From Myxococcota bacterium (GTDB lineage Bacteria > Myxococcota > Kuafuiibacteriia > Kuafuiibacteriales > Kuafuiibacteriaceae), in contig DAIQNR010000003.1 in NCBI GenBank assembly GCA_036788295.1, positions 74,211-138,210 of the forward strand: a stretch of 64,000 nt of DNA, in the 5' to 3' direction. The notes under the pieces were generated by a model. That model had not been told where the DNA came from and did not search any database. It saw nothing but the letters and a program-made list of their open reading frames with translations. Positions 1 through 64,000 of this stretch are shown piece after piece. Positions within the stretch are counted from its first letter, which is position 1. Each line of letters opens with the position of its first letter. The position numbers were made by a program, and so were the translations under genes.

Positions 1-1
1 G

Positions 2-1720
2 AAGCGGCCCTGGACCGTCCGCCGTCTCCTCGCCGTCCTCGGTCTCTCTGGCCTGGGCTGCGAGGCCTCGCCTCTGGCCATCGACATCGCCGACGGAGAG
101 GTGTTCGCCGCGGTCGCGCTGTCCGAGACCGGTGAGTGGCTCGGCGCTTCCGGCCTCGTGGGGCCCAGGGAGGGGCCGGTTTTCATCCCTCCGGCCCCCG
201 CCCACGTCGTCGCCCCGGTGTGGCCGATCGAAGCTCCGGGGATCATGGCCGGGCTCGGACGACCGGAGCCGCTCGAGCCGGCGACCGGCTGCGCCCCGGC
301 CCTGCCTTCGCCGCTGAGGGAGATCGTCGTCCGCGGCTCTTCACCGAACCCGCTCCCGGCGATGACCGCCCGCTGGCTCGAGGACGCCTGCCCTGGTCGG
401 GACGGCACGCCCATCGTCGAGTTCGGGTGCCGGAGCCTCGAGTTCTGCGTGCCGGCGGTGGCCCGCACCGGGCGCTGCTCGTTCGACGCCACCTTGACGC
501 CGGAGTGCGGGGGCTCGACGCTGAAGCTGCGGTTCGGACCGGCCGGAGACCTCTGCGTGCAGTCCGAGCAGCGCTGCACACCGCCCGAGGAGCCGCTCGG
601 AGCCTTCGATTGCGAGCTGATCTCCGGGAGCGGGCCGGTCTCCTGTCCAGTGCGCGTCATCTGGCCCCCTGAGGAACCCCCTCTCGAGGTGGATCGGTGG
701 CTTCGACTCCATGACCTGGACCCGGAGATCCCCGGTTTTGGTGAGACCATCTGGCGCCTCCCCACGGAGTCCATCCAGAGGAGCCTCGCCCCGGCGCTCG
801 CGCTCACTTCGAGCCGCGCCGTGGTGCTCGGCTTTCAGCCGCTCGACCGGAGGGGGCGGGCGCGGTGCCCGGACGACGATGACGTCCCGGTGCGCCTGCA
901 CGCGTTCGACCTCGACACCCTCGAGCCGGTCGGCGGCGGGCCGGTCCCTCCGTGCACGGCCTGGCTCGCCGCCACCCCGGCTGGCCTCGTCATCGCCTAC
1001 CCGGACCGAGACCAGAACCGGTGGAGACTCGCCCGGGTGGGTCTGTCCGGCGCGATCTCGTCCAGCGTGGTGCTCGACCATGCGCTCGACGCCCGGCTCA
1101 TCGGTCTGCGCTCCACCGGCGACGCGGTCCTCGTGACCTTGCGGTCGGGCCGGACCACCGTCATCGAGCGCGTCGGCCTCGACCTGTCCCCGGCGGGGGC
1201 GCCGCTCATCGAGCCCGGGCGCCCAGGACGAGCGAGCGGGGCCAACGGGTGGATCGTGGTCGGGGTCGAGAGCCCCGAGGGTCGGTTCGGGGTGCGTTAC
1301 GGGGGCAGCAGCAGGCAGGCGGCCGACTTCGAGCCGAACCGCGCCCTCTACCTCCCCGACGCCGACCACGACCCGGCCACGGAGATCTCCGTGTACGCGC
1401 TCTCCCGGGACCTCCCCGGCGTCGGGTTCTGGCCGGTCGGCGGCAATCCGACCCGCTCGGTTCGGCTCCCGCCGTTTCAAGTGGCCTCGATCCGGGTCGT
1501 GCGGCCCGGTCTCGCCTTGTTCGGGGGCATCGACGCCGGGCCGGGGGGGTTGCCGGTCGGCGTGGTGGGCCGAGCCGACCTGCCTGAAGGGAGGCTCTTG
1601 CTCGGGGATCTGCAGCTCGGAGCGAGCGGACCGGTGACCGAGGTCGAGGTCGATGCCAAGGGTCGCCCTTGGGTGCTGCTCGGATGGTCAGGTCGGGTGG
1701 CTCGGCTCCGGGTGCGCTGA
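2..1720 (+). CDS. Hypothetical secreted protein or lipoprotein. The gene appears to begin at or before the window edge, and the listed ORF from 101 is an internal Met.
   Basis: The frame is open from nt 2. Translation of 2-100 gives KRPWTVRRLLAVLGLSGLGCEAS, a signal-peptide/lipobox-like N-terminus. Composition is protein-like with W/F/Y/C/D/E. The overlapping antisense ORF 341-1480 is Arg-rich and looks spurious. Confidence 0.5.
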   Translation, partial: KRPWTVRRLLAVLGLSGLGCEASPLAIDIADGEVFAAVALSETGEWLGASGLVGPREGPVFIPPAPAHVVAPVWPIEAPGIMAGLGRPEPLEPATGCAPALPSPLREIVVRGSSPNPLPAMTARWLEDACPGRDGTPIVEFGCRSLEFCVPAVARTGRCSFDATLTPECGGSTLKLRFGPAGDLCVQSEQRCTPPEEPLGAFDCELISGSGPVSCPVRVIWPPEEPPLEVDRWLRLHDLDPEIPGFGETIWRLPTESIQRSLAPALALTSSRAVVLGFQPLDRRGRARCPDDDDVPVRLHAFDLDTLEPVGGGPVPPCTAWLAATPAGLVIAYPDRDQNRWRLARVGLSGAISSSVVLDHALDARLIGLRSTGDAVLVTLRSGRTTVIERVGLDLSPAGAPLIEPGRPGRASGANGWIVVGVESPEGRFGVRYGGSSRQAADFEPNRALYLPDADHDPATEISVYALSRDLPGVGFWPVGGNPTRSVRLPPFQVASIRVVRPGLALFGGIDAGPGGLPVGVVGRADLPEGRLLLGDLQLGASGPVTEVEVDAKGRPWVLLGWSGRVARLRVR

Positions 1721-1827
1721 CCGCGGCATCTCGGATCGTCGGGGGATTGGCGTTGCCGGGCCCGGCCCCGGCCGCTACTTGAATGGGCATTCAGCCGGGC
1801 GCTCGGCTCGGCCAAGAGGAGGCATCG

Positions 1828-3633
1828 ATGGCCCAAGTCCCATACAACGCTCCCGTCCGCGACATGCGCTTCGTCCTCGAGGAGCTCGTGGACCTCGAAG
1901 GGATCGCCCAGCTCCCCGGCTACGGCGAAGCCACCAAGGAGATGGTCGCCGCCGTCCTCGAAGAGGCGGCCAGGCTGGCGGGCGAGGTCCTCGCTCCGCT
2001 CAACGGCGTCGGAGATCGGGTCCACGCCCAATGGTCCGATGGGGTGGTGACCACCCCTCCGGGATTCAAGGAGGCCTACGCGGCCTACCGCGACGGCGGC
2101 TGGAATTCGCTGCCGTTCGAGCCGGAGCATGGGGGACAAGGCCTGCCTTGGTCGGTGGCGTTCGCCGTCCAGGAGATGCTGCACGCGGCCAACATGGGAT
2201 TTGGTCTATGCCCGCTGCTGAACCAAGGCGCGGTCGAGCTGCTCGAGGCCCACGGGACCGAATCGCAAAAGCAGATGTATCTGACCCGACTCATCAGCGG
2301 CGAGTGGACCGGGACCATGAACCTCACCGAGTCGGCGGCTGGCTCCGATCTGGGTCCGGTCAGCTGCAGCGCGGCGCCGGCCCCCGAGCTGGGCGCGGGC
2401 GCGTACCGGGTGTTCGGGCAGAAGATCTACATCACCTACGGCGAGCACGACTTCGCGGAGAACATCGTCCACATGGTGCTCGCGCGGACCCCGGACGCAC
2501 CCGAAGGCACAAAAGGCCTCGGGCTGTTCATCGTCCCGAAGCATCTCCCGAACGACGACGGCTCGCTGGGCGCCCGCAACGACGTCCGCTGCGTGTCGAT
2601 CGAGGGAAAGGTGGGCATCAACGCGAGCCCCACCTGCACGATGGTGTTCGGCGACGAGGGCGAAGGCGCGGTCGGCTTCCTGGTGGGCAACGATCCCCAA
2701 GGGGGGATTCGCGCCATGTTCACCATGATGAACAACGCCCGCCTCGCGGTGGGTCTCGAAGGGGTCGCCATCGGCGCCCGGGCCTACGAGCAGGCGGTGG
2801 CCTACGCTCGGGACCGGGTCCAGTCGAAGGATCTCACCGACCCGAAGGGCCCCTCGGTCCCGATCGTGCGCCACCCCGACGTGCGGCGCATGCTGCTGAC
2901 GATGCGGGCGCTGGTCGAGGCGAGCCGGGCGCTGACCTATTTCGCCGCCGGCGCGCTCGACCGGTCCAAGCGGCACCCCGACCCCGAAGAGCGGGCGCTG
3001 CAGGCGCGACGGGTCGATCTGCTCACCCCGGTGGTGAAGGCTTGGTGCACCGACAACGGGGTCGAGGTCGCCTCGCTCGGGATCCAGGTCCACGGAGGCA
3101 TGGGCTACGTCGAGGAGACCGGAGCGGCCCAGCACTGGCGCGACGCCCGCATCGCCCCGATCTACGAAGGAACCAACGGGATCCAGGCCGCCGATCTCGT
3201 CTTTCGCAAGACGGTGCGCGACGAGGGCGCGGCGGCCCGCGAGATGATCGGGAGCATGCGGTCTCTGGTCCAAGACCTGGGCCCGATGGGGGGAGCGCTC
3301 GCGGCGATGGGCAATCGGCTCGCGGCCGCGGTCGATGCGCTCGAGGCGGCGACGCAGTGGGTGGTCAAGACCGGGCGGGCCGACCCGGCCGCGGTCGCCG
3401 CCGGCTCCCGCCCGTTCCTCGAGATGTGGGGGCTCACCGTGGGCGGTTTCCTGCTCGCCCGCTCCGCGATGGTCGCGTCGAAGGCTCCCGCCGATGCGAC
3501 CGGCTTCTTTCGAGCGAAGATCGGCACGGCGCGCTTCTACGCCGACCATTTGCTCCCGCGGGTTGCGGGCTACCTTCCGAGCGTCACCGAGGGCGCGGCC
3601 GCCCTGCTCGAGTTCGATCTCACCGATCTGTGA
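1828..3633 (+). CDS. Acyl-CoA dehydrogenase, long (~600 aa) type with C-terminal extension
   Basis: MAQVPYNAPVRDMRFVLEEL... with typical ACAD motifs (GGQGLPWSVAFAVQEML, TESAAGSDLG, YEGTNGIQAADL). A GAGGAGG SD sits immediately upstream of the ATG at 1828. The ORF-track start at 1783 is probably too long. Confidence 0.85.
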   Translation: MAQVPYNAPVRDMRFVLEELVDLEGIAQLPGYGEATKEMVAAVLEEAARLAGEVLAPLNGVGDRVHAQWSDGVVTTPPGFKEAYAAYRDGGWNSLPFEPEHGGQGLPWSVAFAVQEMLHAANMGFGLCPLLNQGAVELLEAHGTESQKQMYLTRLISGEWTGTMNLTESAAGSDLGPVSCSAAPAPELGAGAYRVFGQKIYITYGEHDFAENIVHMVLARTPDAPEGTKGLGLFIVPKHLPNDDGSLGARNDVRCVSIEGKVGINASPTCTMVFGDEGEGAVGFLVGNDPQGGIRAMFTMMNNARLAVGLEGVAIGARAYEQAVAYARDRVQSKDLTDPKGPSVPIVRHPDVRRMLLTMRALVEASRALTYFAAGALDRSKRHPDPEERALQARRVDLLTPVVKAWCTDNGVEVASLGIQVHGGMGYVEETGAAQHWRDARIAPIYEGTNGIQAADLVFRKTVRDEGAAAREMIGSMRSLVQDLGPMGGALAAMGNRLAAAVDALEAATQWVVKTGRADPAAVAAGSRPFLEMWGLTVGGFLLARSAMVASKAPADATGFFRAKIGTARFYADHLLPRVAGYLPSVTEGAAALLEFDLTDL

Positions 3634-4222
3634 TCGAATCGCCGAGCAGCTCATCGAGCCGGCGCACCGCCCAATCGGCGAAGCCGCGGTGGGGGAACCG
3701 TCCCGACGGATCGACGTAGACCGTAACGCTCCCCGCGGCTCGCCCGGCCTGAAGGTCGAACGCAAAATCCCCCACCATCACCGAGTGCTCCGCGGAGCAG
3801 CCCCATCGGCGCAGGTGGACATGAATCCCAGCTGGGTCGGGCTTGGGCTGCGCGTCCTCTCGGGCCACGATCGAGTCGGTCGGAAACCACCGCAAAAGAC
3901 CGGTGGCTTCGAGCGTGATGCGGGCGGCAGGACCGGTGTTGCGGGTGAGAATGCCGAGCGCGGCCCCCCTCCGTTTTAGCTCGCGGAGCAGGGCGATGGC
4001 CCCCTCCGCCGGCTTCGCCGTTTGCGCGATGTCTTCTTCGATTTGGGCCAGGTGAAGCTCTACGGCGGCTCGCCGCTCTTCGGGCAGCTCCTCGAGCCGC
4101 TCCAGGATCGGACCCGGAGGCAGTCCAAGCGCCCGAGATATGGCGGGGAAGTCATGCTGGGCGACGGTCAACGTCCCGTCGAGGTCGAAGATCCAGCACG
4201 GACGATCGAGTGGAGAGCGCAT
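3620..4222 (-). CDS. HAD-superfamily hydrolase (phosphatase)
   Basis: N-terminal FDLDGTL (HAD motif I), a later GILTRNTG motif and MVGDFAFDLQAGRAAG (motif IV). It overlaps the upstream ACAD gene convergently by 14 nt. Confidence 0.8.
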   Translation of the reverse strand: MRSPLDRPCWIFDLDGTLTVAQHDFPAISRALGLPPGPILERLEELPEERRAAVELHLAQIEEDIAQTAKPAEGAIALLRELKRRGAALGILTRNTGPAARITLEATGLLRWFPTDSIVAREDAQPKPDPAGIHVHLRRWGCSAEHSVMVGDFAFDLQAGRAAGSVTVYVDPSGRFPHRGFADWAVRRLDELLGDSITDR

Positions 4223-4269
4223 GGGCGCGTGGTGTCGGTTGGCGGCGGGAGCAGCGTTCGACGTCGGCG

Positions 4270-5160
4270 TCAGTGGGCGCTGCAGCCGCGGCGCCCCATC
4301 CGCGCGCCCGAGCCGAGCGGAGCCGCCGGTCCATGGCCGGGCACGTGGTAGGGGAGGGGATCACCGTCGAGGGCCACCGTGAATCCCGGGCCGCCGTCCC
4401 TGTACGTCCGCTCGTGCCAGAAGTTCCGGGGGTCCTCGGCGAGGCGGAGGGTTCGACCCTCGCCGTCTTCGCCCATCACGACCTCGGTCGCAATGCGCTC
4501 TCCCCGCACCGGGAAGAACAGCTCGAGGCTTCCCCCGGTGCGCCGGTAGGTGAGGGTCTCGGTGGACCACTCCGACATGTCTCCCTCGTGGTACCAACCC
4601 ACGCCGCGGCCGTCGATCGTGGGGGCCTGAAGCTGGTACATCCTGAAGCCCTCGCCGCCCCGCCGGTCTTTGGTGGGCTCGATCCACAGCCGGGCGAGAG
4701 GGTGCTCGGCGGCGAACTCGAGGCTGCGGGGCCGGAGATCCTTCGTGTACCGGTTGTCGCCCGAAAACGCCGGGTCCTTCGGGAGGTGGAGCACCGCCCC
4801 CTCGCCGTCGAGCGCGTAGGGGACCTGGTGGTGGCTTCCGTCCTTCGTGAACACGAGCGTCAACGAGCCCGGCTCGGCGCTCCAGTGAAAGCTCCGGGTG
4901 TAGGTGAGCCCCATGCGCCCGTAGCGCACGAGCCCGATGCCGCCATCGTGGAAGTAGTAGAAGCGCAGCGGATCGCCCTCTCGCTCGGGGCGGGTGAACT
5001 GCCAAAGCCCCAGCAGCTCGGCCGGAGCCGCCACCGACGGATGCGCAGGCTCTGCCCGCTGCGGCGAGGGCGGTGGGGCGAAGAACGCGGCGCTGACCAG
5101 GGCGGCGGTGAGGCCGACCGCGAGGGGGTGCCATGCACGAAACTTCATGGTTGGAGCCAT
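4270..5160 (-). CDS. Hypothetical secreted protein
   Basis: MKFRAWHPLAVGLTAALVSAAFFAPPP is a signal peptide. GC3 codon bias is strong and the composition is W/Y/F-rich and protein-like. It lies 48 nt downstream of the HAD gene on the same strand, so likely in the same operon. Confidence 0.55.
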   Translation of the reverse strand: MAPTMKFRAWHPLAVGLTAALVSAAFFAPPPSPQRAEPAHPSVAAPAELLGLWQFTRPEREGDPLRFYYFHDGGIGLVRYGRMGLTYTRSFHWSAEPGSLTLVFTKDGSHHQVPYALDGEGAVLHLPKDPAFSGDNRYTKDLRPRSLEFAAEHPLARLWIEPTKDRRGGEGFRMYQLQAPTIDGRGVGWYHEGDMSEWSTETLTYRRTGGSLELFFPVRGERIATEVVMGEDGEGRTLRLAEDPRNFWHERTYRDGGPGFTVALDGDPLPYHVPGHGPAAPLGSGARMGRRGCSAH

Positions 5161-5395
5161 GCCCCGAGGGCAGCCCCGGCTGCACCCAAAATGCGCAAGC
5201 GGAGCGCAGGCGCAGCCGACGGGAGCCCGGTCGCTGCCGGCTCCGCCGGCGCCCGGACCGGGAGAATGGGGCCGATGGGTGCGCCCATCGGGGCATCTCT
5301 TGAACCTCGCCGCCCGACCCTTGGCAGCCGCGCGGGCGTCGCGCTACGGTCACGGGGTGCCGAGGCGCAACGAGCCCACCGAACTTGGAAGCTTG

Positions 5396-5704
5396 GTGCC
5401 CTACCTGTCTCCCGCAGCGGCTACGGCGTTGTTTTTCGCCGCGCGGCTCCTTCTGTCGAGCATCGACGGCGACTCGGCCACCCGGGCCGCCGGCCTCGCC
5501 GCCGATCCGGGCCGGGACGGCACCCAGCACCGGGCCGAGATCGCGCCGGCTCGAAGCGACGACGGCCCAAGCCCGTCCGTTCCGGGCACCGAGGAGGAAC
5601 TCCTCGAGCTGTTTCGGCGGGCCGGGAGCCTGCGGTTCGGGTCCGAGGCTTCGGCCGTGCACGACTTCCTCCCCATCGAGGTCCGGGTCCAGCGGCCCCG
5701 GTGA
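5396..5704 (+). CDS. Possible small hypothetical protein (~100 aa). The start is uncertain (TTG 5393 or GTG 5396).
   Basis: This is the C-terminal, protein-like part of ORF 4994-5704 (…EELLELFRRAGSLRFGSEASAVHDFLPIEVRVQRPR). A GGAAG SD precedes the TTG/GTG. The upstream part of that ORF is Ala/Arg/Pro junk. Confidence 0.2.
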   Translation: MPYLSPAAATALFFAARLLLSSIDGDSATRAAGLAADPGRDGTQHRAEIAPARSDDGPSPSVPGTEEELLELFRRAGSLRFGSEASAVHDFLPIEVRVQRPR

Positions 5705-5706
5705 GC

Positions 5707-6414
5707 TCACTCCTCGTCTTGGCGGGACACCGCGAGGCTGACCGCTCCTAGGAACAAGAACAGCGACGCGGCGCCAAATCCGAGCGTCGCCCACAGCGCA
5801 AAGCCGATGGCCCCGGACGCGACCGCGGTACGCAGCAGGATCGGGTCGCGCCGCCGTCTCTTGACCGCGGTCGGCCGCGCCGGCACCGGGACCAGCGGGG
5901 GTTCTGGGCGCAGGGCGTCGAGCACCAGAGGGAGGTCGTCGGGATCGGTGATCGGCGCATCGGCGAGCCGCCGCAACGGCCCGGCGAGCCGCGCCGCGGA
6001 GGGCACGAGAGCCCCATCGAACGGGACGACGAGGACCGGGGCCTCCGACTCGCTCGCCGCTTCGAGCGCGCCGAGCACCGACTTCGATGCCGCGAGCAGC
6101 GGCAGGTCGTCCGGCCACAAGAGCACCACGACCGCGTCGGCCGGCCCCTCCATCGAGAACCCACGCTCTCGCAAGGCCCGCTCCACCGCCTCTCGGCCTT
6201 TTCGTCGGTGGGCCAGCTCGGCCTCCTCGACTTCGGCACCGCACACGAGGACCCGCACGGCCGGACGGTAGCGCAAAGCGGGGCGGCGCTGGCTCTCTGT
6301 CGCCCGGTAGGCCGGCGGCGGGCTCGGTTTCTGCTCGGGAGCGGTGTTCTCGCTCCTCGGAGAGAGGCCGCGCTCGCCCGTCATCGACCGGAGGCGAGGA
6401 TTGATCGAGGCCAT
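5707..6414 (-). CDS. Hypothetical protein with a C-terminal transmembrane anchor
   Basis: This is the real C-terminal 235 aa of the spurious 631-aa antisense [13 protein letters not shown]…[18 protein letters not shown]…, ending in the hydrophobic helix [28 protein letters not shown]. Its ATG at 6414 is divergent from the hutU start 22 nt away. Confidence 0.5.
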
Positions 6415-6435
6415 CGAACCGGCGAACCTCCGCAC

Positions 6436-8103
6436 GTGACCGGCCCCCGCGCACCGACGATCCTCCCTCCGACCGGTCCCGAGCTGAGCTGCCAGGGCTG
6501 GGTCCAGGAGGCGGCCTACCGGATGCTGCAGCACAACCTGCATCCGGACGTCGCCGAGCGTCCCGAGGACCTCGTCGTCTACGGCGGGACCGGCAAGGCA
6601 GCCCGCTCTTGGGAGGCGTTTCATCTGCTGCTGCACGAGCTTCGCCGCCTCCGCGGCGACGAGACGCTGCTCGTGCAGTCGGGCAAGCCGGTGGCGGTGT
6701 TTCGGTCCCACGAGGACGCGCCTCGGGTGCTGATCGCGAACAGCAACCTGGTCGGTCGATGGGCGACCTGGGACCACTTTCGGGACCTCGAGCGGCGCGG
6801 CCTCATCATGTACGGCCAGATGACCGCTGGATCCTGGATCTACATCGGGACGCAGGGCATCCTGCAGGGAACCTACGAGACCTTCGTGTCGGCGGCCCGG
6901 ATCCATTATGGAACCGAAGATCTCTGCGGCCGGTTCCTGCTTACCGCTGGGCTCGGGGGCATGGGCGGCGCCCAGCCCCTCGCCGCCACCATGGCCGGGG
7001 CGACCGCGCTGTGCATCGAGGTGGACCGGTGCCGGGCCGAGCGCCGAGTCGAGACCGGCTACCTCGACGAGGTGGCGGACGACCTCGACGACGGCCTCCG
7101 ACGGGTCGAGCGAGCGCTCGCCGGCAAGGAGGCGCGCTCGATCGCGGTGATCGGCAACGCCGCCGACATCCTCCCCGAGATCGTGCGACGGGGCGTGGTC
7201 CCCGACCTCGTGACCGACCAGACGAGCGCCCACGATCCGCTCGGCGGCTATGTCCCCGCCGGCTACGACCTCGAGGGGGCAGCCGACGCGAGGCTTCGGG
7301 ACCCGCAAGGGTACGTCGAGGCGGCCAAAGCGTCGATGGCGAGGCACGTCGGGGCCATGCTCGAGCTGCAGCGCGCCGGATCCCACGTCTTCGACTACGG
7401 AAACAACATTCGGGCCTTCGCCGAAGAGGGCGGATGTTCGGACGCCTTCTCCATCGAAGGTTTTGTCCCGAAATACATTCGACCGCTGTTCTGCCGCGGA
7501 TCCGGCCCGTTTCGCTGGGTTGCCCTGTCGGGGGACCCAGCAGACATCCGGGTGACCGAAGAGGCGCTGCTCGCCGCGGTCCCCGACAAACCCCACGTCC
7601 ACCGGTGGATCCGACTCGCCCGGGAGCGGGTCCGGTTTCAGGGGCTCCCGTCCCGGATTTGCTGGCTCGAGATGGGGGAGCGGGCCCGGGTGGGCCTCGC
7701 CTTCAACGAGCTGGTCGCGTCAGGCCGGGTGAAGGCGCCGATCGTCATCGGCCGGGACCACCTCGACTGCGGATCGGTGGCGAGCCCGAACCGAGAGACC
7801 GAGGCGATGAGAGACGGGTCGGACGCCATCGCCGACTGGCCGATCCTGAACGCGCTCATCAACGCGGTGAACGGCGCGAGCTGGGTCTCCTTTCACCACG
7901 GCGGCGGGGTGGGCATCGGCTACTCGCTGCACGCAGGCATGGTCATCGTCGCCGACGGCACCGAGGCCGCCGCCCGCCGGCTCGAGCGCGTGCTCACCTC
8001 CGACCCGGGCATGGGCGTCGTCCGCCACGCCGACGCCGGCTACGAAGACGCCATCGCCCAAGCCCGCCGCACCGGCGTCCGCATCCCCGGCCTCTCCGAC
8101 TGA
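6436..8103 (+). CDS. hutU: Urocanate hydratase (urocanase)
   Basis: Clear urocanase signature: [54 protein letters not shown]…[28 protein letters not shown]…[10 protein letters not shown]. The in-frame GTG at 6436 gives a ~555-aa product, the normal urocanase length. The track ORF start at 6208 has no Met near the conserved N-terminus. Confidence 0.9.
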
Positions 8104-8160
8104 CCAACCCACTGTCGGAGCGAATGCAAACGACGCTCCGAAGCCTCGGAGATCGCTTTT

Positions 8161-8242
8161 TGCCCGGGGAGGGACTTGAACCCACACTCATTGCTGAAAC
8201 GGATTTTGAATCCGCCGCGTCTACCGATTCCGCCACCCGGGC
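8161..8242 (-). tRNA. tRNA-Leu (anticodon CAA), type II with long variable arm
   Basis: The reverse complement reads GCCCGGGTGGCGGAATCGGTAGACGC-G-GCGGA-TTCAAAA-TCCGT-TTCAGCAATGAGT-GTGGG-TTCAAGT-CCCTC-CCCGGGC-A. It has a 7-bp acceptor stem, a D-loop AATCGGTAGA typical of Leu tRNAs, the anticodon loop TT-CAA-AA, a 13-nt variable arm and the T-loop TTCAAGT. No CCA is encoded. There is one T·T mismatch in the T-stem. Confidence 0.8.
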
Positions 8243-8330
8243 TCGTTCGGGGCGGGGGAGACGCTGCCTCGCGGCCCCATCCGCGTCAAGGGCGATGGCG
8301 GAGCGATGCTCGGGCGGCTATGAGAGGCCG

Positions 8331-9545
8331 ATGGGAGCGGGGAGGTGGGCCGCCCTGGTCATGGCCGGGCTCACGGCGTGCTCGGGCTCGTGCGGTCGGC
8401 GCGCCGACGCGGATGAGACGTCCGGGCTGGCCGACCGGATCTACGTGTCGCCGGCAGCGTTCGACTTCTCCGAGAACCCGAAGCTGCTCGACCGCATCCT
8501 GCGGAGCCCCCACGGCTACTTCCGGTTCATCAACACCCCGTTCTCGCAGGCGGCCTGCGAGCGCTACGCTTCGCTGTACGCGGGCGTCCCGGAGGTGAAC
8601 CTGCACGGCGACGCCCACCTCGAGCAGTACGCCGTGACCGACCTCGGCCGCGGCCTCACCGACTTCGACGACTCCTCCAAGGGCCCGGCGATGCTCGACC
8701 TGCTTCGATTCGGCGCTTCGCTCGGTCTCGCGTTCCCCGAAGACGAGCACCGAAACCTCGCGATCGAGGCCTTCGACCGGTTCCTCGACGGGTACCGAGC
8801 AGCGCTCGAGGATCCGAAGCACGAGGCGCCGGCGCCCGATTGGGTGCACGAAGCGAGGCAGGAGTTCCGCGTCGACCGAGAAGCGTACTTCGGGTGGGTG
8901 AACGGGATCATGGAGCCGGTGGACCCGGATGAGCAGGCCGAGCTCGCGGCGGCGATGGCCGACTACGTGAAGGCCATGCACCAGAACGACCCCGAGCTCG
9001 ACCCTCGGTTCTTCGACGTCGAAGCCGTGGGGCGGCTGCGAATGGGGGTGGGCAGCGCGCTCGACGAGAAGTACCTCGTCCGGGTTCGGGGCCCGGGCCC
9101 CGACCCGCTCGATGACGTCGTTCTCGAGGCCAAGGAGGTGCGCAGCCTGTCCGGCATCGGCTGCGTCGAGGGGTCGCGATTCGTCGATCCGTTCCGGATC
9201 CTGCTCGCGCAGGCCCACCTCGCCTACGAGCCCTACGCGTACCTCGGCTACATCGACCTCCGGGGCAAGAAGTTCTGGATCCACTCCTGGGTGGACAACT
9301 ATCGGGAGCTGAAGCTCGGCGACCTGAGCGACCGGCCAGCGCTGCTCTCGCAGGTGGTGTACGACGCCGGGGTGCAGCTCGGGCGGGGCCACCCGAAGAT
9401 CGCCCGGGGGTTCGAGGTCCAGCTCAGGCAGGCGCTGCTTCGGTTCCTGGACAAGAACCGCTCGGCGCTGCGGGCGGCGGTCACGGAGCTGTCGGAAGCG
9501 ACGGTCGCGGCATGGCGGCGGTTCGAGGCCGAGGCCCAGCGGTGA
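8331..9545 (+). CDS. DUF2252-like lipoprotein
   Basis: MGAGRWAALVMAGLTACSGS has a lipobox (LTAC). An …NLHGDAHLEQYAV… motif is reminiscent of DUF2252. The alternative ATG at 8295 is 12 codons upstream. The N-terminal 560 codons of track ORF 6609-9545 are out-of-frame overlap with hutU and are rejected. Confidence 0.6.
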   Translation: MGAGRWAALVMAGLTACSGSCGRRADADETSGLADRIYVSPAAFDFSENPKLLDRILRSPHGYFRFINTPFSQAACERYASLYAGVPEVNLHGDAHLEQYAVTDLGRGLTDFDDSSKGPAMLDLLRFGASLGLAFPEDEHRNLAIEAFDRFLDGYRAALEDPKHEAPAPDWVHEARQEFRVDREAYFGWVNGIMEPVDPDEQAELAAAMADYVKAMHQNDPELDPRFFDVEAVGRLRMGVGSALDEKYLVRVRGPGPDPLDDVVLEAKEVRSLSGIGCVEGSRFVDPFRILLAQAHLAYEPYAYLGYIDLRGKKFWIHSWVDNYRELKLGDLSDRPALLSQVVYDAGVQLGRGHPKIARGFEVQLRQALLRFLDKNRSALRAAVTELSEATVAAWRRFEAEAQR

Positions 9546-9560
9546 GTCGCCGCCGCTCTC

Positions 9561-9980
9561 GTGCCCCGGGTCGGGCTTAGGAAGATCATGGACAAGCAGG
9601 AATTCGTCGTTCGGGCCCAGAGCCACGTGGCCCGATTGGTGGTGGGCGGCGACGGCAGCCGGGCCGCGGTCGCGTTCGGGGCCGGTCGATTCGAAGGCGC
9701 GGCGGCGGGGGTGGGCCGAGAGCTGTGGGGGCTCATCCGGGCGGAGGGGGTCAGCCCCGAGGAACTCAACGCGTTCGACGTCTTCACCGCGGACGACCGC
9801 CTCGTCGCGACGCTCCGGCCGGTGCTCGAGGGGGCGAGGGTCATGTGGCTCGTCCTGTACCGGATCGACAAGGCGAGCAGCGCGTTTCGCGCCCTCGGCA
9901 GCCGTCAGCGGCTCGGCGACGCGCTCGAGCTGTGCGCAGAGGCGATCTGCCGGGACGTGGCGCTCCCCCACAAACCGTAG
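9561..9980 (+). CDS. Hypothetical small protein
   Basis: The ORF has acceptable composition (MDKQEFVVRAQSHVARLVVGG…), but there is no recognisable motif. The antisense alternatives are Ser/Arg-rich. Confidence 0.3.
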   Translation: MPRVGLRKIMDKQEFVVRAQSHVARLVVGGDGSRAAVAFGAGRFEGAAAGVGRELWGLIRAEGVSPEELNAFDVFTADDRLVATLRPVLEGARVMWLVLYRIDKASSAFRALGSRQRLGDALELCAEAICRDVALPHKP

Positions 9981-10242
9981 CCCAAAGCCAGGCCCAGGGA
10001 CGCGAAGCTCGACGCCTTCTTCGGCTCTTTTCCGATCCGCGACCTCGGGCGCGGGATTCGTCGGGCGAGGCCTTGCGGCAGCAGCGGTGACGGCCTAACC
10101 ACCACCTCGTGGGTGTTCCTGCCGTTTGGCTCACACCGAGTCCCATGAGATTTCGCTCGCCTATCGGCAGACGGCATTTCTTCCCCAGCCCGCGCCTCGA
10201 CCTGTTGCCGCATGGCGCCGCGGCGGCGCCGTGATGGCGACT

Positions 10243-10710
10243 TCAGCAGGGGAGGCGCTCGATCTCGGCCATCAGCGCCGACATCCGGCCGAGCTGAGCG
10301 CAGACCTCGGCGATGTCGAGCTCCGGTTCGGACCGCAAGGCGAGCGCGGCGAAGAAGTCCCGCGCTGACACCATCCCGACCGGTCGTCCCCCGCCGTCGG
10401 TCACCGGCAGGTGGCGAAACCCATGCTCGAGAATGAGCGCGTAGCACTCGAGGACCGGCGTCTGTTCGCCCACCGTCATCGGGGCCCGGGTGCAGACCTC
10501 GGCCACCGTCGTCGAGCTCGGCGAGCGACCCGCCGACACGACCCGATCGAGCACGTCCCGCTCGGTGAACATGCCGGCCACCTTGCCCTCCTCGAGCACC
10601 ACCACGGCTCCTACGTGATGCTCCGTCATGCGCTGCGCGGCCCGCTCGACCGTCTCCTCGAGCGGGACCGTGATGACATGGGTGCGCATGAGCTTTCGGA
10701 CTTCCTGCAT
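10243..10710 (-). CDS. CBS-domain protein
   Basis: MQEVRKLMRTHVITVPLEETVERAAQRMTEHHVGAVVVLEEGKVAGMFTERDVLDRV… is a tandem CBS pair. A strong SD (GAAGGAGGGATC) precedes the ATG at 10710. The longer track ORF start at 10863 lacks an SD. Confidence 0.75.
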   Translation of the reverse strand: MQEVRKLMRTHVITVPLEETVERAAQRMTEHHVGAVVVLEEGKVAGMFTERDVLDRVVSAGRSPSSTTVAEVCTRAPMTVGEQTPVLECYALILEHGFRHLPVTDGGGRPVGMVSARDFFAALALRSEPELDIAEVCAQLGRMSALMAEIERLPC

Positions 10711-10907
10711 GATCCCTCCTTCGGCGGTGAGGCCGGGGCACCGCGGTGGATGCCAACGGGGCAAACTAGCCACGCGCAGCAACGGTCGCAACGCGACTTC
10801 TTGGCGCGGCGACCGGCCGGCCCCGAACCGAGGGAGGGAAGGCTTCCCGCGCGGTCCCCCCAATGGCGGATTGAGACCTACATTTTGACCGTGCGAGCCT
10901 CCCCGGC

Positions 10908-11357
10908 ATGTCCGTCCCCTCTTTGCTCGAACTGGCCGACCCGGCCGTGCTCGAACGACTGCACGCGGAGGTCCAGCACGCCGACGCTGCTCCCCTGCTC
11001 GCCCAGGCCGAGCTGGCCATCGAGGAGGAGCGCTTCGAGGACGCGCACCTCTTCTTGGCCGGCGCGCTGACCGCCGATCCGGAGCGGGCCCGCGCTTTTT
11101 GCGCCCTGGGGCGGCTCGCCGAAGAGGTGGGCGAGCTCGAGGCCGCCGAGCAGGCGTACCGCCGCGCGACGGAGTTCGAGGACGAGGGTGCAGCGCTCGA
11201 CCTGGCCGCTCTGCTCACCGGTTCGGGTCGCTTCGAGGAGGCGGTGGCCATCGCGACCGCGCTCGAGCTCGAAGCAGGCTCGGCCGAAGTTCGGGAAGGG
11301 GCCCGGCTGCTCGCCGGTCGGGCCTCGGCCCGGGGAGCTCGCCATGTCCAGGGTTGA
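10908..11357 (+). CDS. Small TPR-like/helical repeat protein
   Basis: Helical Ala/Glu/Leu-rich repeats (…FEDAHLFLAGALTADPERARAFCALGRLAEEVGELEAAEQAYRRATEF…). Its stop overlaps the start (ATG 11344) of the downstream RNB gene by 14 nt. Confidence 0.4.
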   Translation: MSVPSLLELADPAVLERLHAEVQHADAAPLLAQAELAIEEERFEDAHLFLAGALTADPERARAFCALGRLAEEVGELEAAEQAYRRATEFEDEGAALDLAALLTGSGRFEEAVAIATALELEAGSAEVREGARLLAGRASARGARHVQG

Positions 11358-14300
11358 CCGACGGTCGCCTCGCCCAGTTCCACCGGGGAAAACCGCGGGT
11401 TCGGCGAAGACCCGCGCCACGGCGGATGGGGCGCCGATCCACGACGCCCCCACCTCCCAGCCGTCGCCCGATCGGTCGTGGGAGAACGGGCGCCCGGAGC
11501 GCTTCGGGACCTCCGAGCCCTCTCGATCGGTGGGCGGGGCCAAAATCGTGGCCGAGGCCCAGCGCCGGGCCGGCATCGGCAAGGACGCCATCGCGGTGCG
11601 GATGAAGGACGAGTTGCCGATCGCCGAGGGCGAATCGGTGACGGGCATCCTGCGCCGCAAGCTGAATGGCGATCGGCTGGACCTTTCGATCGAGCTCGCC
11701 GATGGAAAGAGCCTTCGGCTCGACGCGAAGCAGGCGCTCGGGGTCCCCAATGGCGGCCGGCTCACCCTGCGCCGGGACGGGAAGGTGAGGCTCGACCCGG
11801 AAAACAGCGACCACGTCCGAAGCTTCGTGGGCCGGGTGGAGCTGGTCTCGGGGAAGCCGCACGCGGTGAGCACCGATCCGCTCGCCCCGTTTCCTCGCCT
11901 GCCGCTGTCCGAATTGGCCGGGGCCCGCCCCGGGGATCAGGTGCTCGTCCACGTCGAGGCCGGGCTGTCCGACCGGCGGTCCGGGCTCGTCGAGCAGGTG
12001 ATCCCAAAAGACGCGGCGTGGCCGGCGACGTTCACGAAGCTCGCGGTCGAGATGGGTGTGGAGGCGACGTTCGGTCCGAAGGTTCGGGCCGATGTCGAGA
12101 GGCTCGTCGCCTCGTTCGACCCGGCATCGATCCCGGGCTACAAGGATCTATCGGAGAAGCCGTTCTTCAGCATCGACAACCCATACTCGAAGGACTTCGA
12201 CCAAGCGATGCACATCGAGCCGACCCCGGGCCAGCCCGGTAAGCTCGATGTTCTCTACGCGGTGGCCGACCTCGACTTCTTCATGAAGCTCGCCGGGGAA
12301 GGCTCGGCGCTCGCCGAGCGCGCCCACCGGATCCAGACCACGACCTATCTTCCGGAGATGGACTTTCCGATCCTGCCTCGGGAGCTGAGCGAAGGGATCT
12401 GCTCGCTCAACGAAGGGGAGCGGCGCCCGGCCTTCGTCGTGAAGTTCACGGTCTCGCCCGACGGAAAGGTGGAGGCGCCCGAGTTCCTCGACGCGGTCAT
12501 CGTGAACCGAAAGAACGGGAACTATGGCGAGGCGCAGGCCCATCTCGACGGGCAGCGGGTGAAGGACCCCGCCTACGCGGGGGGAATCGACCGCCTGGGT
12601 GAGGTGGGGCGCCGGCTGCTTGGCGACGCCGAGCGCCGGGGCATGTTCACCGCGTCCGAAGGGGAGGCGTGGGCCAAGCTCGACCCTCGCACCGGCGGGA
12701 TCAGCCTCGAGCACCGAGGCGAGAAGTGGGTGGAGGCGGCCAACGCGCAGGTCTCGATTGCGGCCAACCGCCTGGTTGGCCGGTTCCTGCTCGACAACGC
12801 GGCGCCCGCGTTCCACCGCCGCCACGAGGAGCCGGACGCGGCCAAGCAGGACGGCGCCCGGCGCGTCCTGTCGAAGCTCGGGATCACCTGGGCCCCGGGC
12901 GAAGAGCCGTCGGCGGTGCTTGCCCGGATCGATTCGTCCACCACCAAAGGCCGGGCCGCCAAGCGAGCGGTGCAGCGCACCTTGCCCCGCGCCCACGTCT
13001 CGGCCGAGCCCGGCGCCCACCACGGGCTGAGGGTCGAGGAGTACGTGCAGAGCACGGCGCCGATGCGCCGGGCCCGAGACGCGCGCAACCACGCTTTCGT
13101 TCGGGCGGTGCGGGACGGCAAGACCCCCGATCGGAGCCGGCTGCCCGACGAGATCGCGCGGGCCCAGGAGGCCGAGGACCGCAGCCGGCGGCTCGACTGG
13201 GAGGTGAGGGCCCGGATCGCGACCGCCGCGCTCGCGGAGCACGTCGGCAAGCCGCTCGAGGCCGAGGTGCTCGGGGTGTCGCCGTGGGGGGTGAACCTGC
13301 GGTTTCCGTCGGTTGGCGTCGAGCTCGGGGTGCCGTTTCGGACGCTCGGCCTCGGGCGATTCGAACTCGGCGAGGACGGGACGGTCGCAAAGAGCAACGG
13401 CGTCGAGTTCCGGCTCGGGCAGAAGGTGCAGGCGAAGTTGCTCGAGGCCGATCCCCACGCGGCCCGGGCCCGGTTCGAGTTCCCGGGCGCGGCGGCGGTT
13501 CGCTCCCCGGGGAAGACCGGGAAGGCGCGGAGCGCCTCGGGGCCGGTCCGCGCGCTGTCCGAGGTTCGGGGCGACGGCTTCGAGTCCCCGCTCGTCGGGC
13601 AGCGGGTCCGCACCCGCGGGGTGGTGACGGCGGCCCACAAGGCCGGCTTCTTCTTGGTCCCCGAGGGCGCCGCGCCGGGCGCCGTGACTGGAGGGATCCA
13701 GGTCCGGACCAAGGCCCACGTCCGGCCCGGCGACGTGGTCGAGGTCGATGGGCAGGTCCACGAGCGAAAGAAGGCGGACGCCCCCTACGATCGCTCGGTC
13801 GTGGAGCTGGTCGAGGCCAAGGCCCAGGTCGTCGGGAAGACGGAGCCGCCGCCCGCGCTCGCGCTGACCGAGACGGTGCCGGCGGACAGAAAAGAGGCCG
13901 TCGAGTTCTGGCGGCAGCGGCTCGGGCAGCGGGTGAAGGTGGGACCGGCCACCGCGCTCGCGCCGAGCAACCCGTTTGGCGATCTCGTCGTGCTGCCCCA
14001 GGGCTGGGAGCCGGCGGGGGCGACTCGGACCGCCCGCGGCGGCGTGCTGATGCCGGACGGTGAGTTCAACCATCAGCACGTCGGGCTGAAGCTGCCCCGC
14101 GGGGCGGCCGCGTCGGTGGCGGTGGGCGACCAGGTGAACGGCACAGAAGGGGTCGTCATCTATCGCTCGGGCGGGTTTCAGGTCGAGCTCTCCGAGGCCC
14201 CCTCGGTGACGAAGGCCCCCACGTCCCCGGCGCCGGTCAGCCCTCTTGCCCCCGAGCCGGGAAAGATGGTGGTCGCGAACGTCAACGCCTTGAACCTCCA

Positions 14301-15117
14301 CCCGGGGGAGACGAAGCGGGCGGCGGCGCTCGCCGACCGGATCGTGAATGGTCTTTTGAGCCCGGACGTCATCGCGCTGCAGGAGATCCAGGACAACGAC
14401 GGGCCGGCGGCCACCGGCACCACCGCCGCCGACAAGACCTATGGGATGCTCATCGACAAGATTCAGCAGGCGGGCGGGCCGCGCTACGCCTGGTTCGACA
14501 TCCCCCCGCAAAACGGACAGGACGGCGGCCAGCCTGGTGGCAACATCCGCAACGGCTTTCTGTACCGGGAGGACCGGGTGAAGCTCGACGAGGAGTCGGT
14601 GGCCCGGATCGGCGAAGGCAACCCCGCCTTCGACGGGACGAGAAAGTCTTTGGCCGCCGTCTTCGAGATGGAGGGTCGCCGGCTGCTGGTGGTGAACAAC
14701 CACCTGTCGTCCCGGCGGGGCTCCTCGCCCTGGACCGCCGACGTCGAGGTCCCGGTGGTGGGCAAGGCCGAGGCCCGCCAGGCCCAGGCCGAGGCGGTGC
14801 GGGCCTTCGTCGATGCCGCCCGAACCAAGGAGTCAGGGCTCGACGCGGTCATGATCGGGGACATGAACGACGGCCACCGCTCCCCTGCGGTCGAACGTTT
14901 GACCCGGGGCGGGTTCGACGACATCACCCTGAAGGTCCCTCCGGCCGATCGCTTCGACTACAACTACCGAGGCACGCTTCAGACCCTGCAGCCGGTGGTC
15001 GGTAGCCCTGGCCTCGCCCAGCGCACCGAGGCCGCTTTCCTTCACAACAGCGTCTACGAAGGCGTGAAGGACTCGGACCACGATCCGGTCGTGGTCCGCA
15101 TCGACATGCGGTCCTGA
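11344..15117 (+). CDS. Multidomain nuclease: RNase II/R-family RNB exoribonuclease domain + central OB/S1-like region + C-terminal endonuclease/exonuclease/phosphatase (EEP) domain
   Basis: RNB catalytic motif PFFSIDNPYSKDFDQAMHIEP (the RNase II/R 'IDxxxxxDxDDA' region) sits at ~aa 280. The C-terminal ~300 aa carry EEP features (MVVANVNALNL…DVIALQEIQ…LVVNNHLSSRRG…DAVMIGDMND…SDHDPVVVRIDM). The single ORF is 1257 aa from ATG 11344; the track's longer start at 11188 runs through Arg-rich sequence. Confidence 0.8.
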   Translation: MSRVDRRSPRPVPPGKTAGSAKTRATADGAPIHDAPTSQPSPDRSWENGRPERFGTSEPSRSVGGAKIVAEAQRRAGIGKDAIAVRMKDELPIAEGESVTGILRRKLNGDRLDLSIELADGKSLRLDAKQALGVPNGGRLTLRRDGKVRLDPENSDHVRSFVGRVELVSGKPHAVSTDPLAPFPRLPLSELAGARPGDQVLVHVEAGLSDRRSGLVEQVIPKDAAWPATFTKLAVEMGVEATFGPKVRADVERLVASFDPASIPGYKDLSEKPFFSIDNPYSKDFDQAMHIEPTPGQPGKLDVLYAVADLDFFMKLAGEGSALAERAHRIQTTTYLPEMDFPILPRELSEGICSLNEGERRPAFVVKFTVSPDGKVEAPEFLDAVIVNRKNGNYGEAQAHLDGQRVKDPAYAGGIDRLGEVGRRLLGDAERRGMFTASEGEAWAKLDPRTGGISLEHRGEKWVEAANAQVSIAANRLVGRFLLDNAAPAFHRRHEEPDAAKQDGARRVLSKLGITWAPGEEPSAVLARIDSSTTKGRAAKRAVQRTLPRAHVSAEPGAHHGLRVEEYVQSTAPMRRARDARNHAFVRAVRDGKTPDRSRLPDEIARAQEAEDRSRRLDWEVRARIATAALAEHVGKPLEAEVLGVSPWGVNLRFPSVGVELGVPFRTLGLGRFELGEDGTVAKSNGVEFRLGQKVQAKLLEADPHAARARFEFPGAAAVRSPGKTGKARSASGPVRALSEVRGDGFESPLVGQRVRTRGVVTAAHKAGFFLVPEGAAPGAVTGGIQVRTKAHVRPGDVVEVDGQVHERKKADAPYDRSVVELVEAKAQVVGKTEPPPALALTETVPADRKEAVEFWRQRLGQRVKVGPATALAPSNPFGDLVVLPQGWEPAGATRTARGGVLMPDGEFNHQHVGLKLPRGAAASVAVGDQVNGTEGVVIYRSGGFQVELSEAPSVTKAPTSPAPVSPLAPEPGKMVVANVNALNLHPGETKRAAALADRIVNGLLSPDVIALQEIQDNDGPAATGTTAADKTYGMLIDKIQQAGGPRYAWFDIPPQNGQDGGQPGGNIRNGFLYREDRVKLDEESVARIGEGNPAFDGTRKSLAAVFEMEGRRLLVVNNHLSSRRGSSPWTADVEVPVVGKAEARQAQAEAVRAFVDAARTKESGLDAVMIGDMNDGHRSPAVERLTRGGFDDITLKVPPADRFDYNYRGTLQTLQPVVGSPGLAQRTEAAFLHNSVYEGVKDSDHDPVVVRIDMRS

Positions 15118-15125
15118 CCTTCATC

Positions 15126-15180
15126 GGCCCGACCCTCCATGGGGCCGGACCCTCCATGGGCCCGGACCCTTCACCGGCCC
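15126..15180. repeat. Approximately 17-bp degenerate tandem repeat (ccggaccctccatggg) x3 in a convergent gene junction
   Basis: ggcccgaccctccatgggg / ccggaccctccatgggc / ccggacccttcaccggc, read directly. It lies between the RNB-EEP stop (15117) and the last codons of the minus-strand J-domain-like gene. Confidence 0.6.
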
Positions 15181-16043
15181 GGGGATGAGCCGCCCTGGCC
15201 CGGCTCGTCCTTGGCGCTCGTCGCTCGGGCCGCCTGAAGCGCCCTCACCTCGGCCTCGATCTGCGGCTCGGTCAAGATGCCTTGCTCGACGAAGTACCTG
15301 CCGATCGGTTGCTGCAGGACCCGTTGCCGGCCAACGATGGCCAGCCGCTGAAACGGGGTCATCCAGCCCCGCCTCACCGCGTAGTCGCAAAACAGCTCGC
15401 CCGGCTCCTTCTCGCGCAGCGCGTCCAGGACCTGGTCGTCGGCCAGAATGCCCCAGGACTTCGCGATCTGGCCCACCGCCGGGCGCTGCGCCCGCTGCCA
15501 AGCGACCGCGGCGATCAGCTGGCGGAGCGTGATCAGGCCACGCCGGTGCAGGTGGCGGCCAAGCACCACCGTCCGCTCCACCGCCTCGGCCGGCGGCGGC
15601 GAGGGGCGCCGCTCGGCCAGGGCCTGGGTCTGGGCCTTCAGTTTGCCGAGCGCCTCCTTCAGCCGCTGGGTGGCTGCCTCGACGTCCCCCCCCGCGTTCT
15701 TGGAGGGCCGGGGCGCGTCGATGGTCACCGAAGAGAGCGGCGCGGGGCGGGGGTTCCACCGCCGGGGGGTCCGGTCCAGCTCATCGAGGACCGGCATCAC
15801 CCACGCCGCCTTCTCGGGCCCGAGCACGTCGGCGAGCAGGTCGAACGCGAGCGCGACCCCGCGCAGCGCCTCGGAGAGCTCCTCCTTCGACTTGCCCTCC
15901 GCATCGGGGTGGGGCGCTCGGTACTGCGCGGCTCGGGCCCGAAACGCTCTGGCCAGTGGGTCGCGAAACAGCACGAAGCCTCCCCCTCGAAGGTCCTCGC
16001 CGAAGATGATTTGGTACGCCTGGTGCAGTCGATGGGTCGTCAT
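15171..16043 (-). CDS. J-domain-like (HPD motif) protein with two GspE-N/MshEN-like helical repeats
   Basis: The N-terminus HQAYQIIFGEDLRGG…ARAAQYRAPHPDAEGKSKEELSEALRGVALAFDLLAD resembles a degenerate DnaJ J-domain with an HPD tripeptide. The C-terminal half has two 'GLITLRQLIAAVAWQR…/…YFVEQGILTEPQIEAEVRALQ' repeats like the T2SS-E N-terminal (MshEN) fold. SD GGGAGG precedes the ATG at 16043. The upstream 460 codons of track ORF 15171-17432 are antisense to the next gene and rejected. Confidence 0.5.
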   Translation of the reverse strand: MTTHRLHQAYQIIFGEDLRGGGFVLFRDPLARAFRARAAQYRAPHPDAEGKSKEELSEALRGVALAFDLLADVLGPEKAAWVMPVLDELDRTPRRWNPRPAPLSSVTIDAPRPSKNAGGDVEAATQRLKEALGKLKAQTQALAERRPSPPPAEAVERTVVLGRHLHRRGLITLRQLIAAVAWQRAQRPAVGQIAKSWGILADDQVLDALREKEPGELFCDYAVRRGWMTPFQRLAIVGRQRVLQQPIGRYFVEQGILTEPQIEAEVRALQAARATSAKDEPGQGGSSPGR

Positions 16044-16168
16044 GGGTCCTCCCTGCGCCGGTGTAGGTGACCGCCGCGGATGTAGGACTAGGTACGAGGC
16101 GCACTCCATGCGGTCAATGGGAGCGACGCGGCGAGATCTTCGCCTGCGCCGAACCGAGACACCCGCGC

Positions 16169-18448
16169 TCAGGCGCTCGGCTTGCCGGCCTCGCGGGCCC
16201 GGACCGGGGAGGCGCGGACGGTGTCGAGCTGCACGAGGCCCCCGCTGCCGAACCGTCCAAAGGACAAGACGCCGGTCGGGCACTGCTGCACGCAGGCCGA
16301 GCAGCGGACGCACTGCGGGTCGGCCATCGGCGCCCCCTTGTTCGCAAAGCTCATGATGTCGATGCCCTGGTGGCACACCGAGGTGCATACATTGCAGGAG
16401 ATGCACTTCTTCTTGTCGGCGAAGATCCGGAACCGAGAGAAGCGAGCATAGATGTGCATCAGCGCCGCGAGCGGGCAGGCAAAGCGGCACCACACCCGGC
16501 CGCTGAACCAGAAATACAGGCCGACCCCGAGGACCCCAGCGAGCCATAGATCGACCAAGTAGGCATAATTCAGCATGGAGAAGCCAAAGAGGCCCCCCTC
16601 GTTGAGGGCGAGCCGAAACCCGGCCTCGGCCGTTTGTCCAATCAGGGTATCGGGGACGGTCCAGGCCACGATCCGAGCGCCAAACAGCAGCAGGCAGACC
16701 GCGAGCAGAACCTGCCCCACCATGTTGAGCTGGTTGTACACCGGGCCGTGGGGCATCTTGTGGCGGTGGCGGTCCCCCATGGTCTCGGCGAGCGCGCCGC
16801 ACGAGCAAATCCACCCGCAGTAGGCGCCCTTTCCGTAGTAGTAGATGAGGAGCGGGATGAGGACGAAGGTCTGCACCGCACCGATCGCGAGCCACCAAGC
16901 CATGGGGCTCGGGGTGAAGAAGTTCCAGATGAAGAGCGGCCAAGCGAGGATGAACCCGAACGCTCGCCAGTACTCCCGCCCGTGGTCGTAACCCACCGCA
17001 GGAAAGAGGTTGTCGGCGAAGGTCTTGCCGAATCCAGCGTCGAACCCACCGTTGTGCCCGATGTAGGGGAGGATGAGGTAAGGGAGCAGGAACAAGGGCA
17101 GGATCTGAAATCCCATGAGGGTCATGGTCTGAGCGGTGACATAAGGGGTCCGTCTTCGCCGCATCCGGTCGATGCCGAAGCCGACGATGGCCGCGGTATA
17201 GATGAATGAGTAGTAGAAGCCGGGCTGGCGCAGCGTGATGGCCAGGGTGCCGAGCGCGGTGGAGGGATCTGCCGCCGCGGGGCCGAGCCCCGCGAGCCAG
17301 CCGGGCACGTTGTACGGAAACCACTGGTTCTGCTCGAAGGCCCGGGCGATGAACCCGTTGGTCTTCCAGTGGTACACGAAGATGCAAAACGACAAGAACA
17401 GCGCGAGCGACAGATAGGTCGAGGTGCGCCACTCTCCGCGGATGGGCACTCCGGAGCGCCGAAAGAAGTCGAGCGGGGCCTCCCGGCCGATGAGGGACAG
17501 GACGGTGTCGATCTTCATCCGCTCGAGCTCGCCCGCTTGGTTCTTCAGCACGACCGCGTTGTCCTCGATCGCGTCCACCTGGGTGCCGAGCTTCACTTCG
17601 AGCCGCGGGCCCGCTCGCTCGAGCGCGGCGAGATTCTCCGGTTTTGGCCTCGTGAGCGCCTCTTTCCGGTGGGCGAGGGTGACCTCGGCGCCCGCCCGTT
17701 CGAGCAGGACCGCCGCCTCCACCGCGGCGTCCCCCCCGCCGACGACGAGCACGCGCTCTGCGGCGTGGTCGGCCGGGTCATAGAGCCGGTTTTTGGCCCT
17801 TTCTTCTCCGGGCACGCCGAGCTGGCGGTGCTGGCCGCTTCGGCCGATGGCCACGATCACGCGCTCGGCGGTGAGGGAGCCGTCCTGGTGCTCGACGACG
17901 AGCTCGCCTCCCGCTCGGCGAATCCTCGTGACCTTCGCCGGGGTCACTTCGATGCCCTCGGTCTGCGAGACGAGCTCCTCGACGAGCGCCTCCTTGACGT
18001 TGGCCGACACCACGAGGGATCCAAGAGGGTTGAAGTCGGAGGGGTAGGTGTAGATCGGCTTTTTCTTCGGGAAGTTCTGGAGGGTCGAGAAGCGCCCCGA
18101 GGCTTCGAGCACCGCGAAGCGAAGCCCGGCCTTCTTCGCTTCGACCGCGGCCGACATCCCGGCCACGCCGGCGCCGACGATGACGAGGTCGAGCCGGCCG
18201 GGGTCTTCTTGGCGGCGAAACCCCGGGTCCGCGAGCAAGGTTCGGACCGCGCGGGCCCCCCCATCGACGGCGAACTTCAACAGCGGGACGCCGGTGAGGT
18301 CGCCCACGACGAAGAGGCCCTCGACGCTGGTGCGTCCGTCTTCGCGAATCTCGGGGAGCGGCTCCACCGCCCCTGCCGGCCAGCGGCCGTGCAGCCAGTG
18401 GGTGTACCAGGCGATCGGGTTCATGGCGGCGATGGTACGGCATCGCAT
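16169..18448 (-). CDS. FAD/NAD(P)-binding oxidoreductase fused to a polytopic membrane domain with Cys clusters and a C-terminal 2x[4Fe-4S] ferredoxin motif
   Basis: N-terminal Rossmann dinucleotide motifs (DLVIVGAGVAGMSAAVEA…; RVLVVGGGDAAVEAAVLLERAGAEVTL). These are followed by ≥6 hydrophobic helices with CGWICSCGAL, then CISCNVCTSVCHQG and CVRCSACVQQCP. SD GAGGAA lies 10 nt before the ATG at 18448. The track ORF extension to 19228 is antisense to the enoyl-CoA hydratase gene. Confidence 0.8.
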   Translation of the reverse strand: MRCRTIAAMNPIAWYTHWLHGRWPAGAVEPLPEIREDGRTSVEGLFVVGDLTGVPLLKFAVDGGARAVRTLLADPGFRRQEDPGRLDLVIVGAGVAGMSAAVEAKKAGLRFAVLEASGRFSTLQNFPKKKPIYTYPSDFNPLGSLVVSANVKEALVEELVSQTEGIEVTPAKVTRIRRAGGELVVEHQDGSLTAERVIVAIGRSGQHRQLGVPGEERAKNRLYDPADHAAERVLVVGGGDAAVEAAVLLERAGAEVTLAHRKEALTRPKPENLAALERAGPRLEVKLGTQVDAIEDNAVVLKNQAGELERMKIDTVLSLIGREAPLDFFRRSGVPIRGEWRTSTYLSLALFLSFCIFVYHWKTNGFIARAFEQNQWFPYNVPGWLAGLGPAAADPSTALGTLAITLRQPGFYYSFIYTAAIVGFGIDRMRRRRTPYVTAQTMTLMGFQILPLFLLPYLILPYIGHNGGFDAGFGKTFADNLFPAVGYDHGREYWRAFGFILAWPLFIWNFFTPSPMAWWLAIGAVQTFVLIPLLIYYYGKGAYCGWICSCGALAETMGDRHRHKMPHGPVYNQLNMVGQVLLAVCLLLFGARIVAWTVPDTLIGQTAEAGFRLALNEGGLFGFSMLNYAYLVDLWLAGVLGVGLYFWFSGRVWCRFACPLAALMHIYARFSRFRIFADKKKCISCNVCTSVCHQGIDIMSFANKGAPMADPQCVRCSACVQQCPTGVLSFGRFGSGGLVQLDTVRASPVRAREAGKPSA

Positions 18449-18505
18449 CGCCGTGGTTTCCTCGCCGCCGTTGACGGGGCCCCTGGGCTTCGGCAGCGTC
18501 CGGGC

Positions 18506-19285
18506 ATGGCGGAGGAAGCGGTTCTGCACATCGAGCACGACGGCGGGGTCACCACCCTGACCATCGACCGGCCCCAGGCCCTGAACGCGATCGACCGGGC
18601 GGTGGTGCGGTCCTTGTCGGCGGCGCTCGACGCTCTGCCGGCGGGGACCCGGTCGGTGATCGTGACCGGCGCCGGGCCCAAGGCGTTCGCCGCCGGGGCC
18701 GACATCAAGGCGATGGCCGATCTGAGCGCCCACGAGGCTCGCATCTTCGCCGACGAGCTGCACGGGGTGGGGCGCCGGATCGAGCGGCTCGAGGTGCCCG
18801 TCTTCGCCGCGGTGAACGGCTTCGCGCTCGGCGGCGGCTGCGAGCTGGTGCTCGCCTGCGACTTCGCCATCGCGGCCGAGAACGCGAAGTTCGGACAGCC
18901 CGAGGTGGGTCTCGGCGTGATCCCCGGCTTCGGGGGGACAACCCGGCTCGGCCGCAGAATCGGCGACGCGATGGCCCGCCAGCTCCTGTTCACCGGAGCG
19001 CTGATCGACGCCCAGGTCGCCCTGCGGGTGGGGCTCGTGACCGAGGTCCACCCCCCCGACTCGCTGATGCCGAGGGCGCGAGAGATCGCGGCCCAGATCG
19101 CGAAGAACGCCCCGCTCGCGGTGGCGCAGGCCAAGAGGAGCGCTCGGATCGCGGAGGAGACCGACCTCGCGACCGCGAACGCGTTCGAGGTGCAGGCCTT
19201 CGCGCTCTGTTTTTCGACCGAGGATCAAAAGGAGGGCATGCGCGCCTTCGTCGAGAAGCGCCCTCCGGCCTGGAAAGGGGCCTGA
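18506..19285 (+). CDS. Enoyl-CoA hydratase/isomerase (crotonase family)
   Basis: MAEEAVLHIEHDGGVTTLTIDRPQALNAI…FAAGADIKAM…AAVNGFALGGGCELVLACDFAIAAENAKFGQPEVGLGVIPGFGGTTRL is a canonical crotonase fold. The upstream 380 codons of the track ORF are Arg-rich junk. Confidence 0.9.
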   Translation: MAEEAVLHIEHDGGVTTLTIDRPQALNAIDRAVVRSLSAALDALPAGTRSVIVTGAGPKAFAAGADIKAMADLSAHEARIFADELHGVGRRIERLEVPVFAAVNGFALGGGCELVLACDFAIAAENAKFGQPEVGLGVIPGFGGTTRLGRRIGDAMARQLLFTGALIDAQVALRVGLVTEVHPPDSLMPRAREIAAQIAKNAPLAVAQAKRSARIAEETDLATANAFEVQAFALCFSTEDQKEGMRAFVEKRPPAWKGA

Positions 19286-19342
19286 GCCGTCGCGGTGCGG
19301 TCCGTCCTTGCCGAGCGGATGGCGGGATCGTAGCCCGGCGTC

Positions 19343-20461
19343 ATGGACCTGGAGCTATCCGCAGCGCAACGCGAGGTGAGGGAGCGGGCCCGGGCGGTGG
19401 CGACGGCGACGGTCGGGCCGCTCGCCGAAGAGCACGACCGGCAGCGGCGCTTCCCTGGGCCCCAGGTCCGGGCCCTGGCCGACGCGGGGCTGCTCGCGGT
19501 CTTGGCGCCGACCGCGGCGGGCGGCGCGGGCGCGGGCGCGGTGGCCTACTCGCTCGCGGTGACCGAGGTCGCTCGAGCCTGCGCTGCGACCGCGGTCACC
19601 ATGGCGGTGACGAACATGGTGGCCGACGCGATCGGCGCCTTCGGTAGCGAAGCGCAGGCCACCGCGCACGTCCCTCGGCTCGCGAGCGCCGAGTACTTGG
19701 CGGGGAGCTTTTGCTTGTCCGAGGCCAGCGCCGGCTCCGACGCGGCCGCCCTGAGCACCACCGCGACGAGGGAGGCGTCCGGCTACCGGCTCGATGGCAA
19801 CAAGCTGTGGATCACGAGCGGGGACGTCGCCGGCATCTATCTCGTGATGGCGAAGACCGACCCCGCGGCCCGGGCCCGAGGCATCTCTACCTTTCTGGTC
19901 CGGCCGGGGACCCCGGGGCTCGTGGTGGGCCGCCACGAGGAGAAGATGGGGCTTCGGGCGTCGAGCACGGTGGCCCTGCATCTCGAGGAGGTGTTCGTCC
20001 CGCAGGACGACCGCCTCGGGCCGGAAGGGGTTGGTTTTTCGGTGGCGATGCGCGCGCTCGACGGAGGCCGGATCGGCATCGGGTCGCAGGCTCTGGGCAT
20101 CGCCGAAGGAGCGCTCGAGGCGGCTCGCCCCTACGTTCGCGGTCGCCCCGGGACCTACGCTCGGTTCGGCGAGCTGTCGGCCCGGTTGGAAGCGGCCCGG
20201 TGGCTCGTCCTTCGGGCGGCGGCGCTGAAAGACGCCGGGTCGAAAGACTTCACCAAGGAGGCTTCCATGGCGAAGCTGTTTTCCACCGAGACCGCAAACC
20301 AGATCTGCAGGGAGGCGGTCGGGTGGGCCGGACCGGAGGCGCTCGTCCCTGGCCACCCGCTCGAGCGGCGCTTTCGCGACGTGAGGGTGACGACGATCTA
20401 CGAAGGCACGAGTGAGATCCAGCGCTTGGTGATCGCCCGCAAGCTGCTGACCGTTTCTTGA
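19343..20461 (+). CDS. Acyl-CoA dehydrogenase (short/medium-chain type)
   Basis: Full-length 372-aa ACAD with CLSEASAGSDAAAL, …YEGTSEIQRLVIARKLL. It lies 58 nt downstream of the hydratase gene on the same strand. Confidence 0.9.
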   Translation: MDLELSAAQREVRERARAVATATVGPLAEEHDRQRRFPGPQVRALADAGLLAVLAPTAAGGAGAGAVAYSLAVTEVARACAATAVTMAVTNMVADAIGAFGSEAQATAHVPRLASAEYLAGSFCLSEASAGSDAAALSTTATREASGYRLDGNKLWITSGDVAGIYLVMAKTDPAARARGISTFLVRPGTPGLVVGRHEEKMGLRASSTVALHLEEVFVPQDDRLGPEGVGFSVAMRALDGGRIGIGSQALGIAEGALEAARPYVRGRPGTYARFGELSARLEAARWLVLRAAALKDAGSKDFTKEASMAKLFSTETANQICREAVGWAGPEALVPGHPLERRFRDVRVTTIYEGTSEIQRLVIARKLLTVS

Positions 20462-20576
20462 AGCCTCGTCGGGGCCCTCGGCAGCTCGGCTCGGCGAAGG
20501 GGGTGCGCGACGTCGAGCGGCCACGAGGAAGTTTCGTCGGCGACCCGGTGGGGCGTGGTTGCGTCTTCAGCGAGAG

Positions 20577-21602
20577 ATGGCGGACAAGCAAACGATGCGA
20601 CTCTCGGTCGGGGTGGTGGGGTCGGGCGCGTGGGGGACGGCCCTCGGTCACTTGCTCGCCGAGCAGGGAGCGGACGTGCTCGCTTGGGCGTACGAGCCCG
20701 AGGTCGTGCTCGAGATCGAGCAGGAGCATGAGAACAAGACCTTTCTCCCCGGGGTGCGACTGCCCGACCACTACCGGGCCACCGGCGATCTCGAGGCCGC
20801 GGTTTGGGACAAGGACCTGGTCCTCGTGGTCGTCCCTTCCCACGTGCTGAGGCGGGTCATCGGGGACGCGGCGCCGTTTTTCGGGGAGGCGCCGATCGTG
20901 TGCGCGACGAAGGGCATCGAGGAGGGCAGCCTGCTCACGATGAGCGAGGTGCTCGAAGAGGTGCTCCCGCCGAGCATCCACCCTCGGCTCGCGTTCCTGT
21001 CCGGCCCGAGCTTCGCGAAGGAGGTGGCCCGCCGGGACCCGACCGCGGTGAGCATCGCGGCCAAGGACGGCGGGCTCGCCGAGCATCTGCGCGAGGTCTT
21101 GGCCGCGCCCCACTTTCGCACCTACTCCACCACCGACGTGGTCGGGGTGGAGCTCGGCGGCGCTCTCAAGAACGTCATGGCCATCGCCGCTGGCGCCTGC
21201 GATGGCCTCGGGCTCGGCTTCAACACCGTCGCCGCGCTCGTGACCCGGGGTCTGGCCGAGATGAACCGCCTCGCGGTGCACCGCGGGGCCCACCCGCTCA
21301 CCCTGGCCGGGTTGTCCGGAATGGGGGACTTGGTTCTCACCTGCATGGGCGGGCTCAGCCGAAATCGCACCGTCGGGCAGAGACTCGGCCGGGGCGAAAG
21401 CCTCGAGACCATCACCGGTGACATGCGCCAGGTGGCGGAAGGCGTTCGCACCGCGCGCTCTGCCCACCAGCTCGCCGCTCGGGAGGCGGTGGACATGCCG
21501 ATCACCGCTCAGGTCTACGCCATGCTCTACGAGGGGGTTCCGCCCGCCTCGGCGGTGCGCTCGCTCATGTCGCGGGCGCTCAAGGACGAGCTCGCGCCCT
21601 GA
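20577..21602 (+). CDS. gpsA: NAD(P)H-dependent glycerol-3-phosphate dehydrogenase
   Basis: RLSVGVVGSGAWGTALGHLLAEQG (Rossmann), …LSGPSFAKEV…, GALKNVMAIAAG…. The start is either ATG 20577 (weak GAGAG SD) or ATG 20595 (MRLSVGVVG, closer to the canonical N-terminus). Confidence 0.9.
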   Translation: MADKQTMRLSVGVVGSGAWGTALGHLLAEQGADVLAWAYEPEVVLEIEQEHENKTFLPGVRLPDHYRATGDLEAAVWDKDLVLVVVPSHVLRRVIGDAAPFFGEAPIVCATKGIEEGSLLTMSEVLEEVLPPSIHPRLAFLSGPSFAKEVARRDPTAVSIAAKDGGLAEHLREVLAAPHFRTYSTTDVVGVELGGALKNVMAIAAGACDGLGLGFNTVAALVTRGLAEMNRLAVHRGAHPLTLAGLSGMGDLVLTCMGGLSRNRTVGQRLGRGESLETITGDMRQVAEGVRTARSAHQLAAREAVDMPITAQVYAMLYEGVPPASAVRSLMSRALKDELAP

Positions 21603-21628
21603 GACGGAGCCTTGCTCCTTTTCGAGGG

Positions 21629-22990
21629 ATGGCGCACGCTCCGCGGGTGCACGACCCAGGCCTCGGGGATCTCGAGCTGCTGTCGGTCGTGGAGGCCGAC
21701 GGCCCGTTCGACCTTCGTCGGGCGCGCCCGGCCGCCGGCCTCGGTCTGCCCGACCGGGTCCTCGCTCGCCGGCCCTCCCGGGATCGGACCGACCGCGCGG
21801 CCCTTGCGACCCGCTTGACCCAGGCGTCCACGACCTCCGACTTCGTATCCCATCATCTGGTGCTTCAGACCCACGGCGTGCTGGAGACGCGGGAAGACAC
21901 GTGGCAGCTGTTCGAAGACTTCGACGGGGTAGCGCTCGACCGGACCCGAAAGTGGACGCTCCCGGTGCCGGCCGCGGTGTGGTTGGCGCGGACGCTGCTC
22001 GAAGCGCTGGCCCACGCCCACGGGCTCGGGGTGCTGCACCGGGCCATCGGTCCGTCGGCGGTGTGGGTGGGTCGAAGCGGCGACGTTCGCTTGGACTTCG
22101 GGCTGTGCACCCGGGTCGAGGACGTCGAGCACCAGCTGACCGCGCAGCTCGATGTGCGTTTCTCGAACCCGGAGTGGGTGGCCCGTGGGGTCGAAGGGCC
22201 CCAGCTCGACGCCTACGCGGTCACGGCCTTGCTCTGGATGTTCCTGACCGGCCGCCCGTTTCGCACGTCGGTGGCGCCGTTTGCCTACCGTCCGGCGTCG
22301 CGGATTCGGCCCGAGATCCCTCCGGAGCTCGACCAGGTGCTCGAAGCTGGGCTCGACCTCGGGTCGGGCAGCTACCCGAGCGCCGAAGCGCTCGCCGACC
22401 GGCTCGACTGGGTGTTCTTTCGCTCGCTTCGCGGAGACGACGAGCGGCACGGGCGCGCCGTGCTCGCGGAGCAGGTCGCCGAGCGCCTCCCGGAGCGATC
22501 GCGAATCCAGGACGTGCGCAGCGGGGAGAGCGTTTGCGGGGTCTACACCCTGGTCATGAGCGAGCTGAATGGCCCGGTGTCCCCCGGAGAGCTCGAGCCT
22601 CCGGAGGGGGAGCCCGAGACGCCGCCCGAGGGCCAGTGCTTGTTCGAAGGGCCGACCGTGCACGCGGAGGCGCCGTTCGCCGCCGAGCCGGAGAAGGACC
22701 TTGGGGAGGGGGAGGGCACCGAGAACCCCTCTGCGCCCACCCCTCCGCTGTTCCCTCCGCTCCGCGGCGCGCCCCCGCCGGCTCCCCTCCGCCGGGCGCC
22801 TCCGCCGGCCCCCAGAGAGCCCCCGCCCGAGCCGAACCCGGTCGGAATGACCCTGGTGTCGATGCCGTCGAAGCCCTCCTTCCCGGCGCCGCCCCCCGAA
22901 GCCAGGCCGGTGTGGGTCCCTCGCTCGGTGGGTTTTGTTTGTGGATTCGGCGCGGCGCTCGCTCTGATGTGGCGAGCTGGGTTACTGTAG
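21629..22990 (+). CDS. Protein-kinase-like pseudokinase with Pro-rich C-terminal region and C-terminal membrane anchor
   Basis: A kinase-fold remnant: GVLHRAIGPSAVWV stands in place of the HRDxKxxN catalytic loop with Asp replaced by Ala, followed by VRLDFGLC (DFG retained). There is no Gly-rich loop or VAIK lysine. The C-terminus is PPLFPPLRGAPPPAPLRRAPPPAPREPPPEP…, ending in a hydrophobic tail FVCGFGAALALMW. Confidence 0.6.
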   Translation: MAHAPRVHDPGLGDLELLSVVEADGPFDLRRARPAAGLGLPDRVLARRPSRDRTDRAALATRLTQASTTSDFVSHHLVLQTHGVLETREDTWQLFEDFDGVALDRTRKWTLPVPAAVWLARTLLEALAHAHGLGVLHRAIGPSAVWVGRSGDVRLDFGLCTRVEDVEHQLTAQLDVRFSNPEWVARGVEGPQLDAYAVTALLWMFLTGRPFRTSVAPFAYRPASRIRPEIPPELDQVLEAGLDLGSGSYPSAEALADRLDWVFFRSLRGDDERHGRAVLAEQVAERLPERSRIQDVRSGESVCGVYTLVMSELNGPVSPGELEPPEGEPETPPEGQCLFEGPTVHAEAPFAAEPEKDLGEGEGTENPSAPTPPLFPPLRGAPPPAPLRRAPPPAPREPPPEPNPVGMTLVSMPSKPSFPAPPPEARPVWVPRSVGFVCGFGAALALMWRAGLL

Positions 22991-23008
22991 CCCAATGACG
23001 GTATCGCG

Positions 23009-23986
23009 ATGAGAATGCAGCTGGCCCCAGGGGCCAACCTTGGCCCGTGGAGACTCGAGCGCCGGGTCGCCGTAGGCGGCATGGCGGAGGTCTGGGCGGC
23101 CACGGACCCGGTCCGGGGGCAGGTCGCGCTCAAGCTGACCCAAGTCGGCCCGCCGAGGGACGACGCCGAGCTGAACGCCTTTCACGACGAGCTTCGAATC
23201 TCGCGGCGCCTTCGCCACGACAACATCGTCCGGGTGTTCGAGGGCGAAGAACGGGACGGCTACCTCGTCCAGGTCATGGAGCTGCTCGACGGAATGGACC
23301 TCCGGCGGCTGCTCGGGCGCCTCAAGAAGACCCAGGGTCTGATGCCCCCCGAGCATGTCGCCTTCATCGGGCGCTCGATGGCGCGCGCGCTCGGCTACGC
23401 CCACTGGAAAGCGGGCTCCCGAGGCCAGCCCCTCGGCATCGTGCACCGCGACGTGTCCCCCCACAACGTGATGCTGCTGCGCGATGGTCGGGTGAAGGTG
23501 CTCGATTTCGGGATCGCGTGGGCGACCGAGCGGGCGACCCGGACGGTGACCGGAGTGGTCAAGGGCAAGACCAGCTACATGGCCCCCGAGCAGACCACCG
23601 GCAACATGCCCCTGACCGCGGCGACCGACATCTTCGCCACTGGCGTGGTGTTGTGGGAGTGCTTGACCGGAGAGCGATTGTTCAAGGCGAGCACCGAGGT
23701 GGAGACCATGCGCCGGGTGTTCGAATGCCGGGTGCCGCCCGTGGTCGAGCGGCGCCCCGACGTCCCCCCACCGCTCGCCGAGATCGTGCATCTCATGCTG
23801 GAGCCGAGGCCCAAGGACCGCCCCGACTCGATGCTCTTGGTGGAGCGCGCGCTTCAGAGCTTTCTGGTGCGAACCTATGAGCCAGAGCAGGTCGGAGCGG
23901 GCGCGTTCGCGAAGTGGATGGCGACCGAGGTCCCGCACCAGAGGCCAAAGCAGACCAGTGTGCTGGCCGCCCTGAACAACTCCTGA
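23009..23986 (+). CDS. Serine/threonine protein kinase
   Basis: VAVGGMAEVW (P-loop), VALKL, IVHRDVSPHNVML (catalytic loop), VLDFGIA, SYMAPEQ. It lies 19 nt downstream of the pseudokinase. Confidence 0.85.
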   Translation: MRMQLAPGANLGPWRLERRVAVGGMAEVWAATDPVRGQVALKLTQVGPPRDDAELNAFHDELRISRRLRHDNIVRVFEGEERDGYLVQVMELLDGMDLRRLLGRLKKTQGLMPPEHVAFIGRSMARALGYAHWKAGSRGQPLGIVHRDVSPHNVMLLRDGRVKVLDFGIAWATERATRTVTGVVKGKTSYMAPEQTTGNMPLTAATDIFATGVVLWECLTGERLFKASTEVETMRRVFECRVPPVVERRPDVPPPLAEIVHLMLEPRPKDRPDSMLLVERALQSFLVRTYEPEQVGAGAFAKWMATEVPHQRPKQTSVLAALNNS

Positions 23987-24093
23987 GCCGCCGCGGTTCT
24001 CTTCCCGCCGGCGCCGACGCGAAGAAACCCGCAGATTTCCCGCAGGGTGCGGTCTCGTCTCGTCGAGGCCGGCCGAACTGCTAGCTGCAGGCC

Positions 24094-24843
24094 ATGAAAC
24101 ACGCCATGCAACACGCGGTGGTGCAGGGGGCCAGCCGGGGCATCGGTCTCGGCCTGGTGCAGGGGCTGCTCGGGCGGCAGGTCGAGGTGGTCCACGCCAC
24201 CTGCCGAGACCCCGATTCGGCCTCGGAGCTGCGAGCGCTGGCCGGCCCGGACCGGCTCTTCGTTCACCGGCTCGACGTGACCGACGAGCCCACGATCGAA
24301 GCGGCGGCGGCGGCGATCCGGGCCCGGTCCCCAGAGCTCGACCTGGTCTTCAACGCCTCGGGGGTGCTCCACGGCGAGGGGCTTCAGCCGGAGCGGCGGC
24401 TGGAAGAGCTCGACCCGGGCCGACTCGGCCAGATCTTTCTCATCAACGCGATCGGGCCGCTGCTCGTCGTGAAGCACCTCCTGCCCGCGATCAGCCACGG
24501 GCGCCGGGCGGTCGTCGCCTCGCTGTCGGCCCGGGTGGGCAGCATCGGGGACAATCGCCTCGGCGGCTGGTACGGGTACCGGGCCTCGAAGGCCGCCTTG
24601 AACCAGCTGCACCGCAGCCTCGCGGTGGAGCTGTCACGGCGCGCGAAGCACGCCATCGCCGTCACCCTTCACCCGGGCACGGTCGCGACCCGGCTCACCG
24701 AGCCGTTTCGCCGCTCGGTCAAGGACGGCGCCCTCTTGACGGTCGAAGAAGCGTCGGAGCGCTTGCTCGTCCTCATCGAGGGGCTGAGCCCCGAGGACCA
24801 TGGGCGCTTCTACGACGGCACGAAGTCACCGATCGAGTGGTGA
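24094..24843 (+). CDS. SDR-family oxidoreductase
   Basis: VVQGASRGIGLGL (TGxxxGxG), NASGVL, and the YGYRASKAALN catalytic YxxxK. Confidence 0.85.
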   Translation: MKHAMQHAVVQGASRGIGLGLVQGLLGRQVEVVHATCRDPDSASELRALAGPDRLFVHRLDVTDEPTIEAAAAAIRARSPELDLVFNASGVLHGEGLQPERRLEELDPGRLGQIFLINAIGPLLVVKHLLPAISHGRRAVVASLSARVGSIGDNRLGGWYGYRASKAALNQLHRSLAVELSRRAKHAIAVTLHPGTVATRLTEPFRRSVKDGALLTVEEASERLLVLIEGLSPEDHGRFYDGTKSPIEW

Positions 24844-27408
24844 GCGGCGCCGGCGGGCAAGACCGAACCACGCGAGAAGGAGCAGCGCCACCGGGGCGGG
24901 CGCAGCCGAGCCGCAGTGCTCCGCCGGGGGCGCAGCCGCTGCCGCCGCCTCCACCGCCGCCGCCGACCATCGAAGCGGCTCGCTCCGGTTGCCCGATCCG
25001 TCCACCCCGATGAGCGTGACGCTCCGGCCAAGAAGGTCGGCGTACGGCAACACCGCCCTCGCCGCGTCGTGGCTCCAGGGCCGAAGCTCCACCGCCTCCA
25101 TCGGCCCGTCCCCGACCGCTCGCTCGAGCCGGAGGGCTCGCACGTCCTCGGTCTCTTGGTCCTGCACCGTCACCTCGAGGCCGCTGGGCCCGGGAACGGC
25201 CCGAACCTGGGGCGGGATGGGGTCCACCACCACCTCGAGCACGACCGGGCGTGGGTCGAGGGTCTCGTAGGCCCCGCGGGCCCGCGCCCGCACCTCGACC
25301 GCGTGGCGCCCGGGCACGATCAGGGCGGGCAGGCCCACTTGCAGGCGGCCATCGGAGGGGGCGGCGACAAAAGCGGTCCACAGGCCGGCCCCCGCTCGGA
25401 CTTGGTACTCGAGCCCATCGGCGGCGTCGGTGGGCAGGCCTTCCCCCAGCACGAGGCTCAGCGCGCCGGTGGGTCGGGGGCGGCCGTCCCGCTCCGCGAG
25501 GACCCCCGGCGCCTCGTCGAGGCGAGCGACGGTGCGGACTGGCCACTTCGCCGCGCTCGTCCCCGAGGAGGTGAAGGTCAACGAGAGGGTGAGGAAGTCC
25601 TGCCTCGCGCCGTCTCGGAAGATGTCGTTCACGCGAAGACCCACCGGCACCCCGAGCGCGCCGGAGACCGCGTTCGATAGATCGAGGTCGAAGGTCAGGG
25701 GCTGGCCGAGCAGCGCGCCGAGGGCCAAATCGAGCAGCGCGGGGAGGATCTCGGCGAAGTTCGCGTTCGGGAGCAGCTCGTTGAACGTCTCCTCGAAGCC
25801 GTCGATCCGCAGCTCGCCGAGGCCGGCTTCGAGGCGGTTGTCCGGCAGGACGGTGAGGTCGAGCCCCACGAAGACGTCGGCCTCCACCTCGAACGCTCGG
25901 ACATAGCGATTCTCCACCAGAACATGGAAGGCCACGCCCAGGTCGTCCAGGGACAGCTGCAGCAGCCAGTCCCGGATCGGGTTGCCCATCCGGTCGGTGC
26001 CGGTCTCGGCTCCGCTGCCGAATCGGAGCTGCGCCGGCCGACGGGGCTTGAGCTCCAGGATCACCGGCGCGGCATCGGCGGCGATCGTCGCGAGGTCCGA
26101 CGCGAGCAGCGACAACAGGGAGGCGTTCAGCGCGAACCCGCCGCCGGTCAGCGCTCGCACGTCGTCGCTGCCGAGCTTCAGGCACAGAGACCCGGATCGG
26201 TGCAGCGCGTGGAGGATCTGGTTCATGTACGCAGCCGAGAAGGTGCCGGCGATGTGGTAGGGCCGACCCTGGCTGTCGAGCCCGGCCAGCTCCGGCGCCG
26301 GTCCCACATCGGGGACGAAGTCGGGGAGGTCGCGGGCGCAGTCGGCGAGCCGACCTTCAGCGCCGCCGTCGATCCGGATGTCCATGCCCAGGTCCGGACG
26401 GGCCTCGACCGCGAAGCGACCGGGACGGGCCCCCACCAGCAGCCCGACCGGGAGGCCGCGCAGGAAATCGAGGCCGCTGAGCTCCCTCAGCGACACCTCG
26501 CCCTCGAACCGGGCCGGCTGCCCATTGAGCGCGTCGAGCGTGTCCCCGAGCAGACCCTGGATCACCGGCTCGAGGGCCCCCGAGATGGCGGGGCGCAGCA
26601 GGCCGATGAGCCCGTTGATGAGACCGACGGCGGTGGAGGTGATCCCGCCGCATGCGATGTGGCACTCCACGCAGCGCCCGCCCGGGTCGAGGCACACTCC
26701 GAACACCTCCAAGGCGCAGTCCGTGCACTCCGGCTCCGCGCAGTACGAGCTCGAGCCGAGCACCCGGAGGGCGAGCCCGTCGATGCGCAGCTGGCCGAGC
26801 TGCACCTGCACGTCGAGCAGCTGGTCCGGCCGCGGACCGACGCCGGGATCGATGACCGCTTCCACCGTGATCTGGGCGGCGTGGCGGACCGGGCCCGGAC
26901 CTAGGTTGCCGGTGATCGGGCACGAGAAGTCGCCCTGCACGATGTCGCCCTGCAGCCGCGCGTCGAGCCCCAAACGGAGGTTGGACAGGACCAGGCGGAC
27001 CTGGTTCGGTGCCTCGAACCGCAAGTCCACTTGCCGATCGAGGTCGTCGAGCCAGATGAGCGCCTCGGCCCGGCGGACCGTCGCTTCGGCGATTCCGATG
27101 TCGAACAGCTGCGCACTGGGAAGGGGGATGTGCAGGATGTCCTGCGCGTCTACGTACGGGCCCCCGGGGGCGCTGGGGCCAGCGAGACCAGCGCGAAGCA
27201 CCTCGGGGATCCGGGGCCGGACGAAGTCGAGGAAATCTTGGGTGACGCGGACGCGGGCCACGTCCTCTTGAACGACCGCGTCCGAGCGCCCAACCGGGAA
27301 CCGGTAGCCGGTCTCGGCGCAGCCGCCGCAGGTCGTCCCTCCGCCGCAACCGGCGAACACCAGCCCGGCCATGGCCACCGTCCGCACCGACCGCCTCCAA
27401 ACCCCCAT
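24826..27408 (-). CDS. Large secreted lipoprotein with C-terminal MYXO-CTERM-type sorting tail
   Basis: The N-terminus MGVWRRSVRTVAMAGLVFAGCGGG is a signal peptide with a lipobox. The C-terminus …AEHCGSAAPAPVALLLLAWFGLARRRRSPLDR has a Cys motif, hydrophobic stretch and Arg cluster. The product is 860 aa with strong GC3 bias. Confidence 0.7.
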   Translation of the reverse strand: MGVWRRSVRTVAMAGLVFAGCGGGTTCGGCAETGYRFPVGRSDAVVQEDVARVRVTQDFLDFVRPRIPEVLRAGLAGPSAPGGPYVDAQDILHIPLPSAQLFDIGIAEATVRRAEALIWLDDLDRQVDLRFEAPNQVRLVLSNLRLGLDARLQGDIVQGDFSCPITGNLGPGPVRHAAQITVEAVIDPGVGPRPDQLLDVQVQLGQLRIDGLALRVLGSSSYCAEPECTDCALEVFGVCLDPGGRCVECHIACGGITSTAVGLINGLIGLLRPAISGALEPVIQGLLGDTLDALNGQPARFEGEVSLRELSGLDFLRGLPVGLLVGARPGRFAVEARPDLGMDIRIDGGAEGRLADCARDLPDFVPDVGPAPELAGLDSQGRPYHIAGTFSAAYMNQILHALHRSGSLCLKLGSDDVRALTGGGFALNASLLSLLASDLATIAADAAPVILELKPRRPAQLRFGSGAETGTDRMGNPIRDWLLQLSLDDLGVAFHVLVENRYVRAFEVEADVFVGLDLTVLPDNRLEAGLGELRIDGFEETFNELLPNANFAEILPALLDLALGALLGQPLTFDLDLSNAVSGALGVPVGLRVNDIFRDGARQDFLTLSLTFTSSGTSAAKWPVRTVARLDEAPGVLAERDGRPRPTGALSLVLGEGLPTDAADGLEYQVRAGAGLWTAFVAAPSDGRLQVGLPALIVPGRHAVEVRARARGAYETLDPRPVVLEVVVDPIPPQVRAVPGPSGLEVTVQDQETEDVRALRLERAVGDGPMEAVELRPWSHDAARAVLPYADLLGRSVTLIGVDGSGNRSEPLRWSAAAVEAAAAAAPPAEHCGSAAPAPVALLLLAWFGLARRRRSPLDR

Positions 27409-27507
27409 ACCGCGGGCAAGCTACGGTGGCGTTGCGGCGTTGGTCAAAGGACCGAATGACGGAGCCCGGCGCTTGTCCGGCCGCGTTGCCGGTGCTCGGA
27501 TGCGCCC

Positions 27508-28203
27508 GTGGCCGGGGCCGACGATCCGATGAACCCCGAGGCGTGGTTCGGCGAGCCAGGGGTATGCGGCAGCTGCGTGGCCTGGCGGCCGGTGGAGTCC
27601 ACCGCCAGCGACGCGGTCGCGATCGGGCTGTGCCGACTGCGCCCCGAGCTTCGCCGGGTCCCTGGGGACCTCGCGAAGTGTCCGAAGTATCGGCAGCGGG
27701 GGGTGACCCGGCCGGAGCCAGGGCGGCGAGCGACGCGGACCGCCAAGCCCCGGTCCTCCGTGCCCGTCGTCTCGGTCGGTCCAGGGGCGTTCGAGCCGAG
27801 GCCGGAGCCGTCGTTTCGCCCGTGGCCCACTGAACCGGCGCCTCCTTCCGTGGAACTCGACGGCGGCACGGCGCCCCTGGTGGCGAGCGCGCTGCGCGAC
27901 CTGTTCGACGACGAGATCCCGGGGCGTCGGCGGGACATGCACTCGAAGTACCGCCAAGGGGGAAAGGTGACCGTGGTCGATGGCGCCGGGGTGGCCCGCT
28001 CCGTGCCCGCTCACCAAGTGTTTGCGTGGTTTTCGCGGCTGGCCCGCTCCTTCGATGCCCTCGAGGAGGCGGTGGACACCCACCCGTCGATCGGAGCCGA
28101 GGCGCTCGACATGGTGGAGCAGGTGCGGCGGATGCGGGGGAGCTTCACGACCTTCAACGTCCTGTTCGCCGACCGGGAAGACTACTTCACCGGCAAAGAA
28201 TAG
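27508..28203 (+). CDS. Hypothetical protein with Cys-rich N-terminus
   Basis: MNPEAWFGEPGVCGSCVAWRP…GLCRLRPELRRVPGDLAKCPKYRQRG is a possible zinc-ribbon. Codon usage is good. The alternative start is ATG 27529. Confidence 0.45.
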   Translation: MAGADDPMNPEAWFGEPGVCGSCVAWRPVESTASDAVAIGLCRLRPELRRVPGDLAKCPKYRQRGVTRPEPGRRATRTAKPRSSVPVVSVGPGAFEPRPEPSFRPWPTEPAPPSVELDGGTAPLVASALRDLFDDEIPGRRRDMHSKYRQGGKVTVVDGAGVARSVPAHQVFAWFSRLARSFDALEEAVDTHPSIGAEALDMVEQVRRMRGSFTTFNVLFADREDYFTGKE

Positions 28204-28265
28204 CGTTCGAGGGGGACTTCTGGACGACAGCGGAACCAGCGTACGCTCCCCCCGTGCAGCGGTGG

Positions 28266-30005
28266 ATGGGTCATCGAGGGTTTTCGTGGGCGCTCCTGGC
28301 GCTCGCCGCGTGCGGCGGGGGGTCCGAAGACCCGGCGCCGGATGCAGGGGTCCCTGTCGACGTCGGATCCGAGGACGCGGGTTCTGAGGACGCAGGTCCC
28401 GACGACGCGGGTTCCGACGACGCGGGTCCGCCGCCGATGCCGTGCCCGGACGGCATCGAGGCCCGGCGCTTGGCCCCGCCCGACCCGAGTTTCGGGTTTG
28501 GCGACCTGGCCGGGGACTTCACCGTCACGACGACGGACGGGTCGTTTTCGCTGTCCGAGCGGTGGACCGGCTGTGATTCCTACACCTTCGTGGGCTACGT
28601 GCCGCTTCGGGGCGACGCGCCGACCCAAACCGACCGGCTGTGGACGTCCCCGGTGGAGACGCTGCTCGGCACCCCGAGCGGAGCCCACTTCTTCTTTCTG
28701 TCCTGGGAGCCGACCGAGGCCGACCGGCGGGCGAGGGTGGAGTCGATGCAGGGCCGAATCGAGGCCGCGATCGCCAGCCTCCCGGCGGAGGAGCAAGCGG
28801 GGCAGCGGGCCCGGTTTCATTTCGTGATCGACGCTCCCACCGGCATCGAGGGCAGCGTCGGCCAGTTCCTGCGCGACTACCGCGCGTACATGGACGACCC
28901 CGCCGGCCGGGTGGACCTCGGGGACCGGGGGGTGGCGCCGCCGCCGTTTCCGTTTGCCTTCGCCATCGACCGCCACCAGCGCTGGGATCCGGTCGGCAAC
29001 CTGTCCGAGATCGTGGGCGGCAACTTCGCCCTTCGAATGGTGAGCTACCTGCCCGATTTCTTCGACCACAAGGCGCGCATCGCCCACCGAGTGCAGACGG
29101 AGCAGGAGGTGTGGACGGCCGAGCTTCTCGACGCCGAAGTGACGGCCCGGGTCCACCAGCTCGAGGCGACCTTGCCCACCGGGGCCGAGATGGCCCGGTT
29201 CGACACCCTGGAACTCGACCTGACCGACGTCTGCCGAGAGCGCAACGTCTTTGCTTGCTCGGAGTGGGACCGGATCGCCCGGTTCGACCTCTGCCTCGAC
29301 GAAGCGTGCACCGAGCGCCGCGAGCTCATCCGGTGGATCACCTCGTATTGGCGCCGAGGCGAGCAGCGCTGGATCATGGACGCGAGTCCGCTGCTCGGTC
29401 TGCTCTCGGACGGGGGCCATCGCCGGTTTCGGCTCGAGCTCGGCCCCGAGTGGGAGCGGCCCACCCCCAGGGTGATCCGAGCGGTCCTGCGGCTGTCGCG
29501 GACTGGAGGCCTCCGCTCGGCGGGGGCGGTCCGGGTCTTCACCGGAGGTCGGTTCGAGCAGAGCGGGGAGGCGAACTACAACAACCGGGAGCCGGTCGCC
29601 TTCACCCCGCCGGCGACGGCCCAGCGGGTCGAGCTGGTGCTGCTGCTCAGCGGGCATGGGCAGGTGCAGCCGTCGAACTGCGCCGAGTGGTGCGACCACC
29701 GCCATCGGTTCACGGTGAACGGGACCGCGTTGCCGGAGGTGCGGCACGAGGGCCGGGTCGGGTCGATCGGGGGCTGCGGTCCGGCGTCGGCTCGCGGCGT
29801 GGTCCCCGGCCAGTGGGGCAACTGGGCCCCCGAGCGGGCCTTCTGGTGCCCAGGGCTGCCGGTGGAGCCGATCCGCCTCGACATCACCGAGTTGGTCCGG
29901 CTCGGCGAGGAAAATCAGGTCGGCTACTCGGCGACGGTGCCGGGCACGATCGTGCTGCCCGGTGGGGACATCGCCCTGTCTGCCTACGTCGCTTGGTTCG
30001 AGTAG
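28266..30005 (+). CDS. Lipoprotein with acidic repeat linker and Cys-rich C-terminal domain
   Basis: MGHRGFSWALLALAACGGGS has a lipobox, followed by a linker with (S/P)(E/D)DAG repeats. The C-terminal region holds many conserved-looking Cys/Trp (NCAEWCDHRHRFTVNG…AFWCPGLP). Confidence 0.6.
   Translation: MGHRGFSWALLALAACGGGSEDPAPDAGVPVDVGSEDAGSEDAGPDDAGSDDAGPPPMPCPDGIEARRLAPPDPSFGFGDLAGDFTVTTTDGSFSLSERWTGCDSYTFVGYVPLRGDAPTQTDRLWTSPVETLLGTPSGAHFFFLSWEPTEADRRARVESMQGRIEAAIASLPAEEQAGQRARFHFVIDAPTGIEGSVGQFLRDYRAYMDDPAGRVDLGDRGVAPPPFPFAFAIDRHQRWDPVGNLSEIVGGNFALRMVSYLPDFFDHKARIAHRVQTEQEVWTAELLDAEVTARVHQLEATLPTGAEMARFDTLELDLTDVCRERNVFACSEWDRIARFDLCLDEACTERRELIRWITSYWRRGEQRWIMDASPLLGLLSDGGHRRFRLELGPEWERPTPRVIRAVLRLSRTGGLRSAGAVRVFTGGRFEQSGEANYNNREPVAFTPPATAQRVELVLLLSGHGQVQPSNCAEWCDHRHRFTVNGTALPEVRHEGRVGSIGGCGPASARGVVPGQWGNWAPERAFWCPGLPVEPIRLDITELVRLGEENQVGYSATVPGTIVLPGGDIALSAYVAWFE
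28366..28430 (+). repeat. 15-bp in-frame tandem coding repeat x4 encoding (S/P)(E/D)DAG
   Basis: gaggacgcgggttct / gaggacgcaggtccc / gacgacgcgggttcc / gacgacgcgggtccg, in the linker of lipoprotein 28266-30005. Confidence 0.8.
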
Positions 30006-30024
30006 AGCCCGCGGCCCATCGAGC

Positions 30025-31143
30025 TCATCGAGGCGGGAGGGCGGCCAGCCCCACGACCCCGGCCGAGACCGCCGGACGCAGGGCCAGGGCGACTCGCTCC
30101 GGCAAGGGGGACGAGCCGACCGCGGCCCCGAGCAGCACCGCGGCGGCGAGCGCAGCGCGCTCTTGGCGGCGCTCCCGTCGAGGCGAACGTCCGCTGAGGA
30201 TGCGGTCGATCGCGGCGACCGCCTCCCCGGCGGTGGCCGGACGGTCTTCGGGCCGGGGCGCGGCGAGCCAGCGCACGAGGGCCCGGGTCGAGGCTCGGAC
30301 ATGGGGCAGATGTCCGAGCCGATCCTCGCATTCCCGCGCCTTTTCGAGCAGGACGTCGGCGGCCGGACCGTGGAAGGGGGCGGTGCCGGCGAGCAGGGTG
30401 TGCAGGGTGACGCCCGCCGCGTACAGGTCGGCGGCCGGGCCGCAGCGGTCGCCGCGGGCCTGCTCGGGGGGCATGAAGCACGGGCTGCCGACGACGAGCC
30501 CGGCCCTGGTGGTGTCGTGCTCCTGGCGCGCTCGGGCGACCCCGAGGTCGGCGAGGCGAGGGACGATGGTCCCGTCCGCGGCTCGGTCGAGCAGCACGTT
30601 GGCCGGCTTCACGTCCCGGTGGACGATCCCGTGGGCGTGCAGAGCGGCGAGCCCGCACAGCACGTCCCGCAGCACACGGAGCGCGCGGTCTTCGGGGAAC
30701 GGCCCCAGGTCCCCGAGGCAGGTCTCGAGGCAGGGACCCGCCGCCCGCTCGAGCACGAGGTGATCGACGGGGCCCTCCCTCAGAAAATCGAGCACGGCCA
30801 CCACGTTGCGATGGAAAACCAAGCGCCCGACCCGAGCCTCGCGCTCGAAGCGGAGGCGGAGCTCGGCCGAGGCAGCGACGTCCCCAAAGAGGGTCTTGAT
30901 CGCGACCGACCGGCCGCTCGGCACGTGGAGGGCGTCGTGGACCCGGGCCATCGCCCCTTCCCCCAGTCTGTGCCCCACGAGGTACTCGCCGCCGAGCACG
31001 CGACCCACCAAGGGGTCTTCGACGGTGGCGATCAGGCGAACCCCGTCGTGGGCGCAGTGGCCGGGCCCCGTTCGGTACACCGAGCGGCACGCGGGGCAGT
31101 GGTGCAGACCCGAGTTGGCGCGGTCGGATGGCATGCAGGCCAT
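30025..31143 (-). CDS. Serine/threonine protein kinase with N-terminal Cys4 zinc-ribbon and C-terminal TM segment
   Basis: [34 protein letters not shown] (CxxC…CxH), then [32 protein letters not shown], and a C-terminal [11 protein letters not shown] helix. The track ORF extension to 31401 has no start support. Confidence 0.8.
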
Positions 31144-31342
31144 GGTCGCGTACCGGTCCAAGCTCACCGAGGTCCTCACGATTTTCGAGGTAAGCAGAAT
31201 CCGGGCCACCCCTGCGGACTCGGATCGGCGGGGGAGCGAGCGAGCGCCAAGGACACCGGCGTCGGTCGTGGGGTCGGGCGCCGAGACACCCGAGGTGGGG
31301 CGGCGAAGTGGTGGGTCCGAAGCCCACCTGAGGAACGAGGCG

Positions 31343-32968
31343 TTGACTGCCCGTCCCCTGCCGACCAGAACCCCGGCGGTGATTCCGCGGGAGAAGGACA
31401 ACGTCGTCTACATCGACTCCGACAGCGCCCCTCGCATCCTCCATTTCGGTGAGGATTTCCTGTACGAGCAGCTGCCGATCGGGACCCGCGTCATCTACCC
31501 GAACCCGCCGATCAAGGGGCTCGCGCAGCCCGACGCGGCCATTCGCTACGCGCTCAACCACCCCGAAGAGATGCCGCCGCTCTACGCGCTGCTCGAGCCG
31601 TCCATGAAGGTGACGATCGTCATGGACGACATCTCGCTGCCGCTGCCGGCGATGCGGCTGCCCGACGTCCGCCAGCGGGTGCTGACCATCCTGCTCGAGC
31701 AGCTCGCCGACCATGGGGTGGACGACGTGCGGCTGCTGGTCGCCAACGCGCTGCACCGCCGGATGACCGCCGGCGAGATGCGGCGCATGGTCGGCAGCAA
31801 GATCTTCGATCGCTTCTACCCGAAGCGGTTCATCAACCACGACGCCGAAGATCCGGACGCGATCGTAACCCTAGGGGAGACCGACATCGGCGAGGTGGTG
31901 AAGACCCACCGGTGGTGCGCCGAAGCCGACCTCACCATCTATGTGAACATCAACCTGGTCCCGATGGACGGGGGCCACAAGTCGATGGGCATCGGCACCA
32001 CCGACTACCAGGGGCTGAAGGCCCACCACAACCCGCGAACGATGCTCGAAGTGGATGGGTACATGGACCCGGCCAAATCCGAGCTCGCCGCTTCCGGCGA
32101 TCGCATCGGCCGGGTGCTCGATCAGCACCTGAAGGTGTTTCACATCGAGACCGCGCTCAACAACCGGATGTACGACCGGAGCATGAACTTCCTCGCCAAG
32201 AACGAGGATGACTTCTCCGAGCTCGACCGGCTCGCGTTCTTCGGTCTGCGCAAAGTGCTCGGCCGACTGCCCCGATCGGCGAAGCGCGAAGTGTTCCACC
32301 GGGTGCCGTCCCCGTATGAGATCATCGCGGTGCACGCGGGCAAGACCGAGCCGGTGCACCGAAAGATCCTCGAGAAGAACTACGAGCAATACTGCGTGCC
32401 GGTGAAGGGTCAGGCCGACGTGATGATCACCGGCATCCCGTTCATCAGCCCCTACAACGCCAACAGCATCCTGAACCCGCTGCTGGTGCAGGTCATGGCG
32501 CTCGGCTACATCTACAATTTGTACCGGGGCTCACCGCTGTTGCGGGATGGGGGCGTGCTCATCATCACCCATCCGCTGTTCGACCAGTTCGACCAGCGGT
32601 TTCATCCCAGCTACATCGAATTCTTCCACCGCTGCCTGACCGAGACACGGGACAGCTTCACGCTGCACCGGCGCTTCGAAAAGGAGTTCGCGACGAACCC
32701 GACGTACATCGAGATGTACCGCCGGGGGAACGCCTTTCACGGCGCCCATCCCTTCTACATGTGGTACTGGGGCGACTCGGGCCGGTCCAGGGTGGGAACG
32801 GTCATCTGCGTGGGAGCTGAAAACGAGCACGTCCCCCGGATCTTGGGCTGGGAGCGGGCCGCGACCCTGCACGACGCGATCGAGCGGGCCAAGGACCTCA
32901 CCCGCCCGAACCCCGAGATCTCGATGCTGCATCTGTCGCCGATCTTGATGACCGACATGAAGGGGTGA
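31343..32968 (+). CDS. LarA-like (lactate racemase / DUF2088) domain protein
   Basis: [38 protein letters not shown]…[14 protein letters not shown]… resembles the nickel-pincer LarA N-terminal region. I place the start at in-frame TTG 31343, which is preceded by AGGA at −8. No ATG exists between the divergent kinase start and the conserved region. Confidence 0.6.
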
Positions 32969-32974
32969 ACGGCG

Positions 32975-33691
32975 ATGATGCGAAAGGTCAACGTGCCCTG
33001 GCGGGGCGAGGCAGACCCGGCGGAGCGCTCCACCGCCGCCGCCTTCTACGACATGGACGGGACCCTGGTGCGCACGAACCTCGTCCACAGCTACCTCTTC
33101 GTCGCCAAGAACGAGCCCAGTCTCACCCGTTCGTTCACCAAGGCGGCGCTCGGGCTGCTCGAGCTGCCCGCGTTCGCGCTCGCCGACCGGCTGTCCCGGG
33201 CGCTGTTCAACGAGCTGCTGTACGCCGGCTACCGGGGCGCCTTCGCCGACCGCCTCGCCGAGCTCGCGGAGGAGCACTTCGAAGAGGTGCTGCGGCCCAA
33301 CATCTTCCCCGGGGTCTACGAGCTGGTGGACAGCGCCCGAAAGAAGGGCCTTCGCCAGGTGATCGTGTCGGGCAGCCTCGACGTGCTGGTGGCGCCGCTC
33401 GCCCGGCACCTCGGCATGGATGACTTCATCTGCAACCGGCTCGAGATGAAGGATGGCGTCGCCACCGGCAAACTCATCAAGCCGGTCGTCGCCGGGGCGG
33501 TGAAGGCCCGGCTGCTGCAGGAGTACGCTCGGACCTTCGGCGTCGACCTGCTGGACAGCTACGGCTACTCCGACAGCTACAGCGATTACGCGATGCTCGC
33601 GGTGGTGGGGCGGCCGGCGGCGGTGAACCCCGACCGCCAGCTCCGCCGGGCCGCCACCGAACTCGAGTGGCCGATCCTCGACGTGCGCTGA
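32975..33691 (+). CDS. HAD-IB family hydrolase
   Basis: AAFYDMDGTLV (motif I), later VIVSGSLDVLV and DSYGYSDSYSDYAML (motif IV-like). Confidence 0.75.
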   Translation: MMRKVNVPWRGEADPAERSTAAAFYDMDGTLVRTNLVHSYLFVAKNEPSLTRSFTKAALGLLELPAFALADRLSRALFNELLYAGYRGAFADRLAELAEEHFEEVLRPNIFPGVYELVDSARKKGLRQVIVSGSLDVLVAPLARHLGMDDFICNRLEMKDGVATGKLIKPVVAGAVKARLLQEYARTFGVDLLDSYGYSDSYSDYAMLAVVGRPAAVNPDRQLRRAATELEWPILDVR

Positions 33692-33707
33692 GCGGCCCCG
33701 CGCTCGG

Positions 33708-35216
33708 TCACCCCCCGTTCAGGGTGTAGCGGCGGGCGTAGCCGGTCTCGAGGTCGGTGAGCGCGATCTCCACCAAGCCGAGCGGCGTCACCTCGTACTC
33801 CTCGCGGACCATGGGCCCGCAGGCCCGCCGCTCCACCGGCACCTCCCCGAGGTTGACCCCGGGCTGGCGCAAGCGGGGGTCGAACGGGAACGTGATCTCG
33901 CCGATGGCCTGGAGGCGCTCGTGGGGCAGCCCTCGGGCGTCGAGGTGGCTGGTCTCGACGAACCGGTAGCGCCCTAGGTTGTGGGCGGCCCGGTACTCTC
34001 GCTGGATGCGGGCTCGGCCCAGCTCGCTCTTCGTGATCGCCGCTTCACGACCGAAGATCGGGTCGAAGGCGACATCTTTCCCCGCCTCGAGCTCCCGGAA
34101 CACCCCGAAGAAGCGGGAGAGGCGACCGGTGACCTCGAAACCCGCGGTCTCGTCGGCGGCGATGGCGAGGCCGATGGCCACCGCGGCGGAGGGGTGGGGC
34201 GATCGGTGCACCCGGCGCCCGAGGTCCTGGCGGAGCCGCCGGCCCACCACCGGCAGCGCGCTGCCGCCGCCGACGACGTAGAGCCCGGCCAGCGGCCGGG
34301 ACTCGGCCGCCTCGAGCACCGAGCCCATCGCCTCGATCGTGCGCTCCACCAGCGGGAGGCAAGCGTCGTAGTAGTCGGCGACGTCGAGCCTGGCCTCGCC
34401 CGCCCCGAGGCCGAGCTCGGACAGGTCGAGCAGGATGCGCCGGCTGTTCGGGTTCAGGCCCTCCTTGGCCACCCGGGCCCGCTCGAACAGCTCGGCTCCG
34501 GCGGCGCCCGATGGCGGCGCCGCGCCCACCTGCTGAAGCGCCATCTCCACGAGGACCTCGTCGAAGTCGTCGCCGCCGAGCCTCGGGTCTCCGCCGGTGA
34601 TGACCACGTCGTGGTGGAGGTCGCAGAGGTGGACGAGCGCGGCGTCGAAGGTCCCGCCGCCGAGGTCGTAGACCACGACGTGCTCTCGGCGGCCGTTCAG
34701 GGTGCGTCGAAACCGGTGGGTGTATTCGAAGCCGGCCGCGGATGGCTCGTCCAGAAAGCCGAGCAGCGAGAAGCCGGCCCGCCGAAACCCGTCGATGGTC
34801 ACGAAGCGCTGGGGGCCGAGCGCATGGGCGGGGGTGGCGACCACCGCCTCGAGCGGCCCCCCGTCATCCGGGGCGTTCGACGCGGTCCGCAGCGCCTCGG
34901 CGAGGGCCCGAAGAAACCGGACGAGCACGTCCTCGATCGTGAACTCGGTCCGGCCGAGCCGCACCCGGTGATGGGGCATGACCCCCTCGCCGCCGAGCAG
35001 CCGCTTGAACGAGCGCACGACCGTCCAGCCCGGCACCCCGACCCGCTCGAGGGCGTCGAAGCCGAAGACCAACTCACCGCCTCGTTCGGCCAGAACGCTT
35101 GGGAACCAATCGCAGACCTCGTCGCTGTGGTTCGAGAAGCTGACCACCGGGTAGTTGCCCCGGTCGCTGACCGCCACAACGGTGCGCGTGGTTCCAAAGT
35201 CGATTCCTAGTCTCAC
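33708..35216 (-). CDS. Hsp70-family (DnaK-like actin-fold ATPase) protein, non-canonical short form
   Basis: MRLGIDFGTTRTVVAV (phosphate-1), VVYDLGGGTFDAAL (phosphate-2), YVVGGGSALPVV (adenosine motif). The product is 502 aa and has no substrate-binding-domain lid. Confidence 0.8.
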   Translation of the reverse strand: MRLGIDFGTTRTVVAVSDRGNYPVVSFSNHSDEVCDWFPSVLAERGGELVFGFDALERVGVPGWTVVRSFKRLLGGEGVMPHHRVRLGRTEFTIEDVLVRFLRALAEALRTASNAPDDGGPLEAVVATPAHALGPQRFVTIDGFRRAGFSLLGFLDEPSAAGFEYTHRFRRTLNGRREHVVVYDLGGGTFDAALVHLCDLHHDVVITGGDPRLGGDDFDEVLVEMALQQVGAAPPSGAAGAELFERARVAKEGLNPNSRRILLDLSELGLGAGEARLDVADYYDACLPLVERTIEAMGSVLEAAESRPLAGLYVVGGGSALPVVGRRLRQDLGRRVHRSPHPSAAVAIGLAIAADETAGFEVTGRLSRFFGVFRELEAGKDVAFDPIFGREAAITKSELGRARIQREYRAAHNLGRYRFVETSHLDARGLPHERLQAIGEITFPFDPRLRQPGVNLGEVPVERRACGPMVREEYEVTPLGLVEIALTDLETGYARRYTLNGG

Positions 35217-35519
35217 GGCAAGATGATCTTGGCCCGATCTTCTCGTGCGCGCGAGTCCCTCATGGACATCGAGGTACGATTCTTCTCCCCGAGGTGATCC
35301 TGGGTGGGCCGACGGTCCCCCGAGGTCGTTCGGTTTCGAGCCGGTGGGCGCGACGCCGCCGGGGTGGGCGGATGTCTCCGTTCACGCGAATTCGGGCTTC
35401 GACGCGACAAAGACCAGTGAGGTTCTGAGCTCGATTGCGTCTTTTGGGTGAAATTCACGCAACCGACCGGGGTCGGGGACGATACGGTCGCGCACCTACA
35501 TAGGTGAGGCAAAACCTAC
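35217..35519. promoter_or_regulatory. Divergent promoter region between the Hsp70-family gene (−) and the calpain-like gene (+)
   Basis: A 303-bp AT-richer gap containing an inverted repeat gtgaa-a-ttcac (~35445) and a duplicated acctacat motif just upstream of ATG 35520. Confidence 0.25.
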
Positions 35520-37211
35520 ATGCCCAACGTGACGTTTCGTGACCCCCAGGTCCGGCGCTTCGTTCGCGACCTCGGCCGCCTCGAGTCGGCCCAGCTCACC
35601 GACGAGAACGTGCTCCGCTTGCTCGCGGCGGTCGGGGACCGCCCCTCCCGCCGGGAAGGCGAGGTCTACGCCGACATCACCCGGCCCGGCCTGTCTCGCT
35701 CCGAGCAGCTCGAAGCGGCCCAGTCGGGGATGAACCGCCGGGAGCGGGCCGACGTGGCGACGCTGCTCGACCGATCGGGCCTCGCCATGAGTCCTGGGGC
35801 CCGGAACTTTCTCGAGGCGCTGCTCGGCCGCGCCCCGCTGTCCGCCGAGGGGCCGCTGTCGGTCGATGGGGATCAGAAGGACGGAATCCGCGGGCGCGCG
35901 CGCCCCGGGGACCAGGTCGAAGCCATCAACCTGAGCACCGCTCCGTCGGGGCGGCTCCATCTCACCGACACGGTGGTCATCGGGGAGGCGGGGCTGGATG
36001 GCCGCTTCGTCGGCCGACTCCCCGACCTGCGGGAGGGGGACATCGTGAGGCTGCGGGCCCGCGGCCCCGGCCGGACCCCCACCGATTGGCTCACCGTCCG
36101 GGCCTGGGGGCTCGAGCGTGCGGACACCCGAAACGCGGTGGTCAACCTGGAGCGGATGGACCTCGTCCTCCGAGAGGGTGGCATCGCCGTCGCCCACAAC
36201 ACCGCTCGGCCCCTGTCCGAACCGGGGGCCATCGTCCGGTTCGAGAACGCCCGCACCGGCAAGACCAAGGAGGTGACCGTCACTGAGGCCGGGTCTCTGC
36301 CCGAAGGCCTGACCCTCGACGGGCGGCCGGGCGACCGGTTTCGGGTCGCGGTGTCCGACGGCGCGAACAACCGAGATTTCCGCGAGGTCGCGGGCACGCT
36401 GGTCGCGCCCGGGCAGACGGCGGGCGGCGGGGCCCGGGACCTCCCCGACCCGCTGCCGACGAAGGGAAACCAGGGGCCAGACGGCGAGGCGAAGGTGCCG
36501 AAGGCGTGGTTCGAGGGGCCGCTGTTTTCGGACGGACCGTCCGCGGCCGATGTGCGGCAGGGGGCGATCGGCAACTGCTACTTCCCGGCCGCGCTCGCAG
36601 CGATCGCCCACGCGCGGCCGGACGCGATCCTCGAGGCAATAGAGCCGGTAGGGGACGACGTCTACCGGGTGCGATTCTTCGAAAATGGGTCCCGGCGCCG
36701 CCCGGTCGAAGTGGAGGTCGACGCCGACCTCTACGTCCGGTCGTTCGGCGGCCCGATCTATGGGAGCACGCCGAGCGGCGCGACCCGGTCGGGAATGGAG
36801 CTGTGGTACCCGCTCATGGAGAAGGCCTACGCTCAGTGGAAGGGGGGCTACGAGGCGATCGGCAACGGCGGGATCGCCGGCCGGGTCATTTCGGAGGTCC
36901 TCGGGGGCTCGTACGACTACGAACGGGTCAACCCGGGCAACGCGCACGCCATCTACCGGATCGCGTCGGCAGCGGCGGAGGCAGGGCGGCCGATGGCGGC
37001 GGGCACCCACGGTACGGAACAGGCTGAAATGTACGCGAATTCAGGCATTTATGCCAACCATGCCTACTCGGTGCTCGGGGTCGAGGAGGAGGGCGGAAAG
37101 CGGTTCCTTCAGCTTCGGAACCCGTGGGCCCAAGGAGAGCCGGGAAAACGACGGAAAAAACGACGGGTTCTTTCGATTGAAGCTCGAGGACTTCGTGAAG
37201 TACTTCAGTAG
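35520..37211 (+). CDS. Calpain-like cysteine peptidase (peptidase C2) with unknown ~330-aa N-terminal domain. The 3' end is frameshifted, and the true C-terminus probably continues to 37233.
   Basis: Catalytic triad context: QGAIGNCYFPAALAAIAH (Cys), ANHAYSVLGV (His), LRNPWAQGE (Asn). After an A6 run at ~37150, the conserved calpain C-terminal strand (…NDGFFRLKLEDFVKYFSSLHVARV*) continues in the next frame (track ORF 36685-37233). That frame's TGA overlaps the ATG of the downstream gene. Confidence 0.7.
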   Translation: MPNVTFRDPQVRRFVRDLGRLESAQLTDENVLRLLAAVGDRPSRREGEVYADITRPGLSRSEQLEAAQSGMNRRERADVATLLDRSGLAMSPGARNFLEALLGRAPLSAEGPLSVDGDQKDGIRGRARPGDQVEAINLSTAPSGRLHLTDTVVIGEAGLDGRFVGRLPDLREGDIVRLRARGPGRTPTDWLTVRAWGLERADTRNAVVNLERMDLVLREGGIAVAHNTARPLSEPGAIVRFENARTGKTKEVTVTEAGSLPEGLTLDGRPGDRFRVAVSDGANNRDFREVAGTLVAPGQTAGGGARDLPDPLPTKGNQGPDGEAKVPKAWFEGPLFSDGPSAADVRQGAIGNCYFPAALAAIAHARPDAILEAIEPVGDDVYRVRFFENGSRRRPVEVEVDADLYVRSFGGPIYGSTPSGATRSGMELWYPLMEKAYAQWKGGYEAIGNGGIAGRVISEVLGGSYDYERVNPGNAHAIYRIASAAAEAGRPMAAGTHGTEQAEMYANSGIYANHAYSVLGVEEEGGKRFLQLRNPWAQGEPGKRRKKRRVLSIEARGLREVLQ

Positions 37212-37232
37212 CCTGCACGTAGCGAGAGTCTG

Positions 37233-37619
37233 ATGGCGATTCCGCCCGATCCCATCGAGGAGGTGATCCCCGCCTGCGGCGCCGCGGTGCTGGCGGAGGT
37301 GCTCTCCGTGCTCGAACCACAGAAGCCCCGGCGGGGGGCTCCCGCGGCCACCGGTCCACAGCCGACCTCGGCGCCGACGCTCGCTCCTCGGCAGCTCGTG
37401 AAGCTCCGGATCAGCGAGGTGCTGTTCGGCGACGGGTTTTCGCCCGGGTCGGAGTGCGTGGTCGAGAAGCCGCCCGGGGCCTATTCGCTTCGGGTGGGGG
37501 TCGTTGGGCCGTTTCTTCTCGGACCCGGGCTGCCGGCCGAAGTGCTCGGGCGGTATGGCCCCGACACCTACCCGATCGACGAGCTGAAGCGAGCGGCGCA
37601 CCGGGCCGGTCTTCGCTGA
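37233..37619 (+). CDS. Hypothetical small protein, translationally coupled to the calpain-like gene
   Basis: The ATG at 37233-37235 overlaps the TGA (37231-37233) of the frame-restored calpain ORF, giving TGATG. Composition is reasonable (MAIPPDPIEEVIPACGAAVLAEVLSVLEPQ…). Confidence 0.5.
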   Translation: MAIPPDPIEEVIPACGAAVLAEVLSVLEPQKPRRGAPAATGPQPTSAPTLAPRQLVKLRISEVLFGDGFSPGSECVVEKPPGAYSLRVGVVGPFLLGPGLPAEVLGRYGPDTYPIDELKRAAHRAGLR

Positions 37620-37657
37620 TCCTGGTCAGGCGAAGAGCGAGGTCTTCGATTTGCTGG

Positions 37658-39922
37658 TCAGGCGGGGACTTCGGCGGGAGCCGAACCCGCTGCTTCGGTC
37701 GCCTCCCCCAAGATCGCCTCGATCTCGGCGATCCGGGCCGCCCGCCGGGGGTCGAGCGGCCCCCGGGCGCTCGCGATCTCCCGGATGATCTCGAGCGCAC
37801 TCGTGCGGTCTTCGGGGCGGGGCAACAGGCGGGGGAGGGCGGCGATCGCCTCCTTGGGCCGGTCGAGCAGGAGCGTCTGCTGTTCCCGAATCAGCGTGCG
37901 GAGCGCGGGGGAATGAAGCGGGCCGTCGGCCACCAGCGGGCGGAAGCACTGCTTGAACGCGTTGAACCCCCGCTCATCGACCGAGTGGTCGGCCATCAGC
38001 ACGTACATGGTCGCCCGGAGCACCGCCTCGGGCAGACCGCCTCCGCCGAGCATCTCGTCGAGGTGTCGCCGCTGGCGGTCGGCCAGGTGGTCGAACACGA
38101 ACTCTCGGGTGGGACCGGGGTCGGGGGTCGCCGGGTCGAGCCCGAGCAAGCCTTGGGTGAGCGCGCCGCCGAACACCGCCTCGAACCACGCCTCGAGCGC
38201 GCGGTCCCGCTGGCTCGACCACGCGGAGGCGGCGTCGATGAGGCCGTCCACCGCTCGGCGCTGGGCCTGCCACAGGGGGTTGTCGTCGGCCACCGGGTGG
38301 CGGTGGCTGCGCACGTACCCCGCCGCCCAAGACAGGGGCAGGCCAGCGAGCCGCATGAGCGGGTTCTTCTGAGACCACAGGGTGTACCGAAGGCGCACCG
38401 GCTGGGCCTGCCGCAAAGCCTCTGCCCCCCGCTCGGTGGCGAGCCTTCGGACCACCGGCTGGGCGAAGCGGCGATACAAGGACGAGTTGACCGCCGAGAG
38501 CTTGGCCACCGCGGCGAAGCGGGCCGTGTTCTCGGGGCTGCGCCCGCCGATGCGCCGAAGGTCGTCGAGCGTGCGCGCCTTGAACTTCGTCGCGTACCGG
38601 CCCTCGACGTACCGGGAGTTTCGCTCGTCCTCCGGGATCTCGGTGATGACCGCCTCGTACAGCCCGGGAGGGAGCAGCTCGATGAGATCGATGTTCTCGA
38701 TGAACTCGGCGTGCTCCCGCTCGGCGAGGCGGCCGGACACGAAGATGCCGAGGTGCCCGACGTCCGGGTGCACGCAGTACACGATGGTTTGCTCGGCGGC
38801 CCGGATGTCCTCGACGCTGCGGTAGAGGTCGAGGATCCAGTTGAGGGCCTGCGCCGGAGGGGTGATGCGGTCCCCGTGGGAGGTGAGCACGACGATCGGG
38901 CTGCGGATGTTTCGGATGTCGATGCGGTGGCCGCTCGGGCTCCTCAGCTCGCCCCGGGAGAGTTTGTTGCCGATGAACAGCTCGCTCGAGATGAACCGGA
39001 TCTCATCGGCGTTCATCAAGAAGAAGCCGCCCCACCACCGCTCGAACTCGAGGAACCGCTCCGCCTCGGTGTCGATTCGCTCGTAGACCCGCCACGGCTT
39101 GCGCAAGTACGTGTTCGCCGGGTTCAGGCCCTCGAAGTTCTGAACGAGGTAGGCCCCGTCGAAGCGCCCGTTGCCGAGGTCGCTCGCCAGCTCACCGAGC
39201 CACGCTCCGCCCATCAAGCCCCCAAAGTACCGCATCGGGCTCGCCCCCCGGGGGCCATCCCAATAGGCGAGCGGGGTCCCGGCGAGCACGATCGGGCCTA
39301 CCTTGTCCGGGTTGGCCCCCCCTAGCAGCGTGACCGCCCACCCGGCCTGGCAGTTGCCGATGAGCACCGGATCGCCGTTGGCTTCCGGGTGCCGGCGCCG
39401 GACCTCCTCGAGAAACGCGACCTCCGCCGCGGTGATGTCCTCGATGGTCTGGGTGGGCTCGGGGTGCGGTCCAAAGCTCACGAAATAGCATGGGTGGCCG
39501 GCCCGGAGCGCCACCCCCACCTGGCTGTCGGTCTGCGAGCCGCCGATGCCTGGCCCCTGCCCGGCCCGGGGGTCGATGATGACGTACGGCCGCTTCGCGG
39601 GGTCCACCGCCATCCCCTCGGGGGGGATGATCTTCAGCAGCTGGTAGCTCGTCTTGCGGGGAAGATCTCGGCCGTCGAGGACCAGCTCGTAGTCGAAGCG
39701 GAGCACCGGCGGGTTTCCGGCCGCGTTGTGGGCCAGAAACTGCTGCCCTCGTCGGTGAAGCAGGTCCGCGTACAGGACGGCGCGCTCGGCGGCGTCGACT
39801 CCGTAGGACCAGACCGGGCGCAGCCAGGGGGCGGCGGCGTCGAGGAGGGCGAGTGGGGACGTATCGGCCATCGGTTGGGCCGAGGTTGCCACAACTTCAG
39901 GACGAATGCTGCGCCGCAACAA
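37658..39922 (-). CDS. DUF3141-like / PHA-synthase-like alpha/beta-hydrolase fold protein
   Basis: The 754-aa product has a nucleophile-elbow-like GNCQAGW and α/β-hydrolase-like segments (…VLAGTPLAYWDG…). This long architecture matches proteins often annotated poly(3-hydroxyalkanoate) synthetase-like. Confidence 0.55.
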   Translation of the reverse strand: MLRRSIRPEVVATSAQPMADTSPLALLDAAAPWLRPVWSYGVDAAERAVLYADLLHRRGQQFLAHNAAGNPPVLRFDYELVLDGRDLPRKTSYQLLKIIPPEGMAVDPAKRPYVIIDPRAGQGPGIGGSQTDSQVGVALRAGHPCYFVSFGPHPEPTQTIEDITAAEVAFLEEVRRRHPEANGDPVLIGNCQAGWAVTLLGGANPDKVGPIVLAGTPLAYWDGPRGASPMRYFGGLMGGAWLGELASDLGNGRFDGAYLVQNFEGLNPANTYLRKPWRVYERIDTEAERFLEFERWWGGFFLMNADEIRFISSELFIGNKLSRGELRSPSGHRIDIRNIRSPIVVLTSHGDRITPPAQALNWILDLYRSVEDIRAAEQTIVYCVHPDVGHLGIFVSGRLAEREHAEFIENIDLIELLPPGLYEAVITEIPEDERNSRYVEGRYATKFKARTLDDLRRIGGRSPENTARFAAVAKLSAVNSSLYRRFAQPVVRRLATERGAEALRQAQPVRLRYTLWSQKNPLMRLAGLPLSWAAGYVRSHRHPVADDNPLWQAQRRAVDGLIDAASAWSSQRDRALEAWFEAVFGGALTQGLLGLDPATPDPGPTREFVFDHLADRQRRHLDEMLGGGGLPEAVLRATMYVLMADHSVDERGFNAFKQCFRPLVADGPLHSPALRTLIREQQTLLLDRPKEAIAALPRLLPRPEDRTSALEIIREIASARGPLDPRRAARIAEIEAILGEATEAAGSAPAEVPA

Positions 39923-39962
39923 CCGACCGCAGCCTCGCCGGTCGGGTTGATGGTAGAAACCC

Positions 39963-40835
39963 TTAATGCGGCAGGCCCATTTCGGCGCGCATGGCCCGAA
40001 ACGCCTCGGTGCGGCGGCCGGCGTCGTCCCGGACGACGAGGGTCTCGCTCGTGGGCTCCCCCCCGGGCTCGCGCCCGCAGCTGAACACGGAGAAGAGGGG
40101 CATTTTGCCCGCTCTCGGCACGACGTCCACCCGGCGCAGCACCGCGAGCCCGGCGGCCTTGGCCGCGGCCTCGACCCGGGGGATCTGCCGGCTGTCCTCG
40201 CACACCACGAAGCGGCCGCCAGCGCGGTCGTCTTTCGGCGAAACGAGCAGCCGGGCGGCGGCGGCGCAGTACGCCTCGATCCCGCCCCGGGTTTCGAACC
40301 GGCACGGGCCCCGCTGCGGCTTGTCGGAGGCCACCCCCGAGCCCTCGGGCAAGTAGGGCGGGGTCCCGGTCACGAGGTCGAAGATCGGGCCCTCGGGCAG
40401 CATCGATGGATCCCGGAGGTCCCCGTGCCTCGCCTCGACCCGATCGCCGGCGCCGACGTGGGCGATGGAGCGGCGGCATAGATCCACGCTTAGGGCCTGC
40501 GCCTCCACGCCGATGAGCCGCGCGTTCTGAAATCGCCAAGCCAGCATCAAGAGCACGGAGCCGATGCCCGAGCCGAGGTCAGAGGCCCACCGGGGCGGAG
40601 GGCCTTGGCTGGCCACCGCCGCGGTCACGAAATCGTCGAGCGACCACCGGTGGCCGTCGAGGCGCTGCAGGATCTGCCAGTCTCCGAGCAGGTAGCACAG
40701 GTCTTCGCCGTCCCGAGGCTCGGCGGTTGGGCCGGAGCAGGGCGGGCCCGCGGCGCGAAAGCCAGGGGGACGGCGGGCCGCCCGCACGATCCCTCCCTCC
40801 GGGCTGTACCGGTCCCCGGGTCGAAAACTCCGCAC
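39963..40835 (-). CDS. SAM-dependent N6-adenine methyltransferase (tRNA m6A37 TrmN6-like)
   Basis: LIGVEAQALSVDLCRRS (SAM-binding region) and VTGTPPYLPEG (the (D/N)PPY N6-MTase motif). The true start is probably internal to the track ORF. The gene lies 40 nt upstream of the DUF3141-like gene on the same strand. Confidence 0.55.
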   Translation of the reverse strand: MRSFRPGDRYSPEGGIVRAARRPPGFRAAGPPCSGPTAEPRDGEDLCYLLGDWQILQRLDGHRWSLDDFVTAAVASQGPPPRWASDLGSGIGSVLLMLAWRFQNARLIGVEAQALSVDLCRRSIAHVGAGDRVEARHGDLRDPSMLPEGPIFDLVTGTPPYLPEGSGVASDKPQRGPCRFETRGGIEAYCAAAARLLVSPKDDRAGGRFVVCEDSRQIPRVEAAAKAAGLAVLRRVDVVPRAGKMPLFSVFSCGREPGGEPTSETLVVRDDAGRRTEAFRAMRAEMGLPH

Positions 40836-40953
40836 CGCCCCGAAACTGGCATCGGGGAGCGGTCTCGGCCATCGGCAACGGCGATCCGACTCGCGCCCGA
40901 GTCACCGCGGCTCGCCGATCCGACGACCGCCGTGGTAGGCCACCCTGCCTACC

Positions 40954-42537
40954 ATGTCCGTTGCTTGCTCATGGCCCCGCCCCCTTGTCGCCTCGGGCGG
41001 GCTCGTGATCGGCGTGCTGCTTTCTGCGTGTCCGAGCCTCGAGTTTCGCCCCCCCATCCCTCCCGCCGCCTCTCAGGAGTTCGCGCAAGATCCGCTCGAT
41101 GCGAGGGCCAAGGACTCGGTTGTGGAGACCCGAGTCGGGCTCGACCTGGCGCCGCTGGCTGCCCGGCTCGAGACGGCGCTCGGCGAGCTGCTCGGCGGCG
41201 TTCGGGTGGAGCTCGAGCGGGCGGGCACCAGCACCGTGGTCGGCGGGACCGGCTCCCCGCCGCCGGTCGAGCTCCGGCCGCTGACCGCCGATGGGGCCAG
41301 AATTTGGATCGAAATGCGGCCTCAACCGGTCAAGGCGCGCCTCGAGGGCGGTGAAGTCACGCTCGACGCCGACATCGCGATCGCCGCGGTGCTGACCGCC
41401 ACGGTGGGGTCCCGGCGGTTCGCCGACGCCTGCGGGTGCGCCGAGCGGTCGTGGTGCGAGGGGCGGCCGGGCGAGCCGCTCCGCGCGCGCCTCCGCTGGA
41501 GCGGTCAGCTTGGTCTTGGCGAGGCGTTCGGGCTGGCCGTGGAGCCGAAGAGCAAGGTGGCGATCGACGGCAGCTGCCTCTTGCGCCCCCGGAGGGCGCT
41601 AGAGGCCCTCGACGTGCTCGATCTGGTCCGATCCGCGCTCGACGGGGCGGCCCAACGCGGCGCTGCGCTCATCGAGGCCGAAGCGGCGCGATACGAAGCG
41701 CTCGAGGAGCAACTCGCTCCGCTGTGGGCCGGGCTCTCCGGCCTCGTTCCGCTCGAAGGGGACGATGGGCGGCGGCTCGCCCTGCGCCCAGCTGGGGTGC
41801 AGGTGGACGACTTTCAGCCTGCCGGGTCCCTGGCTGCGGTTCGGGCCCGGTTTCGGCTCAACCCGGTGATCACGCAGCGCGAGATGGAGCCGGTCGGCGA
41901 TCTGGTGCTCGGCTCCGTGCAGGACGCGGAGGGGTTTCGCGTCCTCGGATCCTTCGACGTCAGCCTGCAGCGGCTCGAGCGAGAGCTCGGCCAGGAGCTG
42001 CTCGGGCGGCGGTTTCCCCCCCGCTCCAGCGAGCGCTTCGTCGAGCTGACCGAGGTCGAGGTCCTTGGCGGCGCCCAGCGGGTGATCGTTCGGCTCGGGT
42101 TCGAAGGGTCGAGCCGAGGTGATTTGGTGCTGACCGGATACCTGCGGGCGAACGGCGAGACCGCGCAGATCGAAGCGAACGACATCGAGTTCACGCCGGA
42201 GTCGCTCGACGCGATCGGGATGCTCGCGGACGAGGTCGAGCGCTCGAATTTGACCGTGCAGCGCATCCCCTGGATGGACCCAGAACAGCTCGAGAACGAG
42301 GTTGCGCGGGCCCTCCGAAAGCCGCTGACGGCGCCGCTGCGCTCGGTCGAGAGCCGGGCCGAAGCGGCGGCGCAGCGTCTCGGGGTGCCGGGGCGACGCC
42401 TGCGCTTCATCGTCAACACGGAAGAGATGCTGGACGTGAGCCTCGCCCGGGAGCGAGCGCGGGTCGTCGTGCTGTTCGAGGGCGAGGGTAGGCTCGAGCG
42501 GGCGGCCGCTGTCCTTCCCGTGAACGGCTCGGACTGA
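40954..42537 (+). CDS. Hypothetical lipoprotein
   Basis: MSVACSWPRPLVASGGLVIGVLLSACPS has a lipobox. The 527-aa product shows good codon bias. No enzymatic motif is recognised. Confidence 0.6.
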   Translation: MSVACSWPRPLVASGGLVIGVLLSACPSLEFRPPIPPAASQEFAQDPLDARAKDSVVETRVGLDLAPLAARLETALGELLGGVRVELERAGTSTVVGGTGSPPPVELRPLTADGARIWIEMRPQPVKARLEGGEVTLDADIAIAAVLTATVGSRRFADACGCAERSWCEGRPGEPLRARLRWSGQLGLGEAFGLAVEPKSKVAIDGSCLLRPRRALEALDVLDLVRSALDGAAQRGAALIEAEAARYEALEEQLAPLWAGLSGLVPLEGDDGRRLALRPAGVQVDDFQPAGSLAAVRARFRLNPVITQREMEPVGDLVLGSVQDAEGFRVLGSFDVSLQRLERELGQELLGRRFPPRSSERFVELTEVEVLGGAQRVIVRLGFEGSSRGDLVLTGYLRANGETAQIEANDIEFTPESLDAIGMLADEVERSNLTVQRIPWMDPEQLENEVARALRKPLTAPLRSVESRAEAAAQRLGVPGRRLRFIVNTEEMLDVSLARERARVVVLFEGEGRLERAAAVLPVNGSD

Positions 42538-42604
42538 ACCGGCCACAGGACCCCGGCCGACTTCGCTCAGCGAGCGAGATTGGGCCCGGGCCCTCGCGGC
42601 TGCT

Positions 42605-44106
42605 CTAGAAATTCGCCTCGAGCCGGAGCGCGAAGGTCAGCTCCGGGTCGGTGAGCGGGCCGGCGGTGGGACCGTCGAACACCGTGAGCTGAAGCTCAGC
42701 CTCGAGCTCGAGCAGGTCGGTCATGTGCCACTGGGCGGACAGGGACGTGCCCTGGGCCATCTTCGCGAACCGGGCGGCATCGGCGAAGCCTTCCCGGAAC
42801 GCGGTCGGATCGAGGTGGATGCCCTGGACCCGCGCCGCGACCGAGACTCCCCCCCACTGGCCGCGGCTCGGGTCGAGCGGGCGCTTGGGGCTGATGCCAA
42901 AGAAGCCGTTCTCGTCGTCGGTCACGGCATAGCTCACCCATGCCTGCCAGGCCTGGTGCGCGACCGGTGCGGCCGCCTGGCCCCGCTGCACCCGCTGCAT
43001 GGACCAGACGTACTCGAAGAGCGCTTTCCATCGATCCTTTCGCCAAAAGCCGTGGGCAGAGAACCGGGCTCGGGTCCCGTTGGCGTACGCGCCGTCCTCT
43101 CCCCCCTGGTACTCGAAGATGCGCTGCCGTCCGAGGGTCGAGACCCGGCCGAGGCGAGCATCCTCGGGGTTGCCCCGCTCCTCTCCGTAGCTTCCGGACA
43201 GCCCCAGGCCAAAATGGTACAGCGCCGGCACGTCGAGCAGCCGAAAGGGCTGAAAGTAGATGCGCCCGGCGATCTCTGGGTCGTCGCGGGCCATCTCATC
43301 GATGCTCTCGAGGTCGGCCGCGCCGCTGAGCAGCGCCACGTCGTAGCTGAAGAACCCTTCTTTGGACTGGCCGTGAAAGAACACGCCCACGTCCCGATTC
43401 GGAGACAGCTCGTTGGGAAACCCCCGCTCGATGAACGTGAGCGCAAACGCTCGGGCCCGTCGCTCGAAGCCGAACGGCGACTTGAAGATCCCGACCCGCA
43501 CGCTGAACTCCGGAAAGCGCCGCCAGTCCAAGTAGAAGTCGATGGGCAGCGGACGCACCGCCACGTCGAAGGCGCCGCGAAAATCGAGCTCGCCGAACAT
43601 TACCGCCTCGATCGCGATGCGCAGCCGGCGGGGGAGGACATCTACGTCGCCGGTGGGGGCGAGGGTGAAGCGTCCATCGAGATGGGCGAGCCCCAAGGCC
43701 CGGAGCATGAACCGGCGGTCCGGGCTGCCGAACCACAGGCCGCGGTTCTTCGGAATGCCGGTGGGCCGGGCCATGGCGCCGGGGAGGATCTCGAGGTCGT
43801 ACACCATGCGGCGGCCGAAAGACCGGGCTTTGGCCCTGGTGCTCGTGCGGGTGGAGGACAACCGCCGCGGCGCGGCGCCCGGCGCGGCCTCGTCGGGCGC
43901 GGAGCCCGTCGCAGCCTCACTTGCCCCTCCGCCGGATTCGGGGTCCTCACGGTCCGGGGTCTCCCTCGTGCCGTCCTCGCTCGCACTTTCTTCTGCGGCC
44001 GCGGCTTCGGAGCCACCATCTTCGTCGGCGAAGGAGGGGCCGGCGGTGAAGAGCAGCAGCGATGCGACCAGAGCCGAGGCGCCGGAACGATGGTTTACCC
44101 TCACGC
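42605..44106 (-). CDS. Phosphate-selective porin O/P-family outer-membrane porin
   Basis: The signal peptide VRVNHRSGASALVASLLLFTAGPSFA begins at a GTG start at 44106. The product is acidic and Gly/Tyr/Phe-rich with β-strand alternation, and has a C-terminal …FALRLEANF terminal Phe typical of OM β-barrels. The longer track ORF start at 44977 is Arg-rich. Confidence 0.65.
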
Positions 44107-44293
44107 CCGCCCGCCGAGGGGAGGGTGCCGGACCGAGGTCCGCTCGGTCTGTCCGGCCACAATCATGGCCGCGGAGGTTAGCCAGAGCCGGGCGCCCTGC
44201 GTCAACCGCGAGGGAACCGAGCAATGGCTTCGAGCAACGGTTCGTTCCGCCCTTCTCGATAGATTCGGGCAGCGAGGGGCGCATCCTGCGGCC

Positions 44294-44971
44294 ATGATCA
44301 CGCTTCACCCGTCGAGCGCCCGGGGCCGCACCCGCCTGCCGTGGCTCGACAGCTTTCACAGCTTCTCGTTCGGGGATCACTACGATCCGGACCACATGGG
44401 CTTCTCGGCGCTCCGCGTCCTCAACGAGGACCGGGTGAAGGGGGGGACCGGCTTCGGGATGCACCCCCACCAGGACATGGAAATTCTCACCGTCGTCCTG
44501 TCCGGAGAGCTCGAGCACCGAGACAGCCTCGGCACCACCGCTCGCATCCGCCCTGGCGAGGTGCAGCGCATGACCGCCGGCACCGGCGTGCGGCACAGCG
44601 AGATGAACCCGGACCCGGACACGCCGGTTCACCTCCTGCAGATCTGGATTCTGCCCGAGCACCGGGGCCTCGCTCCGAGCTACGAGCAGCGGGCGTTCGG
44701 GGACGAGGGCCTCGTCCGGGTCGCAACGAGGGACGGCAGCGGCGCTACGCTGACCATTCACCAGGACGTCACGGTGCACGCGGGCCCGGTGCTTCGCCCG
44801 ACCGAGGTCCCGCTGTCCGGCCGGCGGGCGTGGGTGCAGGCGGCCGGCGGTCCGCTCACCGTGAACGGAGAGCGGCTCTGCCCCGGGGACGGCGCCGCCG
44901 TCGTCGGCGAAGAGCACCTCGAGGTCGGCGGGCAGGAGGGTAGCTTCGCTCTGGTGTTCGACCTGCCCTGA
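44294..44971 (+). CDS. Pirin-family protein
   Basis: RLPWLDSFHSFSFGDHYDPDHMGFSALRVLNEDRV…GMHPHQDMEILTVVLSGELEHRDSLG is a cupin pirin signature. The upstream 520 codons of track ORF 42725-44971 are antisense to the porin gene. Confidence 0.85.
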   Translation: MITLHPSSARGRTRLPWLDSFHSFSFGDHYDPDHMGFSALRVLNEDRVKGGTGFGMHPHQDMEILTVVLSGELEHRDSLGTTARIRPGEVQRMTAGTGVRHSEMNPDPDTPVHLLQIWILPEHRGLAPSYEQRAFGDEGLVRVATRDGSGATLTIHQDVTVHAGPVLRPTEVPLSGRRAWVQAAGGPLTVNGERLCPGDGAAVVGEEHLEVGGQEGSFALVFDLP

Positions 44972-45000
44972 CCCCAAGAACCCATCGGACCGGAGAAAAC

Positions 45001-45531
45001 ATGAACATCCTCGGCATCTCTGGGAGCCTGCGAAAGGGCTCCTTCAACACGAAACTTCTCCTTCATTTGAAGGAACGAGCGGCGCCCCGGGCCACCGTCG
45101 AGCTCGCGCACATCGGGAACCTCCCCCTGTTCGACGAGGACCTCGACACCCCGGCCGTGGTCGAGCGGTTTCGAGCCGACATCGAGCGGGCCGACGCCCT
45201 GCTCATCGCCACCCCGGAGTACAACTACTCCGTGCCCGGAGGGCTGAAGAACGCCATCGACTGGGCGTCGAGGCCGGCTTTTCAGTCCGTGCTCGCCCAC
45301 AAGCCGGCGGCCATGTTGGCGGCATCGAGGGGTCCGACCGGCGGGGCGCGGGCGCTTGGCCATCTTCGACAGATCCTCGGGGGCACGCTCACGCCGCTCT
45401 ATCCGGCTCCAGAGCTCGTGGTCCCGGCGGCGCACGCCGCGCTCGGCGACGGGGGTCCGGACGAGAAGCTCGCGGAGCGGCTCGAGCGGTTCTGGACCGG
45501 GTTTCTCGACTGGGTCGAGCGAGGTCGCTGA
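45001..45531 (+). CDS. NAD(P)H-dependent FMN reductase family protein
   Basis: MNILGISGSLRKGSFNTKLL…LIATPEYNYSVPGGLKNAIDWASR has flavodoxin-like fold motifs. A GGAG SD precedes the ATG. Confidence 0.85.
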   Translation: MNILGISGSLRKGSFNTKLLLHLKERAAPRATVELAHIGNLPLFDEDLDTPAVVERFRADIERADALLIATPEYNYSVPGGLKNAIDWASRPAFQSVLAHKPAAMLAASRGPTGGARALGHLRQILGGTLTPLYPAPELVVPAAHAALGDGGPDEKLAERLERFWTGFLDWVERGR

Positions 45532-45536
45532 GCGAG

Positions 45537-46967
45537 TCAGGCGGGGACGAAAAAGCCGTGAAACCCTGGCGGCTGGGGGTGGGGCAGCCGGTACCGGGCG
45601 ACGGTCTCGAGCGAGCCGGCGTCGAGGATCCACAGCTCGCTGGTGTCCGCTTCGGCCCGGTACACGACCGACAGCAGAAAGCCGTCGCCCTCGGCGGCGC
45701 CGGGGTGGCGGGGCACGAACAGCGGCTCGCCGGGGAGGTCGGCCCCGAGGTCTCGGACCAAAGTGGAGCCCGATGAAAAGTCCACTTTGGCGAGGCCGGT
45801 GTAGACCGGGACATCTCCGCCTCGGGCGGTCGCCCACCCTACGGTGTAGGGGAGGGCGACCCGTCGAGGGTCGATCGTGGGCAGCTCGAGCCCGGGGCCG
45901 TCGAGCCGCTCCTCTTCGATGCGTCCGGAAGGCAGATCGATCGTCCAGCGGGTGGGAAATCCGGCCGGAAACGGCGCCGCGCGGACCGCGTCCGCATCGG
46001 TGACATCGACGGTTCCCCCCACGAACTCGGGCATCCGGCATCCATCCACCACGAGCCGATCCCCGTCGTCGTAGGCCCCGAAGAAGTGAAACACGAAAAA
46101 CCCGCTCGGCGCCTCGAGCACCCGGGCCGGGCCCCCGTCCCTCGGCACCACGACCACCAGGGTCTTTGCGCTCGGGTCGGAGCGAATGGCCTCCACCGGG
46201 GTGCTGAAGCCGAGCAGGACGCGGGCCACCGCGAACGTGATCGGGCAGGCGAAGAACACCGCGTACCGACCGCTCAGGGCGAAGTCGTGCAGAAACGAGG
46301 GCCGGGGCAAGGGAATGGACTTCGCGTCGAGGCCGCTGCCTTGGGATCGGTACACGAACAGCCGGGGGCCCGGAGCGAAGAACAACCCGAAGTTGTGCAG
46401 CTCCCCGGTGGCGGCGCAGATCTTCGGGTGGGCCGAAAACGGTCGCTCCCGGTTCAGCAGCGACGCCGGGAACGGGTTGTGAAGCGCGCCGTCGAAGTCG
46501 TAGCGGCCGAACGTGGCGAGGCTGGCCGAGTCGAGCGCGTGGGGCTGGCCGGCTTCCCACAGCGCGAGCAGCCGACCCTCGTGGAGCACGACGCTGGTGT
46601 TGGCCGCGTTCTTGAATCGGGTGCGAAACAGGTTCTTCGCCGGGCCGCCCGGGACCTGGGTGCCGAACGCCCGGTAGAGCATGGCGCCGGCTTCGGCCTC
46701 TTCGCGGCGCTCGCGGGTCTCGACGTACCGGTTTCGGTAGCGGACCCCGCCCGGGCCGAGGGCAAACCGGCTCACCATGCCCTCTCCGTCGAAAGGGTGG
46801 AGCTGCTTCGTGCCGTGGACCTCGAGCCGGCCGGCCCCGTTTCGAAACAAGATCCCCTCGAGGCCATCGGGGACTCGGCCCTGCTCGGCGGGCAGCGCGA
46901 CGTCCACCTCGTCCTGCACCGGTCGGTACGCCCGCACCACCGATTGGATCGCGTCGCTGTGGGTCAT
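45537..46967 (-). CDS. Carotenoid cleavage oxygenase (RPE65/CCD family)
   Basis: The 476-aa product shows His-ligand contexts (…LHPFDGEGMV…, …FSAHPKI…, …FVFHFFGAYDD…, …GFHGFFV) typical of CCD β-propellers. Confidence 0.8.
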   Translation of the reverse strand: MTHSDAIQSVVRAYRPVQDEVDVALPAEQGRVPDGLEGILFRNGAGRLEVHGTKQLHPFDGEGMVSRFALGPGGVRYRNRYVETRERREEAEAGAMLYRAFGTQVPGGPAKNLFRTRFKNAANTSVVLHEGRLLALWEAGQPHALDSASLATFGRYDFDGALHNPFPASLLNRERPFSAHPKICAATGELHNFGLFFAPGPRLFVYRSQGSGLDAKSIPLPRPSFLHDFALSGRYAVFFACPITFAVARVLLGFSTPVEAIRSDPSAKTLVVVVPRDGGPARVLEAPSGFFVFHFFGAYDDGDRLVVDGCRMPEFVGGTVDVTDADAVRAAPFPAGFPTRWTIDLPSGRIEEERLDGPGLELPTIDPRRVALPYTVGWATARGGDVPVYTGLAKVDFSSGSTLVRDLGADLPGEPLFVPRHPGAAEGDGFLLSVVYRAEADTSELWILDAGSLETVARYRLPHPQPPGFHGFFVPA

Positions 46968-47030
46968 CGGCGGGGGACGTGCCCGCCCACGCTCGTGGAG
47001 GCAACCGCGAGCGGCCCCTGGCCGCGCCGG

Positions 47031-50000
47031 TCACCGCGCCGCGCCGACCACCGCTGCCGCCCCCGGGTGAAGGTCCACCGCCGAATCGGGCAGGCGCTCG
47101 GGGGGATCGCGCTCGAGCAGGCGGGTCGCAGCTTCCGTGGCCCCGAGGCTCGCGAGCAGCGCCGCTTGGTTTGCGACGGCGAAAGGGTGCCCGAAGCTCG
47201 CCGCCCGCCCGTAGGCAGCGTACGCGGCGGAAGCGTCGCCAAGGGCGAGCTCGGCCGCGCCGAGCAGGTTGTGCAGCCGGGCGTCCCGGTCGTCCACTTC
47301 GAGGCCCTGAAGGGCCATGAGCTTGGCCCGGCTGGCCTCGCCCTCGGCGAGCAGGTGCTCGACCATCGGACGGAGCGTGTCGAGGTCCCGCGGACGCCGG
47401 GCGATCCGAGCCTCGAGCTCCTTTCGGGCCGATTCACCGGTGGGGGCGGCCGCCGTGGGGCGCACCGCTGCCACCGCCTCCGTCGGGCCCTGGGCCAGGC
47501 AGCCCCGGGTCTCTGCGGTCAGCACCCCGAACGCGAGCGCGCGCTCGACGCAGGTCGAGAACAGCTCCTCGGCCCGGCCCTCGAGCCCTCCCACCTGCGC
47601 TTCGACCGCCGCGGTGTACTGAGCCAAGTCCTCTGCGGAGAGGCCCTCTGGCACCGGCGCCTCGGCGAGAAACCCGGCCATCTCCGCGTACGCCATCGCC
47701 ACCCGGTGGAGCGCGGCGACCGCCCAGATCCCCACACCGAGCCCGACCACCTCGACCATCGCCGCCTCGGTGCTCGCGAGCGCCTCGGCTTTGGCCGCCG
47801 CCGCTCGCTCGAGGTCGGGCAGGGCCGAGGCTTGGCGAAACCGCTCGAGGTGGGTCTCCCCGAGCCGAAACGCCGCTTCGGCCGCGTCGGCCCTCGCCTC
47901 CGGGGAGGCGGCCTTCGTCGTGGCCCGGACCGCAGCGGCGAAGTGGGAGGCCGCCGCGTCGAGCCGCCCGGCGTCCATTTCGGCGAGCCCGAGCACCAGG
48001 TTCGCTCGCTCCTTGGCGAGGCCCGCCCGGTCGAGGGCCTTCGCCACCGGCTCCGCCTCGCTCCACCGGGACGACACGCGCAGGCTCGCGAGCAGCGCCG
48101 AGCCGTATTCCGCCCGCTGCGCCGGGTCCTTGGACCGCTCGAACAGGGAAGAGAAGCCTTCCGCCGCTCGCGCGTGATCCCCGAGCAGCGCCCGCAGCCC
48201 CGCCGCTCGGGCTCGCTGCCGCCGGGCGGAGGCGTCGTCCGGAAACCGCGACTCGAACTCCTCGAGGTAGACCGCGGCCTGCTCGAAGGCCCCCACTTGG
48301 GTCGTGAACGCGGCCAGCGTGCCAAACACGTCTCCGAGGTAGGTCGATTCGGGGTAGGCGCCGATGAACTTGTTGCCGATGGAGAAGACCTGCTCGTAGT
48401 CCCGGGCCTCCTTGCTCTGAACGAACGCGGTGTACAGCGTCCGCTCCGCCACCGGCGAATCCCGGTTCTCCTCCCAATACTTGCGAAGGCTCGCCCCCGC
48501 GTCTTGCCCCGGTGCGTCCACCGACGCGGTGAGGATCACCTCGCCGATCTGCCGCTCCTCGGCCGCCTTCGCCGTGCTCTGCATTCGGCTCGCGAACGCC
48601 GGACCGCCGATCCTGAGCCCAGCGAGCTCCCGGGCCTTGTCGGCGAGCCCCACGTAGTCCCGCTCTTGGGCGAAGGCGTCGAGGATGAGATCGGCGACGG
48701 TCTCCGCCCGCGGATCCTTGGGGTATCGGGAGAGGAACTCATCGAAGACCCCTACGGCCCGGTCGAATTCGCCGCCTTCGAAGTAACTTCGGCCGATGTT
48801 GAGCTGCACCTCCGCGACTTTCGGGTGGTCCGGGTAGCGCTCGGTGAACGTCCGGCCGTTCTGGATGAGCCCGCGCTGCGCCCACAGCCGATCGAAGCGG
48901 GGCATCGTCGGTCCGCCCACTTCGAGCGCCTGACGGAACGCGGCGCAGGCGTCGATGAGCGCCGCTCGCTGCTCCTCGCCTTCGGACAGAAGGCGCGCGG
49001 TCTGCTCGAAGCGATCGCCGGCGTCGAGAAACCTCTTGGCCTCGAACAGGGTGTCGGCGAGGTTTTGGACCATCTGCTGCCGCTGGGGGCCGTTTGGGAA
49101 GCTCTCGAGGTAGCGCCGGTAGGCGCCGGCGACCCGGACCCCGAGCGCCGTGCTCTTCGCCTCTTTCGCTCGCTCCTGGGCTTTGGTGGCGAGATCCCGG
49201 GCCTGAAGCTCCACGTCGCGCTCCGCGGTCTGCCTGCTGTCCTTGGGGACCCGGGGGTCGAACCGATAGGCGTCGAGCGCGTCGAGCAAATCCCGGATGT
49301 CCTGGTCTACCCGGTCGAACCGTCCGCTCTTGACCGTCGCCTCGTACACGAGGCTCGTTCGCTCCAAGTTCTCGGACGGGTTGTGGGACAGCCGGGCCAG
49401 CTCCCGGAACACCCGCGCGGCGGCCGGGTAGTCTTGCTTCACCATGTACCTTCGACCGAGCTTGTCGAGCGCGAGCACGTAGAGGTTTCGCTCCGGGGCG
49501 AGCTTTCGAAAGTAGGGCAGGGCCTCCTTCGACGCCTTCACCTCGGTGAACACGAACACCAGGTCGAGCAGCGCCTCCCGCTTCACGTCGAGCCGGCGGT
49601 CGCCGCCGCCGCCGGGGGGACCCCAAGGGGACTTCACGGCCGCCTCGAAGTGCCGAAACGCGACCGGGAACTGGGTCTTGTTCATCGCGACCCATCCGAG
49701 CTTGAAGTGGGCGAGGTCGTGGGTTGGGGACACCGGGGCGCTGAGGACCTTTCGGTACCAGACCTCGGCTTCGTCGAGCTGGCTCTGGTCGAAATGGTAG
49801 TCGCCCAGGACCAGGTAGGCGTCGAGCACCAGCGGGCTCTTCGGGTGCTCGGCGGCGAGCTGCCGGTAGGTCGCGAGCATCTCTTCGTACGCGCCGAGCT
49901 CCCGCAACTCGTGGGCGAGGTAGAACCTCACCTTGTCGTTGTCGTCCCACTTCGCGAATTCGGACAGGATCCGGCGGTACATCTCGACCGCCTTCTCCTT

Positions 50001-50333
50001 CAGGAGCCGCGACGTGGGCGCGACCGCGGCGCCGCCCTCGCCGTCGCCCCGTGAGTCGTGAACGAGGTAGAACTCGTAGCGGGACTGCTCGGCGTACAGC
50101 TCCGCCAGCCGCAGATAGATGTCGGGGAGGTAGGGAGCGCCCCTAGACCTCGCGATCAGGGTCTCGGTGACTTCGATGGCCCGGGCGACCTTGCCGATGT
50201 CCCGGCGGAGCTTCTCCTCGAACAGCTTTCGCTCGTCCGCCGCCGAGCGGGGCCCGCCCGGGCCGGGCACCTGCGCCGCCGCGACCGACGAGCCAAGGAG
50301 CGACAGGAGGATCAGGCCTCTTCGTCGAAGCAT
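47031..50333 (-). CDS. Large secreted TPR-repeat protein (GltD/AgmU–NfsD-like size class)
   Basis: Signal peptide MLRRRGLILLSLLGSSVAAAQ, with SD GGGAGAG before the ATG at 50333. The 1100-aa product has >15 TPR-like helical pairs. The track ORF's additional 220 N-terminal codons are Arg-rich and start-overlap the upstream gene. Confidence 0.75.
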   Translation of the reverse strand: MLRRRGLILLSLLGSSVAAAQVPGPGGPRSAADERKLFEEKLRRDIGKVARAIEVTETLIARSRGAPYLPDIYLRLAELYAEQSRYEFYLVHDSRGDGEGGAAVAPTSRLLKEKAVEMYRRILSEFAKWDDNDKVRFYLAHELRELGAYEEMLATYRQLAAEHPKSPLVLDAYLVLGDYHFDQSQLDEAEVWYRKVLSAPVSPTHDLAHFKLGWVAMNKTQFPVAFRHFEAAVKSPWGPPGGGGDRRLDVKREALLDLVFVFTEVKASKEALPYFRKLAPERNLYVLALDKLGRRYMVKQDYPAAARVFRELARLSHNPSENLERTSLVYEATVKSGRFDRVDQDIRDLLDALDAYRFDPRVPKDSRQTAERDVELQARDLATKAQERAKEAKSTALGVRVAGAYRRYLESFPNGPQRQQMVQNLADTLFEAKRFLDAGDRFEQTARLLSEGEEQRAALIDACAAFRQALEVGGPTMPRFDRLWAQRGLIQNGRTFTERYPDHPKVAEVQLNIGRSYFEGGEFDRAVGVFDEFLSRYPKDPRAETVADLILDAFAQERDYVGLADKARELAGLRIGGPAFASRMQSTAKAAEERQIGEVILTASVDAPGQDAGASLRKYWEENRDSPVAERTLYTAFVQSKEARDYEQVFSIGNKFIGAYPESTYLGDVFGTLAAFTTQVGAFEQAAVYLEEFESRFPDDASARRQRARAAGLRALLGDHARAAEGFSSLFERSKDPAQRAEYGSALLASLRVSSRWSEAEPVAKALDRAGLAKERANLVLGLAEMDAGRLDAAASHFAAAVRATTKAASPEARADAAEAAFRLGETHLERFRQASALPDLERAAAAKAEALASTEAAMVEVVGLGVGIWAVAALHRVAMAYAEMAGFLAEAPVPEGLSAEDLAQYTAAVEAQVGGLEGRAEELFSTCVERALAFGVLTAETRGCLAQGPTEAVAAVRPTAAAPTGESARKELEARIARRPRDLDTLRPMVEHLLAEGEASRAKLMALQGLEVDDRDARLHNLLGAAELALGDASAAYAAYGRAASFGHPFAVANQAALLASLGATEAATRLLERDPPERLPDSAVDLHPGAAAVVGAAR

Positions 50334-51787
50334 CGGTTCTCTCCCAGAAAATCGAAACGCGAGAGCTCGTCGTTCCAGAACTCTCCCACGAAAGGATAGA
50401 TGGCGTCGGGTCCGGCCAGCGGGATGTCCTCGATGCGGCTCTGGCCCCGCCGGGCCCTGCGCTCGTCGAGCCGCCGATAGATGGCGAGCCCGACCTCGTA
50501 GTCGAGCAGGTACATTTGCTCCTCGAAGGCGACCAGCTCCTCGGCCCGAGCCCGGACCGCTTCGGTGAGCCGCGCGTCGATGATGCGGTCGGTCCTCTGG
50601 ATCGCGAGCTCGTGGATCTCCCGCAGGGCCTCGTCGAGCCCGGTCTCCCTGAAGTCCCCCCCGAACTCGTCCACCCGCTGGGCTTCGGCCTCGAGCGCGC
50701 GGCGAAACGCGAAGAGCCGATCGAGCCGGGGATCTTCCGCCCTCGCCGCCCGCCTCAAGACCGCGTCTTCCCGGAGGTCGTCTCGCCGCCGGATGTGCTC
50801 GAGCGTCGAACCGAAGTGGAGGCGAAAGCGCCGAATCTCCCGCTTCGCCGGGATGTAGTGGCACAGGCGCTGGTAGATGAGCGCCCGAAGCAGGAACTTC
50901 TCCGGGGCGACGAGATCTCGGTAGCTCGGGGCTTCGAGCGCGTAGAGCAGGCCCATCGCGGTCGGAAAGTTGGTCTGCCGGTACGCGGTCCACGCCCGCT
51001 CGAGCAGCAGCTGCCCTTCGGCGGCGGTCAGCTCGGGGACCTCGACCGCGCGGTACATCGCGTCGGCCGCGGGGTATTGCTTCTTTTCGTAGAGGACGCG
51101 GGCGAGCGCGAGCCGGGCTTGGTTTCGGGTCTCGGTCGGCGCCGCCGGGTGGGCGAGCGCGGCCCGAAAGCCCCGGACCGCTTCGGCTTCCTTCCCTCGC
51201 CCGAGGTCGTCGACCGCGGCCGCGTAGGCGGCCTGCGCCGCGTGCGGGCTCTTCCTGGGGATCGCGGCAAACAACCGATCCGCCCAGGTCCGACGGCCGT
51301 CGCGAAGGTCGGCGAGACCTTGAAAAAAGCGCACGAACCCAGCGACGTCGGGCGGCAGGTACCCAAAATCGCCGTCCACGAGCAGCCGAAGGTCGAGCAG
51401 CGACTCGTCGTGCGGGCCCTGCATCAGGCGCTCGATCTCGACGAGCGCTTCGGGGAGGATCTCGGGCTGCCTACCTACGAACGCGACCTCGAACAGCTGC
51501 TCGGCCCCCGCTTGGGTGAATCCGAGCCTGAAGAGCGAGACCCCGAGAAAGTAGCGAGCCCAGGTCCGGTTCTCGGCGGTGTCGGGGTTGGTAGCGACAT
51601 AATCGTACATTCGGGCCGCGGCCCGGCGGTGGTCGTCGCCATAGAAGGCCCCGAGGCCGTCCCGAAAGACATCCGGCGGGGCGGCGCGGCGCCGCGACGG
51701 AGCGCTGACCGCGGTCGATTCGGTCTTTTCGGCCGCCTCCTCGGCCGGAGCGAAGACGAGCACGGCCAAAACGGCAAGAGCGGTCAT
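50312..51787 (-). CDS. Secreted TPR-like protein (GltC/NfsC-like size class)
   Basis: Signal peptide MTALAVLAVLVFAPAEEAA, then helical-repeat content (…AAYAAAVDDLGRGKEAEAVRGFRAALAHP…). Its 3' end overlaps the downstream TPR gene start by 22 nt. Confidence 0.65.
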   Translation of the reverse strand: MTALAVLAVLVFAPAEEAAEKTESTAVSAPSRRRAAPPDVFRDGLGAFYGDDHRRAAARMYDYVATNPDTAENRTWARYFLGVSLFRLGFTQAGAEQLFEVAFVGRQPEILPEALVEIERLMQGPHDESLLDLRLLVDGDFGYLPPDVAGFVRFFQGLADLRDGRRTWADRLFAAIPRKSPHAAQAAYAAAVDDLGRGKEAEAVRGFRAALAHPAAPTETRNQARLALARVLYEKKQYPAADAMYRAVEVPELTAAEGQLLLERAWTAYRQTNFPTAMGLLYALEAPSYRDLVAPEKFLLRALIYQRLCHYIPAKREIRRFRLHFGSTLEHIRRRDDLREDAVLRRAARAEDPRLDRLFAFRRALEAEAQRVDEFGGDFRETGLDEALREIHELAIQRTDRIIDARLTEAVRARAEELVAFEEQMYLLDYEVGLAIYRRLDERRARRGQSRIEDIPLAGPDAIYPFVGEFWNDELSRFDFLGENRCFDEEA

Positions 51788-52509
51788 CGGGGCTCCTCCT
51801 CATCCACGTCGGGGCTGGGCGCCGTCCCCGGGAACAGGGCGTCGAGGACCAAATCCGGGTCCTCGGCCGGGGTCGTGCCCGCCGCTCGCTCGCCGCGGGA
51901 CCCGAAATGAAACCCGAGGGATAGGTTGATCTGCAGCAAGGTCTCGAGCGGGAGCAGCTCATCGAAGGCGACCGTGCCCCGAAAGTCGAGCCTGGCCGAC
52001 ACGCGAGAGCCCAGGTGGAGGCGGACTCCAGGGCCTCCCGATACCTGGTAGCGAAAGCCATCGCTGAAGTTCGCCACCCCGAACCCGAGGTGAAGGTGGG
52101 TGGACAGGTTCAGCACCGCCCGGTCGAACAGGGCTACCTTCCCGTAGAGGGGCGTGAACAGGAGTCCCGTGCTCGCCAAGTATTCGACCTGCGGCTCGAC
52201 GGTGGGCGCGACCCCGAACCGGGTCTCGAGCGACCCGGTGAGGCCGCTGTCGAGCGCCGCGGCGTAGCGAAAGTCCACCAGCTCGAGCGCGACGATCTCC
52301 GATAGATGCAAGGTGTAGCTGCCGCCGAGCGACAGGCCCGTGTACAGCGCGCTCGCCGGCAGCACCCCAACCCCCACGTCGAGCTCGTGGATGAGGCGGT
52401 GGGGTCGGTCCTCCCTGGCGACCACGCGCCCGCCCATTCGCCGCTCCTGCTCGCTCGCGAGCGCCTCGGTGGCGAAGAAGAAGACAAGCAGCGCGATGCT
52501 GGGCCTCAT
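51784..52509 (-). CDS. Putative outer-membrane β-barrel protein (GltA/B–NfsA/B-like), paralog of 52506-53195
   Basis: Signal peptide MRPSIALLVFFFATEALA, then alternating hydrophobic β-strand pattern (…YTGLSLGGSYTLHLS…, …LQINLSLGFHFGS). Its start overlaps the stop of the upstream paralog, and its stop overlaps the downstream start (ATGA). The track ORF extension to 52947 is Arg-rich. Confidence 0.55.
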   Translation of the reverse strand: MRPSIALLVFFFATEALASEQERRMGGRVVAREDRPHRLIHELDVGVGVLPASALYTGLSLGGSYTLHLSEIVALELVDFRYAAALDSGLTGSLETRFGVAPTVEPQVEYLASTGLLFTPLYGKVALFDRAVLNLSTHLHLGFGVANFSDGFRYQVSGGPGVRLHLGSRVSARLDFRGTVAFDELLPLETLLQINLSLGFHFGSRGERAAGTTPAEDPDLVLDALFPGTAPSPDVDEEEPR

Positions 52510-53195
52510 GGGACGTCTCCGAACCCAAACGACGCCGATAAGGTGAACAGACCGACCGTCTCGACGCCCTCCGGCTCCCCTTCCCGGAGGGCGCGGCGCA
52601 GGGCGGCGAAGAGCCGCCCGTCGAAGCGAGCGCTCAGCCACGACGACGCGTAGATGCGAAAGCCGAGCCCACCGCCGAGCGCCGGCCGCAAGTCCTCGAG
52701 CATCTCGTCGAAGGTGGGGCGGTCGCCGAAGAAGAGCCCGGCGTAGGCGCCGAGGACCACCGCGCCGTGGACGGTGTCTCGGTTGAACAGCACCTGCTTG
52801 CCGTACATGGGGCTCAGCTCGAGCCCGGTGGACAACAGCAGCCGGGGAGCAGAGAACTCGTCCGGCCGCCGGGCGAAGGTGCCGACCAGCTCCTCGTACA
52901 AGGAGGTCGGGTCGAGCAGGGCCCCGGTGACTTCGAGCACCTCCCACGCGAGGTGGGGGCTGAGGTGGTAGGTGTAGGCGAGACCGGCGGTGAAGCCCTT
53001 TTGGAACGGATCGAGCGGCATCGTGCCCACGGCGAGCCGCAGCTCGTGCCTCGTCCCATACTTTCGGGCTTGCACCGCCCCGGAGACCGCCGGCTCGGCG
53101 GCCGGGGCCGAGCCTGCGACCAGGCAGAGCAAGGCGGCGATGGACCCCGTTTTCAGGGGGACAGGTGGACGTCGCGGGACCGATTCGCGCGGCAC
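52506..53195 (-). CDS. Putative outer-membrane β-barrel protein (GltA/B–NfsA/B-like), paralog of 51784-52509
   Basis: Signal peptide …KTGSIAALLCLVAGSAPAAEPA (GTG start at 53195). The same strand pattern and similar length to the neighbour (…LAYTYHLSPHLAWEVLEVTGA…, …FTLSASFGFGDVP). Confidence 0.55.
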   Translation of the reverse strand: MPRESVPRRPPVPLKTGSIAALLCLVAGSAPAAEPAVSGAVQARKYGTRHELRLAVGTMPLDPFQKGFTAGLAYTYHLSPHLAWEVLEVTGALLDPTSLYEELVGTFARRPDEFSAPRLLLSTGLELSPMYGKQVLFNRDTVHGAVVLGAYAGLFFGDRPTFDEMLEDLRPALGGGLGFRIYASSWLSARFDGRLFAALRRALREGEPEGVETVGLFTLSASFGFGDVP

Positions 53196-53209
53196 GGCGG
53201 GACCCTACG

Positions 53210-55567
53210 TCAGTACGAGGTCGGGGCGAAGTTCCAGGGATAAGAGATCACCACATCTCCACCCTTTGGGGACGGGAAGCGCCAGTTCTTCAGCTTGTCC
53301 ATCACGCACCGGGCCACCGCCGCGTTTTGGAGCGTCGAGTGCTTCTGCTTGATGTCCCCCGCCCGTCCGTTTTGGCGGATGGTCCACTCGATGACGAGCT
53401 TGCCCTGGAGGCCAGGGCTCGACATGAGCGCCCGCTCGAAGCAGCTGACGACCTCGTTCGCGTGTTGGTCGATCACCTTCGCCACCTCTTCCCGAGATAT
53501 GTTCCCCTGCGCGGTCACCCGGCTCGGCACCGCCCGGTCCACCTTGCCCCGCACGGCGCCCCCGCTCGTCTTTCCGATCCGCGCGAACCCTGGCCCATCG
53601 CGCAGCAGGTCGGCGCTCCCGCGGGTGAGCGGCTTGCCTCCGCCCCCACCCCCGAGCCTCACGTCCGACGAAGGGGCCTTGCCGATGAGCGCGCCCACCC
53701 GAAAGCTCGATCCGCCGGGGGTCGAGACCGCGTCGAGGCTCGAGGCGGCGCTGACCATGCTCGGCGCGCCGGGGGCGGCGTTGGCCAGCTTGCCGAGCGC
53801 GCCGAGCACCCCCGCCTTCTTCACCTCGGGGGCGGGCGCTCCTTTGGGCGCGGCGGCCGGGGGAGCAGGGCTCTTTCGTTCGATTCGGGCCGGCTTCTTC
53901 TCCGCTTTGGCCACGGGAGGCGGTGCCTTGGCCGGCTCGGGCGCGGGCGGCTCTGGCTCCGGCTCCGGCTCCGGCTCCGGCAGGCTCACTTCCACCGGGC
54001 GGACCTCGTCGACCGCGGCCTCGGCCCAAATCTCCCTCGGGGCTCCGGAGAAGCTGGTGGCCGGGGTGGTGAGGCCGAGTACGAGGCCGAGCGCCAAGTG
54101 GACGAGCACCGCCGAGCCGAGCGCGCGCGGCACCGGTCCGTCGAGCCGCTTTCCGGCCGGAGGCGGAACGGGGACCGGCGGAGGGCTCACGAAGCGCAGG
54201 TGGCACCCCAGGTCGCCGATGCGGAGGTCGAGCGACTGGCCTTGCCGCAAGCGGACCGCGTACGTGTCACCCTTCGTGCTGACCGCGTGGCCCGGGATCT
54301 TCAGGTTGTCGAGGGGGACCTTTCGCCCCTCGTCGAGCAGCACGCCGGCCGCGTCGCTCGGGAAGCGGACCTCGGCGAGCCCCGGAGCGAGGAGCCGAGC
54401 CACCCGCAGGGGGCGACCGATCCCCAGGAGGTGGGCCGAGCGGCGAGGCTTTTCGAGCAGATCGATCCGGCGCAGCTCGTCCTTCCTCGACGCGATGACC
54501 TCGAGCGCGTGGGGCCGCTCCGCCGGAGGCGCCGAGCGGATGAGCTCGAGCAGCGAAAAGCCGGGCCGCTCGAGCGCCTCCGCCTCGTCCTCGTCGAGGC
54601 CTTCTTCCTCCTCGGCCGCCAGCTGAGGGTCGAGTTCATGCGCGGGCTCCCGTTTTTCCTGCCGGCTCTCTGCCGGTGCGGGCTCGGAGAACGGGTCCGA
54701 GATGGGGCGCCGCCGCAAGGGCGCCTGCTCCGTTCGCTCGGAGGCGAACGCCTCCGAGAACGGCATCGCCGCGTACGGATCGGGCGCCAAGTCCCCGAGC
54801 GCGATCGCCACCGTCGCCGGTTCCTCGTCGAGCGGCTCGTCCGGCGTCCCGGCGGCGCCAAAAGCGGAGGCCAGGGCCTCGTCCACCGAGCCGTAGGCCT
54901 CGGGAAGCGCGAACCCATCGTCAGCGGGGGTCGCGAGGTCCGCTTGCTCCTCGAGCACGTCCTCGCCGATCACCGCGATCCGGTCGGACACCGCCTCGTC
55001 GAGCCCATCGAAGATGTCGTCCGACCAGGCCCGCTCGCGAACGACATCGGTGGGGATGCGCCGCTCGCCCGGGGTCCGCGGAGCGGAGTCCATCAGCAGG
55101 TCCGCGGTCGGCGCCGGTCGCGCCGGCCGAACCACGGGGCCCGGTTCGGGTGCGCTCTGCCGCTTCTTGCCCGGGCCCGCCGAGGGGAGCGCGGCGGGGA
55201 CAGCCGACGGGCTCGGGACGGCGGAGGGAATGGGGAGCGCCGAGGGTCGGGCCCCCACCGGCTTCGGCTTCACCAGCTTGAGCTTCAGCACATGGCCGCC
55301 GACGCCGACTTCGTCTCGGGGGCCGATGAAGCCATGCTGAACCCGGGCCCCGTTGACGCGGACGCCTCCCGCGGTGCCGAGGTCCACGACCCGAACCTGG
55401 TCGTCCTCCCTGGATAGGATCGCGTGCGCGTCGTCTACGGCGCCGTCGTCGAGGCGAAGGTCGGCCTCCTCGCCGCTGCCCACGACGAGCTCCGGCTCGG
55501 TGAAGACCTCCGAGCCGACATACGCGCCGTCGCGGAAGACGAAAACGTGGAGAACCGGGACCGCCAC
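53210..55567 (-). CDS. FHA-domain protein of the AgmX/PglI (GltJ/GltG/NfsG) type: FHA – second FHA-like – TM – Pro/Glu-rich periplasmic linker – AgmX/PglI C-terminal domain
   Basis: N-terminal FHA (VFVFRDGAYVGSEVFTEPELVVGSGEEADLRLDDGAVDDAHAILSREDDQVRVVDLGTAGGVRVNG). A TM helix AVLVHLALGLVLGL is followed by EPEPEPEPEPP, KAPPPVAKAEKKP. The conserved C-terminal block GNISREEVAKVIDQHANEVVSCFERAL…GKLVIEWTIRQNGRAGDIKQKHSTLQNAAVARCVMDKLKNWRFP is characteristic of myxobacterial gliding/sporulation AgmX/PglI proteins. Confidence 0.8.
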   Translation of the reverse strand: MAVPVLHVFVFRDGAYVGSEVFTEPELVVGSGEEADLRLDDGAVDDAHAILSREDDQVRVVDLGTAGGVRVNGARVQHGFIGPRDEVGVGGHVLKLKLVKPKPVGARPSALPIPSAVPSPSAVPAALPSAGPGKKRQSAPEPGPVVRPARPAPTADLLMDSAPRTPGERRIPTDVVRERAWSDDIFDGLDEAVSDRIAVIGEDVLEEQADLATPADDGFALPEAYGSVDEALASAFGAAGTPDEPLDEEPATVAIALGDLAPDPYAAMPFSEAFASERTEQAPLRRRPISDPFSEPAPAESRQEKREPAHELDPQLAAEEEEGLDEDEAEALERPGFSLLELIRSAPPAERPHALEVIASRKDELRRIDLLEKPRRSAHLLGIGRPLRVARLLAPGLAEVRFPSDAAGVLLDEGRKVPLDNLKIPGHAVSTKGDTYAVRLRQGQSLDLRIGDLGCHLRFVSPPPVPVPPPAGKRLDGPVPRALGSAVLVHLALGLVLGLTTPATSFSGAPREIWAEAAVDEVRPVEVSLPEPEPEPEPEPPAPEPAKAPPPVAKAEKKPARIERKSPAPPAAAPKGAPAPEVKKAGVLGALGKLANAAPGAPSMVSAASSLDAVSTPGGSSFRVGALIGKAPSSDVRLGGGGGGKPLTRGSADLLRDGPGFARIGKTSGGAVRGKVDRAVPSRVTAQGNISREEVAKVIDQHANEVVSCFERALMSSPGLQGKLVIEWTIRQNGRAGDIKQKHSTLQNAAVARCVMDKLKNWRFPSPKGGDVVISYPWNFAPTSY
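53946..53982 (-). repeat. (GGCTCC)n hexanucleotide microsatellite encoding the (Glu-Pro)n linker of the AgmX-like protein
   Basis: ggctctggctccggctccggctccggctccgg on the + strand. It translates on the minus strand to EPEPEPEPEPP in the periplasmic linker. Confidence 0.8.
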
Positions 55568-55575
55568 TTGGGACC

Positions 55576-55947
55576 TCAGGGCTCGAACACGGTGCGCAAG
55601 GTGCGCTCCCGAAAGCTCTTGCGCCGCTCCACCATGCTGCTGAGGCCGGCCGCCTTTCGGGCGAAGAGGACCACCGCGCCGGTCTGGTTGCGCTGCCCTT
55701 GGACGAGCCGGTCGTCGAAGTCGATCCGGGTCGGTCCGCGCCCGGTGGGCTCGACCGGGACTGGCGCCGGCGCCTCAGCAGCGGGCGGCGGCGGAGGAGT
55801 GGGTCGCTTCGCCGGGGCCCGGCGCCGCGGCGGCGTCTTGCCGATCGCGGGCGAGAGGCCGAGCCCGGGGTCGAACGCGCCGAGCACCAGCCCGAAGGCG
55901 AGCACCCCGGCCAGTCGAGCGCCGACGCGCCCCCATCCGTTCGCCAT
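55576..55947 (-). CDS. Small membrane-anchored Pro-rich protein (TonB-like topology), first gene of the operon
   Basis: MANGWGRVGARLAGVLAFGLVLGAF (TM) – PPRRRAPAKRPTPPPPPAAEAPAPVPVEP – C-terminal ~45 aa. Its stop lies 9 nt upstream of the FHA gene start. Confidence 0.35.
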   Translation of the reverse strand: MANGWGRVGARLAGVLAFGLVLGAFDPGLGLSPAIGKTPPRRRAPAKRPTPPPPPAAEAPAPVPVEPTGRGPTRIDFDDRLVQGQRNQTGAVVLFARKAAGLSSMVERRKSFRERTLRTVFEP

Positions 55948-56205
55948 GGAACTGGCCTAGCGAGCCGCGCTGGCAAAGTCAAACCGATGACCGGCTAAGT
56001 CTTGGAAATGACCAGGACTCTGCTTCAATTTCGCCCGGGGTGCCCCGCCCCCCAGGAGGGGGTGCAGGCCCCGGGGCGCTCGCCCCCGGGCCCCTCGCGA
56101 ACCCAACCGCGGTCGTTTTGGGGGCCCGAGCCCCCGATGGGATGGGGAAGAGGGGACGATCGATGAACCGTTGGAGTTGGCAAGGTTCTAGCATTGTGAC
56201 CTTGC
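55948..56205. promoter_or_regulatory. Divergent intergenic region between the Glt/Nfs-like operon (−) and the TSP3/vWA lipoprotein operon (+)
   Basis: A 258-bp non-coding gap separates two back-to-back operon starts. Candidate −35/−10-like elements are present (ttgacc… / tggaaatgacc…), but no confident σ70 or σ54 match can be asserted by eye. Confidence 0.3.
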
Positions 56206-57561
56206 ATGAAACGACTGCCCCTGCGTTCGCCTCCCCTTGCCTTGACCGGTATCGCTGCAGCTCTGCTCTTTGCCGCGGCCCCGGCTCAGGCCCAAACCGG
56301 CTCCGGCGACGACGGAGGCGAGTGCTCGGGAGGGCTGTGCGGCACCCCCCTTCAATCCGGGGGCGGCGGCTGCGGCTGCGGCGGCGGGTCGATTCTCATC
56401 AACAACACCGACCGCGGCGACACCTACCAGTATGGGGACGACTACGACTCCGACGGGTTCGAAGACGACTTCGACAACTGCCCGTTCGTCTACAACCCGG
56501 AGCAGCTCGACGGAGACGGGGACGGGGTGGGCGACGCCTGTGACCTGTGCCCCGTCGTCGCCGACCCCCTCCAGATCGACACCGACAGCGACGGCCTCGG
56601 GGACGCGTGCGACCCCGACATGGACGGCGATGGCGTCCTGAACGCGGTGGACGTCTGCCCGCTGGTCGCCGACCCGCTGCAGCTCGACACCGACCTCGAC
56701 GGGCTCGGCAACGCCTGCGATCCGGATGACGACGGGGACGGCGTCCTCGACGGGCGAGACAACTGCCCGCTGTTCTACAACCCGGATCAGGTGATCCCGG
56801 CCGACGCCGAGGGGTTGTGCTACCTCGACTCCGACCGGGACGGCATCGACGACAGCGTCGACAACTGCTTCTCCGCGTTCAACCCCGACCAGGCCGACAT
56901 CGACGGGGACGGGATCGGCGACGCCTGCGACGGGGACATGGACGGCGACGGTCTCACGAACCTCCGCGACAACTGCCCACGGGTCGCAAATCCCGACCAA
57001 CTCGACACCGACCGGGATGGGATCGGCGACGCGTGCGACGACCGCCTGTGCTTCGTGGTGTGGCAGGCTGGCGCCGAGGACCTGCGGGACCCGAACCATT
57101 GCCTCGACCCCGAGCTGACCTTCACCGTGCTGTCGGTGCCCCAGGACATCGCCGAGGTGGGACAGAGCCGTCGCCTCCACATCTTCTCGAACCGAGAGAA
57201 CCAGCCGATGCGCTACGTATGGACCGTCGTCGGTCGGCCCGCCGGTTCGAGCGCCGAAGTGCAGCACCCCCGGGGCTCCGTGAACCAGTCCGACTACTTC
57301 GAATACCGCTACCAGCGGGACCGGGTGGCGAGCTTCACCCCGGACGTGCCCGGGGACTACCAGCTGCAGCTGTCGGCGGAGCTCGTGTTCGACGACCCGA
57401 TGTTCCCGGAGGTGACGTCGAGCCGGACCACCTTCAACCTCACCGCCACCGGTGAGCCGCAAAGCGGCTGCGCGGCTGCCGGCGGTCCGGTCCGGCCCCC
57501 GCTCGAGCTGCTGCTCGCCGCCGCGGGCGCCGTCCTGCTCCGGCGCCGCCGCCGGGCCTGA
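56206..57561 (+). CDS. Secreted thrombospondin-type-3 (TSP3) Ca-binding repeat protein with MYXO-CTERM tail
   Basis: Signal peptide [29 protein letters not shown], then ≥8 DxDxDGxxDxCD repeats ([33 protein letters not shown]…, [12 protein letters not shown]…). The C-terminus is [32 protein letters not shown]. Confidence 0.75.
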
Positions 57562-57666
57562 ACCAGGGCGCGGGCTTCGCGCGCCCCGATGAATCGAGGC
57601 TTGGGGCCGGTGAAGACCGGTGACCCGGGCCTTCTTTTCGGGGACCATGGTCCCCGGTCCCAAGCC

Positions 57667-59472
57667 ATGCGAAACCTCATCTTCGCCCTGCTGCTTCTCG
57701 CCGGCTGCACCCCCGAGACCCTTCGAGCCATCGACCAGGTGGAGGTTCGCGCGGTGGACGACAAGCTCGTCATCGAGGGCGAGGTGTGCACCGAGCCTCC
57801 GGAGCCGACCGACTTCCCGGTGAAGATCCTGTTCGTCATCGACGGGTCGGGGAGCATGCAGTTCGTCGATATCCCGTCCCGCCGGGCGCTCGCGGTGGAG
57901 GAGGTGATGCTCCGGCTCCGGGCGAACCCGAGCGTGTCGTTCGCGGTCGTCCGGTTCAACGAGTCGAGCGCGGTGCTCACCCGCCCGGGGACCGACATCA
58001 CCACGAACGAGCCGTTTTCGACCGACGTGTCCGGCGCATTCACCCGGGACCCGGCGGTGCTGGGCCAAGCGGTGCAGGAGCTGCGGGTGGCCGACTCCGT
58101 CACCGACTACCAGGGGGCCCTGTCCACCGCGTTTCTCATCCTCTCCCAAGACATGCTGGGCTCGCCCCGGGAGGAGCTCGCCCGGACGAAGTACGTGGTG
58201 GTGTTCTTGTCCGACGGGGACCCGTTTCCGAGTTGCTGCAGCCGCCGCAGCGAGGAGGTCGGGCTCTGCAACCGGGACACGAATCTGTTCTTCTGCGAGA
58301 ACCCAGACGCAATCCGCCAAAACCCTACCCAGCTCCCTTTTCACGAGGCGGGCGCCGACTACAACCAGCCGTACCAAATCTATGGCGCGGTCCGGGACAT
58401 CATGGCCCTCGAGGAGACGTTCGGGGCGGGCGAGATCCGGCTCCACACCGCGTTTCTGTTCGACCCCAACCTCGTCGAATCGCTCGACCCGGTCACCAAC
58501 TGCTACACGATCGCGGGCGTCAACTTCGTCTGCAGGGACGAGGCGATCGAGCTGCTCGGCAACATCGCCCGGATCGGGCAGGGCATCTTTCGCGACTTCT
58601 CCGCCGCCGAAGAGATCGACTTTCTCGGCTTCGACCTCTCGAGCGTTCGACGGGAGCGGGGGCTTCGAAACCTCTTCGTCGCCCACCGCTCGGCGACGCT
58701 CGACGACCGGTTCGCTCCGGAGCCGGACAGCGACGGCGACGGCCTGCCCGACCGGGTAGAGTTCGAGATCGGCTCGTCACGGACCGACCCCGACACCGAC
58801 GGCGACGGCTTCTCCGACCTGCTCGAGTTCCGCTTCACCCGGGGCGGGCTCGACCCGCTGGTGCCAAACCCTGGCTGCACGGGGGAAGACGACCGCCGTG
58901 ACGTGGACGGGGACGGCCTGCTCGCCTGCGAGGAGCGGTTCCTCGGCACCTCGGATCGGTTCTTCGACAGCGACGCCGACGGCCTGCCCGACGGGCTCGA
59001 GCTGCGGGTCCGGCTCGACCCCGCGGCCCACGACGCGCTGCTCGACGCCGACCTCGACGGGGTCCGAAACCGAGACGAGATCCGGGCCGGCACCGCCGTT
59101 CACCGGGACGAGGGCCAGGCCCGATCCAGCGTCGCCTACCGCAGCCGGACCGAAGACCGCGGCGTCGGCCCAAACGGTGGCCGCTGCTATGGGTTCGAGG
59201 TCAAGAACCTGCGCCTGACCACTCCGCTCGCCCGTCCCGGGGTCACGGGCAGCTTCGGTCGAAACGAGTTCCTCGTGTACGTCTCCGAAGCGTCCGAGGG
59301 CGACCCCGACGACCTCGCCCGGTTCAAGATCGGCTGCGCCTGCGCCCGGTACGTCGCGCCCGACTTCAAGGACCCGCCGCTCGGTCGGGTGGAGCTTTCG
59401 CCCGAAGACTTCGTTCGGCCGGAGGAGTTCGACCCCGCCATCCACTGCCGGGGCTGCGGAGACGCCCAGTGA
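57667..59472 (+). CDS. von Willebrand factor A (vWA) domain lipoprotein with C-terminal TSP3 repeats, paralog 1
   Basis: MRNLIFALLLLAGCTPE has a lipobox. vWA MIDAS context: KILFVIDGSGSM, DYQGAL, VVVFLSDGDP. It is Cys-rich, then carries DSDGDGLPD, DTDGDGFSD, DVDGDGLLACEE, DSDADGLPD repeats. The track ORF start at 57589 precedes the signal peptide. Confidence 0.75.
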   Translation: MRNLIFALLLLAGCTPETLRAIDQVEVRAVDDKLVIEGEVCTEPPEPTDFPVKILFVIDGSGSMQFVDIPSRRALAVEEVMLRLRANPSVSFAVVRFNESSAVLTRPGTDITTNEPFSTDVSGAFTRDPAVLGQAVQELRVADSVTDYQGALSTAFLILSQDMLGSPREELARTKYVVVFLSDGDPFPSCCSRRSEEVGLCNRDTNLFFCENPDAIRQNPTQLPFHEAGADYNQPYQIYGAVRDIMALEETFGAGEIRLHTAFLFDPNLVESLDPVTNCYTIAGVNFVCRDEAIELLGNIARIGQGIFRDFSAAEEIDFLGFDLSSVRRERGLRNLFVAHRSATLDDRFAPEPDSDGDGLPDRVEFEIGSSRTDPDTDGDGFSDLLEFRFTRGGLDPLVPNPGCTGEDDRRDVDGDGLLACEERFLGTSDRFFDSDADGLPDGLELRVRLDPAAHDALLDADLDGVRNRDEIRAGTAVHRDEGQARSSVAYRSRTEDRGVGPNGGRCYGFEVKNLRLTTPLARPGVTGSFGRNEFLVYVSEASEGDPDDLARFKIGCACARYVAPDFKDPPLGRVELSPEDFVRPEEFDPAIHCRGCGDAQ

Positions 59473-61304
59473 ACCAGAACCGGGGCCGGTGGGCGGCGCT
59501 CGTCGCGGGCGCGCTCTCCGCTGGGGGGTGCACCGATTTTGGGCTCTTCGTCGCCGCCACCGACGGGCCGGGGCCGTTCGACGACACGCTCGCCATCGAG
59601 ACCCGGTTTTGCACCGAGGATCCGGCGACGCTCGAGTTCCCGGTCAAGATCCTCTTCGTGGTCGATACTTCGCAGTCGATGAACGTCACCGATCCCACCG
59701 GAGGACGGCTCTCGGCGGTGCAGGAGGTCGTGGACAACTTCCTAGACGACCCGGGGACGAGCTTCGCGATCATCCAGTTCTCGGGGCAGACCAACGTGCT
59801 CACCCAGGGGCCGGACGGGGAGGACGGCTTCACCCGCGACCGGGAGGCGCTCGAGACCGCCATCGTCCGGCTCGGGGTGGCCGAGCAGCCGACGGACTAC
59901 GAGGGGGCGATCGCGAACGTGAACCGGGTCCTGAGCCGGGACATGGCCAACGCGAGCGAGCAGGCGCTGTCGCGCTCCCGGTACATCGTGGTCTTCTTGT
60001 CCGACGGGCTGCCCGACCCGGTTCGGCCGCCGACCAACACCCGCAGCTCCATCCTCCGGAGGGTCCGTGAGATCTCGGACCTGCAGCGGATCTATCGGCC
60101 AAGGGAGATTCGATTTCACACCGCGCTGCTGCTCGGGGCCCTGGGGACCGGATTTCGATGCGCCGACGCCGGTCTCGAGGGGGGCGTGGGGCGGTGCTCG
60201 GCCTTGAACACCGCTCCGCTGTGCGAAGCGGATCGCCGCTGCACGTGGATCTCGGTGGAGCAGGAGGCGACGAGCTTGCTCGAGGGCATGGCCGCGGCTG
60301 GCTCGGGCACGTTTCGGAGCTTCCCGAACGGCGAGTCGATCAACTTCCTTCGCATCGACTTCACGTCGATTCGCCGCATCTTCGCTCTCAAGAGCCTGGT
60401 GGTGAGCAACTTGAACGCCCGTCCTCGGTTCGAGTTTCCGCTCGGCATCGGAGCTGGTTTCGGGCGCGCGGTGGTGGACAGCGACGGCGACGGCCTGTCC
60501 GACGAGCGCGAGCTCGAGCTCGGGACATCGCTGACGTCCACCGACACCGACGACGATGGGTTTTCGGACCTGCTCGAGGTCCGCCTGTCCGCCTCCGGCT
60601 TCGACCCGCTCGACCCGAGCGACGCCGACTGCACGCCGGGGCTCGACCGCCTCGACACCGACGGAGACGGCCTGCTCGACTGCGAGGAGCGGTTCTTCGG
60701 CACGAATCGGAACCGCCCCGACGGCGACGCCGACGGCTTGCCCGACGTCGTCGAGCTGATGGGCGGCTCGAACCCGGTCGCCAACGACCTGCTCGCCGAC
60801 AACGACTTCGACGGGGCCCGAAACGGGGCCGAGGTGAGGGCCCACTCCGACCCGAATCGGCCCGACTCGGCCGAGCGGTCCCAGATCAGCTACCGGTACA
60901 GCATCGTCCGCCGCAGCCCCGAAGACCTCGCCCCGACCGATGCTCGGCAAGCGGTCCTGCGGGCGGGGCGGGAGTGCTACGAGGCCCGCGTCGAGAACGT
61001 GACCCTGGCCCCGACTCTGGATGGGAAGAACCGGATCATGATCTATGTGACGCAGGCCCCGTTCGACGACCCGGAGGACTTCGGTGAGCTTCGGGTGGCC
61101 TGCGTCGAGCCGTCCTTCTTTCCCCCGGACACCAGGCTGCCGCCGCTGTCCACGGTGTTCGTGCCCGAGTCCGCGTACGTGCGCCCGGAGGCGTTTCGGC
61201 GGTCGCTTCACTGCACCACCGGCGAGGTCCCGCCCCCCCGGGACGAGCGCTGCGTGGGGCCGATCGAATCTCTCGACCGGTCCTGCTTCGAGGAGGGCCC
61301 ATGA
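59469..61304 (+). CDS. vWA domain lipoprotein with C-terminal TSP3 repeats, paralog 2
   Basis: The GTG start overlaps the upstream stop (GTGA). The lipobox is LSAGGCTD. vWA motifs: KILFVVDTSQSM, DYEGAI, IVVFLSDGLP. TSP3 repeats: DSDGDGLSD, DTDDDGFSD, DTDGDGLLDCEE, DGDADGLPD. Confidence 0.75.
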   Translation: MNQNRGRWAALVAGALSAGGCTDFGLFVAATDGPGPFDDTLAIETRFCTEDPATLEFPVKILFVVDTSQSMNVTDPTGGRLSAVQEVVDNFLDDPGTSFAIIQFSGQTNVLTQGPDGEDGFTRDREALETAIVRLGVAEQPTDYEGAIANVNRVLSRDMANASEQALSRSRYIVVFLSDGLPDPVRPPTNTRSSILRRVREISDLQRIYRPREIRFHTALLLGALGTGFRCADAGLEGGVGRCSALNTAPLCEADRRCTWISVEQEATSLLEGMAAAGSGTFRSFPNGESINFLRIDFTSIRRIFALKSLVVSNLNARPRFEFPLGIGAGFGRAVVDSDGDGLSDERELELGTSLTSTDTDDDGFSDLLEVRLSASGFDPLDPSDADCTPGLDRLDTDGDGLLDCEERFFGTNRNRPDGDADGLPDVVELMGGSNPVANDLLADNDFDGARNGAEVRAHSDPNRPDSAERSQISYRYSIVRRSPEDLAPTDARQAVLRAGRECYEARVENVTLAPTLDGKNRIMIYVTQAPFDDPEDFGELRVACVEPSFFPPDTRLPPLSTVFVPESAYVRPEAFRRSLHCTTGEVPPPRDERCVGPIESLDRSCFEEGP

Positions 61305-63247
61305 CCAAAGAGCCTACGTTTGTGGCCAGACCCACCGAGAACCGGCGCCGAAGGAGCGCGACCCGCCGTTCGGGTTTTTGGCTGCTCGCCGCCGGGCTCG
61401 TCGCCTGCGGGGAAGATGCCGCCCCGACGCCGGACGCCGGGTCGGTGGACGGAGGAGATGGCCTCGGGGACACGTGCAGCTACGACACCCCGTGCCCGCT
61501 CGTTCCCGGCGAGCGGTTGGTGGGCACGATCGGCGAGGTGGGGGACGAGGACCCCTACGACTTCGTGGTCCCCGCGGCCGGCCGGGTCATCGAGATCGTG
61601 GTCGCAAACGACGCGAACTTCTCTCCGGTGCAGCTCGAAGCGGTGCTGTTCGAGCCGGGCGGGCAGGCGGTGGTGAACAGCCGGGGCCCGGCCCGGGGCC
61701 GGCAGCGGGTTGTGATCCAGACGGTGGCGACGGCGGCCGGCACCTGGCGGCTCGTGGTTCGGGACGTCGGGTCGGACTCCGCCGACCGCCGAAACCCATA
61801 CTTCGTCGACCTCCGCCTGCTCGACGACCCGGACGCAAACGAGCCGAACGACACCCCCGAGACGGCGACCCCGATCGCCCTTGGCGTCCCGGTGAGCGGG
61901 ACCATCGGCTCGCAGGGCGACCTCGACTGGTTCTCGGTGGAGCTTCGGCCCGGCACCTTGCTCGAGGTTCGGGCTTCCGCTGCCGAGGGGCTGGTTCGCC
62001 ACCGCTGGTCGCTTTTTGGCCCCGACGCGACCACCCGGCTCGTGCAGTCGACCGAGCCTCCGGCCGGGGCCCCGTGGCCGGTGGAGGTGCGGGCGCTCCG
62101 GGCCCAGGGCGGCCGCTACTTTGTGCTCGTAGAAGACGATCCGGAGGGCGGTCTGTCCGCCGATCCGGCCCAGCCGTACCGGCTCGAGCTCTTCGAGCGG
62201 CCGGAGCCGGACGGAAACGAGGGCCTCGAGGGCAACGACGTCCCCGAGCGGGCGACGCCGCTCGTCGCCGGCACGCCGATCCAGGGCTTCATCGCATCGG
62301 TGGCGGACGTGGACTGGTACGCGATCGAGGTGCCGGCCGCGTCGCCGGCGTCCCCGCGCTTGCTCACCGTGGACGTCGCCTATCCGGGGGCCTCGCCGGT
62401 GCAGCTGCAGATGACCGTGTTCGAGCCCGACGCGGAGACGCTCGTGTGCCAGCGCCGGGACGGCGACGCGTGCCTCGGGCGGCGCTTCGTCCGGGACGGC
62501 AGCGAGGGGCCGTCCCGCTTGTCCACGTCCCACGTCGTGGACGCGCCGGGGCGCTACCTCGTGTCGGTGCGCGACCTGCAGGACGACGACTTCGACGGCG
62601 AGCTCGCGTACACCGTGACCGTTCGGCTCCCCGACGAGCCGGACCGGCTCGAGACCTACGGGCCCGACAGCCGCTCGGAGGCGACCCTCGTGCTCCCGGT
62701 GACGGCGACCACCGGCGCCACCATCGAGTTCGACTGGGTCGAGGGCCATCTTTCCTACGCCGGGGACACCGATTGGTACCGATTCGACATCCCGGGCCCG
62801 GTGGACGCCTCGGAGGGGCAAAACGGGGACTGGCTGGTGGCGGTGGAGCTGCGCATGCCGAGCCCCACCCCGGTGGAGCTGAACGCGTTCTTCTTTGGGC
62901 CTGAGGGCAGCGACCGGGACCGGTACCGGGGCGTCGGCCAGCGGTGCCGCACCCCGAGACCAGAGGACCCCGACTTCTGCCAGTGGCCGGACGAGGAGAA
63001 CGGTCTCGACATCAACTTCTCGACCACGCTCGGCAGCGAGAGCGGGGAGTGCTTCGTGGTGTTTCGCGAGGTCACCGGCGCCGGCCCCCACTATTGGCGC
63101 ATGAGCGACCTCGACCGCGACGACCACGATCTGGGCCCGACCGGCCGCTACCGGTTGCGCATGATCATCACCGCCGGATGCCCGGAAGACAGCGCATGCA
63201 TGGGCCGATTCCGACAGGGCGGCATGGACCTGTGCGGCCGACCGTGA
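61301..63247 (+). CDS. Lipoprotein with four tandem pre-peptidase C-terminal (PPC)-like domains
   Basis: The ATG overlaps the upstream stop (ATGA). The lipobox is LVACGE. Four ~120-aa repeats each carry a NEPNDTPETATPI…G.I…GDLDWF/Y motif (ANEPNDTPETATPIALGVPVSGTIGSQGDLDWFSVE; GNEGLEGNDVPERATPLVAGTPIQGFIASVADVDWYAIE; …HLSYAGDTDWYRFD). Confidence 0.7.
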   Translation: MTKEPTFVARPTENRRRRSATRRSGFWLLAAGLVACGEDAAPTPDAGSVDGGDGLGDTCSYDTPCPLVPGERLVGTIGEVGDEDPYDFVVPAAGRVIEIVVANDANFSPVQLEAVLFEPGGQAVVNSRGPARGRQRVVIQTVATAAGTWRLVVRDVGSDSADRRNPYFVDLRLLDDPDANEPNDTPETATPIALGVPVSGTIGSQGDLDWFSVELRPGTLLEVRASAAEGLVRHRWSLFGPDATTRLVQSTEPPAGAPWPVEVRALRAQGGRYFVLVEDDPEGGLSADPAQPYRLELFERPEPDGNEGLEGNDVPERATPLVAGTPIQGFIASVADVDWYAIEVPAASPASPRLLTVDVAYPGASPVQLQMTVFEPDAETLVCQRRDGDACLGRRFVRDGSEGPSRLSTSHVVDAPGRYLVSVRDLQDDDFDGELAYTVTVRLPDEPDRLETYGPDSRSEATLVLPVTATTGATIEFDWVEGHLSYAGDTDWYRFDIPGPVDASEGQNGDWLVAVELRMPSPTPVELNAFFFGPEGSDRDRYRGVGQRCRTPRPEDPDFCQWPDEENGLDINFSTTLGSESGECFVVFREVTGAGPHYWRMSDLDRDDHDLGPTGRYRLRMIITAGCPEDSACMGRFRQGGMDLCGRP

Positions 63248-63637
63248 AGGACCTCGCGTTCGTTGGAGGTCCGGGCTAGCGTCGGCCAATGGAGCCGACG
63301 ACGAATCTCGAAAGGCGCCGGGTGACGGTTGGACTTCGAATTCGTCGGTTTCACCTCCCCCGGTCGAGAGCGCTCTGGTGGTGGGGCGGCTCTCTCCGAT
63401 CGGACCGGCGGCGATGCTCAAGGCGCTCGAAGAGATGATGCCGGGCGAATTCGTCCGGATCGACGCCGAGCACGAGCGGATCCAGCGCCTGCTCATCAAC
63501 GCCGTTCACCTGCGGCAGATCCCCTAAGAACGGCTGCTGCCGCTGCTCATCAAGCACTCCGAACCCCTGCTCGATGTGGCGGACATGCTACACATCGACC
63601 TCGACATCTTGGTGACCGCGACCGCGGAGGTGGAACT

Positions 63638-63997
63638 ATGATCGCGCAAACCTCGTGTTTCATCGAGCCTGCGCTGGAGCTTCACGAGCGCGCGACGGTG
63701 AAGGACGCGCTGCCTGCGCTCGAGAGAGGGCGGCCGGCCTGGTTTCGGCTCGGGGCCACGTGGGCGGCGGTGCTGCCGGACGCGGCGGTGGGGCACGCGC
63801 GCTCGAGGCGAATCATCGATCTGCCCCTCAGGGCGGTCGAGGCGGTGTCCGAAGACCGGCTCGACGACGACCCCGACGGAGCGGAGGACGCCGGAGGGTT
63901 CGTGCCCGTCGAGCGGGAGGGGCGTCTCGTAGGCCAGGTCCGGCGAGACCGCCTTCGGTCCTCCCTGGGCGAGACCGCCTTCGGTCCTCCCTGGTGA
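63638..63997 (+). CDS. Hypothetical small protein (possible CBS-like)
   Basis: SD GGAGGTGGAAC precedes the ATG at 63638 (MIAQTSCFIEPALELHERATVKDALPALERGRPAWFRLG…). The ATG overlaps the TGA of a small upstream frame (ATGA). The upstream 100 codons of track ORF 63329-63997 are junk. It ends within a 26-bp tandem duplication. Confidence 0.45.
   Translation: MIAQTSCFIEPALELHERATVKDALPALERGRPAWFRLGATWAAVLPDAAVGHARSRRIIDLPLRAVEAVSEDRLDDDPDGAEDAGGFVPVEREGRLVGQVRRDRLRSSLGETAFGPPW
63943..63994 (+). repeat. Perfect 26-bp tandem duplication at the 3' end of small ORF 63638-63997
   Basis: gcgagaccgccttcggtcctccctgg occurs twice, giving …SSLGETAFGPPW in the protein. It is immediately followed by the stop. 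Confidence 0.8.
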
Positions 63998-64000
63998 GGG

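Follow-up and report, generated by a model that had tools for sequence, protein, structure and literature searches.

A Myxococcota bacterium encodes a nuclease that joins an RNase II/R unit and an ExeM/NucH/SpnA-type unit in one polypeptide and, directly upstream, a small TPR protein whose gene overlaps the nuclease start. We propose that the two genes constitute a translationally coupled module, which would supply a cytoplasmic single-chain endonuclease and 3′-exonuclease together with a dedicated TPR partner, and we rate the chance that this reading is right as about even. The TPR partner would bind the nuclease and probably restrains or chaperones it. The 1257-aa nuclease itself is a real, uncharacterized enzyme family assembled from known parts.

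Gene Structure and Distribution

The nuclease gene occupies positions 11344-15117 (+) of the window, i.e., the whole stretch of 64,000 nucleotides that was analyzed, and comprises an RNase II/R unit, a linker and an OB-OB-EEP unit. As an earlier note made from the sequence had claimed, it is a single uninterrupted ORF of 1257 aa (ATG 11344 to stop 15117), and all motifs quoted there are found in the protein: PFFSIDNPYSKDFDQAMHIEP (aa 273-293, the RNB motif region), ALQEIQ (about aa 1011-1016), NNHLSS (aa 1118-1123), GDMND (aa 1172-1176) and SDHDPV (aa 1244-1249). From stop to stop the frame spans 11071-15117 (+). Sequence comparison supports ATG 11344 over GTG 11188 as start because alignments of homologs begin at their own N-termini and because a Shine-Dalgarno-like GGGGAG lies at 11332-11337 (+), within the 3′ end of the TPR gene and 6 nt before the ATG. 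Codon-position GC contents of 0.73/0.50/0.90 match real genes in this 70% GC window, and in the long antisense ORFs GC1 is lower than GC2, an inversion typical of shadow ORFs. Furthermore, the identical protein is recorded in the NCBI MAG GCA_964504175.1 and in the Logan assembly of run SRR3311151.

The fusion occurs in only three full-length clusters among 1.84 billion cluster representatives and is hence as unusual as had been supposed. All genome loci recovered belong to Myxococcota-type MAGs, and the pair was found only in uncultured Myxococcota. Sixteen full-length homologs share 47-59% identity with the nuclease, two more members (P0094 and P0095) were recovered, and the family alignment has a mean column identity of 62% over the whole length; judged by sequence, the fusion is a conserved family and not an accident. 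Beyond the TPR gene no neighbor is conserved across the family, while synteny is stable within one subclade. No mobile-element hallmarks were found around the pair, and the locus appears to be chromosomal and vertically inherited.

In the AF2 model of the nuclease (mean pLDDT 89.7), the two units are separated by a flexible linker of ~15 residues (aa 716-730; 13489-13533, +), which has pLDDT <50 (model residues 659-673) and varies, with gaps, across the family alignment. The model suggests that both units are complete and would fold independently. With a pTM of only 0.59 the orientation of the heads is not confidently predicted, and any hand-over of substrate between them is therefore conjecture.

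The RNase II/R Unit

The RNB domain proposed previously is confirmed by Pfam (PF00773, E=4e-53, aa 267-588; 12142-13107, +) and by alignment to RNase II (2id0), and it turns out to be part of more: according to the structure model, the N-terminal half is a complete RNase II/R enzyme with the order CSD1-CSD2-RNB-S1. Two β-barrel cold-shock-like domains, CSD1 and CSD2, are indicated at aa ~98-220 (11635-12003, +) by the strand pattern of the model and by Foldseek. The unit ends in an S1-type β-barrel (aa ~637-712; 13252-13479, +), which is supported by model strands, aligns with the S1 regions of RNase R and RNase II and overlaps a weak Pfam RNase_II_C_S1 match (aa 686-712). The modeled half superposes on whole RNase R and whole RNase II over ~646 columns; the Foldseek match to E. 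coli RNase R (chain 5xgu_B, 619 residues) covers 646 columns with a TM of 0.76 (E=1e-39). In addition, the TIGR02063 RNase_R profile aligns to aa 162-712.

In RNB motif I (D278-NPYSK-D284-F-D286-Q287; 12175-12204, +), the four motif positions correspond to D201, D207, D209 and D210 of RNase II. The fourth position is Gln in 19/19 family members and Asp in 75/75 RNase R relatives. D278, D284, D286, Y335, Y394 and R575 (RNase II D201, D207, D209, Y253, Y313 and R500) are invariant in the family. D201 and D210 hold the Mg2+ that is seen in RNase II, in RNase R and in Rrp44 (PMC5714204), and since Q287 stands in for a direct Mg2+ ligand the RNB head may be weak or inactive.

Taken further, the RNB head might be a pseudonuclease that has lost catalysis via Q287 and, similar to fungal Ssd1, serves RNA 3′-end binding and threading, with the EEP head as sole active nuclease that the RNB unit would target or anchor. 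The strict Gln at a crystallographic Mg2+-ligand position speaks for this, as does Ssd1 among the structural matches of the nuclease model. We nevertheless regard it as unlikely. The other three Asp residues and the equivalents of Y253, Y313 and R500 are invariant even though members are only 45-59% identical to the nuclease, as expected of an active site that is maintained. Gln can ligate Mg2+ via its carbonyl oxygen, and Q287 may still do so. Moreover, no more than two acidic residues in the motif suffice for activity in Anabaena RNase II (PMC7144899).

The OB-OB-EEP Unit

Sequence comparison identifies the C-terminal half as a complete, leaderless OB-OB-EEP nuclease of the ExeM/NucH/SpnA type. 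Two OB-fold/β domains (aa ~738-960; 13555-14223, +) correspond to SpnA OB3 and OB4 as well as to the ExeM OB region, which is required for activity (PMC13601614; PMC6085458). The central OB-like β-rich region described earlier thus resolves into the S1 domain and these two OB folds. They are followed by an EEP (DNase I-like) catalytic domain (aa ~975-1254; 14266-15105, +), whose completeness had also been anticipated and is borne out by several lines of evidence: Pfam Exo_endo_phos matches aa 979-1203 with 32 bits (gathering score 24.5), NCBIfam ExeM_NucH_DNase (NF033681) aligns with positions 1-501 of 546 over aa 757-1231 (E=2e-34), and in phmmer the SpnA chains 9sf8/9sf9 (OB3-OB4-NUCL) align over aa 738-1253 (E=5e-56). 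Structurally, the domain matches TDP2 and other EEP enzymes.

The invariant EEP residues E1014, R1100, H1120, D1173, N1175, D1245 and H1246 map to SpnA E592, R696, H716, D767, N769, D842 and the adjacent His. SpnA D810, the canonical Asp of the Asp-His dyad, is replaced by Gln (Q1216), and an invariant Asp (D1205) resides on the preceding strand of the hairpin, next to the canonical dyad-Asp strand (D1205 to Q1216; 14956-14991, +). Among 115 sequences, Asp occupies exactly one of the two dyad positions (22 versus 93), and when the dyad motif was masked in tree building, the 22 grouped as a single clade; this either/or pattern reflects a single evolutionary event and is therefore not statistically independent evidence. 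As the two stand-alone relatives P0098 and P0205 share the relocated Asp, the relocation predates the fusion, and it has been kept over deep divergence. Together with the invariant residues of both heads, this suggests that the catalytic residues are under selection, and the sequence pattern and hairpin geometry suggest that D1205 might compensate for the lost dyad Asp. With regard to the catalytic residues, whose inspection the earlier note had proposed, most Asp and His are present in the two heads and a loss from both was not found, but both sites deviate: motif I of the RNB domain reads DxxxxxDxDQ, and the EEP dyad Asp lies off its canonical position on the adjacent strand.

The TPR Partner and the Gene Junction

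The TPR gene (10908-11357, +) encodes 149 aa with an N-terminal helix, three TPR motifs and a long capping helix. The protein is acidic (pI 4.5, net charge -16), matches TPR_19 above the Pfam cut-off (29 versus 25 bits) and is modeled as a TPR fold with a pLDDT of 95. The model resembles consensus 3-TPR proteins, SycD/PcrH and SGT and is a three-TPR domain of the peptide-binding type with capping helix. Its TGA (11355-11357) lies beyond the nuclease ATG at 11344, so that the 14-nt overlap noted before (11344-11357, +) is real.

Stop and start overlap in every related locus (by 1, 4, 14 or 17 nt), and purine-rich elements (GGAGG, AAGGAGG, GAAAGG) occupy the site equivalent to GGGGAG in all 12 other loci for which DNA sequence was available. 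These features are consistent with a junction for translational coupling. A TPR ortholog directly precedes the nuclease with overlapping stop and start in 14/14 loci, and the pairing was examined from the nuclease side and from the TPR side with the same outcome. The suggestion that the small ORF encodes a partner is thereby strongly supported. The TPR partners form a tight family of their own (21 clusters), all acidic (pI 4.4-5.2), beyond which similarity drops steeply to generic TPR proteins. Of the stand-alone relatives, P0098 lacks an upstream TPR gene, and no small TPR partner lies on the contig of P0205; since both carry the same relocated Asp, the EEP head as such may not need an inhibitor.

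Cellular Location and Alternative Roles

The nuclease starts with a basic low-complexity tail (aa 1-95; 11344-11628, +; pI 10.4) that is poorly modeled and poorly conserved, the first ~40 modeled residues having low pLDDT in AF2. Tails are basic (pI 8.9-11.6) in all members except P0013 (pI 6.1). No hydrophobic signal-peptide-like segment is present in aa 1-70 (maximal Kyte-Doolittle 15-residue window -0.06), nor does any family nuclease have a hydrophobic N-terminal segment (family maximum 1.5). Family nucleases contain only 1-5 Cys per ~1250 aa and are devoid of the RTX, cadherin, Calx-beta or anchor domains that large ExeM/NucH relatives carry. Based on these features, the nuclease is presumably cytoplasmic. 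Leaderless export may be compatible with the missing Sec/Tat signal, and neither the sequence nor the neighborhoods yielded evidence for secretion.

Myxococcota include predators, and the pair might be an exported toxin or predation effector that leaves the cell leaderless and attacks nucleic acids of prey or competitors, with the TPR protein as a T3SS class II-like chaperone on the disordered N-terminus or as the immunity protein of the producer. We consider this improbable. The small acidic TPR gene, placed directly before the gene of its presumed client, does recall T3SS class II chaperones, and the nuclease N-terminus is disordered and basic. The best natural structural matches include SycD, PcrH, AcrH and IpgC, and the TPR domains of SycD/PcrH/IpgC, SGT and CHIP likewise combine ~145 aa, acidic character, three TPRs and a capping helix. 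However, the likeness is generic: designed consensus TPR proteins match best, and the weak LcrH_SycD match (accompanied by a weak SctY match) reaches 16 bits against a cut-off of 104.8. No T3SS genes were found near the window locus, and eleven gene-called neighborhoods contain no secretion-system, PAAR/VgrG/Rhs, CDI or LXG genes. The TPR gene lies upstream, whereas immunity genes are usually located downstream of their toxins. Although the ExeM/NucH/SpnA family is otherwise extracellular (PMC6085458; PMC13601614), a Pfam scan of the nuclease N-terminus found no known trafficking domain, and the locus is stable, apparently vertical and of native codon usage.

An anti-phage, abortive-infection or toxin-antitoxin-like module, in which the TPR protein would silence a promiscuous nuclease that is set free by a trigger and then attacks the nucleic acids of cell and virus alike, is very improbable. 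In its favor, the large nuclease gene is overlapped by a smaller one upstream of it, an arrangement known from type II TA operons, and conflict-type genes occur in three neighborhoods (L010 has caspase-like peptidases, trypsin and nSTAND, L011 has a reverse transcriptase, and L009 has PLD/RNase_T and NYN nucleases). However, PADLOC matched neither protein, no evidence supports a known defense system at the locus, the pair in the window and some other pairs are surrounded by plain metabolic genes, mobile-element hallmarks are missing, the narrow, clade-restricted and syntenic distribution is unlike that of horizontally mobile defense genes, and a Pfam scan found no DNA-binding domain in the TPR protein.

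Proposed Mechanism

In the coupled two-gene module that we favor, the acidic three-repeat TPR protein would be translated first from the shared mRNA and bind the nuclease along an extended stretch, for which its basic and disordered N-terminal tail is the most plausible candidate, and then restrain, stabilize or direct the enzyme. Characterized relatives of the OB-OB-EEP unit cleave DNA and RNA internally (ExeM: PMC6085458). The EEP head might likewise cut internally and leave 3′-OH ends. In the RNase II/R unit, single-stranded 3′ ends would be threaded through the RNB funnel and degraded in 3′→5′ direction, so that the tethered RNB head could processively degrade the ends made by its neighbor.

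Comparison With Known Systems

The N-terminal half has the full CSD1-CSD2-RNB-S1 architecture of RNase R and RNase II (PDB 5xgu, 2ix1), but the nearest RNase R is only ~27% identical, and the score of 204.6 bits is far below the NCBIfam equivalog cut-off of 597.85. In contrast to these enzymes, the family has an invariant Gln for the fourth motif Asp and adds a basic disordered N-tail, a second complete, C-terminally fused nuclease and, in a gene of its own, an obligate TPR partner. Ssd1 (7am1; PMC8097288) and other pseudonucleases of the RNase II family also have an RNB fold that departs from DxxxxxDxDD; unlike in Ssd1, the change here affects just a single Asp out of four and is conservative (Gln), with all other catalytic residues invariant.

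With ExeM/NucH/Xds/SpnA (NF033681; PDB 9sf8/9sf9) the nuclease shares the OB-OB-EEP order, the Mg2+-binding Glu, the His, the D-x-N motif and the terminal D-H, and many ExeM/NucH members are ~35-38% identical to it. It scores 119.6 bits against a family cut-off of 300, however, and has no signal peptide, LTD domain, sortase signal or GlyGly-CTERM anchor. At the position of SpnA D810 Gln, Thr or Cys is found, with Asp on the preceding strand instead, and the module sits fused behind an RNase II/R unit.

If the proposed mechanism holds true, one polypeptide does the work of Dis3 (PIN and RNB) or of endonuclease-exonuclease degradosome complexes. Dis3/Rrp44 is a subunit of the eukaryotic exosome that unites a PIN endonuclease and an RNB exonuclease in one chain. 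The principle of an endonuclease head and a processive 3′→5′ CSD-RNB-S1 exonuclease in one chain is alike, and the RNB units are structurally related. Yet the endonuclease described here is a C-terminal EEP fold rather than an N-terminal PIN domain, and there is no exosome core. The fusion is independent of Dis3, and the whole architectures are not homologous.

Two Complete Nucleases in One Polypeptide

The 1257-aa product of the gene at 11344-15117 (+ strand) is recognized by family profiles in both halves. Pfam RNB (PF00773) covers aa 267-588 (E = 4e-53, 181 bits against a cut-off of 29.3) and Exo_endo_phos (PF03372) covers aa 979-1203 (32 bits against a gathering score of 24.5), which places the protein in the RNB family and in the EEP superfamily. 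The NCBIfam equivalog profiles all score below their cut-offs (TIGR02063, 204.6 versus 597.85; TIGR02062, 98.7 versus 641.9; NF003455, 118.9 versus 542), and the RNase R profile, aligned to aa 162-712, stays far under its curated cut-off. Judged by sequence, the fusion nuclease is a distinct RNB lineage and an orthologue of neither RNase R nor RNase II. In the C-terminal half, aa 757-1231 match positions 1-501 of 546 of the ExeM/NucH profile NF033681 (E = 2e-34; 119.6 bits versus a cut-off of 300). Of the solved structures, Streptococcus pyogenes SpnA (9sf8/9sf9; aa 738-1253, E = 5e-56) is the closest in sequence, followed by E. coli RNase R and RNase II. The stretch aa 738-1253 aligns to OB3-OB4-NUCL of SpnA, the resolved part of which is the OB3-OB4-nuclease domain (PMC13601614).

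Modeling of aa 58-1257 with AlphaFold2 from a 44-sequence alignment yields a mean pLDDT of 89.7 and a pTM of 0.59, with low confidence for residues 716-730. In Foldseek comparisons, the N-terminal half superposes on complete RNase R (5xgu; 646 columns, TM 0.76 on target, E = 1e-39) and also on RNase II (2ix1), with the domains in the order CSD1-CSD2-RNB-S1 that builds the RNA channel of this family, and the EEP part retrieves TDP2 and a Bacteroides EEP protein at E ~ 1e-11. From N- to C-terminus, the chain is composed of a basic disordered tail of ~95 aa, CSD1, CSD2, RNB and S1, a flexible linker, and OB, OB and EEP. It consists of two complete nucleases tethered to each other rather than one nuclease with an additional domain, and we consider this architecture close to certain.

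The N-terminal ~95 residues have a pI of 10.4 and lack a hydrophobic stretch; no Sec or Tat signal is seen, and a hydrophobic N-terminal segment is absent from every family member. Since ExeM/NucH/SpnA nucleases are otherwise secreted or anchored at the surface (PMC6085458, PMC13601614), this absence stands out. Pfam and NCBIfam searches of the window protein likewise give no match to an LTD, sortase or GlyGly-CTERM anchor, and the protein shows no mark of an extracellular location. Members of the fusion family contain 1-5 cysteines per ~1250 residues.

A Conserved Gene Pair With an Acidic TPR Partner

The G+C content of the window is ~70% throughout, and therefore long ORFs occur in many frames. 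The frame of the nuclease is open over 11071-15117 (+), and from ATG 11344 its codon-position G+C (0.73/0.50/0.90) resembles that of real genes in the window. A GGGGAG element (11332-11337, + strand) lies 6 nt before this ATG; a start at GTG 11188 is rejected, since the N-termini of homologues and the position of the Shine-Dalgarno element favor ATG 11344. The antisense ORFs opposite the nuclease gene, at 12148-14703 (- strand, 851 aa) and 12573-13784 (- strand, 379-404 aa), are not genes, as they have the inverted codon-position G+C (e.g., 0.53/0.77/0.93) that is typical of high-GC shadow ORFs. The upstream gene (10908-11357, + strand) encodes a 149-aa TPR protein and ends with a TGA 14 nt inside the nuclease gene. 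The earlier note had described the 1257-aa ORF, the 149-aa ORF upstream of it and their 14-nt overlap, all of which are confirmed, and every sequence motif that it quoted is found in the 1257-aa translation. An identical nuclease is recorded in an NCBI MAG (GCA_964504175.1, contig CAZDDJ010000003.1) and in a Logan assembly (run SRR3311151).

The pairing of the two genes holds in 14 of 14 loci, and no two of the 13 loci with DNA are the same. In each of the six genome loci, tblastn places a TPR orthologue (35-49% identity) immediately before the nuclease gene, in the same orientation; gene calls reveal the same arrangement in four further contexts, and a search from the TPR side finds the fusion nuclease immediately downstream in each of three long contigs. 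The genes always overlap, through GTGA, through TGATG or TAATG, or through an ATG followed by the stop 14 or 17 nt later, and an SD-like purine run precedes the nuclease start in every junction. These features indicate, from the gene layout, translational coupling of two separate proteins rather than a frameshifted single gene. Frameshift or sequencing error as the basis of a TPR-nuclease gene fusion is also rejected because the two-gene layout is conserved with overlaps of 1, 4, 14 or 17 nt.

The first five nuclease codons (window 11344-11358 and the equivalent junctions in the related loci L004 and L011) appear conserved as M-R/S-x-hydrophobic-D/G. We do not claim the N-terminal "MRLDN" as a peptide signal because these codons also encode the end of the TPR protein, and the apparent motif may reflect nucleotide constraints of the overlap.

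A promoter scan of 10500-15400 finds no sigma-70-like site, and a terminator scan of the same interval finds one terminator-like match, inside a gene; this is below the number expected by chance and hence uninformative. Convergent with the nuclease gene, at a stop-to-stop gap of 56 nt, lies a gene for a 290-aa protein (15174-16043, - strand) that has no Pfam match, and a counterpart of which is absent from all related loci.

The partner is a TPR repeat protein by profile (TPR_19, 29 bits versus a cut-off of 25) and by fold. A single-sequence search retrieves the protein itself alone, and the family search needed a profile built from ten orthologues; it returns 21 tight family members (150-205 bits), followed by generic TPR proteins only (<=52 bits). 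All members are acidic (pI 4.4-5.2, net charge -6 to -17), and a basic N-terminal stretch of 95 residues (pI 8.9-11.6) is seen in every fusion nuclease but P0013 (pI 6.1). In the model of the TPR protein (pLDDT 95), three TPR motifs lie between an N-terminal helix and a long capping helix. The structures most similar to it are designed consensus three-TPR proteins, and the best natural ones include T3SS class II chaperones and the TPR domains of SGT and CHIP. This predicted similarity is generic and fits the peptide-binding type.

Distribution of the Fusion

A word-indexed search of 5.8 billion clusters retrieves 16 full-length homologues of the same architecture (47-59% identity, 1245-1321 aa), below which identity falls off a cliff to RNase R at 27%. 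An exhaustive HMMER search with aa 260-1257 against 1.84 billion 50%-identity representatives finds three full-length fusion clusters and one fragment; the rest of the best 150 matches listed align through the C-terminal module only. A scan of GTDB species representatives finds six loci, all of them in MAGs; the labels are Myxococcota or Myxococcales apart from one Bdellovibrionales, and no cultured organism with the fusion was found in these cluster and GTDB searches. The fusion is genuinely rare and restricted to a clade. Database names of the homologues read "RNB domain-containing ribonuclease" and nothing more, and our literature search for an RNB-EEP fusion, made in a limited collection of papers, found no relevant one.

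Six large ExeM/NucH relatives were scanned for other RNB-EEP fusions and have none, but carry RTX, cadherin, Calx-beta, choice-of-anchor or tandem EEP domains instead. The closest stand-alone OB-OB-EEP relative, P0098, lies downstream of a gamma-glutamyltranspeptidase-like gene, with no RNB or TPR gene there, and no evidence of fission of the fusion is found around P0098 or P0205, a second leaderless stand-alone OB-OB-EEP protein (L016:644-2724, Logan DRR203756). Downstream of P0205, with a 4-nt overlap, lies a gene for a 128-aa acidic non-TPR protein, followed by genes for a DnaJ-TPR protein and Hsp70; P0205 and the 128-aa protein may be another pair of a nuclease and a small partner.

An Altered RNB Active Site

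Alignment to RNase II in native numbering equates D201, D207, D209 and D210 with D278, D284, D286 and Q287 of the window protein, Y253 and Y313 with Y335 and Y394, and R500 with R575. All seven residues are invariant in the family. The essential arginine and the substrate-clamping tyrosines are thus present, whereas the four-aspartate motif DxxxxxDxDD is incomplete and reads D278-x5-D284-x-D286-Q287. The fourth position is Gln in 19 of 19 fusion family members versus Asp in 75 of 75 RNase R relatives retrieved. In crystal structures, the Mg2+ ligands are D201 and D210 of RNase II (D272 and D281 of RNase R; PMC5714204), and conservation of the motif has been reported for every family member known to be active (PMC8097288). 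Anabaena RNase II, however, is active with only two acidic residues in the motif (PMC7144899). The RNB site is thus maintained but altered, and its activity is uncertain, since Q287 occupies a Mg2+-ligand position and yet the Anabaena enzyme works with two acidic residues. The RNB head might instead be a pseudonuclease that merely binds RNA 3' ends. The Gln would suit such a role and the invariance of the other site residues would not; we regard it as unlikely, though as the most serious of the alternatives.

A Putatively Relocated Aspartate in the EEP Domain

The SpnA residues E592, R696, H716, D767, N769 and D842 (PMC13601614), together with the His adjacent to the last, map to E1014, R1100, H1120, D1173, N1175, D1245 and H1246, and all seven are invariant in the fusion family. 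The canonical catalytic set lacks one member: the Asp of the Asp-His dyad (SpnA D810) is replaced by Q1216. In a 115-sequence alignment, this position holds Asp in 93 of 96 free-standing relatives, usually as Asp-His, versus Gln, Thr or Cys in the 19 fusion proteins. D1205, in turn, is invariant in the fusion family and is Thr or Ser in other relatives; outside the fusions, Asp occurs at this position in three sequences of the alignment, exactly those without the canonical Asp. In the AlphaFold2 model, residues 1206-1208 and 1211-1213 form a hairpin, which would bring D1205 to the same face as positions 1214 and 1216. From this sequence pattern and the modeled hairpin, we infer that the catalytic Asp has probably moved to the neighboring strand. 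In a neighbor-joining tree with the motif masked, all 22 sequences that have Asp where D1205 lies group as a single clade, and the either/or pattern is a single evolutionary event and for this reason no independent statistical evidence. The putative relocation would be older than the fusion, as it is also seen in P0098 and P0205, which are leaderless and stand alone.

Gene Neighborhoods

No neighboring gene besides the TPR-nuclease pair itself is found to be conserved family-wide. One more distant subclade (L014:4307-6987, L015:3566-6090, L013:4274-6990, and also L005, L007 and L008) keeps two further genes upstream on the same strand, which encode a secreted ~410-aa protein that has a signal peptide and a Kelch beta-propeller lipoprotein of ~485 aa; the Kelch gene ends ~10 nt ahead of the TPR gene. 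Identity of the two genes between loci is 40-67%, and the clade of the window lacks both. They could belong to one four-gene operon with the TPR and nuclease genes, or the arrangement may be mere synteny. Their retention in this subclade argues for a stable, vertically inherited chromosomal locus.

Other neighborhoods are individual. In L009 (ENA ERZ26696514, a contig of ~6.05 Mb; 1561-5343 and 12075-14186), the pair has other nuclease genes around it. The gene for a 1260-aa RNase_T (DEDD) protein that matches PLDc_2 faintly lies ~2 kb upstream, and those for a 532-aa NYN-domain protein and an AIG2-like protein follow the pair directly, in the same orientation. The group could be a nucleic-acid-degradation cluster. 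In L010 (1-7367, marine metagenome ERZ908037), the pair is preceded by two caspase-like Peptidase_C14 genes, a trypsin-like protease gene and a gene for a kinase-nSTAND1-FGE-sulfatase protein, a neighborhood resembling a conflict system that occurs at this locus only. In L011, the gene for a 472-aa reverse transcriptase (RVT_1; 4129-5547) precedes the TPR gene by ~2 kb, and a small RNA-binding protein with an RRM domain (11787-12107) is encoded convergently, 13 nt past the nuclease stop.

Proposed Mechanism and Alternatives

The two complete nuclease units share a flexible tether, most of their catalytic residues are under purifying selection, and the protein combines the lack of a signal peptide with an obligate, acidic and probably co-translated TPR partner. 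On this basis, we propose that the single chain acts as an endo-plus-exo degrader, by analogy with Dis3 (PIN and RNB) or with degradosome complexes of endo- and exonucleases. The EEP head would make internal cuts. DNase I-type EEP chemistry leaves 3'-OH ends, and these could be consumed by the tethered RNB head. Enzymes of the RNase II/R type take in single-stranded 3' ends by way of the CSD/S1 channel and digest them processively (PMC5714204). The TPR protein would be made first from the shared mRNA, would most plausibly bind the basic disordered tail and might thereby restrain, stabilize or direct the nuclease. We put the chances of this overall picture, partner included, at about even.

A bolder reading makes the pair a TPR-gated nuclease for self-destruction or attack: a leaderless shredder of RNA and DNA would be inert under stoichiometric binding of the acidic TPR protein and set free by a trigger, for example developmental lysis, phage infection or prey contact, and the Asp-to-Gln change in RNB and the relocated EEP Asp would tune metal or substrate preference. 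We consider it improbable; if true, it would describe a new class of regulated bifunctional nuclease and a new type of nuclease inhibitor.

Equally doubtful is that the pair represents a leaderless exported effector with its chaperone or immunity protein. The resemblance of the TPR protein to T3SS chaperones would fit such a role, but it is generic: the LcrH/SycD profile TIGR02552 scores 16 bits versus a cut-off of 104.8, and neither the window nor the other gene-called loci have a T3SS gene within +/-10 kb. Moreover, the gene-called loci contain no secretion or mobile-element genes nearby, PADLOC-DB 2.0 gives no match for either protein at E <= 0.01, and the locus looks vertically inherited. 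The same observations speak against a defense or TA-like module, which we regard as very improbable.

Significance and Comparison With Known Nucleases

Should both heads of the proposed degrader be active, the protein would realize in one bacterial chain the endo-plus-exo logic known from Dis3 and the degradosome, with an EEP domain from an otherwise extracellular family. Its interest lies in a clean, rare and conserved fusion, in two unusual active-site solutions and in a dedicated partner. An RNB domain with DxxxxxDxDQ is a natural test of whether the fourth Asp is indispensable, and an EEP clade in which the dyad Asp has apparently moved to a neighboring strand is one of how fixed EEP catalytic geometry is. 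In the acidic TPR protein, which is strictly co-inherited, the family could supply a new regulator or inhibitor of nucleases. The parts themselves are familiar. We expect modest practical impact, as the fusion occurs in no more than a few lineages of uncultured Myxococcota and is not yet tied to any major open question.

Both halves stem from well-studied nuclease families, and we know of no characterized enzyme that joins them. By its domains, the window protein would combine the workings of an RNase II/R enzyme with those of an ExeM/NucH/SpnA nuclease. It differs, however, from RNB enzymes in their four-Asp motif, from ExeM/NucH in the canonical dyad Asp and the extracellular location, and it stays under the cut-off of every equivalog family. 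Because one defining feature of each family fails and the scores lie below the cut-offs, we keep it apart from RNase R, RNase II and ExeM/NucH proper. Dis3/Rrp44 combines an N-terminal PIN domain with RNB, whereas the fusion nuclease has no Pfam match to PIN and carries its EEP domain at the C-terminus; the resemblance would be functional only. The fusion is a new architectural variant assembled from known kinds of nuclease.

Follow-up and report, generated by a model that had tools for sequence, protein, structure and literature searches.

When the catalytic core of a protease is spread over two overlapping reading frames, does the break reflect a misread base, a damaged gene or a programmed shift, and what part does the small gene that follows it play? 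The question is raised by a frame-1 open reading frame at 35520-37211 (+ strand) in the 64,000-nucleotide stretch of Myxococcota DNA that we analyzed (the window) and by the 128-residue reading frame behind it. The initial annotation of the locus named a homopolymer sequencing error, a recent inactivating mutation and slippage-controlled expression as possible causes, of which the evidence favors the second. We propose that the two genes form a Myxococcota operon in which a genuine A3-to-A4 insertion has created a recent loss-of-function allele of the protease, and that the partner most likely binds the protease, a reading to which we give a probability of roughly two in three.

A calpain-type protease gene with a displaced end

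The reading frame carries the motifs QGAIGNCYFPAALAAIAH, ANHAYSVLGV and LRNPWAQGE, which can be read directly from its translation, and it matches Pfam PF00648 with 97.9 bits (cut-off 23.8, E 7.5e-28) and calpain-8 in the PDB with E 3e-22, in agreement with its initial annotation as a frameshifted calpain-type (C2) protease gene. Profile and catalytic motifs together assign it to peptidase family C2. The two-subdomain calpain core fold is present, but the core is not complete in any single reading frame, as a 1-bp insertion has put its last 28 residues into the +1 frame. Frame 1 encodes 563 amino acids, of which 542 are authentic and the remainder are 21 unrelated, highly basic, out-of-frame residues (KRRKKRRVLSIEARGLREVLQ), and its C-terminal end reads GKRRKKRRVLSIEARGLREVLQ before the stop TAG at 37209-37211. 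Beyond the shift, the +1 frame reads NDGKNDGFFRLKLEDFVKYFSSLHVARV up to the original stop TGA at 37231-37233, so that the coding remnant of the lost residues and this stop occupy 37146-37233 (+). As first described, this adjoining frame holds the conserved C-terminal element, the same strands being present in orthologues, and the intact stop shares a base with the ATG of the next gene (37233-37235).

The AF2 model of the restored protein begins with an all-helical N-terminal domain (aa 1-101, 35520-35822, +; pLDDT ~80-90) and continues with a pair of Ig-like beta-sandwich domains (35859-36404, +; aa 114-194 and aa 213-295). A linker with a D-L-P-D-P motif (36438-36452, +), near-invariant in the family consensus, precedes the catalytic core, whose retained part spans aa 330-542 (36507-37145, +) and includes Cys353 (36576-36578), His514 (37059-37061) and Asn534 (37119-37121), all three invariant in an alignment of 30 family members. 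The linker motif resembles the N-terminus of the partner protein, and it may have a functional meaning. A hydrophobicity check found no signal peptide at the N-terminus of the protease, and Pfam matches nothing besides PF00648, including no C2-like or penta-EF-hand calcium-binding domain; searches of NCBIfam and PADLOC gave no match for either protease or partner.

The inserted base, its alleles and its likely effect

The site of the shift is revealed by an intact allele (L001/P0001) that is 99.6 % identical to the window. The only indel in the alignment of the two is an extra A at 37145-37148 (+), where a run of three A has become four: the window reads GGGAAAACG and the intact allele GGGAAACG, with GEPGNDGKNDGFF in P0001. 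The switch point had been placed in the A6 run at 37155-37160 (+), which is the same in both alleles and encodes G-K-N in the intact one, and the restored protein had accordingly been written as ...PGKRRKNDGFF...; the intact allele instead gives ...NPWAQGEPGNDGKNDGFFRL..., which fits the family consensus G-x-D-G-K-N-D-G-F-F. The case calls for caution, since the obvious homopolymer was unmutated and the real site came to light only through a near-identical intact allele.

The intact-allele contig (CAZIXN010000026.1) itself looks chimeric: its homology to the window sets in no earlier than 35652, past a poly-G junction, and its bin is Phycisphaera. As every difference of this allele from the window is moreover a change from A/T to G/C, its quality is not beyond doubt. 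The metagenome-assembled genome (MAG) that carries it is labelled SRP072547_co1_320, SRP072547 being the Alchichica microbialite metagenome study.

The A4 allele recurs, identical and gap-free, in the Logan assemblies of the Alchichica runs SRR3311151, SRR3311153 and SRR3311156, which were assembled separately and which we assume to represent independent libraries within a single study, and in a second MAG, GCA_964504175.1. It lies on at least two haplotypes, the window and L002 differing at 7 sites in 20 kb, and its sources show no further indel over 9.6-20 kb. An exact-pattern scan of JGI metagenomes found neither the A3 nor the A4 allele. A search of the window for further frameshifts by GC3 frame plot was dropped as too noisy, and identity across assemblies was used in its place. 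An artefactual extra A in a gene that is really intact would be consistent with a change in a homopolymer, with the metagenomic origin of all the assemblies and with the recovery of an intact version from the same study. We nevertheless consider such an error quite improbable, because the ungapped A4 recurs in three run assemblies and in a second MAG haplotype; the run is also only 4 nt long, and the metaSPAdes-style contig names suggest short reads, in which such errors are rare.

The A3 allele is tied to 7 SNPs in 2.3 kb relative to the window, and we therefore regard it as a distinct haplotype, neither a corrected copy nor the other position of a switch. Sites 35995, 36284, 36507, 36536 and 37381 serve as markers of the SNP haplotypes. 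This bears equally on phase variation, under which reversible changes between A3 and A4 would toggle the protease within the population. Both alleles do come from what is apparently one study, but known contingency tracts are usually 7 nt or more, far above the 3-4 nt seen here, and the variable tract is neither a long homopolymer nor a repeat; of all the explanations for the shift, we hold this to be the least credible.

Orthologues speak to a further possibility, that the A4 allele still yields full-length protease by +1 ribosomal or transcriptional slippage. In 79 of 80 homologous loci a single reading frame runs through the shift region, with codons GGC/GGG AAG AAC, too consistent a pattern to be chance, and the open frames of the orthologues, at least 574 codons long, include the Cys motif as well as the C-terminal one. 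None ends at the stop of the window's frame 1, and all carry the C-terminal strands. Either the A6 run (AAA AAA C, 37155-37161) or AAA-CGA would be the site of recoding, and the product would be ...PGKRRKNDGFF..., different at only 3 residues. The setting has some features of programmed +1 frameshifting of the prfB type or of A-run slippage, being A-rich, with rare codons and an SD-like AAGGAG upstream (37132-37137): the A6 run begins 7 nt past the insertion, partial rescue of the frame by perfect +1 re-pairing of tRNA-Lys is conceivable nowhere else, AAA is rare (2.7 per 1000 codons), and the window holds just two A6/T6 runs, of which this is one.

Unlike a programmed site, this one is not conserved: no A-run or frameshift occurs at the corresponding position among ~80 orthologues, no two-frame organization is maintained, and comparison with a near-identical intact allele shows the shift to be a 1-bp insertion. 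Both the A6 run and the SD-like sequence are common to the two alleles, and since the A6 run lies in frame in the intact one, its evolution was not that of a shift site. In the rescued product, the conserved D-G of G-x-D-G would also give way to other residues, an A6 run is short for transcriptional slippage to be efficient, and a minimum-free-energy fold, computed without a control and hence uninformative, gave no convincing stimulatory structure. With the orthologues free of frameshifts and A-runs at this site, programmed recoding is unsupported, and we judge slippage-controlled expression of this allele highly unlikely.

In the A4 allele, the frame is left after Gly542 and the protein loses a segment that, in the model of the restored protein, comprises strands 550-554 and 562-568 and helix 555-561 of the core (pLDDT ~91 in AF2) and that aligns with residues 299-322 of calpain-8, the terminal core element. 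Within the lost 28 residues, the family alignment has four invariant positions (G545, D548, G549 and F551) and two nearly invariant ones. A truncated protein that remains a working protease, or that has gained a new function through its altered basic C-terminus, would make the mutation neutral or adaptive; the dominance of the A4 allele in several samples is consistent with this, as is the retention of Cys353, His514, Asn534 and 542 of 570 residues. Since the shift falls downstream of the catalytic triad, some residual activity may persist. The invariant positions of the lost segment, its place among the core strands in both the model and calpain-8, and its retention in all ~80 orthologues argue against a working enzyme, and the same allele has W at position 330, where the intact allele and at least 90 % of the family have R (R330W). 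A functional truncated protease thus seems to us unlikely, if less so than error or recoding, and we infer that protease activity is lost in the A4 allele.

A conserved partner gene with a predicted OB fold

The partner gene (37233-37619, +) encodes 128 residues and belongs to a small family, so far without annotation, whose members share an invariant N-terminus, M-A-x-P-P-x-P, and a motif G-R-Y-G-P-D. In the window it is intact and starts 21 nt beyond the new protease stop. It lies directly downstream of the protease at 70 of the 78 genome loci that could be assessed (~90 %), and the protease lies directly upstream of it in ~46 of 53 assessable metagenome loci, with gaps of mostly 2-30 nt; an adjacent, co-oriented and jointly conserved small gene is the arrangement looked for in a protease-inhibitor operon. 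The partner is missing at eight protease loci, and orphan partners also occur. Two protease-partner fusions (L065 and P0203) were rejected as 'Rosetta stone' evidence, both being products of frameshifts.

No other neighbour is universal in the 80 loci by ORF clustering, a rough procedure that included antisense ORFs, and scanning for promoters and terminators gave no useful information. In the window, an Hsp70-like protein is encoded divergently at 33708-35216 (-), with a Pfam HSP70 match (E 4e-32) to the first 359 of 502 residues and no assignment for its C-terminal part. In 15 loci of the second paralogue clade, the gene immediately upstream, in the same orientation, is Hsp70-like; the Hsp70-like gene of the window is an uncertain member of the protease-partner unit.

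No Pfam family matches the partner, as its description as a protein without recognizable sequence domain had it. Its predicted fold is a five-stranded OB barrel with N- and C-terminal helices (AF2 pLDDT 84), and Foldseek with this model found agrin NtA, NTR and TIMP as the closest modules (NtA E 8e-4, TM 0.65). At the level of sequence, the Pfam NTR and TIMP models match no member of the family even at E 10, the NtA model matches 1 of 48 at E 0.25, hhalign of the partner against N-TIMP-1 gives a probability of 0.3 %, and a PDB profile search returned nothing relevant. An alignment of 48 sequences has no invariant Cys, the six cysteines (three disulfides) of NTR and Cys1 of TIMP being absent, and the N-terminus, which begins MAIPPDPIEE, showed no signal-like segment in a simple hydrophobicity check made with no dedicated predictor. 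One relative, P0289, fuses a partner-like domain to a serpin on a single contig; its own relatives are stand-alone serpins, and two other serpin contexts examined contain no partner-like gene, so that we treat this fusion as a lead only. Searches of a limited literature library gave nothing relevant on bacterial NTR/TIMP-like proteins or on a myxobacterial calpain with an inhibitor, which is no proof of novelty.

The guess that the partner regulates or inhibits the protease gains indirect support from the conserved pairing and from the NTR/TIMP-like predicted fold. The partner could also be a substrate, a folding helper or, like the small subunit of classical calpains, an activating subunit or adaptor. 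Consistent with such roles, co-location and fold are the known facts, some protease loci lack a partner, two protease-partner fusions, both frameshift products, exist, and NTR modules include non-inhibitory members, among them PCOLCE and the best match, agrin NtA. On the other side, the invariant, Pro-rich N-terminus, which is free and leads into a helix and strand A, falls in the register of the inhibitory N-terminus of TIMP-1 (only suggestive, as the hhalign alignment is non-significant), a partner-like domain is joined to a serpin in one relative, and a protease gene followed by one for a small cytoplasmic inhibitor in the same operon is a known bacterial arrangement (staphopain-staphostatin, for example). 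We rate the non-inhibitory roles, taken together, at somewhat less than even odds.

In the arrangement we propose, gene 1 would encode a protease of ~570 aa that lacks a signal peptide and in which a helical N-domain and two Ig-like domains are joined by a linker to a papain-fold core of calpain type, and gene 2, starting 0-30 nt downstream, an OB-fold protein of ~125 aa with NTR/TIMP-like architecture. The partner would most likely bind the protease, and we favor a role as cognate cytoplasmic inhibitor. In the lineage of this genome, the insertion at 37145-37148 has removed two beta-strands and a helix, the elements closing the core in its second half, most likely leaving an unstable or inactive enzyme. 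The A4 allele would then be a recent strain-level pseudogene, fixed in the dominant strain, with its partner still intact.

A bolder version, which we advance tentatively and consider doubtful, holds that the partner founds a bacterial, cytoplasmic, disulfide-free family of NTR/TIMP architecture, that its invariant Pro-rich N-terminus (A-I-P-P-E-P) inhibits the protease by entering the active-site cleft, and that the D-L-P-D-P linker might be an internal auto-inhibitory copy. If true, the partner would be a prokaryotic counterpart of calpastatin on a TIMP-like scaffold, and the frameshifted allele would mark a natural 'inhibitor-only' strain. The frameshift alone is a minor matter, one more ordinary strain-level knockout. 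The conserved and unstudied protease-partner pair of this Myxococcota clade is compact, directly clonable and testable, and the natural knockout in the Alchichica population offers a built-in comparison. Should the partner prove to be an inhibitor, TIMP-style inhibition would reach cysteine proteases and bacteria, and a first handle on the regulation of a bacterial calpain would be at hand.

Comparison with known systems

The protease shares with the core of eukaryotic calpains (CysPc, C2; calpain-1, -8 and -9) a papain-like two-subdomain structure with QG-x-x-G-x-C, H-x-Y and R-N-P-W, and both have a terminal D-G-x-F...F element. Unlike eukaryotic calpains, it has no C2-like or penta-EF-hand domains, is ~22 residues shorter between NPW and DGxF, carries a helical domain and two Ig-like domains as its N-terminal part and, in the window allele, has the final core element out of frame. 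Bacterial C2 homologues have a patchy distribution, and none is well characterized biochemically; as a rule they lack calcium-binding domains, and they combine a C-terminal peptidase domain with varied accessory domains (Rawlings, 2015; PMC4631099). The C-terminal position of the peptidase domain and the absence of calcium-binding domains are common to them and to the window protease. In contrast to the homologues of that survey, in which a term search found 0 mentions of Myxococcota members, the Myxococcota clade has no signal peptide and has a dedicated small partner gene.

The partner, as modelled, has in common with the NTR/TIMP module (agrin NtA, PCOLCE NTR, complement C345C, N-TIMP-1 and -3) an OB barrel with flanking helices. 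It also has an extended hydrophobic-P-P-x-P segment at its extreme N-terminus, as in the C-T-C-V-P-P-H-P of TIMP-1, in a register taken from a non-significant hhalign alignment. It differs from that module in having no sequence homology to it and no conserved cysteines or disulfides, N-terminal Cys or signal peptide, and in being bacterial and cytoplasmic, with a cysteine protease, not a metzincin, as its presumed target.

In gene order, the locus resembles the staphopain-staphostatin pair and similar protease-inhibitor operons, in which a gene for a papain-fold cysteine protease stands directly before a small, co-transcribed one whose product is cytoplasmic and lacks a signal peptide. Staphopains are secreted pro-enzymes, and staphostatins are eight-stranded lipocalin-like barrels. 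The partner would differ from a staphostatin in fold, an OB barrel in place of a lipocalin-like one, and by analogy with that pair it may play the same inhibitory role.

A calpain-type protease gene in a Myxococcota genome

The MYXO-CTERM cell-cohesion protein MtsC (NCBIfam E 6e-163), two MtsD-like proteins and an FHA protein with an AgmX/PglI tail, encoded at 56206-61301 and 53210-55567 (minus strand), assign the window to a Myxococcota genome. Its 563-aa protease ORF (35520-37211, plus strand, frame 1) carries the motifs QGAIGNCYF, ANHAYSVLGV and LRNPWAQGE and ends in ...EPGKRRKKRRVLSIEARGLREVLQ at a TAG stop (37209-37211). The +1 frame, open from 36685, reads ...ENDGKNDGFFRLKLEDFVKYFSSLHVARV, and its TGA (37231-37233) overlaps by one A the ATG of a 128-aa partner ORF (37233-37619, plus strand). 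Direct reading thus agrees with the ORFs, motifs and stop/start overlap described in the initial annotation, and the calpain-type assignment is firm: Pfam places Peptidase_C2 in the ORF (E 7.5e-28), and the protease family profile matches calpain-8 (E 3e-22), aligning the +1-frame tail (knDGffklelekfvklysslavve) to calpain-8 residues 299-322. A database search returned ~190 homologues of ~570 aa, nearly all in Myxococcota MAGs, and those inspected all end in RNPW-x-x-x-E-x-G-x-D-G-K-N-D-G-F-F followed by 18-19 further residues; they retain the C-terminal element, and none of them shows the refuting outcome named in the initial annotation, an end at the frame-1 stop.

With the 1-bp insertion removed, the restored 570-aa protease has no signal peptide; it begins with a helical domain (aa 1-101), continues with a pair of Ig-like sandwiches (aa 114-194 and aa 213-295) and closes with the calpain core (aa 330-570). 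A near-invariant D-L-P-D-P in the linker ahead of the core (36438-36452; aa 307-311) may serve for auto-inhibition or processing from within the protease; it is similar to the partner's invariant N-terminus, A-I-P-P-[ED]-P. According to Rawlings' survey (PMC4631099), bacterial calpains mostly place the peptidase domain C-terminally, lack calcium-binding domains and have arguably never been characterised to date; myxobacterial terms have no matches in that survey.

Origin and consequences of the frameshift

The frameshift is real. The closest homologue, P0001 (99% identity), is the product of an intact allele and reads QGEPGNDGKNDGFFRLKLEDFVKYFSSLHVARV; its DNA locus, L001, differs from the window, over 2278 aligned bp, by seven substitutions and just one gap, an A fewer within the run at 37145-37148 (GGGAAACG vs GGGAAAACG). 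Since the A6 run at 37155-37160, originally but wrongly proposed as the switch point, is the same in both alleles and codes for G-K-N in the intact one, the aligned sequences identify the event as an A3-to-A4 insertion at 37145-37148. As a caveat to this comparison, the intact-allele contig, CAZIXN010000026.1 (L001/L006), is probably a chimeric co-assembly contig: it is homologous to the window only from 35652 onward, beyond a G-rich junction GGTGGGGGGAGGGGGGTGGG (locus positions about 9990-10030), the remainder consists of unrelated genes, and its MAG is binned as 'Phycisphaera'.

The exact 128-aa partner sequence recurs in GCA_964504175.1 and in the Logan assemblies of runs SRR3311151, SRR3311153 and SRR3311156, whose contigs align gap-free to the window across 9.6-20 kb with 0-7 mismatches; all four carry the 563-aa frame-1 ORF. 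The MAG holding the intact allele is labelled SRP072547_co1_320; a preprint names SRP072547 as one of the microbialite data sets from Lake Alchichica, and from the accession range and the near-identical contigs we assume that the three SRR runs belong to it. The same 4-nt homopolymer allele recurs in three libraries assembled separately, and two haplotypes carry it, which makes a sequencing error, the first explanation offered initially, very unlikely. Phase variation between A3 and A4 is unlikely as well, since the variable tract measures only 3-4 nt and A3 belongs to a distinct SNP haplotype.

Programmed frameshifting is defined by a conserved shift site. In GTDB species genomes, 79 of 80 homologous loci have the shift region in a single frame. 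None of them has the A-run that the initial annotation suggested seeking in orthologues; they carry GGC or GGG followed by AAG AAC instead, and almost every one keeps an open frame of 574 codons or more that includes the Cys motif as well as the C-terminal one. The shift site is therefore not conserved, which argues against slippage-controlled expression. On the A4 allele, ribosomes may still slip spontaneously into the +1 frame at the A6 run at a low level, yielding a product, ...PGKRRKNDGFF..., that would differ at three residues. In the window, which is 70% G+C, AAA codons are rare and A6 runs very rare. The A6 tract also stands in frame within the intact allele and thus gives no sign of having evolved as a slip site.

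The frameshifted protease keeps 542 residues unchanged, with catalytic Cys353, His514 and Asn534 all upstream of the shift, and exchanges its last 28 residues (NDGKNDGFFRLKLEDFVKYFSSLHVARV) for 21 out-of-frame residues. The lost segment, two strands and a helix in the restored model (pLDDT about 91), corresponds in the calpain-8 alignment to the element that ends the calpain core and contains the invariant G545, D548, G549 and F551 and the nearly invariant N547 and F558. The intact allele, like at least 90% of family members, has R at residue 330; the window allele has W. In G+C-rich genomes mutation pressure ordinarily runs toward A/T, and the seven substitutions, though small in number, point the same way (window A/T against G/C at six, G against C at one), which fits a derived, possibly decaying allele. 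Judged from sequence and structural model, the A4 allele most likely lost its function recently and dominates the sampled population, and inactivation is the best supported of the three explanations initially proposed.

Two other family members are out of frame: at L065 (1653-3779), a 1-nt insertion six codons ahead of the stop yields a 708-aa protease-partner fusion, and P0203 (702 aa) leaves the frame upstream of the catalytic His and reads on into the partner. Both may be errors or pseudogenes.

Conservation of the protease-partner pair

The frameshift itself is ordinary; what merits further work is the conserved and uncharacterised gene pair for a calpain-type protease and its NTR/TIMP-like partner. 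The protease gene is directly followed by a partner homologue at 70 of 78 assessable genome loci, mostly after 2-30 nt, and a JGI metagenome scan from the partner side found a protease ending just upstream at ~46 of 53 assessable loci. L128 carries two full tandem proteases before a single partner, and L072 a tandem whose second copy is truncated. A few partner genes are orphans, such as those at L102 and L130, which have no protease. Eight protease loci have no partner gene (L032, L073, L074, L076, L077, L079, L080 and L083); at L077, a 321-aa hydrophobic protein overlapping the protease stop takes its place.

The window's divergent Hsp70-like gene (33708-35216, minus strand; about 31% identity to upstream Hsp70-like genes of other loci) matches in position a same-strand Hsp70-like gene directly upstream of the pair at 15 loci of a second paralogue clade (L044, L046, L052, L057, L058, L060, L063, L065, L068, L070, L071, L078, L081, L082 and L084), and a functional link with the pair is possible. 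On the other side, a convergent DUF3141 gene (37658-39922, minus strand; Pfam E 1.7e-239) ends 38 nt past the partner gene, with no terminator-like site between them in a terminator scan.

Fold and possible role of the partner

With 158 representatives in a set of 1.84 billion proteins, the partner family is small and, as first noted, without a recognisable domain, with no matches in Pfam, NCBIfam or PADLOC. Its invariant features are an M-A-x-P-P-x-P N-terminus, a K-P...Y...G..G-P-F stretch and G-R-Y-G-P-D. One relative, P0289 (L086, 4814-6478), is a full serpin (Pfam E 7e-23) that carries a fused, partner-like domain (E 7e-17) at its N-terminus; it is known from a single contig, where a BTAD/AAA_16 regulator lies upstream and calpain genes are absent, its relatives are stand-alone serpins, and we regard it as only a lead.

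AF2 predicts a five-stranded barrel between N- and C-terminal helices (pLDDT 84), whose best Foldseek match is NtA (E 8e-4, TM 0.65), followed by C3, meteorin and TIMP-1/-2, and the model thus suggests an NTR/TIMP architecture. Family membership was rejected: the partner shows no sequence homology (hhalign probability 0.3% against a verified N-TIMP-1 sequence) and has neither the cysteines of NTR modules nor the Cys1 of TIMPs nor a signal peptide. The partner may be a substrate, adaptor or activator of the protease; from the model and by analogy, we prefer to see it as a cognate cytoplasmic inhibitor (probability about 0.4-0.5), given the TIMP-like position of its N-terminus and the adjacency of its gene to that of a papain-fold protease. 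In TIMPs, inhibition comes from the extreme N-terminus, C-T-C-V-P-P-H-P, which enters the protease cleft; the partner's invariant A-I-P-P-E-P is topologically placed as in TIMPs, ahead of helix 1 and strand A, and would act in the same way. Staphostatins are likewise encoded adjoining a papain-fold protease.

Follow-up and report, generated by a model that had tools for sequence, protein, structure and literature searches.

A G5-type relative of the Glt and Nfs envelope machines beside an Mts operon in an uncultured Myxococcota bacterium

Described machines and the G5 cluster

The Agl-Glt gliding machinery of Myxococcus (the bacterial focal adhesion, encoded by the G1 and G2 clusters together with CglB and CglD) includes a TonB-like inner-membrane protein with an AgmX/PglI C terminus, GltG, and a pair of OmpA-like barrels, GltA and GltB, that bind the periplasmic TPR protein GltC. 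GltA and GltB are paralogs, and the small protein GltF is the same as CglF (PMC4488436). The machinery also has a giant TPR protein and is associated with surface lipoproteins carrying VWA/MIDAS domains and TSP3 repeats. Its outer-membrane module of GltA/B/H/K/C recruits CglB, a VWA adhesin, and keeps it shielded; CglD is a lipoprotein with TSP/COMP and VWA regions (bioRxiv 10.1101/2023.10.19.562135). The Agl-Nfs spore-coat machinery (nfsA-H) is a single-locus Glt paralog with its motor encoded elsewhere, and it likewise has barrels and GltC-, GltD-, GltF- and GltG-like proteins. AglR binds both GltG and NfsG (PMC3858216). A further M. xanthus cluster, G5 (MXAN_1327-1331), was listed in 2011 by Luciano et al. 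(PLoS Genet, PMC3169522) and has been given no function since. Their Table S3 lists MXAN_1327 (1089 aa, GltD-like), MXAN_1328 (538 aa, GltC-like), MXAN_1329 (246 aa, GltB-like), MXAN_1330 (749 aa, FHA, GltG-like) and MXAN_1331 (162 aa, GltF-like), and places the label "FHA domain" on MXAN_1330 and Hoch_5627 but on none of the GltG homologs in the displayed Glt-like rows. When MXAN_1327 was disrupted by an insertion, colonies still expanded as in the wild type, by gliding and by twitching alike (Luciano 2011, PMC3169522).

Here, we analysed a six-gene operon (g1 to g6) in a 64,000-nt stretch of DNA, the window, from an uncultured Myxococcota lineage distant from M. xanthus. The operon is securely related to the envelope machines with which Myxococcus glides and builds its spore coat. 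The original prediction had read it as Glt/Nfs-type, and the refutation tests proposed with that reading all came out in its favor. The gene content is indeed Glt/Nfs-like; the order, which was thought to follow these machines, mirrors G5 (F-G-B-C-D) and not nfsA-H. The operon had also been presented as an additional paralogous complex. It is such a complex, but of a kind already on record as G5: in G5 order its proteins have 1100, 491, 241 and 229, 785 (FHA) and 123 aa, and content, order and sizes, compared with the tabulated annotation of M. xanthus, place it securely in the G5 type. Both clusters lack GltE, GltH, GltI, GltJ and GltK and have no motor within the cluster. They differ in the barrels, of which one is listed in M. 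xanthus G5 and two paralogs are present in the window.

Gene structure and proteins of the operon

The minus-strand operon at 47031-55947 is confirmed (Table 1). All six predicted ORFs are present, with a strong coding signal (third-position GC of 0.85-0.89 against 0.46-0.60 at position 2), and the same six genes are publicly annotated in an assembly that is 99.92% identical. The tight chaining that had been described stands, except that the gap between g2 and g3 exceeds the 12 nt given as the upper limit. No terminator-like sites above chance were found within g1-g6. Such an operon structure far exceeds chance expectation: the order g1-g2-barrel-g5-g6 is colinear in 39/39 metagenomic loci in which all five were detected. 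Of 59 related metagenomic loci, about 14 have two barrel genes, and a seventh TPR gene of most relatives is missing from the window operon.

Table 1. Features of the G5-type operon and of the adjacent Mts operon (products as predicted from the listed basis)
Feature	Position	Strand	Basis or detail
g1, small GltF/CglF-like protein, 123 aa	55576..55947	-	GC3 0.89; NF033764
Junction g1-g2			gap 8 nt
g2, GltG-like inner-membrane protein, 785 aa	53210..55567	-	NF033768, Pfam FHA, AlphaFold2 (AF2) model
Junction g2-g3			gap 14 nt
g3, small outer-membrane beta-barrel, GltA/GltB-like, 229 aa	52506..53195	-	TIGR04565
Junction g3-g4			overlap 4
g4, small outer-membrane beta-barrel, OmpA-like, GltA/GltB-like, 241 aa	51784..52509	-	TIGR04565, AF2, Foldseek
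Junction g4-g5			overlap 4
g5, GltC/NfsC-like TPR protein, 491 aa	50312..51787	-	NF033756
Junction g5-g6			overlap 22
g6, TPR protein, 1100 aa	47031..50333	-	TPR families, position, size
sigma-54-type -24/-12 element (TGGCAAGGTTCTAGCA)	56176..56191	+	14 nt upstream of mtsC ATG
MtsC, secreted	56206..57561	+	NF047638 equivalog 542.6 bits, cut-off 350
MtsD-like protein 1, predicted lipoprotein (LLAGC)	57589..59472	+	NF047639 261.8 bits
MtsD-like protein 2, predicted lipoprotein (SAGGC)	59469..61304	+	NF047639 162.3 bits
Predicted lipoprotein (LVAC), fourth conserved mts operon gene	61301..63247	+	PF04151 PPC, sub-threshold

The first gene, g1, is predicted from its sequence to encode a GltF/CglF-like protein, with a hydrophobic signal or anchor at the N terminus, then a basic spacer rich in Pro, and at the C terminus a conserved module of ~55 aa (motif RGPTRIDFDDRL.QGQ...SMV.RR.SFR) that is kept across arrangement classes. 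The CglF model NF033764 matches g1 itself at E 0.0024 (17.8 bits, equivalog cut-off 90) and 9 of the 12 members of its family, the best at E 1.7e-7.

In g2, an FHA-fold domain, a disordered acidic linker and a confident all-beta domain at 354-460 (AF2 model) are predicted on the cytoplasmic side; a single helix at about 478-500, a (PE)5 run, a K/P/A-rich periplasmic spacer and an AgmX/PglI domain at 690-782 follow. The following predicted parts hold. The N terminus matches Pfam FHA and Yop-YscD_cpl, with Foldseek TM scores of 0.8-0.88 to GarA, OdhI and FhaA; there is one membrane helix with the expected EP-repeat linker; and the C terminus scores 104.7 bits with NF033768, against a cut-off of 40. 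The supposed second FHA-like region was not borne out, an hhalign comparison with the first FHA domain being negative (probability 2.7%). The best equivalog for g2 is GltG, at 135 bits and under the cut-off of 650, and the TonB C-terminal family matches weakly (E 0.018). The helix of close homologs bears a TonB/TolA-like SxxxH signature, of which the window protein keeps the His and has Ala for the Ser. The likeness to TonB-ExbBD and TolA-TolQR-Pal includes a one-helix inner-membrane anchor with a conserved His, a periplasmic rod of the (EP)n/(KP)n kind and a TonB_C-like C-terminal domain. It does not extend to the large FHA-containing cytoplasmic N terminus of g2, and the window has no TonB-dependent receptor or Pal, nor ExbBD/TolQR genes nearby.

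The products of g3 and g4 are paralogs, as had been proposed (32% identity, E 2e-17), and in this they resemble GltA and GltB. Both match TIGR04565, a family of myxobacterial outer-membrane beta-barrels, g4 (65.2 bits) above the cut-off of 60 and g3 (57.8 bits, E 1.2e-15) just below it. The AF2 model of g4 (pLDDT 78.8) has 8 long strands, and among the 50 Foldseek PDB matches listed all are outer-membrane beta-barrels or designed TM barrels; they include OmpA, OprF-N, OmpX and Ail, the best being the OmpA TM domain (1bxw, E 3.8e-5). The hydrophobic N-terminal segment of g3 is a putative signal peptide. The last two genes encode helical-repeat proteins with TPR matches and hydrophobic, signal-peptide-like N termini, in agreement with the prediction. 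The GltC equivalog NF033756 matches g5 at E 3.7e-21 (75.5 bits, under the cut-off of 450), which supports its proposed GltC/NfsC likeness, and its family (A5) is conserved along the full length. A g6 homolog follows the g5 homolog in 54/54 loci. g6 matches multiple TPR families, including YbgF/CpoB-like units, also found in Tol-Pal, and BamD-like ones, and its full-length family of ~1050-1150-aa proteins has 324 representatives at E<=1e-30. By position and size g6 would correspond to GltD/AgmU/NfsD, and GltD homology is suggested through the Table S3 entry of MXAN_1327.

The operon might be a duplicated Glt-like cluster that is decaying or no longer functional: the seventh TPR gene is missing, and the pThr-binding residues of the g2 FHA domain, as compared with GarA, have been replaced. 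This is extremely unlikely. The FHA degeneracy is shared within the family and hence a family trait and not decay; moreover, none of the six ORFs is broken and their codon bias is strong, the gene order is kept in all 39 loci, and orthologs at 35-60% identity retain their full length.

The same parts list could describe a true gliding machine, orthologous to the G1/G2 clusters and driving adventurous motility, given the GltF-, GltG-, GltA/B- and GltC-like proteins and the GltD-sized TPR protein. We find this very improbable. The GltG, GltC and CglF scores fall far short of their cut-offs; GltE, GltH, GltI, GltJ, GltK, AglZ and AglRQS genes are absent from the window; and the architecture is that of G5, whose disrupted GltD homolog left gliding intact. 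A scan of the window proteins detected no MotA/ExbB/ExbD-type motor gene, in line with the predicted lack of an AglRQS/TolQR-type motor. All Glt equivalog scores lie far under their cut-offs. An Nfs ortholog compacting spore-coat polysaccharide during sporulation would fit the general kind of complex and, like Nfs, would be one operon with its motor encoded elsewhere. It is just as improbable, because the nfs order A-B-C-D-E-F-G-H includes NfsE and NfsH, whereas the window has F-G-A/B-C-D without an E or H homolog, and because the FHA label of Table S3 follows MXAN_1330 and Hoch_5627. Furthermore, Nfs is tied to Exo polysaccharide and not to adhesin genes, while the neighbors here are adhesin genes and no exo or spore-coat genes were detected near the operon.

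The Mts operon and its linkage with G5-type genes

Divergent from g1-g6 lies an operon, overlooked in the original prediction, that encodes MtsC, two MtsD-like proteins and a predicted lipoprotein with a weak PPC match. The mts genes reportedly affect social motility and cell-cell cohesion (Zhang et al. 2007, J Bacteriol). MtsC is a clear equivalog with seven thrombospondin-type-3 Ca-binding repeats (Pfam TSP_3) and a MYXO-CTERM sorting tag (TIGR03901). Each MtsD-like protein has a VWA domain (VWA_2; MIDAS DGSGS in the first, DTSQS in the second), TSP3_bac repeats and a weak CglD match; both score below the MtsD cut-off of 800 (NF047639). The fourth protein matches PF04151 (pre-peptidase C-terminal) over one stretch, residues 82-154, at E 1e-4 and 23.6 bits, under the cut-off of 25.9, and in most related loci the MtsD-like genes are likewise followed by a homolog of it. 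Genes for proteins of ~450-540 aa and ~155 aa precede mtsC in many genomes and are absent from the window. The divergent intergenic region (55948-56205, 258 nt) contains the sigma-54-type element; TGGCAC-N5-yyGCT recurs in six loci (L002, L003, L006, L008, L009 and L010) at an identical distance from the mtsC ATG, and an FHA/sigma-54-activator gene adjoins mtsC in other genomes. MtsC of M. xanthus is MXAN_1334 (PMC12475490), three locus tags away from G5, and the window operon adjoins mtsC too. No clustering of cglD with glt genes has ever been seen according to one report (bioRxiv 10.1101/2023.10.19.562135), in contrast to the CglD-related MtsD-like genes, which adjoin the Glt-like cluster here.

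This proximity recurs. G5-type genes lie within +-10 kb in 30 of 80 MtsC-centred genome loci, and within 10 kb in 16 of the 33 that are fully flanked. Conversely, among metagenome loci centred on G5, Mts genes occur in 18/38 whose upstream sequence spans at least 6 kb and in 12/25 where it spans at least 9 kb. The linkage is thus about 48% counted from either direction, against a chance expectation that we roughly estimate at ~0.3% per locus. It takes three arrangements: divergent, as in the window; tandem, behind a second copy of mtsC; and tandem, immediately following the mts operon, the GltF-like gene starting 3-4 nt past the last VWA (mts) gene in some loci (L044 and L072). The frequency of the linkage, its at least three arrangements and the 3-4-nt junction make passive synteny hard to invoke. 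About half of the MtsC loci have no Glt-like gene within 10 kb. In the literature searched we found no paper linking G5 with Mts, and no description of the Mts locus as part of a Glt-like system.

A possible role for the G5-type complex

We consider it probable that the motor-less G5-type scaffold works with the neighboring Mts surface adhesins, a functional coupling that we infer from their linkage. Counted against it are the many G5-type and MtsC loci, about half of each, that show no such linkage within 10 kb, the wild-type motility of the MXAN_1327 insertion when set beside the reported effect of the mts genes on social motility, the low Glt equivalog scores, and the window without a motor gene. 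A less likely, though possible, explanation is that the complex is unrelated to Mts and handles a polysaccharide of the cell surface, much like Agl-Nfs and the spore coat, or has a Tol-Pal-like task in envelope integrity, the adjacency reflecting inherited synteny or shared regulation only. Within 10 kb, roughly half of the G5-type loci lack any Mts gene (e.g., L084), polysaccharide links have been reported for both Nfs and Glt (PMC3858216), YbgF/CpoB-like units such as those of g6 are typical of Tol-Pal partners, and the MXAN_1327 insertion caused no twitching defect. Against this explanation stand the linkage in both directions, far above its roughly estimated chance level, and the variety of arrangements with the close mts/GltF-like junction; moreover, the genes detected beside the operon in the window include none for making or exporting a polysaccharide.

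If the G5-type complex does work with the Mts adhesins, we can envisage how it would be localized, assembled and coupled to a motor. g2 would be held in the inner membrane by its one helix, with the degenerate FHA and second beta domains facing the cytoplasm, and would span the periplasm by its TonB-like (PE)n/KP-rich rod, ending in the TonB_C-like AgmX/PglI domain. g1, g5 and g6 may form a periplasmic scaffold, as their Glt/Nfs homologs and hydrophobic N termini suggest, and g3 and g4 could be an OmpA-like outer-membrane pair docking g5, as GltA/GltB do with GltC. Energy could be supplied in trans by a TolQR/AglRQS-type proton channel encoded beyond the window. MYXO-CTERM proteins reach the surface through the T2SS secretin (PMC12475490), hence the export of MtsC itself should be independent of the G5-type complex. 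The complex might hold, expose or mechanically couple MtsC and the CglD-related VWA/MIDAS lipoproteins for cell-cell cohesion. There is a precedent for such handling of adhesins in the Glt outer-membrane module, which loads and unmasks CglB. The frequent adjacency of Mts genes is the best functional clue for the G5 type, and it turns its function into a testable idea.

Identity and organization of the six-gene operon

The six minus-strand genes, numbered g1 to g6 in the order of transcription, very probably form a Glt-like cluster of the type called G5 in Myxococcus xanthus (MXAN_1327-1331). Luciano et al. 2011 described extra Glt copies in this species, named G3 (the nfs cluster), G4 and G5, together with a motor paralog, M2, and reported G4, G5 and M2 as being of unknown function (PMC3169522). 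Insertions in the gltD homologs MXAN_1922 and MXAN_1327 left motility unaffected in the same study (PMC3169522). The window and G5 have the identical order GltF-GltG-barrel(s)-GltC-GltD and an FHA domain on the GltG-like protein, a match that consists of the gene order, lengths and annotations in Table S3 of that work. In contrast, G4 and nfs are unlike the window and G5 in both content and order. The Glt gliding machine proper also differs: its equivalog cut-offs are not reached by the GltG, GltC and CglF matches of the window, where there are no GltH/I/J/K-like genes. Systems of this kind are known, and the precise architecture seen here already appears in the 2011 table; the window adds a member of the kind from an uncultured lineage.

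Coordinates of the features discussed; loci other than the window are related loci fetched for comparison
Feature	Locus	Coordinates	Strand	Length (aa)	M. xanthus G5 counterpart (Table S3, PMC3169522) or remark
g1	window	55576..55947	-	123	MXAN_1331, 162 aa, GltF-like
g2, with FHA	window	53210..55567	-	785	MXAN_1330, 749 aa, FHA, GltG-like
g3	window	52506..53195	-	229	MXAN_1329, 246 aa, GltB-like (for g3 and g4)
g4	window	51784..52509	-	241	MXAN_1329 (see g3)
g5	window	50312..51787	-	491	MXAN_1328, 538 aa, GltC-like
g6	window	47031..50333	-	1100	MXAN_1327, 1089 aa, GltD-like
Sigma-54-type element	window	56176-56191	+		TGGCAAGGTTCTAGCA
mtsC	window	56206..57561	+
MtsD-like 1	window	57589..59472	+
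MtsD-like 2	window	59469..61304	+
PPC-like lipoprotein	window	61301..63247	+
Ser/Thr protein kinase	window	21629-22990	+
Ser/Thr protein kinase	window	23009-23986	+
Ser/Thr protein kinase	window	30025-31401	-
RNB (RNase II/R) domain protein	window	11188-15117	+	1309	C-terminal endonuclease/exonuclease/phosphatase domain
PNGase F C-terminal-like domain protein	window	28026-30005	+		unrelated to the operon finding
Calpain-family cysteine protease homolog	window	35520-37211	+		unrelated to the operon finding
DUF3141 protein (796 bits)	window	37658-39922	-		unrelated to the operon finding
g2 counterpart	L001	6215-8578			GCA_964504175.1
Glt-like cluster	L034	11453-18408			JAKLGA010000001.1
Canonical-TPR gene after g6 homolog	L034	18512-21163
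Canonical-TPR gene after g6 homolog	L084	15969-17885
FHA, sigma-54-activator and HTH_8 gene	L033	8386-9753			directly upstream of mtsC
Genes of ~450-540 aa and ~155 aa ahead of mtsC	L033	6208-7767
Genes of ~450-540 aa and ~155 aa ahead of mtsC	L034	1488-1988
Homologs of these genes	L042	2731-5011
Homologs of these genes	L044	7382-9192

The ORFs named in the original prediction are real genes. In a window of ~70% G+C, each of them has a GC3 of 0.85-0.89 versus a second-position GC of 0.46-0.60, and the same six genes are called in the public annotation of GCA_964504175.1, a 99.92% identical assembly. Their tight packing holds in general, but not the proposed limit of 12 nt on the gaps, because one gap has 14 nt (the junctions from g1 to g6 are +8, +14, -4, -4 and -22 nt). 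A terminator scan found no sites above chance inside the operon, and a sigma-70 promoter scan gave chance level only. Over ~19.8 kb, nine substitutions and a single 6-nt indel separate GCA_964504175.1 from the window; the indel adds one PE unit to the (PE)n spacer of g2, around residues 531-540. This variation is a repeat-length polymorphism in a TonB-like rod.

A profile scan of metagenome contigs with the g5 family gave 80 loci. The order g1-g2-barrel-g5-g6 is colinear in all 39 loci where the five were detected, and the g6 homolog comes after g5 in 54 of 54. One barrel gene is present in ~45 of the metagenome loci and two in ~14. Most relatives have an additional gene, encoding a canonical TPR protein, after g6 (L034, L084 and most of L090-L160), preceded in L084 by two genes, of 187 and 213 aa, that carry no annotation. 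The window is without this seventh gene, and its position is occupied there by an RPE65-family oxygenase gene, 63 nt downstream of g6. We dropped the oxygenase as a member of the system because its position after g6 is not conserved in the relatives. No match to the MotA_ExbB or ExbD families was found in any predicted window protein scanned, in agreement with the earlier claim that the window lacks motor genes of the AglRQS/TolQR type. In Myxococcales, the genes for this part of the core complex may lie apart from the rest. It also contains no separate gene for a GltE/NfsE-like TPR lipoprotein.

Predicted components of the envelope complex

The GltG-like protein, g2, starts with an FHA fold (Pfam FHA, Yop-YscD_cpl) resembling GarA, OdhI and FhaA (Foldseek TM-scores of 0.8-0.88). 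This is followed by a disordered acidic linker of ~250 residues, a confident all-beta domain at residues 354-460 of the AlphaFold2 model, a single TM helix (~478-500) and a periplasmic spacer made of a (PE)5 repeat and then a K/P/A-rich stretch. A second FHA-like region had been suggested in this protein. It is not supported: hhalign gave a probability of 2.7% for residues 345-465 versus the FHA domain, and the Foldseek output on g2, which gives no residue ranges, contains FHA matches only. The C-terminal domain, alpha/beta with a pLDDT of ~90, scores above the cut-off of the AgmX/PglI C-terminal model NF033768 (104.7 bits versus 40). Together with the single TM helix and the Pro-rich spacer, this upholds the assignment of g2 as an AgmX/PglI-type protein. 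Its best equivalog is GltG (E 2.7e-39; 135 bits, far below the cut-off of 650), and the similarity to the TonB C-terminal domain is weak.

Compared with GarA, the pThr-binding residues of the g2 FHA domain are replaced (GR by GS, SRRH by DDAH and NG by GG), and the loss of these canonical residues is common to the whole g2 family. This suggests a domain that is probably phospho-independent, like the FHA domains of the T3SS SctD type. Ser/Thr protein kinase genes are typical of Myxococcota, and the three found in the window could be of interest given the FHA domain of g2, even though its pThr-binding residues are degenerate. The TM helix has a conserved His and, in most close homologs, a Ser four residues earlier, a pattern whose resemblance to the TonB/TolA SxxxH signature is suggestive only. 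The conserved TM histidine is absent from one subgroup of GltG-like homologs (P0010-P0012/L084). Moreover, the Glt-like cluster of L034 has GltF-, barrel-, GltC- and GltD-like genes and no detectable GltG-like one. The presumed motor-coupling part thus varies within the family. We do not count P0014, a Kofleriaceae FHA/AgmX-C protein, among the relatives of the system, since its gene context is unrelated.

At 32% identity (E 2e-17), the small proteins g3 and g4 are paralogs of each other. Against TIGR04565, which we take to be the GltA/B family, g4 scores above the cut-off of 60 bits (65.2) and g3 just below it (57.8). The AlphaFold2 model of g4 is an 8-stranded barrel (pLDDT 78.8). Every one of its 50 listed PDB neighbours is either a barrel of the outer membrane or a designed transmembrane barrel, with the OmpA TM domain, OprF-N, OmpX, Ail and NspA at the top. 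The two matches and the g4 model support the prediction, made from beta patterning, that these paralogs are barrels. They are like GltA and GltB in being paralogous and of the OmpA-like type; GltA and GltB sit in the outer membrane as barrels, each stabilising the other, and bind GltC in the periplasm (PMC4488436). Judging from its match to the GltC equivalog NF033756 (E 3.7e-21; 75.5 bits, below the cut-off of 450), g5 is homologous to GltC.

In the first protein, g1, a signal/anchor segment and a basic Pro-rich stretch are combined with a conserved C-terminal module of ~55 residues. The CglF model NF033764 matches g1 (E 0.0024, 17.8 bits) and, through this module, 9 of 12 g1 orthologs (best E 1.7e-7), with all scores below the cut-off of 90; CglF is the same protein as GltF (PMC4488436). 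The last one, g6, is TPR-rich, has a hydrophobic, signal-peptide-like N terminus and stands at the GltD position of the operon. Its family comprises 324 full-length representatives at E<=1e-30, and the names found for clusters of g6 relatives were those of MAGs or metagenomes, M. xanthus not being one of them. Profile matches of g6 are to generic TPR/YbgF/BamD models only, apart from a weak match in the C terminus (E 7e-6), the sole trace of GltE. The GltD model matched neither g6 nor any of 9 sampled, spread members of the family, and the Table S3 entry for MXAN_1327 makes g6 a candidate GltD-like protein by analogy (Luciano 2011). Signal peptides and lipoboxes were assigned by inspection of the N termini together with a hydropathy scan.

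Linkage with the mts operon

A plus-strand mts operon, overlooked in the original prediction, diverges from g1 across an intergenic region of 258 nt. MtsC has seven TSP3 repeats and a MYXO-CTERM tag, scoring 542.6 bits versus a cut-off of 350 with the equivalog NF047638, and 20.2 versus 20 with the MYXO-CTERM model TIGR03901. The next two genes encode MtsD-related VWA and TSP3 proteins with lipoboxes and DxSxS MIDAS motifs. Both are below the cut-off of 800 of the MtsD model NF047639 (261.8 and 162.3 bits) and, on these domains and scores, are MtsD homologs and not equivalogs. The fourth encodes a lipoprotein with a sub-threshold PPC match (E 1e-4, 23.6 bits versus a cut-off of 25.9). In M. 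xanthus, MtsC is MXAN_1334 (PMC12475490), three locus tags from G5.

A sigma-54-type -24/-12 element (TGGCAC-N5-yyGCT) lies 13-14 nt upstream of the mtsC ATG in the window and in L002, L003, L006, L008, L009 and L010. This fixed distance implies a putative sigma-54-dependent, nearly leaderless mtsC transcript. The informative evidence is this position-specific comparison across loci only, the generic sigma-54 pattern being at chance level over the whole window. In other genomes, a gene encoding FHA, sigma-54-activator and HTH_8 domains is directly upstream of mtsC; there is none next to mtsC in the window. Many genomes have two conserved genes ahead of mtsC, of ~450-540 aa and ~155 aa, neither of which matches a Pfam or NCBIfam model; they may be further mts genes. 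The larger one sits after g6 in the divergent, window-like loci L004 and L006-L008, and homologs of the two are found nowhere in the window.

A genome scan with the MtsC profile, from which the best 80 of 142 loci were kept, gave loci all from Myxococcota-type MAGs, M. xanthus not being among these 80. G5-type genes occur within the fetched +-10 kb of mtsC in 30 of the 80 loci, and in 16 of the 33 whose flanks are complete. Three arrangements cover 27 of the 30 linked loci. The two gene sets can be divergent, as in the window (12 loci); the Glt-like genes can follow immediately on the mts operon, in the same orientation (8 loci), the GltF-like gene beginning only 3-4 nt past the last VWA gene in L044 and L072; or Glt-like genes can lie ~2.5 kb beyond a second mtsC copy, again in the same orientation (7 loci). 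L033 and L034 join into a single contiguous region of this last kind, with a full mts operon and the second mtsC copy. The cytochrome b and c, GMC oxidoreductase and methyltransferase genes between the sets in this arrangement were judged to be metabolic passengers. Seen from the Glt-like side, the fetched DNA contains Mts genes in 18 of the 38 loci that extend 6 kb or more upstream, and in 12 of the 25 that extend 9 kb or more.

By a rough estimate, one unlinked cluster would fall by chance within 10 kb in ~0.3% of cases in a ~10-Mb genome. With linkage in about half of the loci, G5-type genes and Mts are strongly associated, and the association has outlasted rearrangements. There are exceptions: L084 and a large soil subclade have no Mts gene within 10 kb. 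We found no published link between G5 and Mts in the literature searched.

A possible envelope platform for cohesion adhesins

In the gliding machine, CglB, a VWA adhesin, is recruited and shielded by the outer-membrane module GltA/B/H/K/C, and adhesion is stabilised by CglD, a TSP/COMP and VWA lipoprotein whose gene was never seen in a cluster with glt genes (bioRxiv 10.1101/2023.10.19.562135). In the window, by contrast, the CglD-related MtsD-like genes and mtsC are clustered with Glt-like genes. Given this precedent and this clustering, we propose that the G5-type complex could serve the Mts adhesins as their platform in the envelope during cell-cell cohesion. On the model of the homologous Glt and Nfs complexes, g2 would reach from the cytoplasm to the outer membrane, g3/g4 and g5 would form the outer-membrane module, and g6 and g1 the periplasmic scaffold. 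The motor, AglRQS or the orphan M2, would be supplied in trans. AglR binds GltG and NfsG, and the M2 homolog MXAN_3003 does not (PMC3858216), so a motor encoded elsewhere is expected.

By analogy with the gliding machine, a functional coupling of the G5-type complex with Mts seems to us slightly more likely than not. Against it, the linkage concerns only about half of the loci, the MXAN_1327 insertion mutant has wild-type gliding and twitching (Luciano 2011, PMC3169522), and MYXO-CTERM proteins leave via the T2SS (PMC12475490). More tentatively, the G5-type cluster and the Mts operon could form one trans-envelope machine, coupled in trans to a TolQR/AglRQS-like motor, that displays or tensions integrin/thrombospondin-like adhesins for cohesion; we regard this whole, motor included, as possible and rather less probable than the coupling itself.

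Myxobacteria have several paralogs of the Glt envelope machine, of which two have assigned functions, gliding and spore-coat assembly, and since 2011 G4 and G5 have stood as orphans. Operons of the G5 type are widespread in uncultured Myxococcota and keep a strictly colinear order, and about half of them adjoin, or share one gene array with, genes for Mts thrombospondin/VWA adhesins. This linkage turns the "unknown cargo" of the original prediction into a hypothesis that is genetically testable in M. xanthus (MXAN_1327-1331 versus MXAN_1334 and its neighbours). If the Mts hypothesis is wrong, the locus is one more copy of a catalogued paralog. If it is true, it would give a function to G5, unexplained since 2011, and a mechanism to the Mts cohesion system. 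The complex would then stand as a "cell-cell focal adhesion" beside the substrate focal adhesion of Glt-CglB/CglD, as its counterpart and possibly its evolutionary relative, and the principle of motor, scaffold and adhesin that governs bacterial focal adhesions would extend to cell-cell cohesion.
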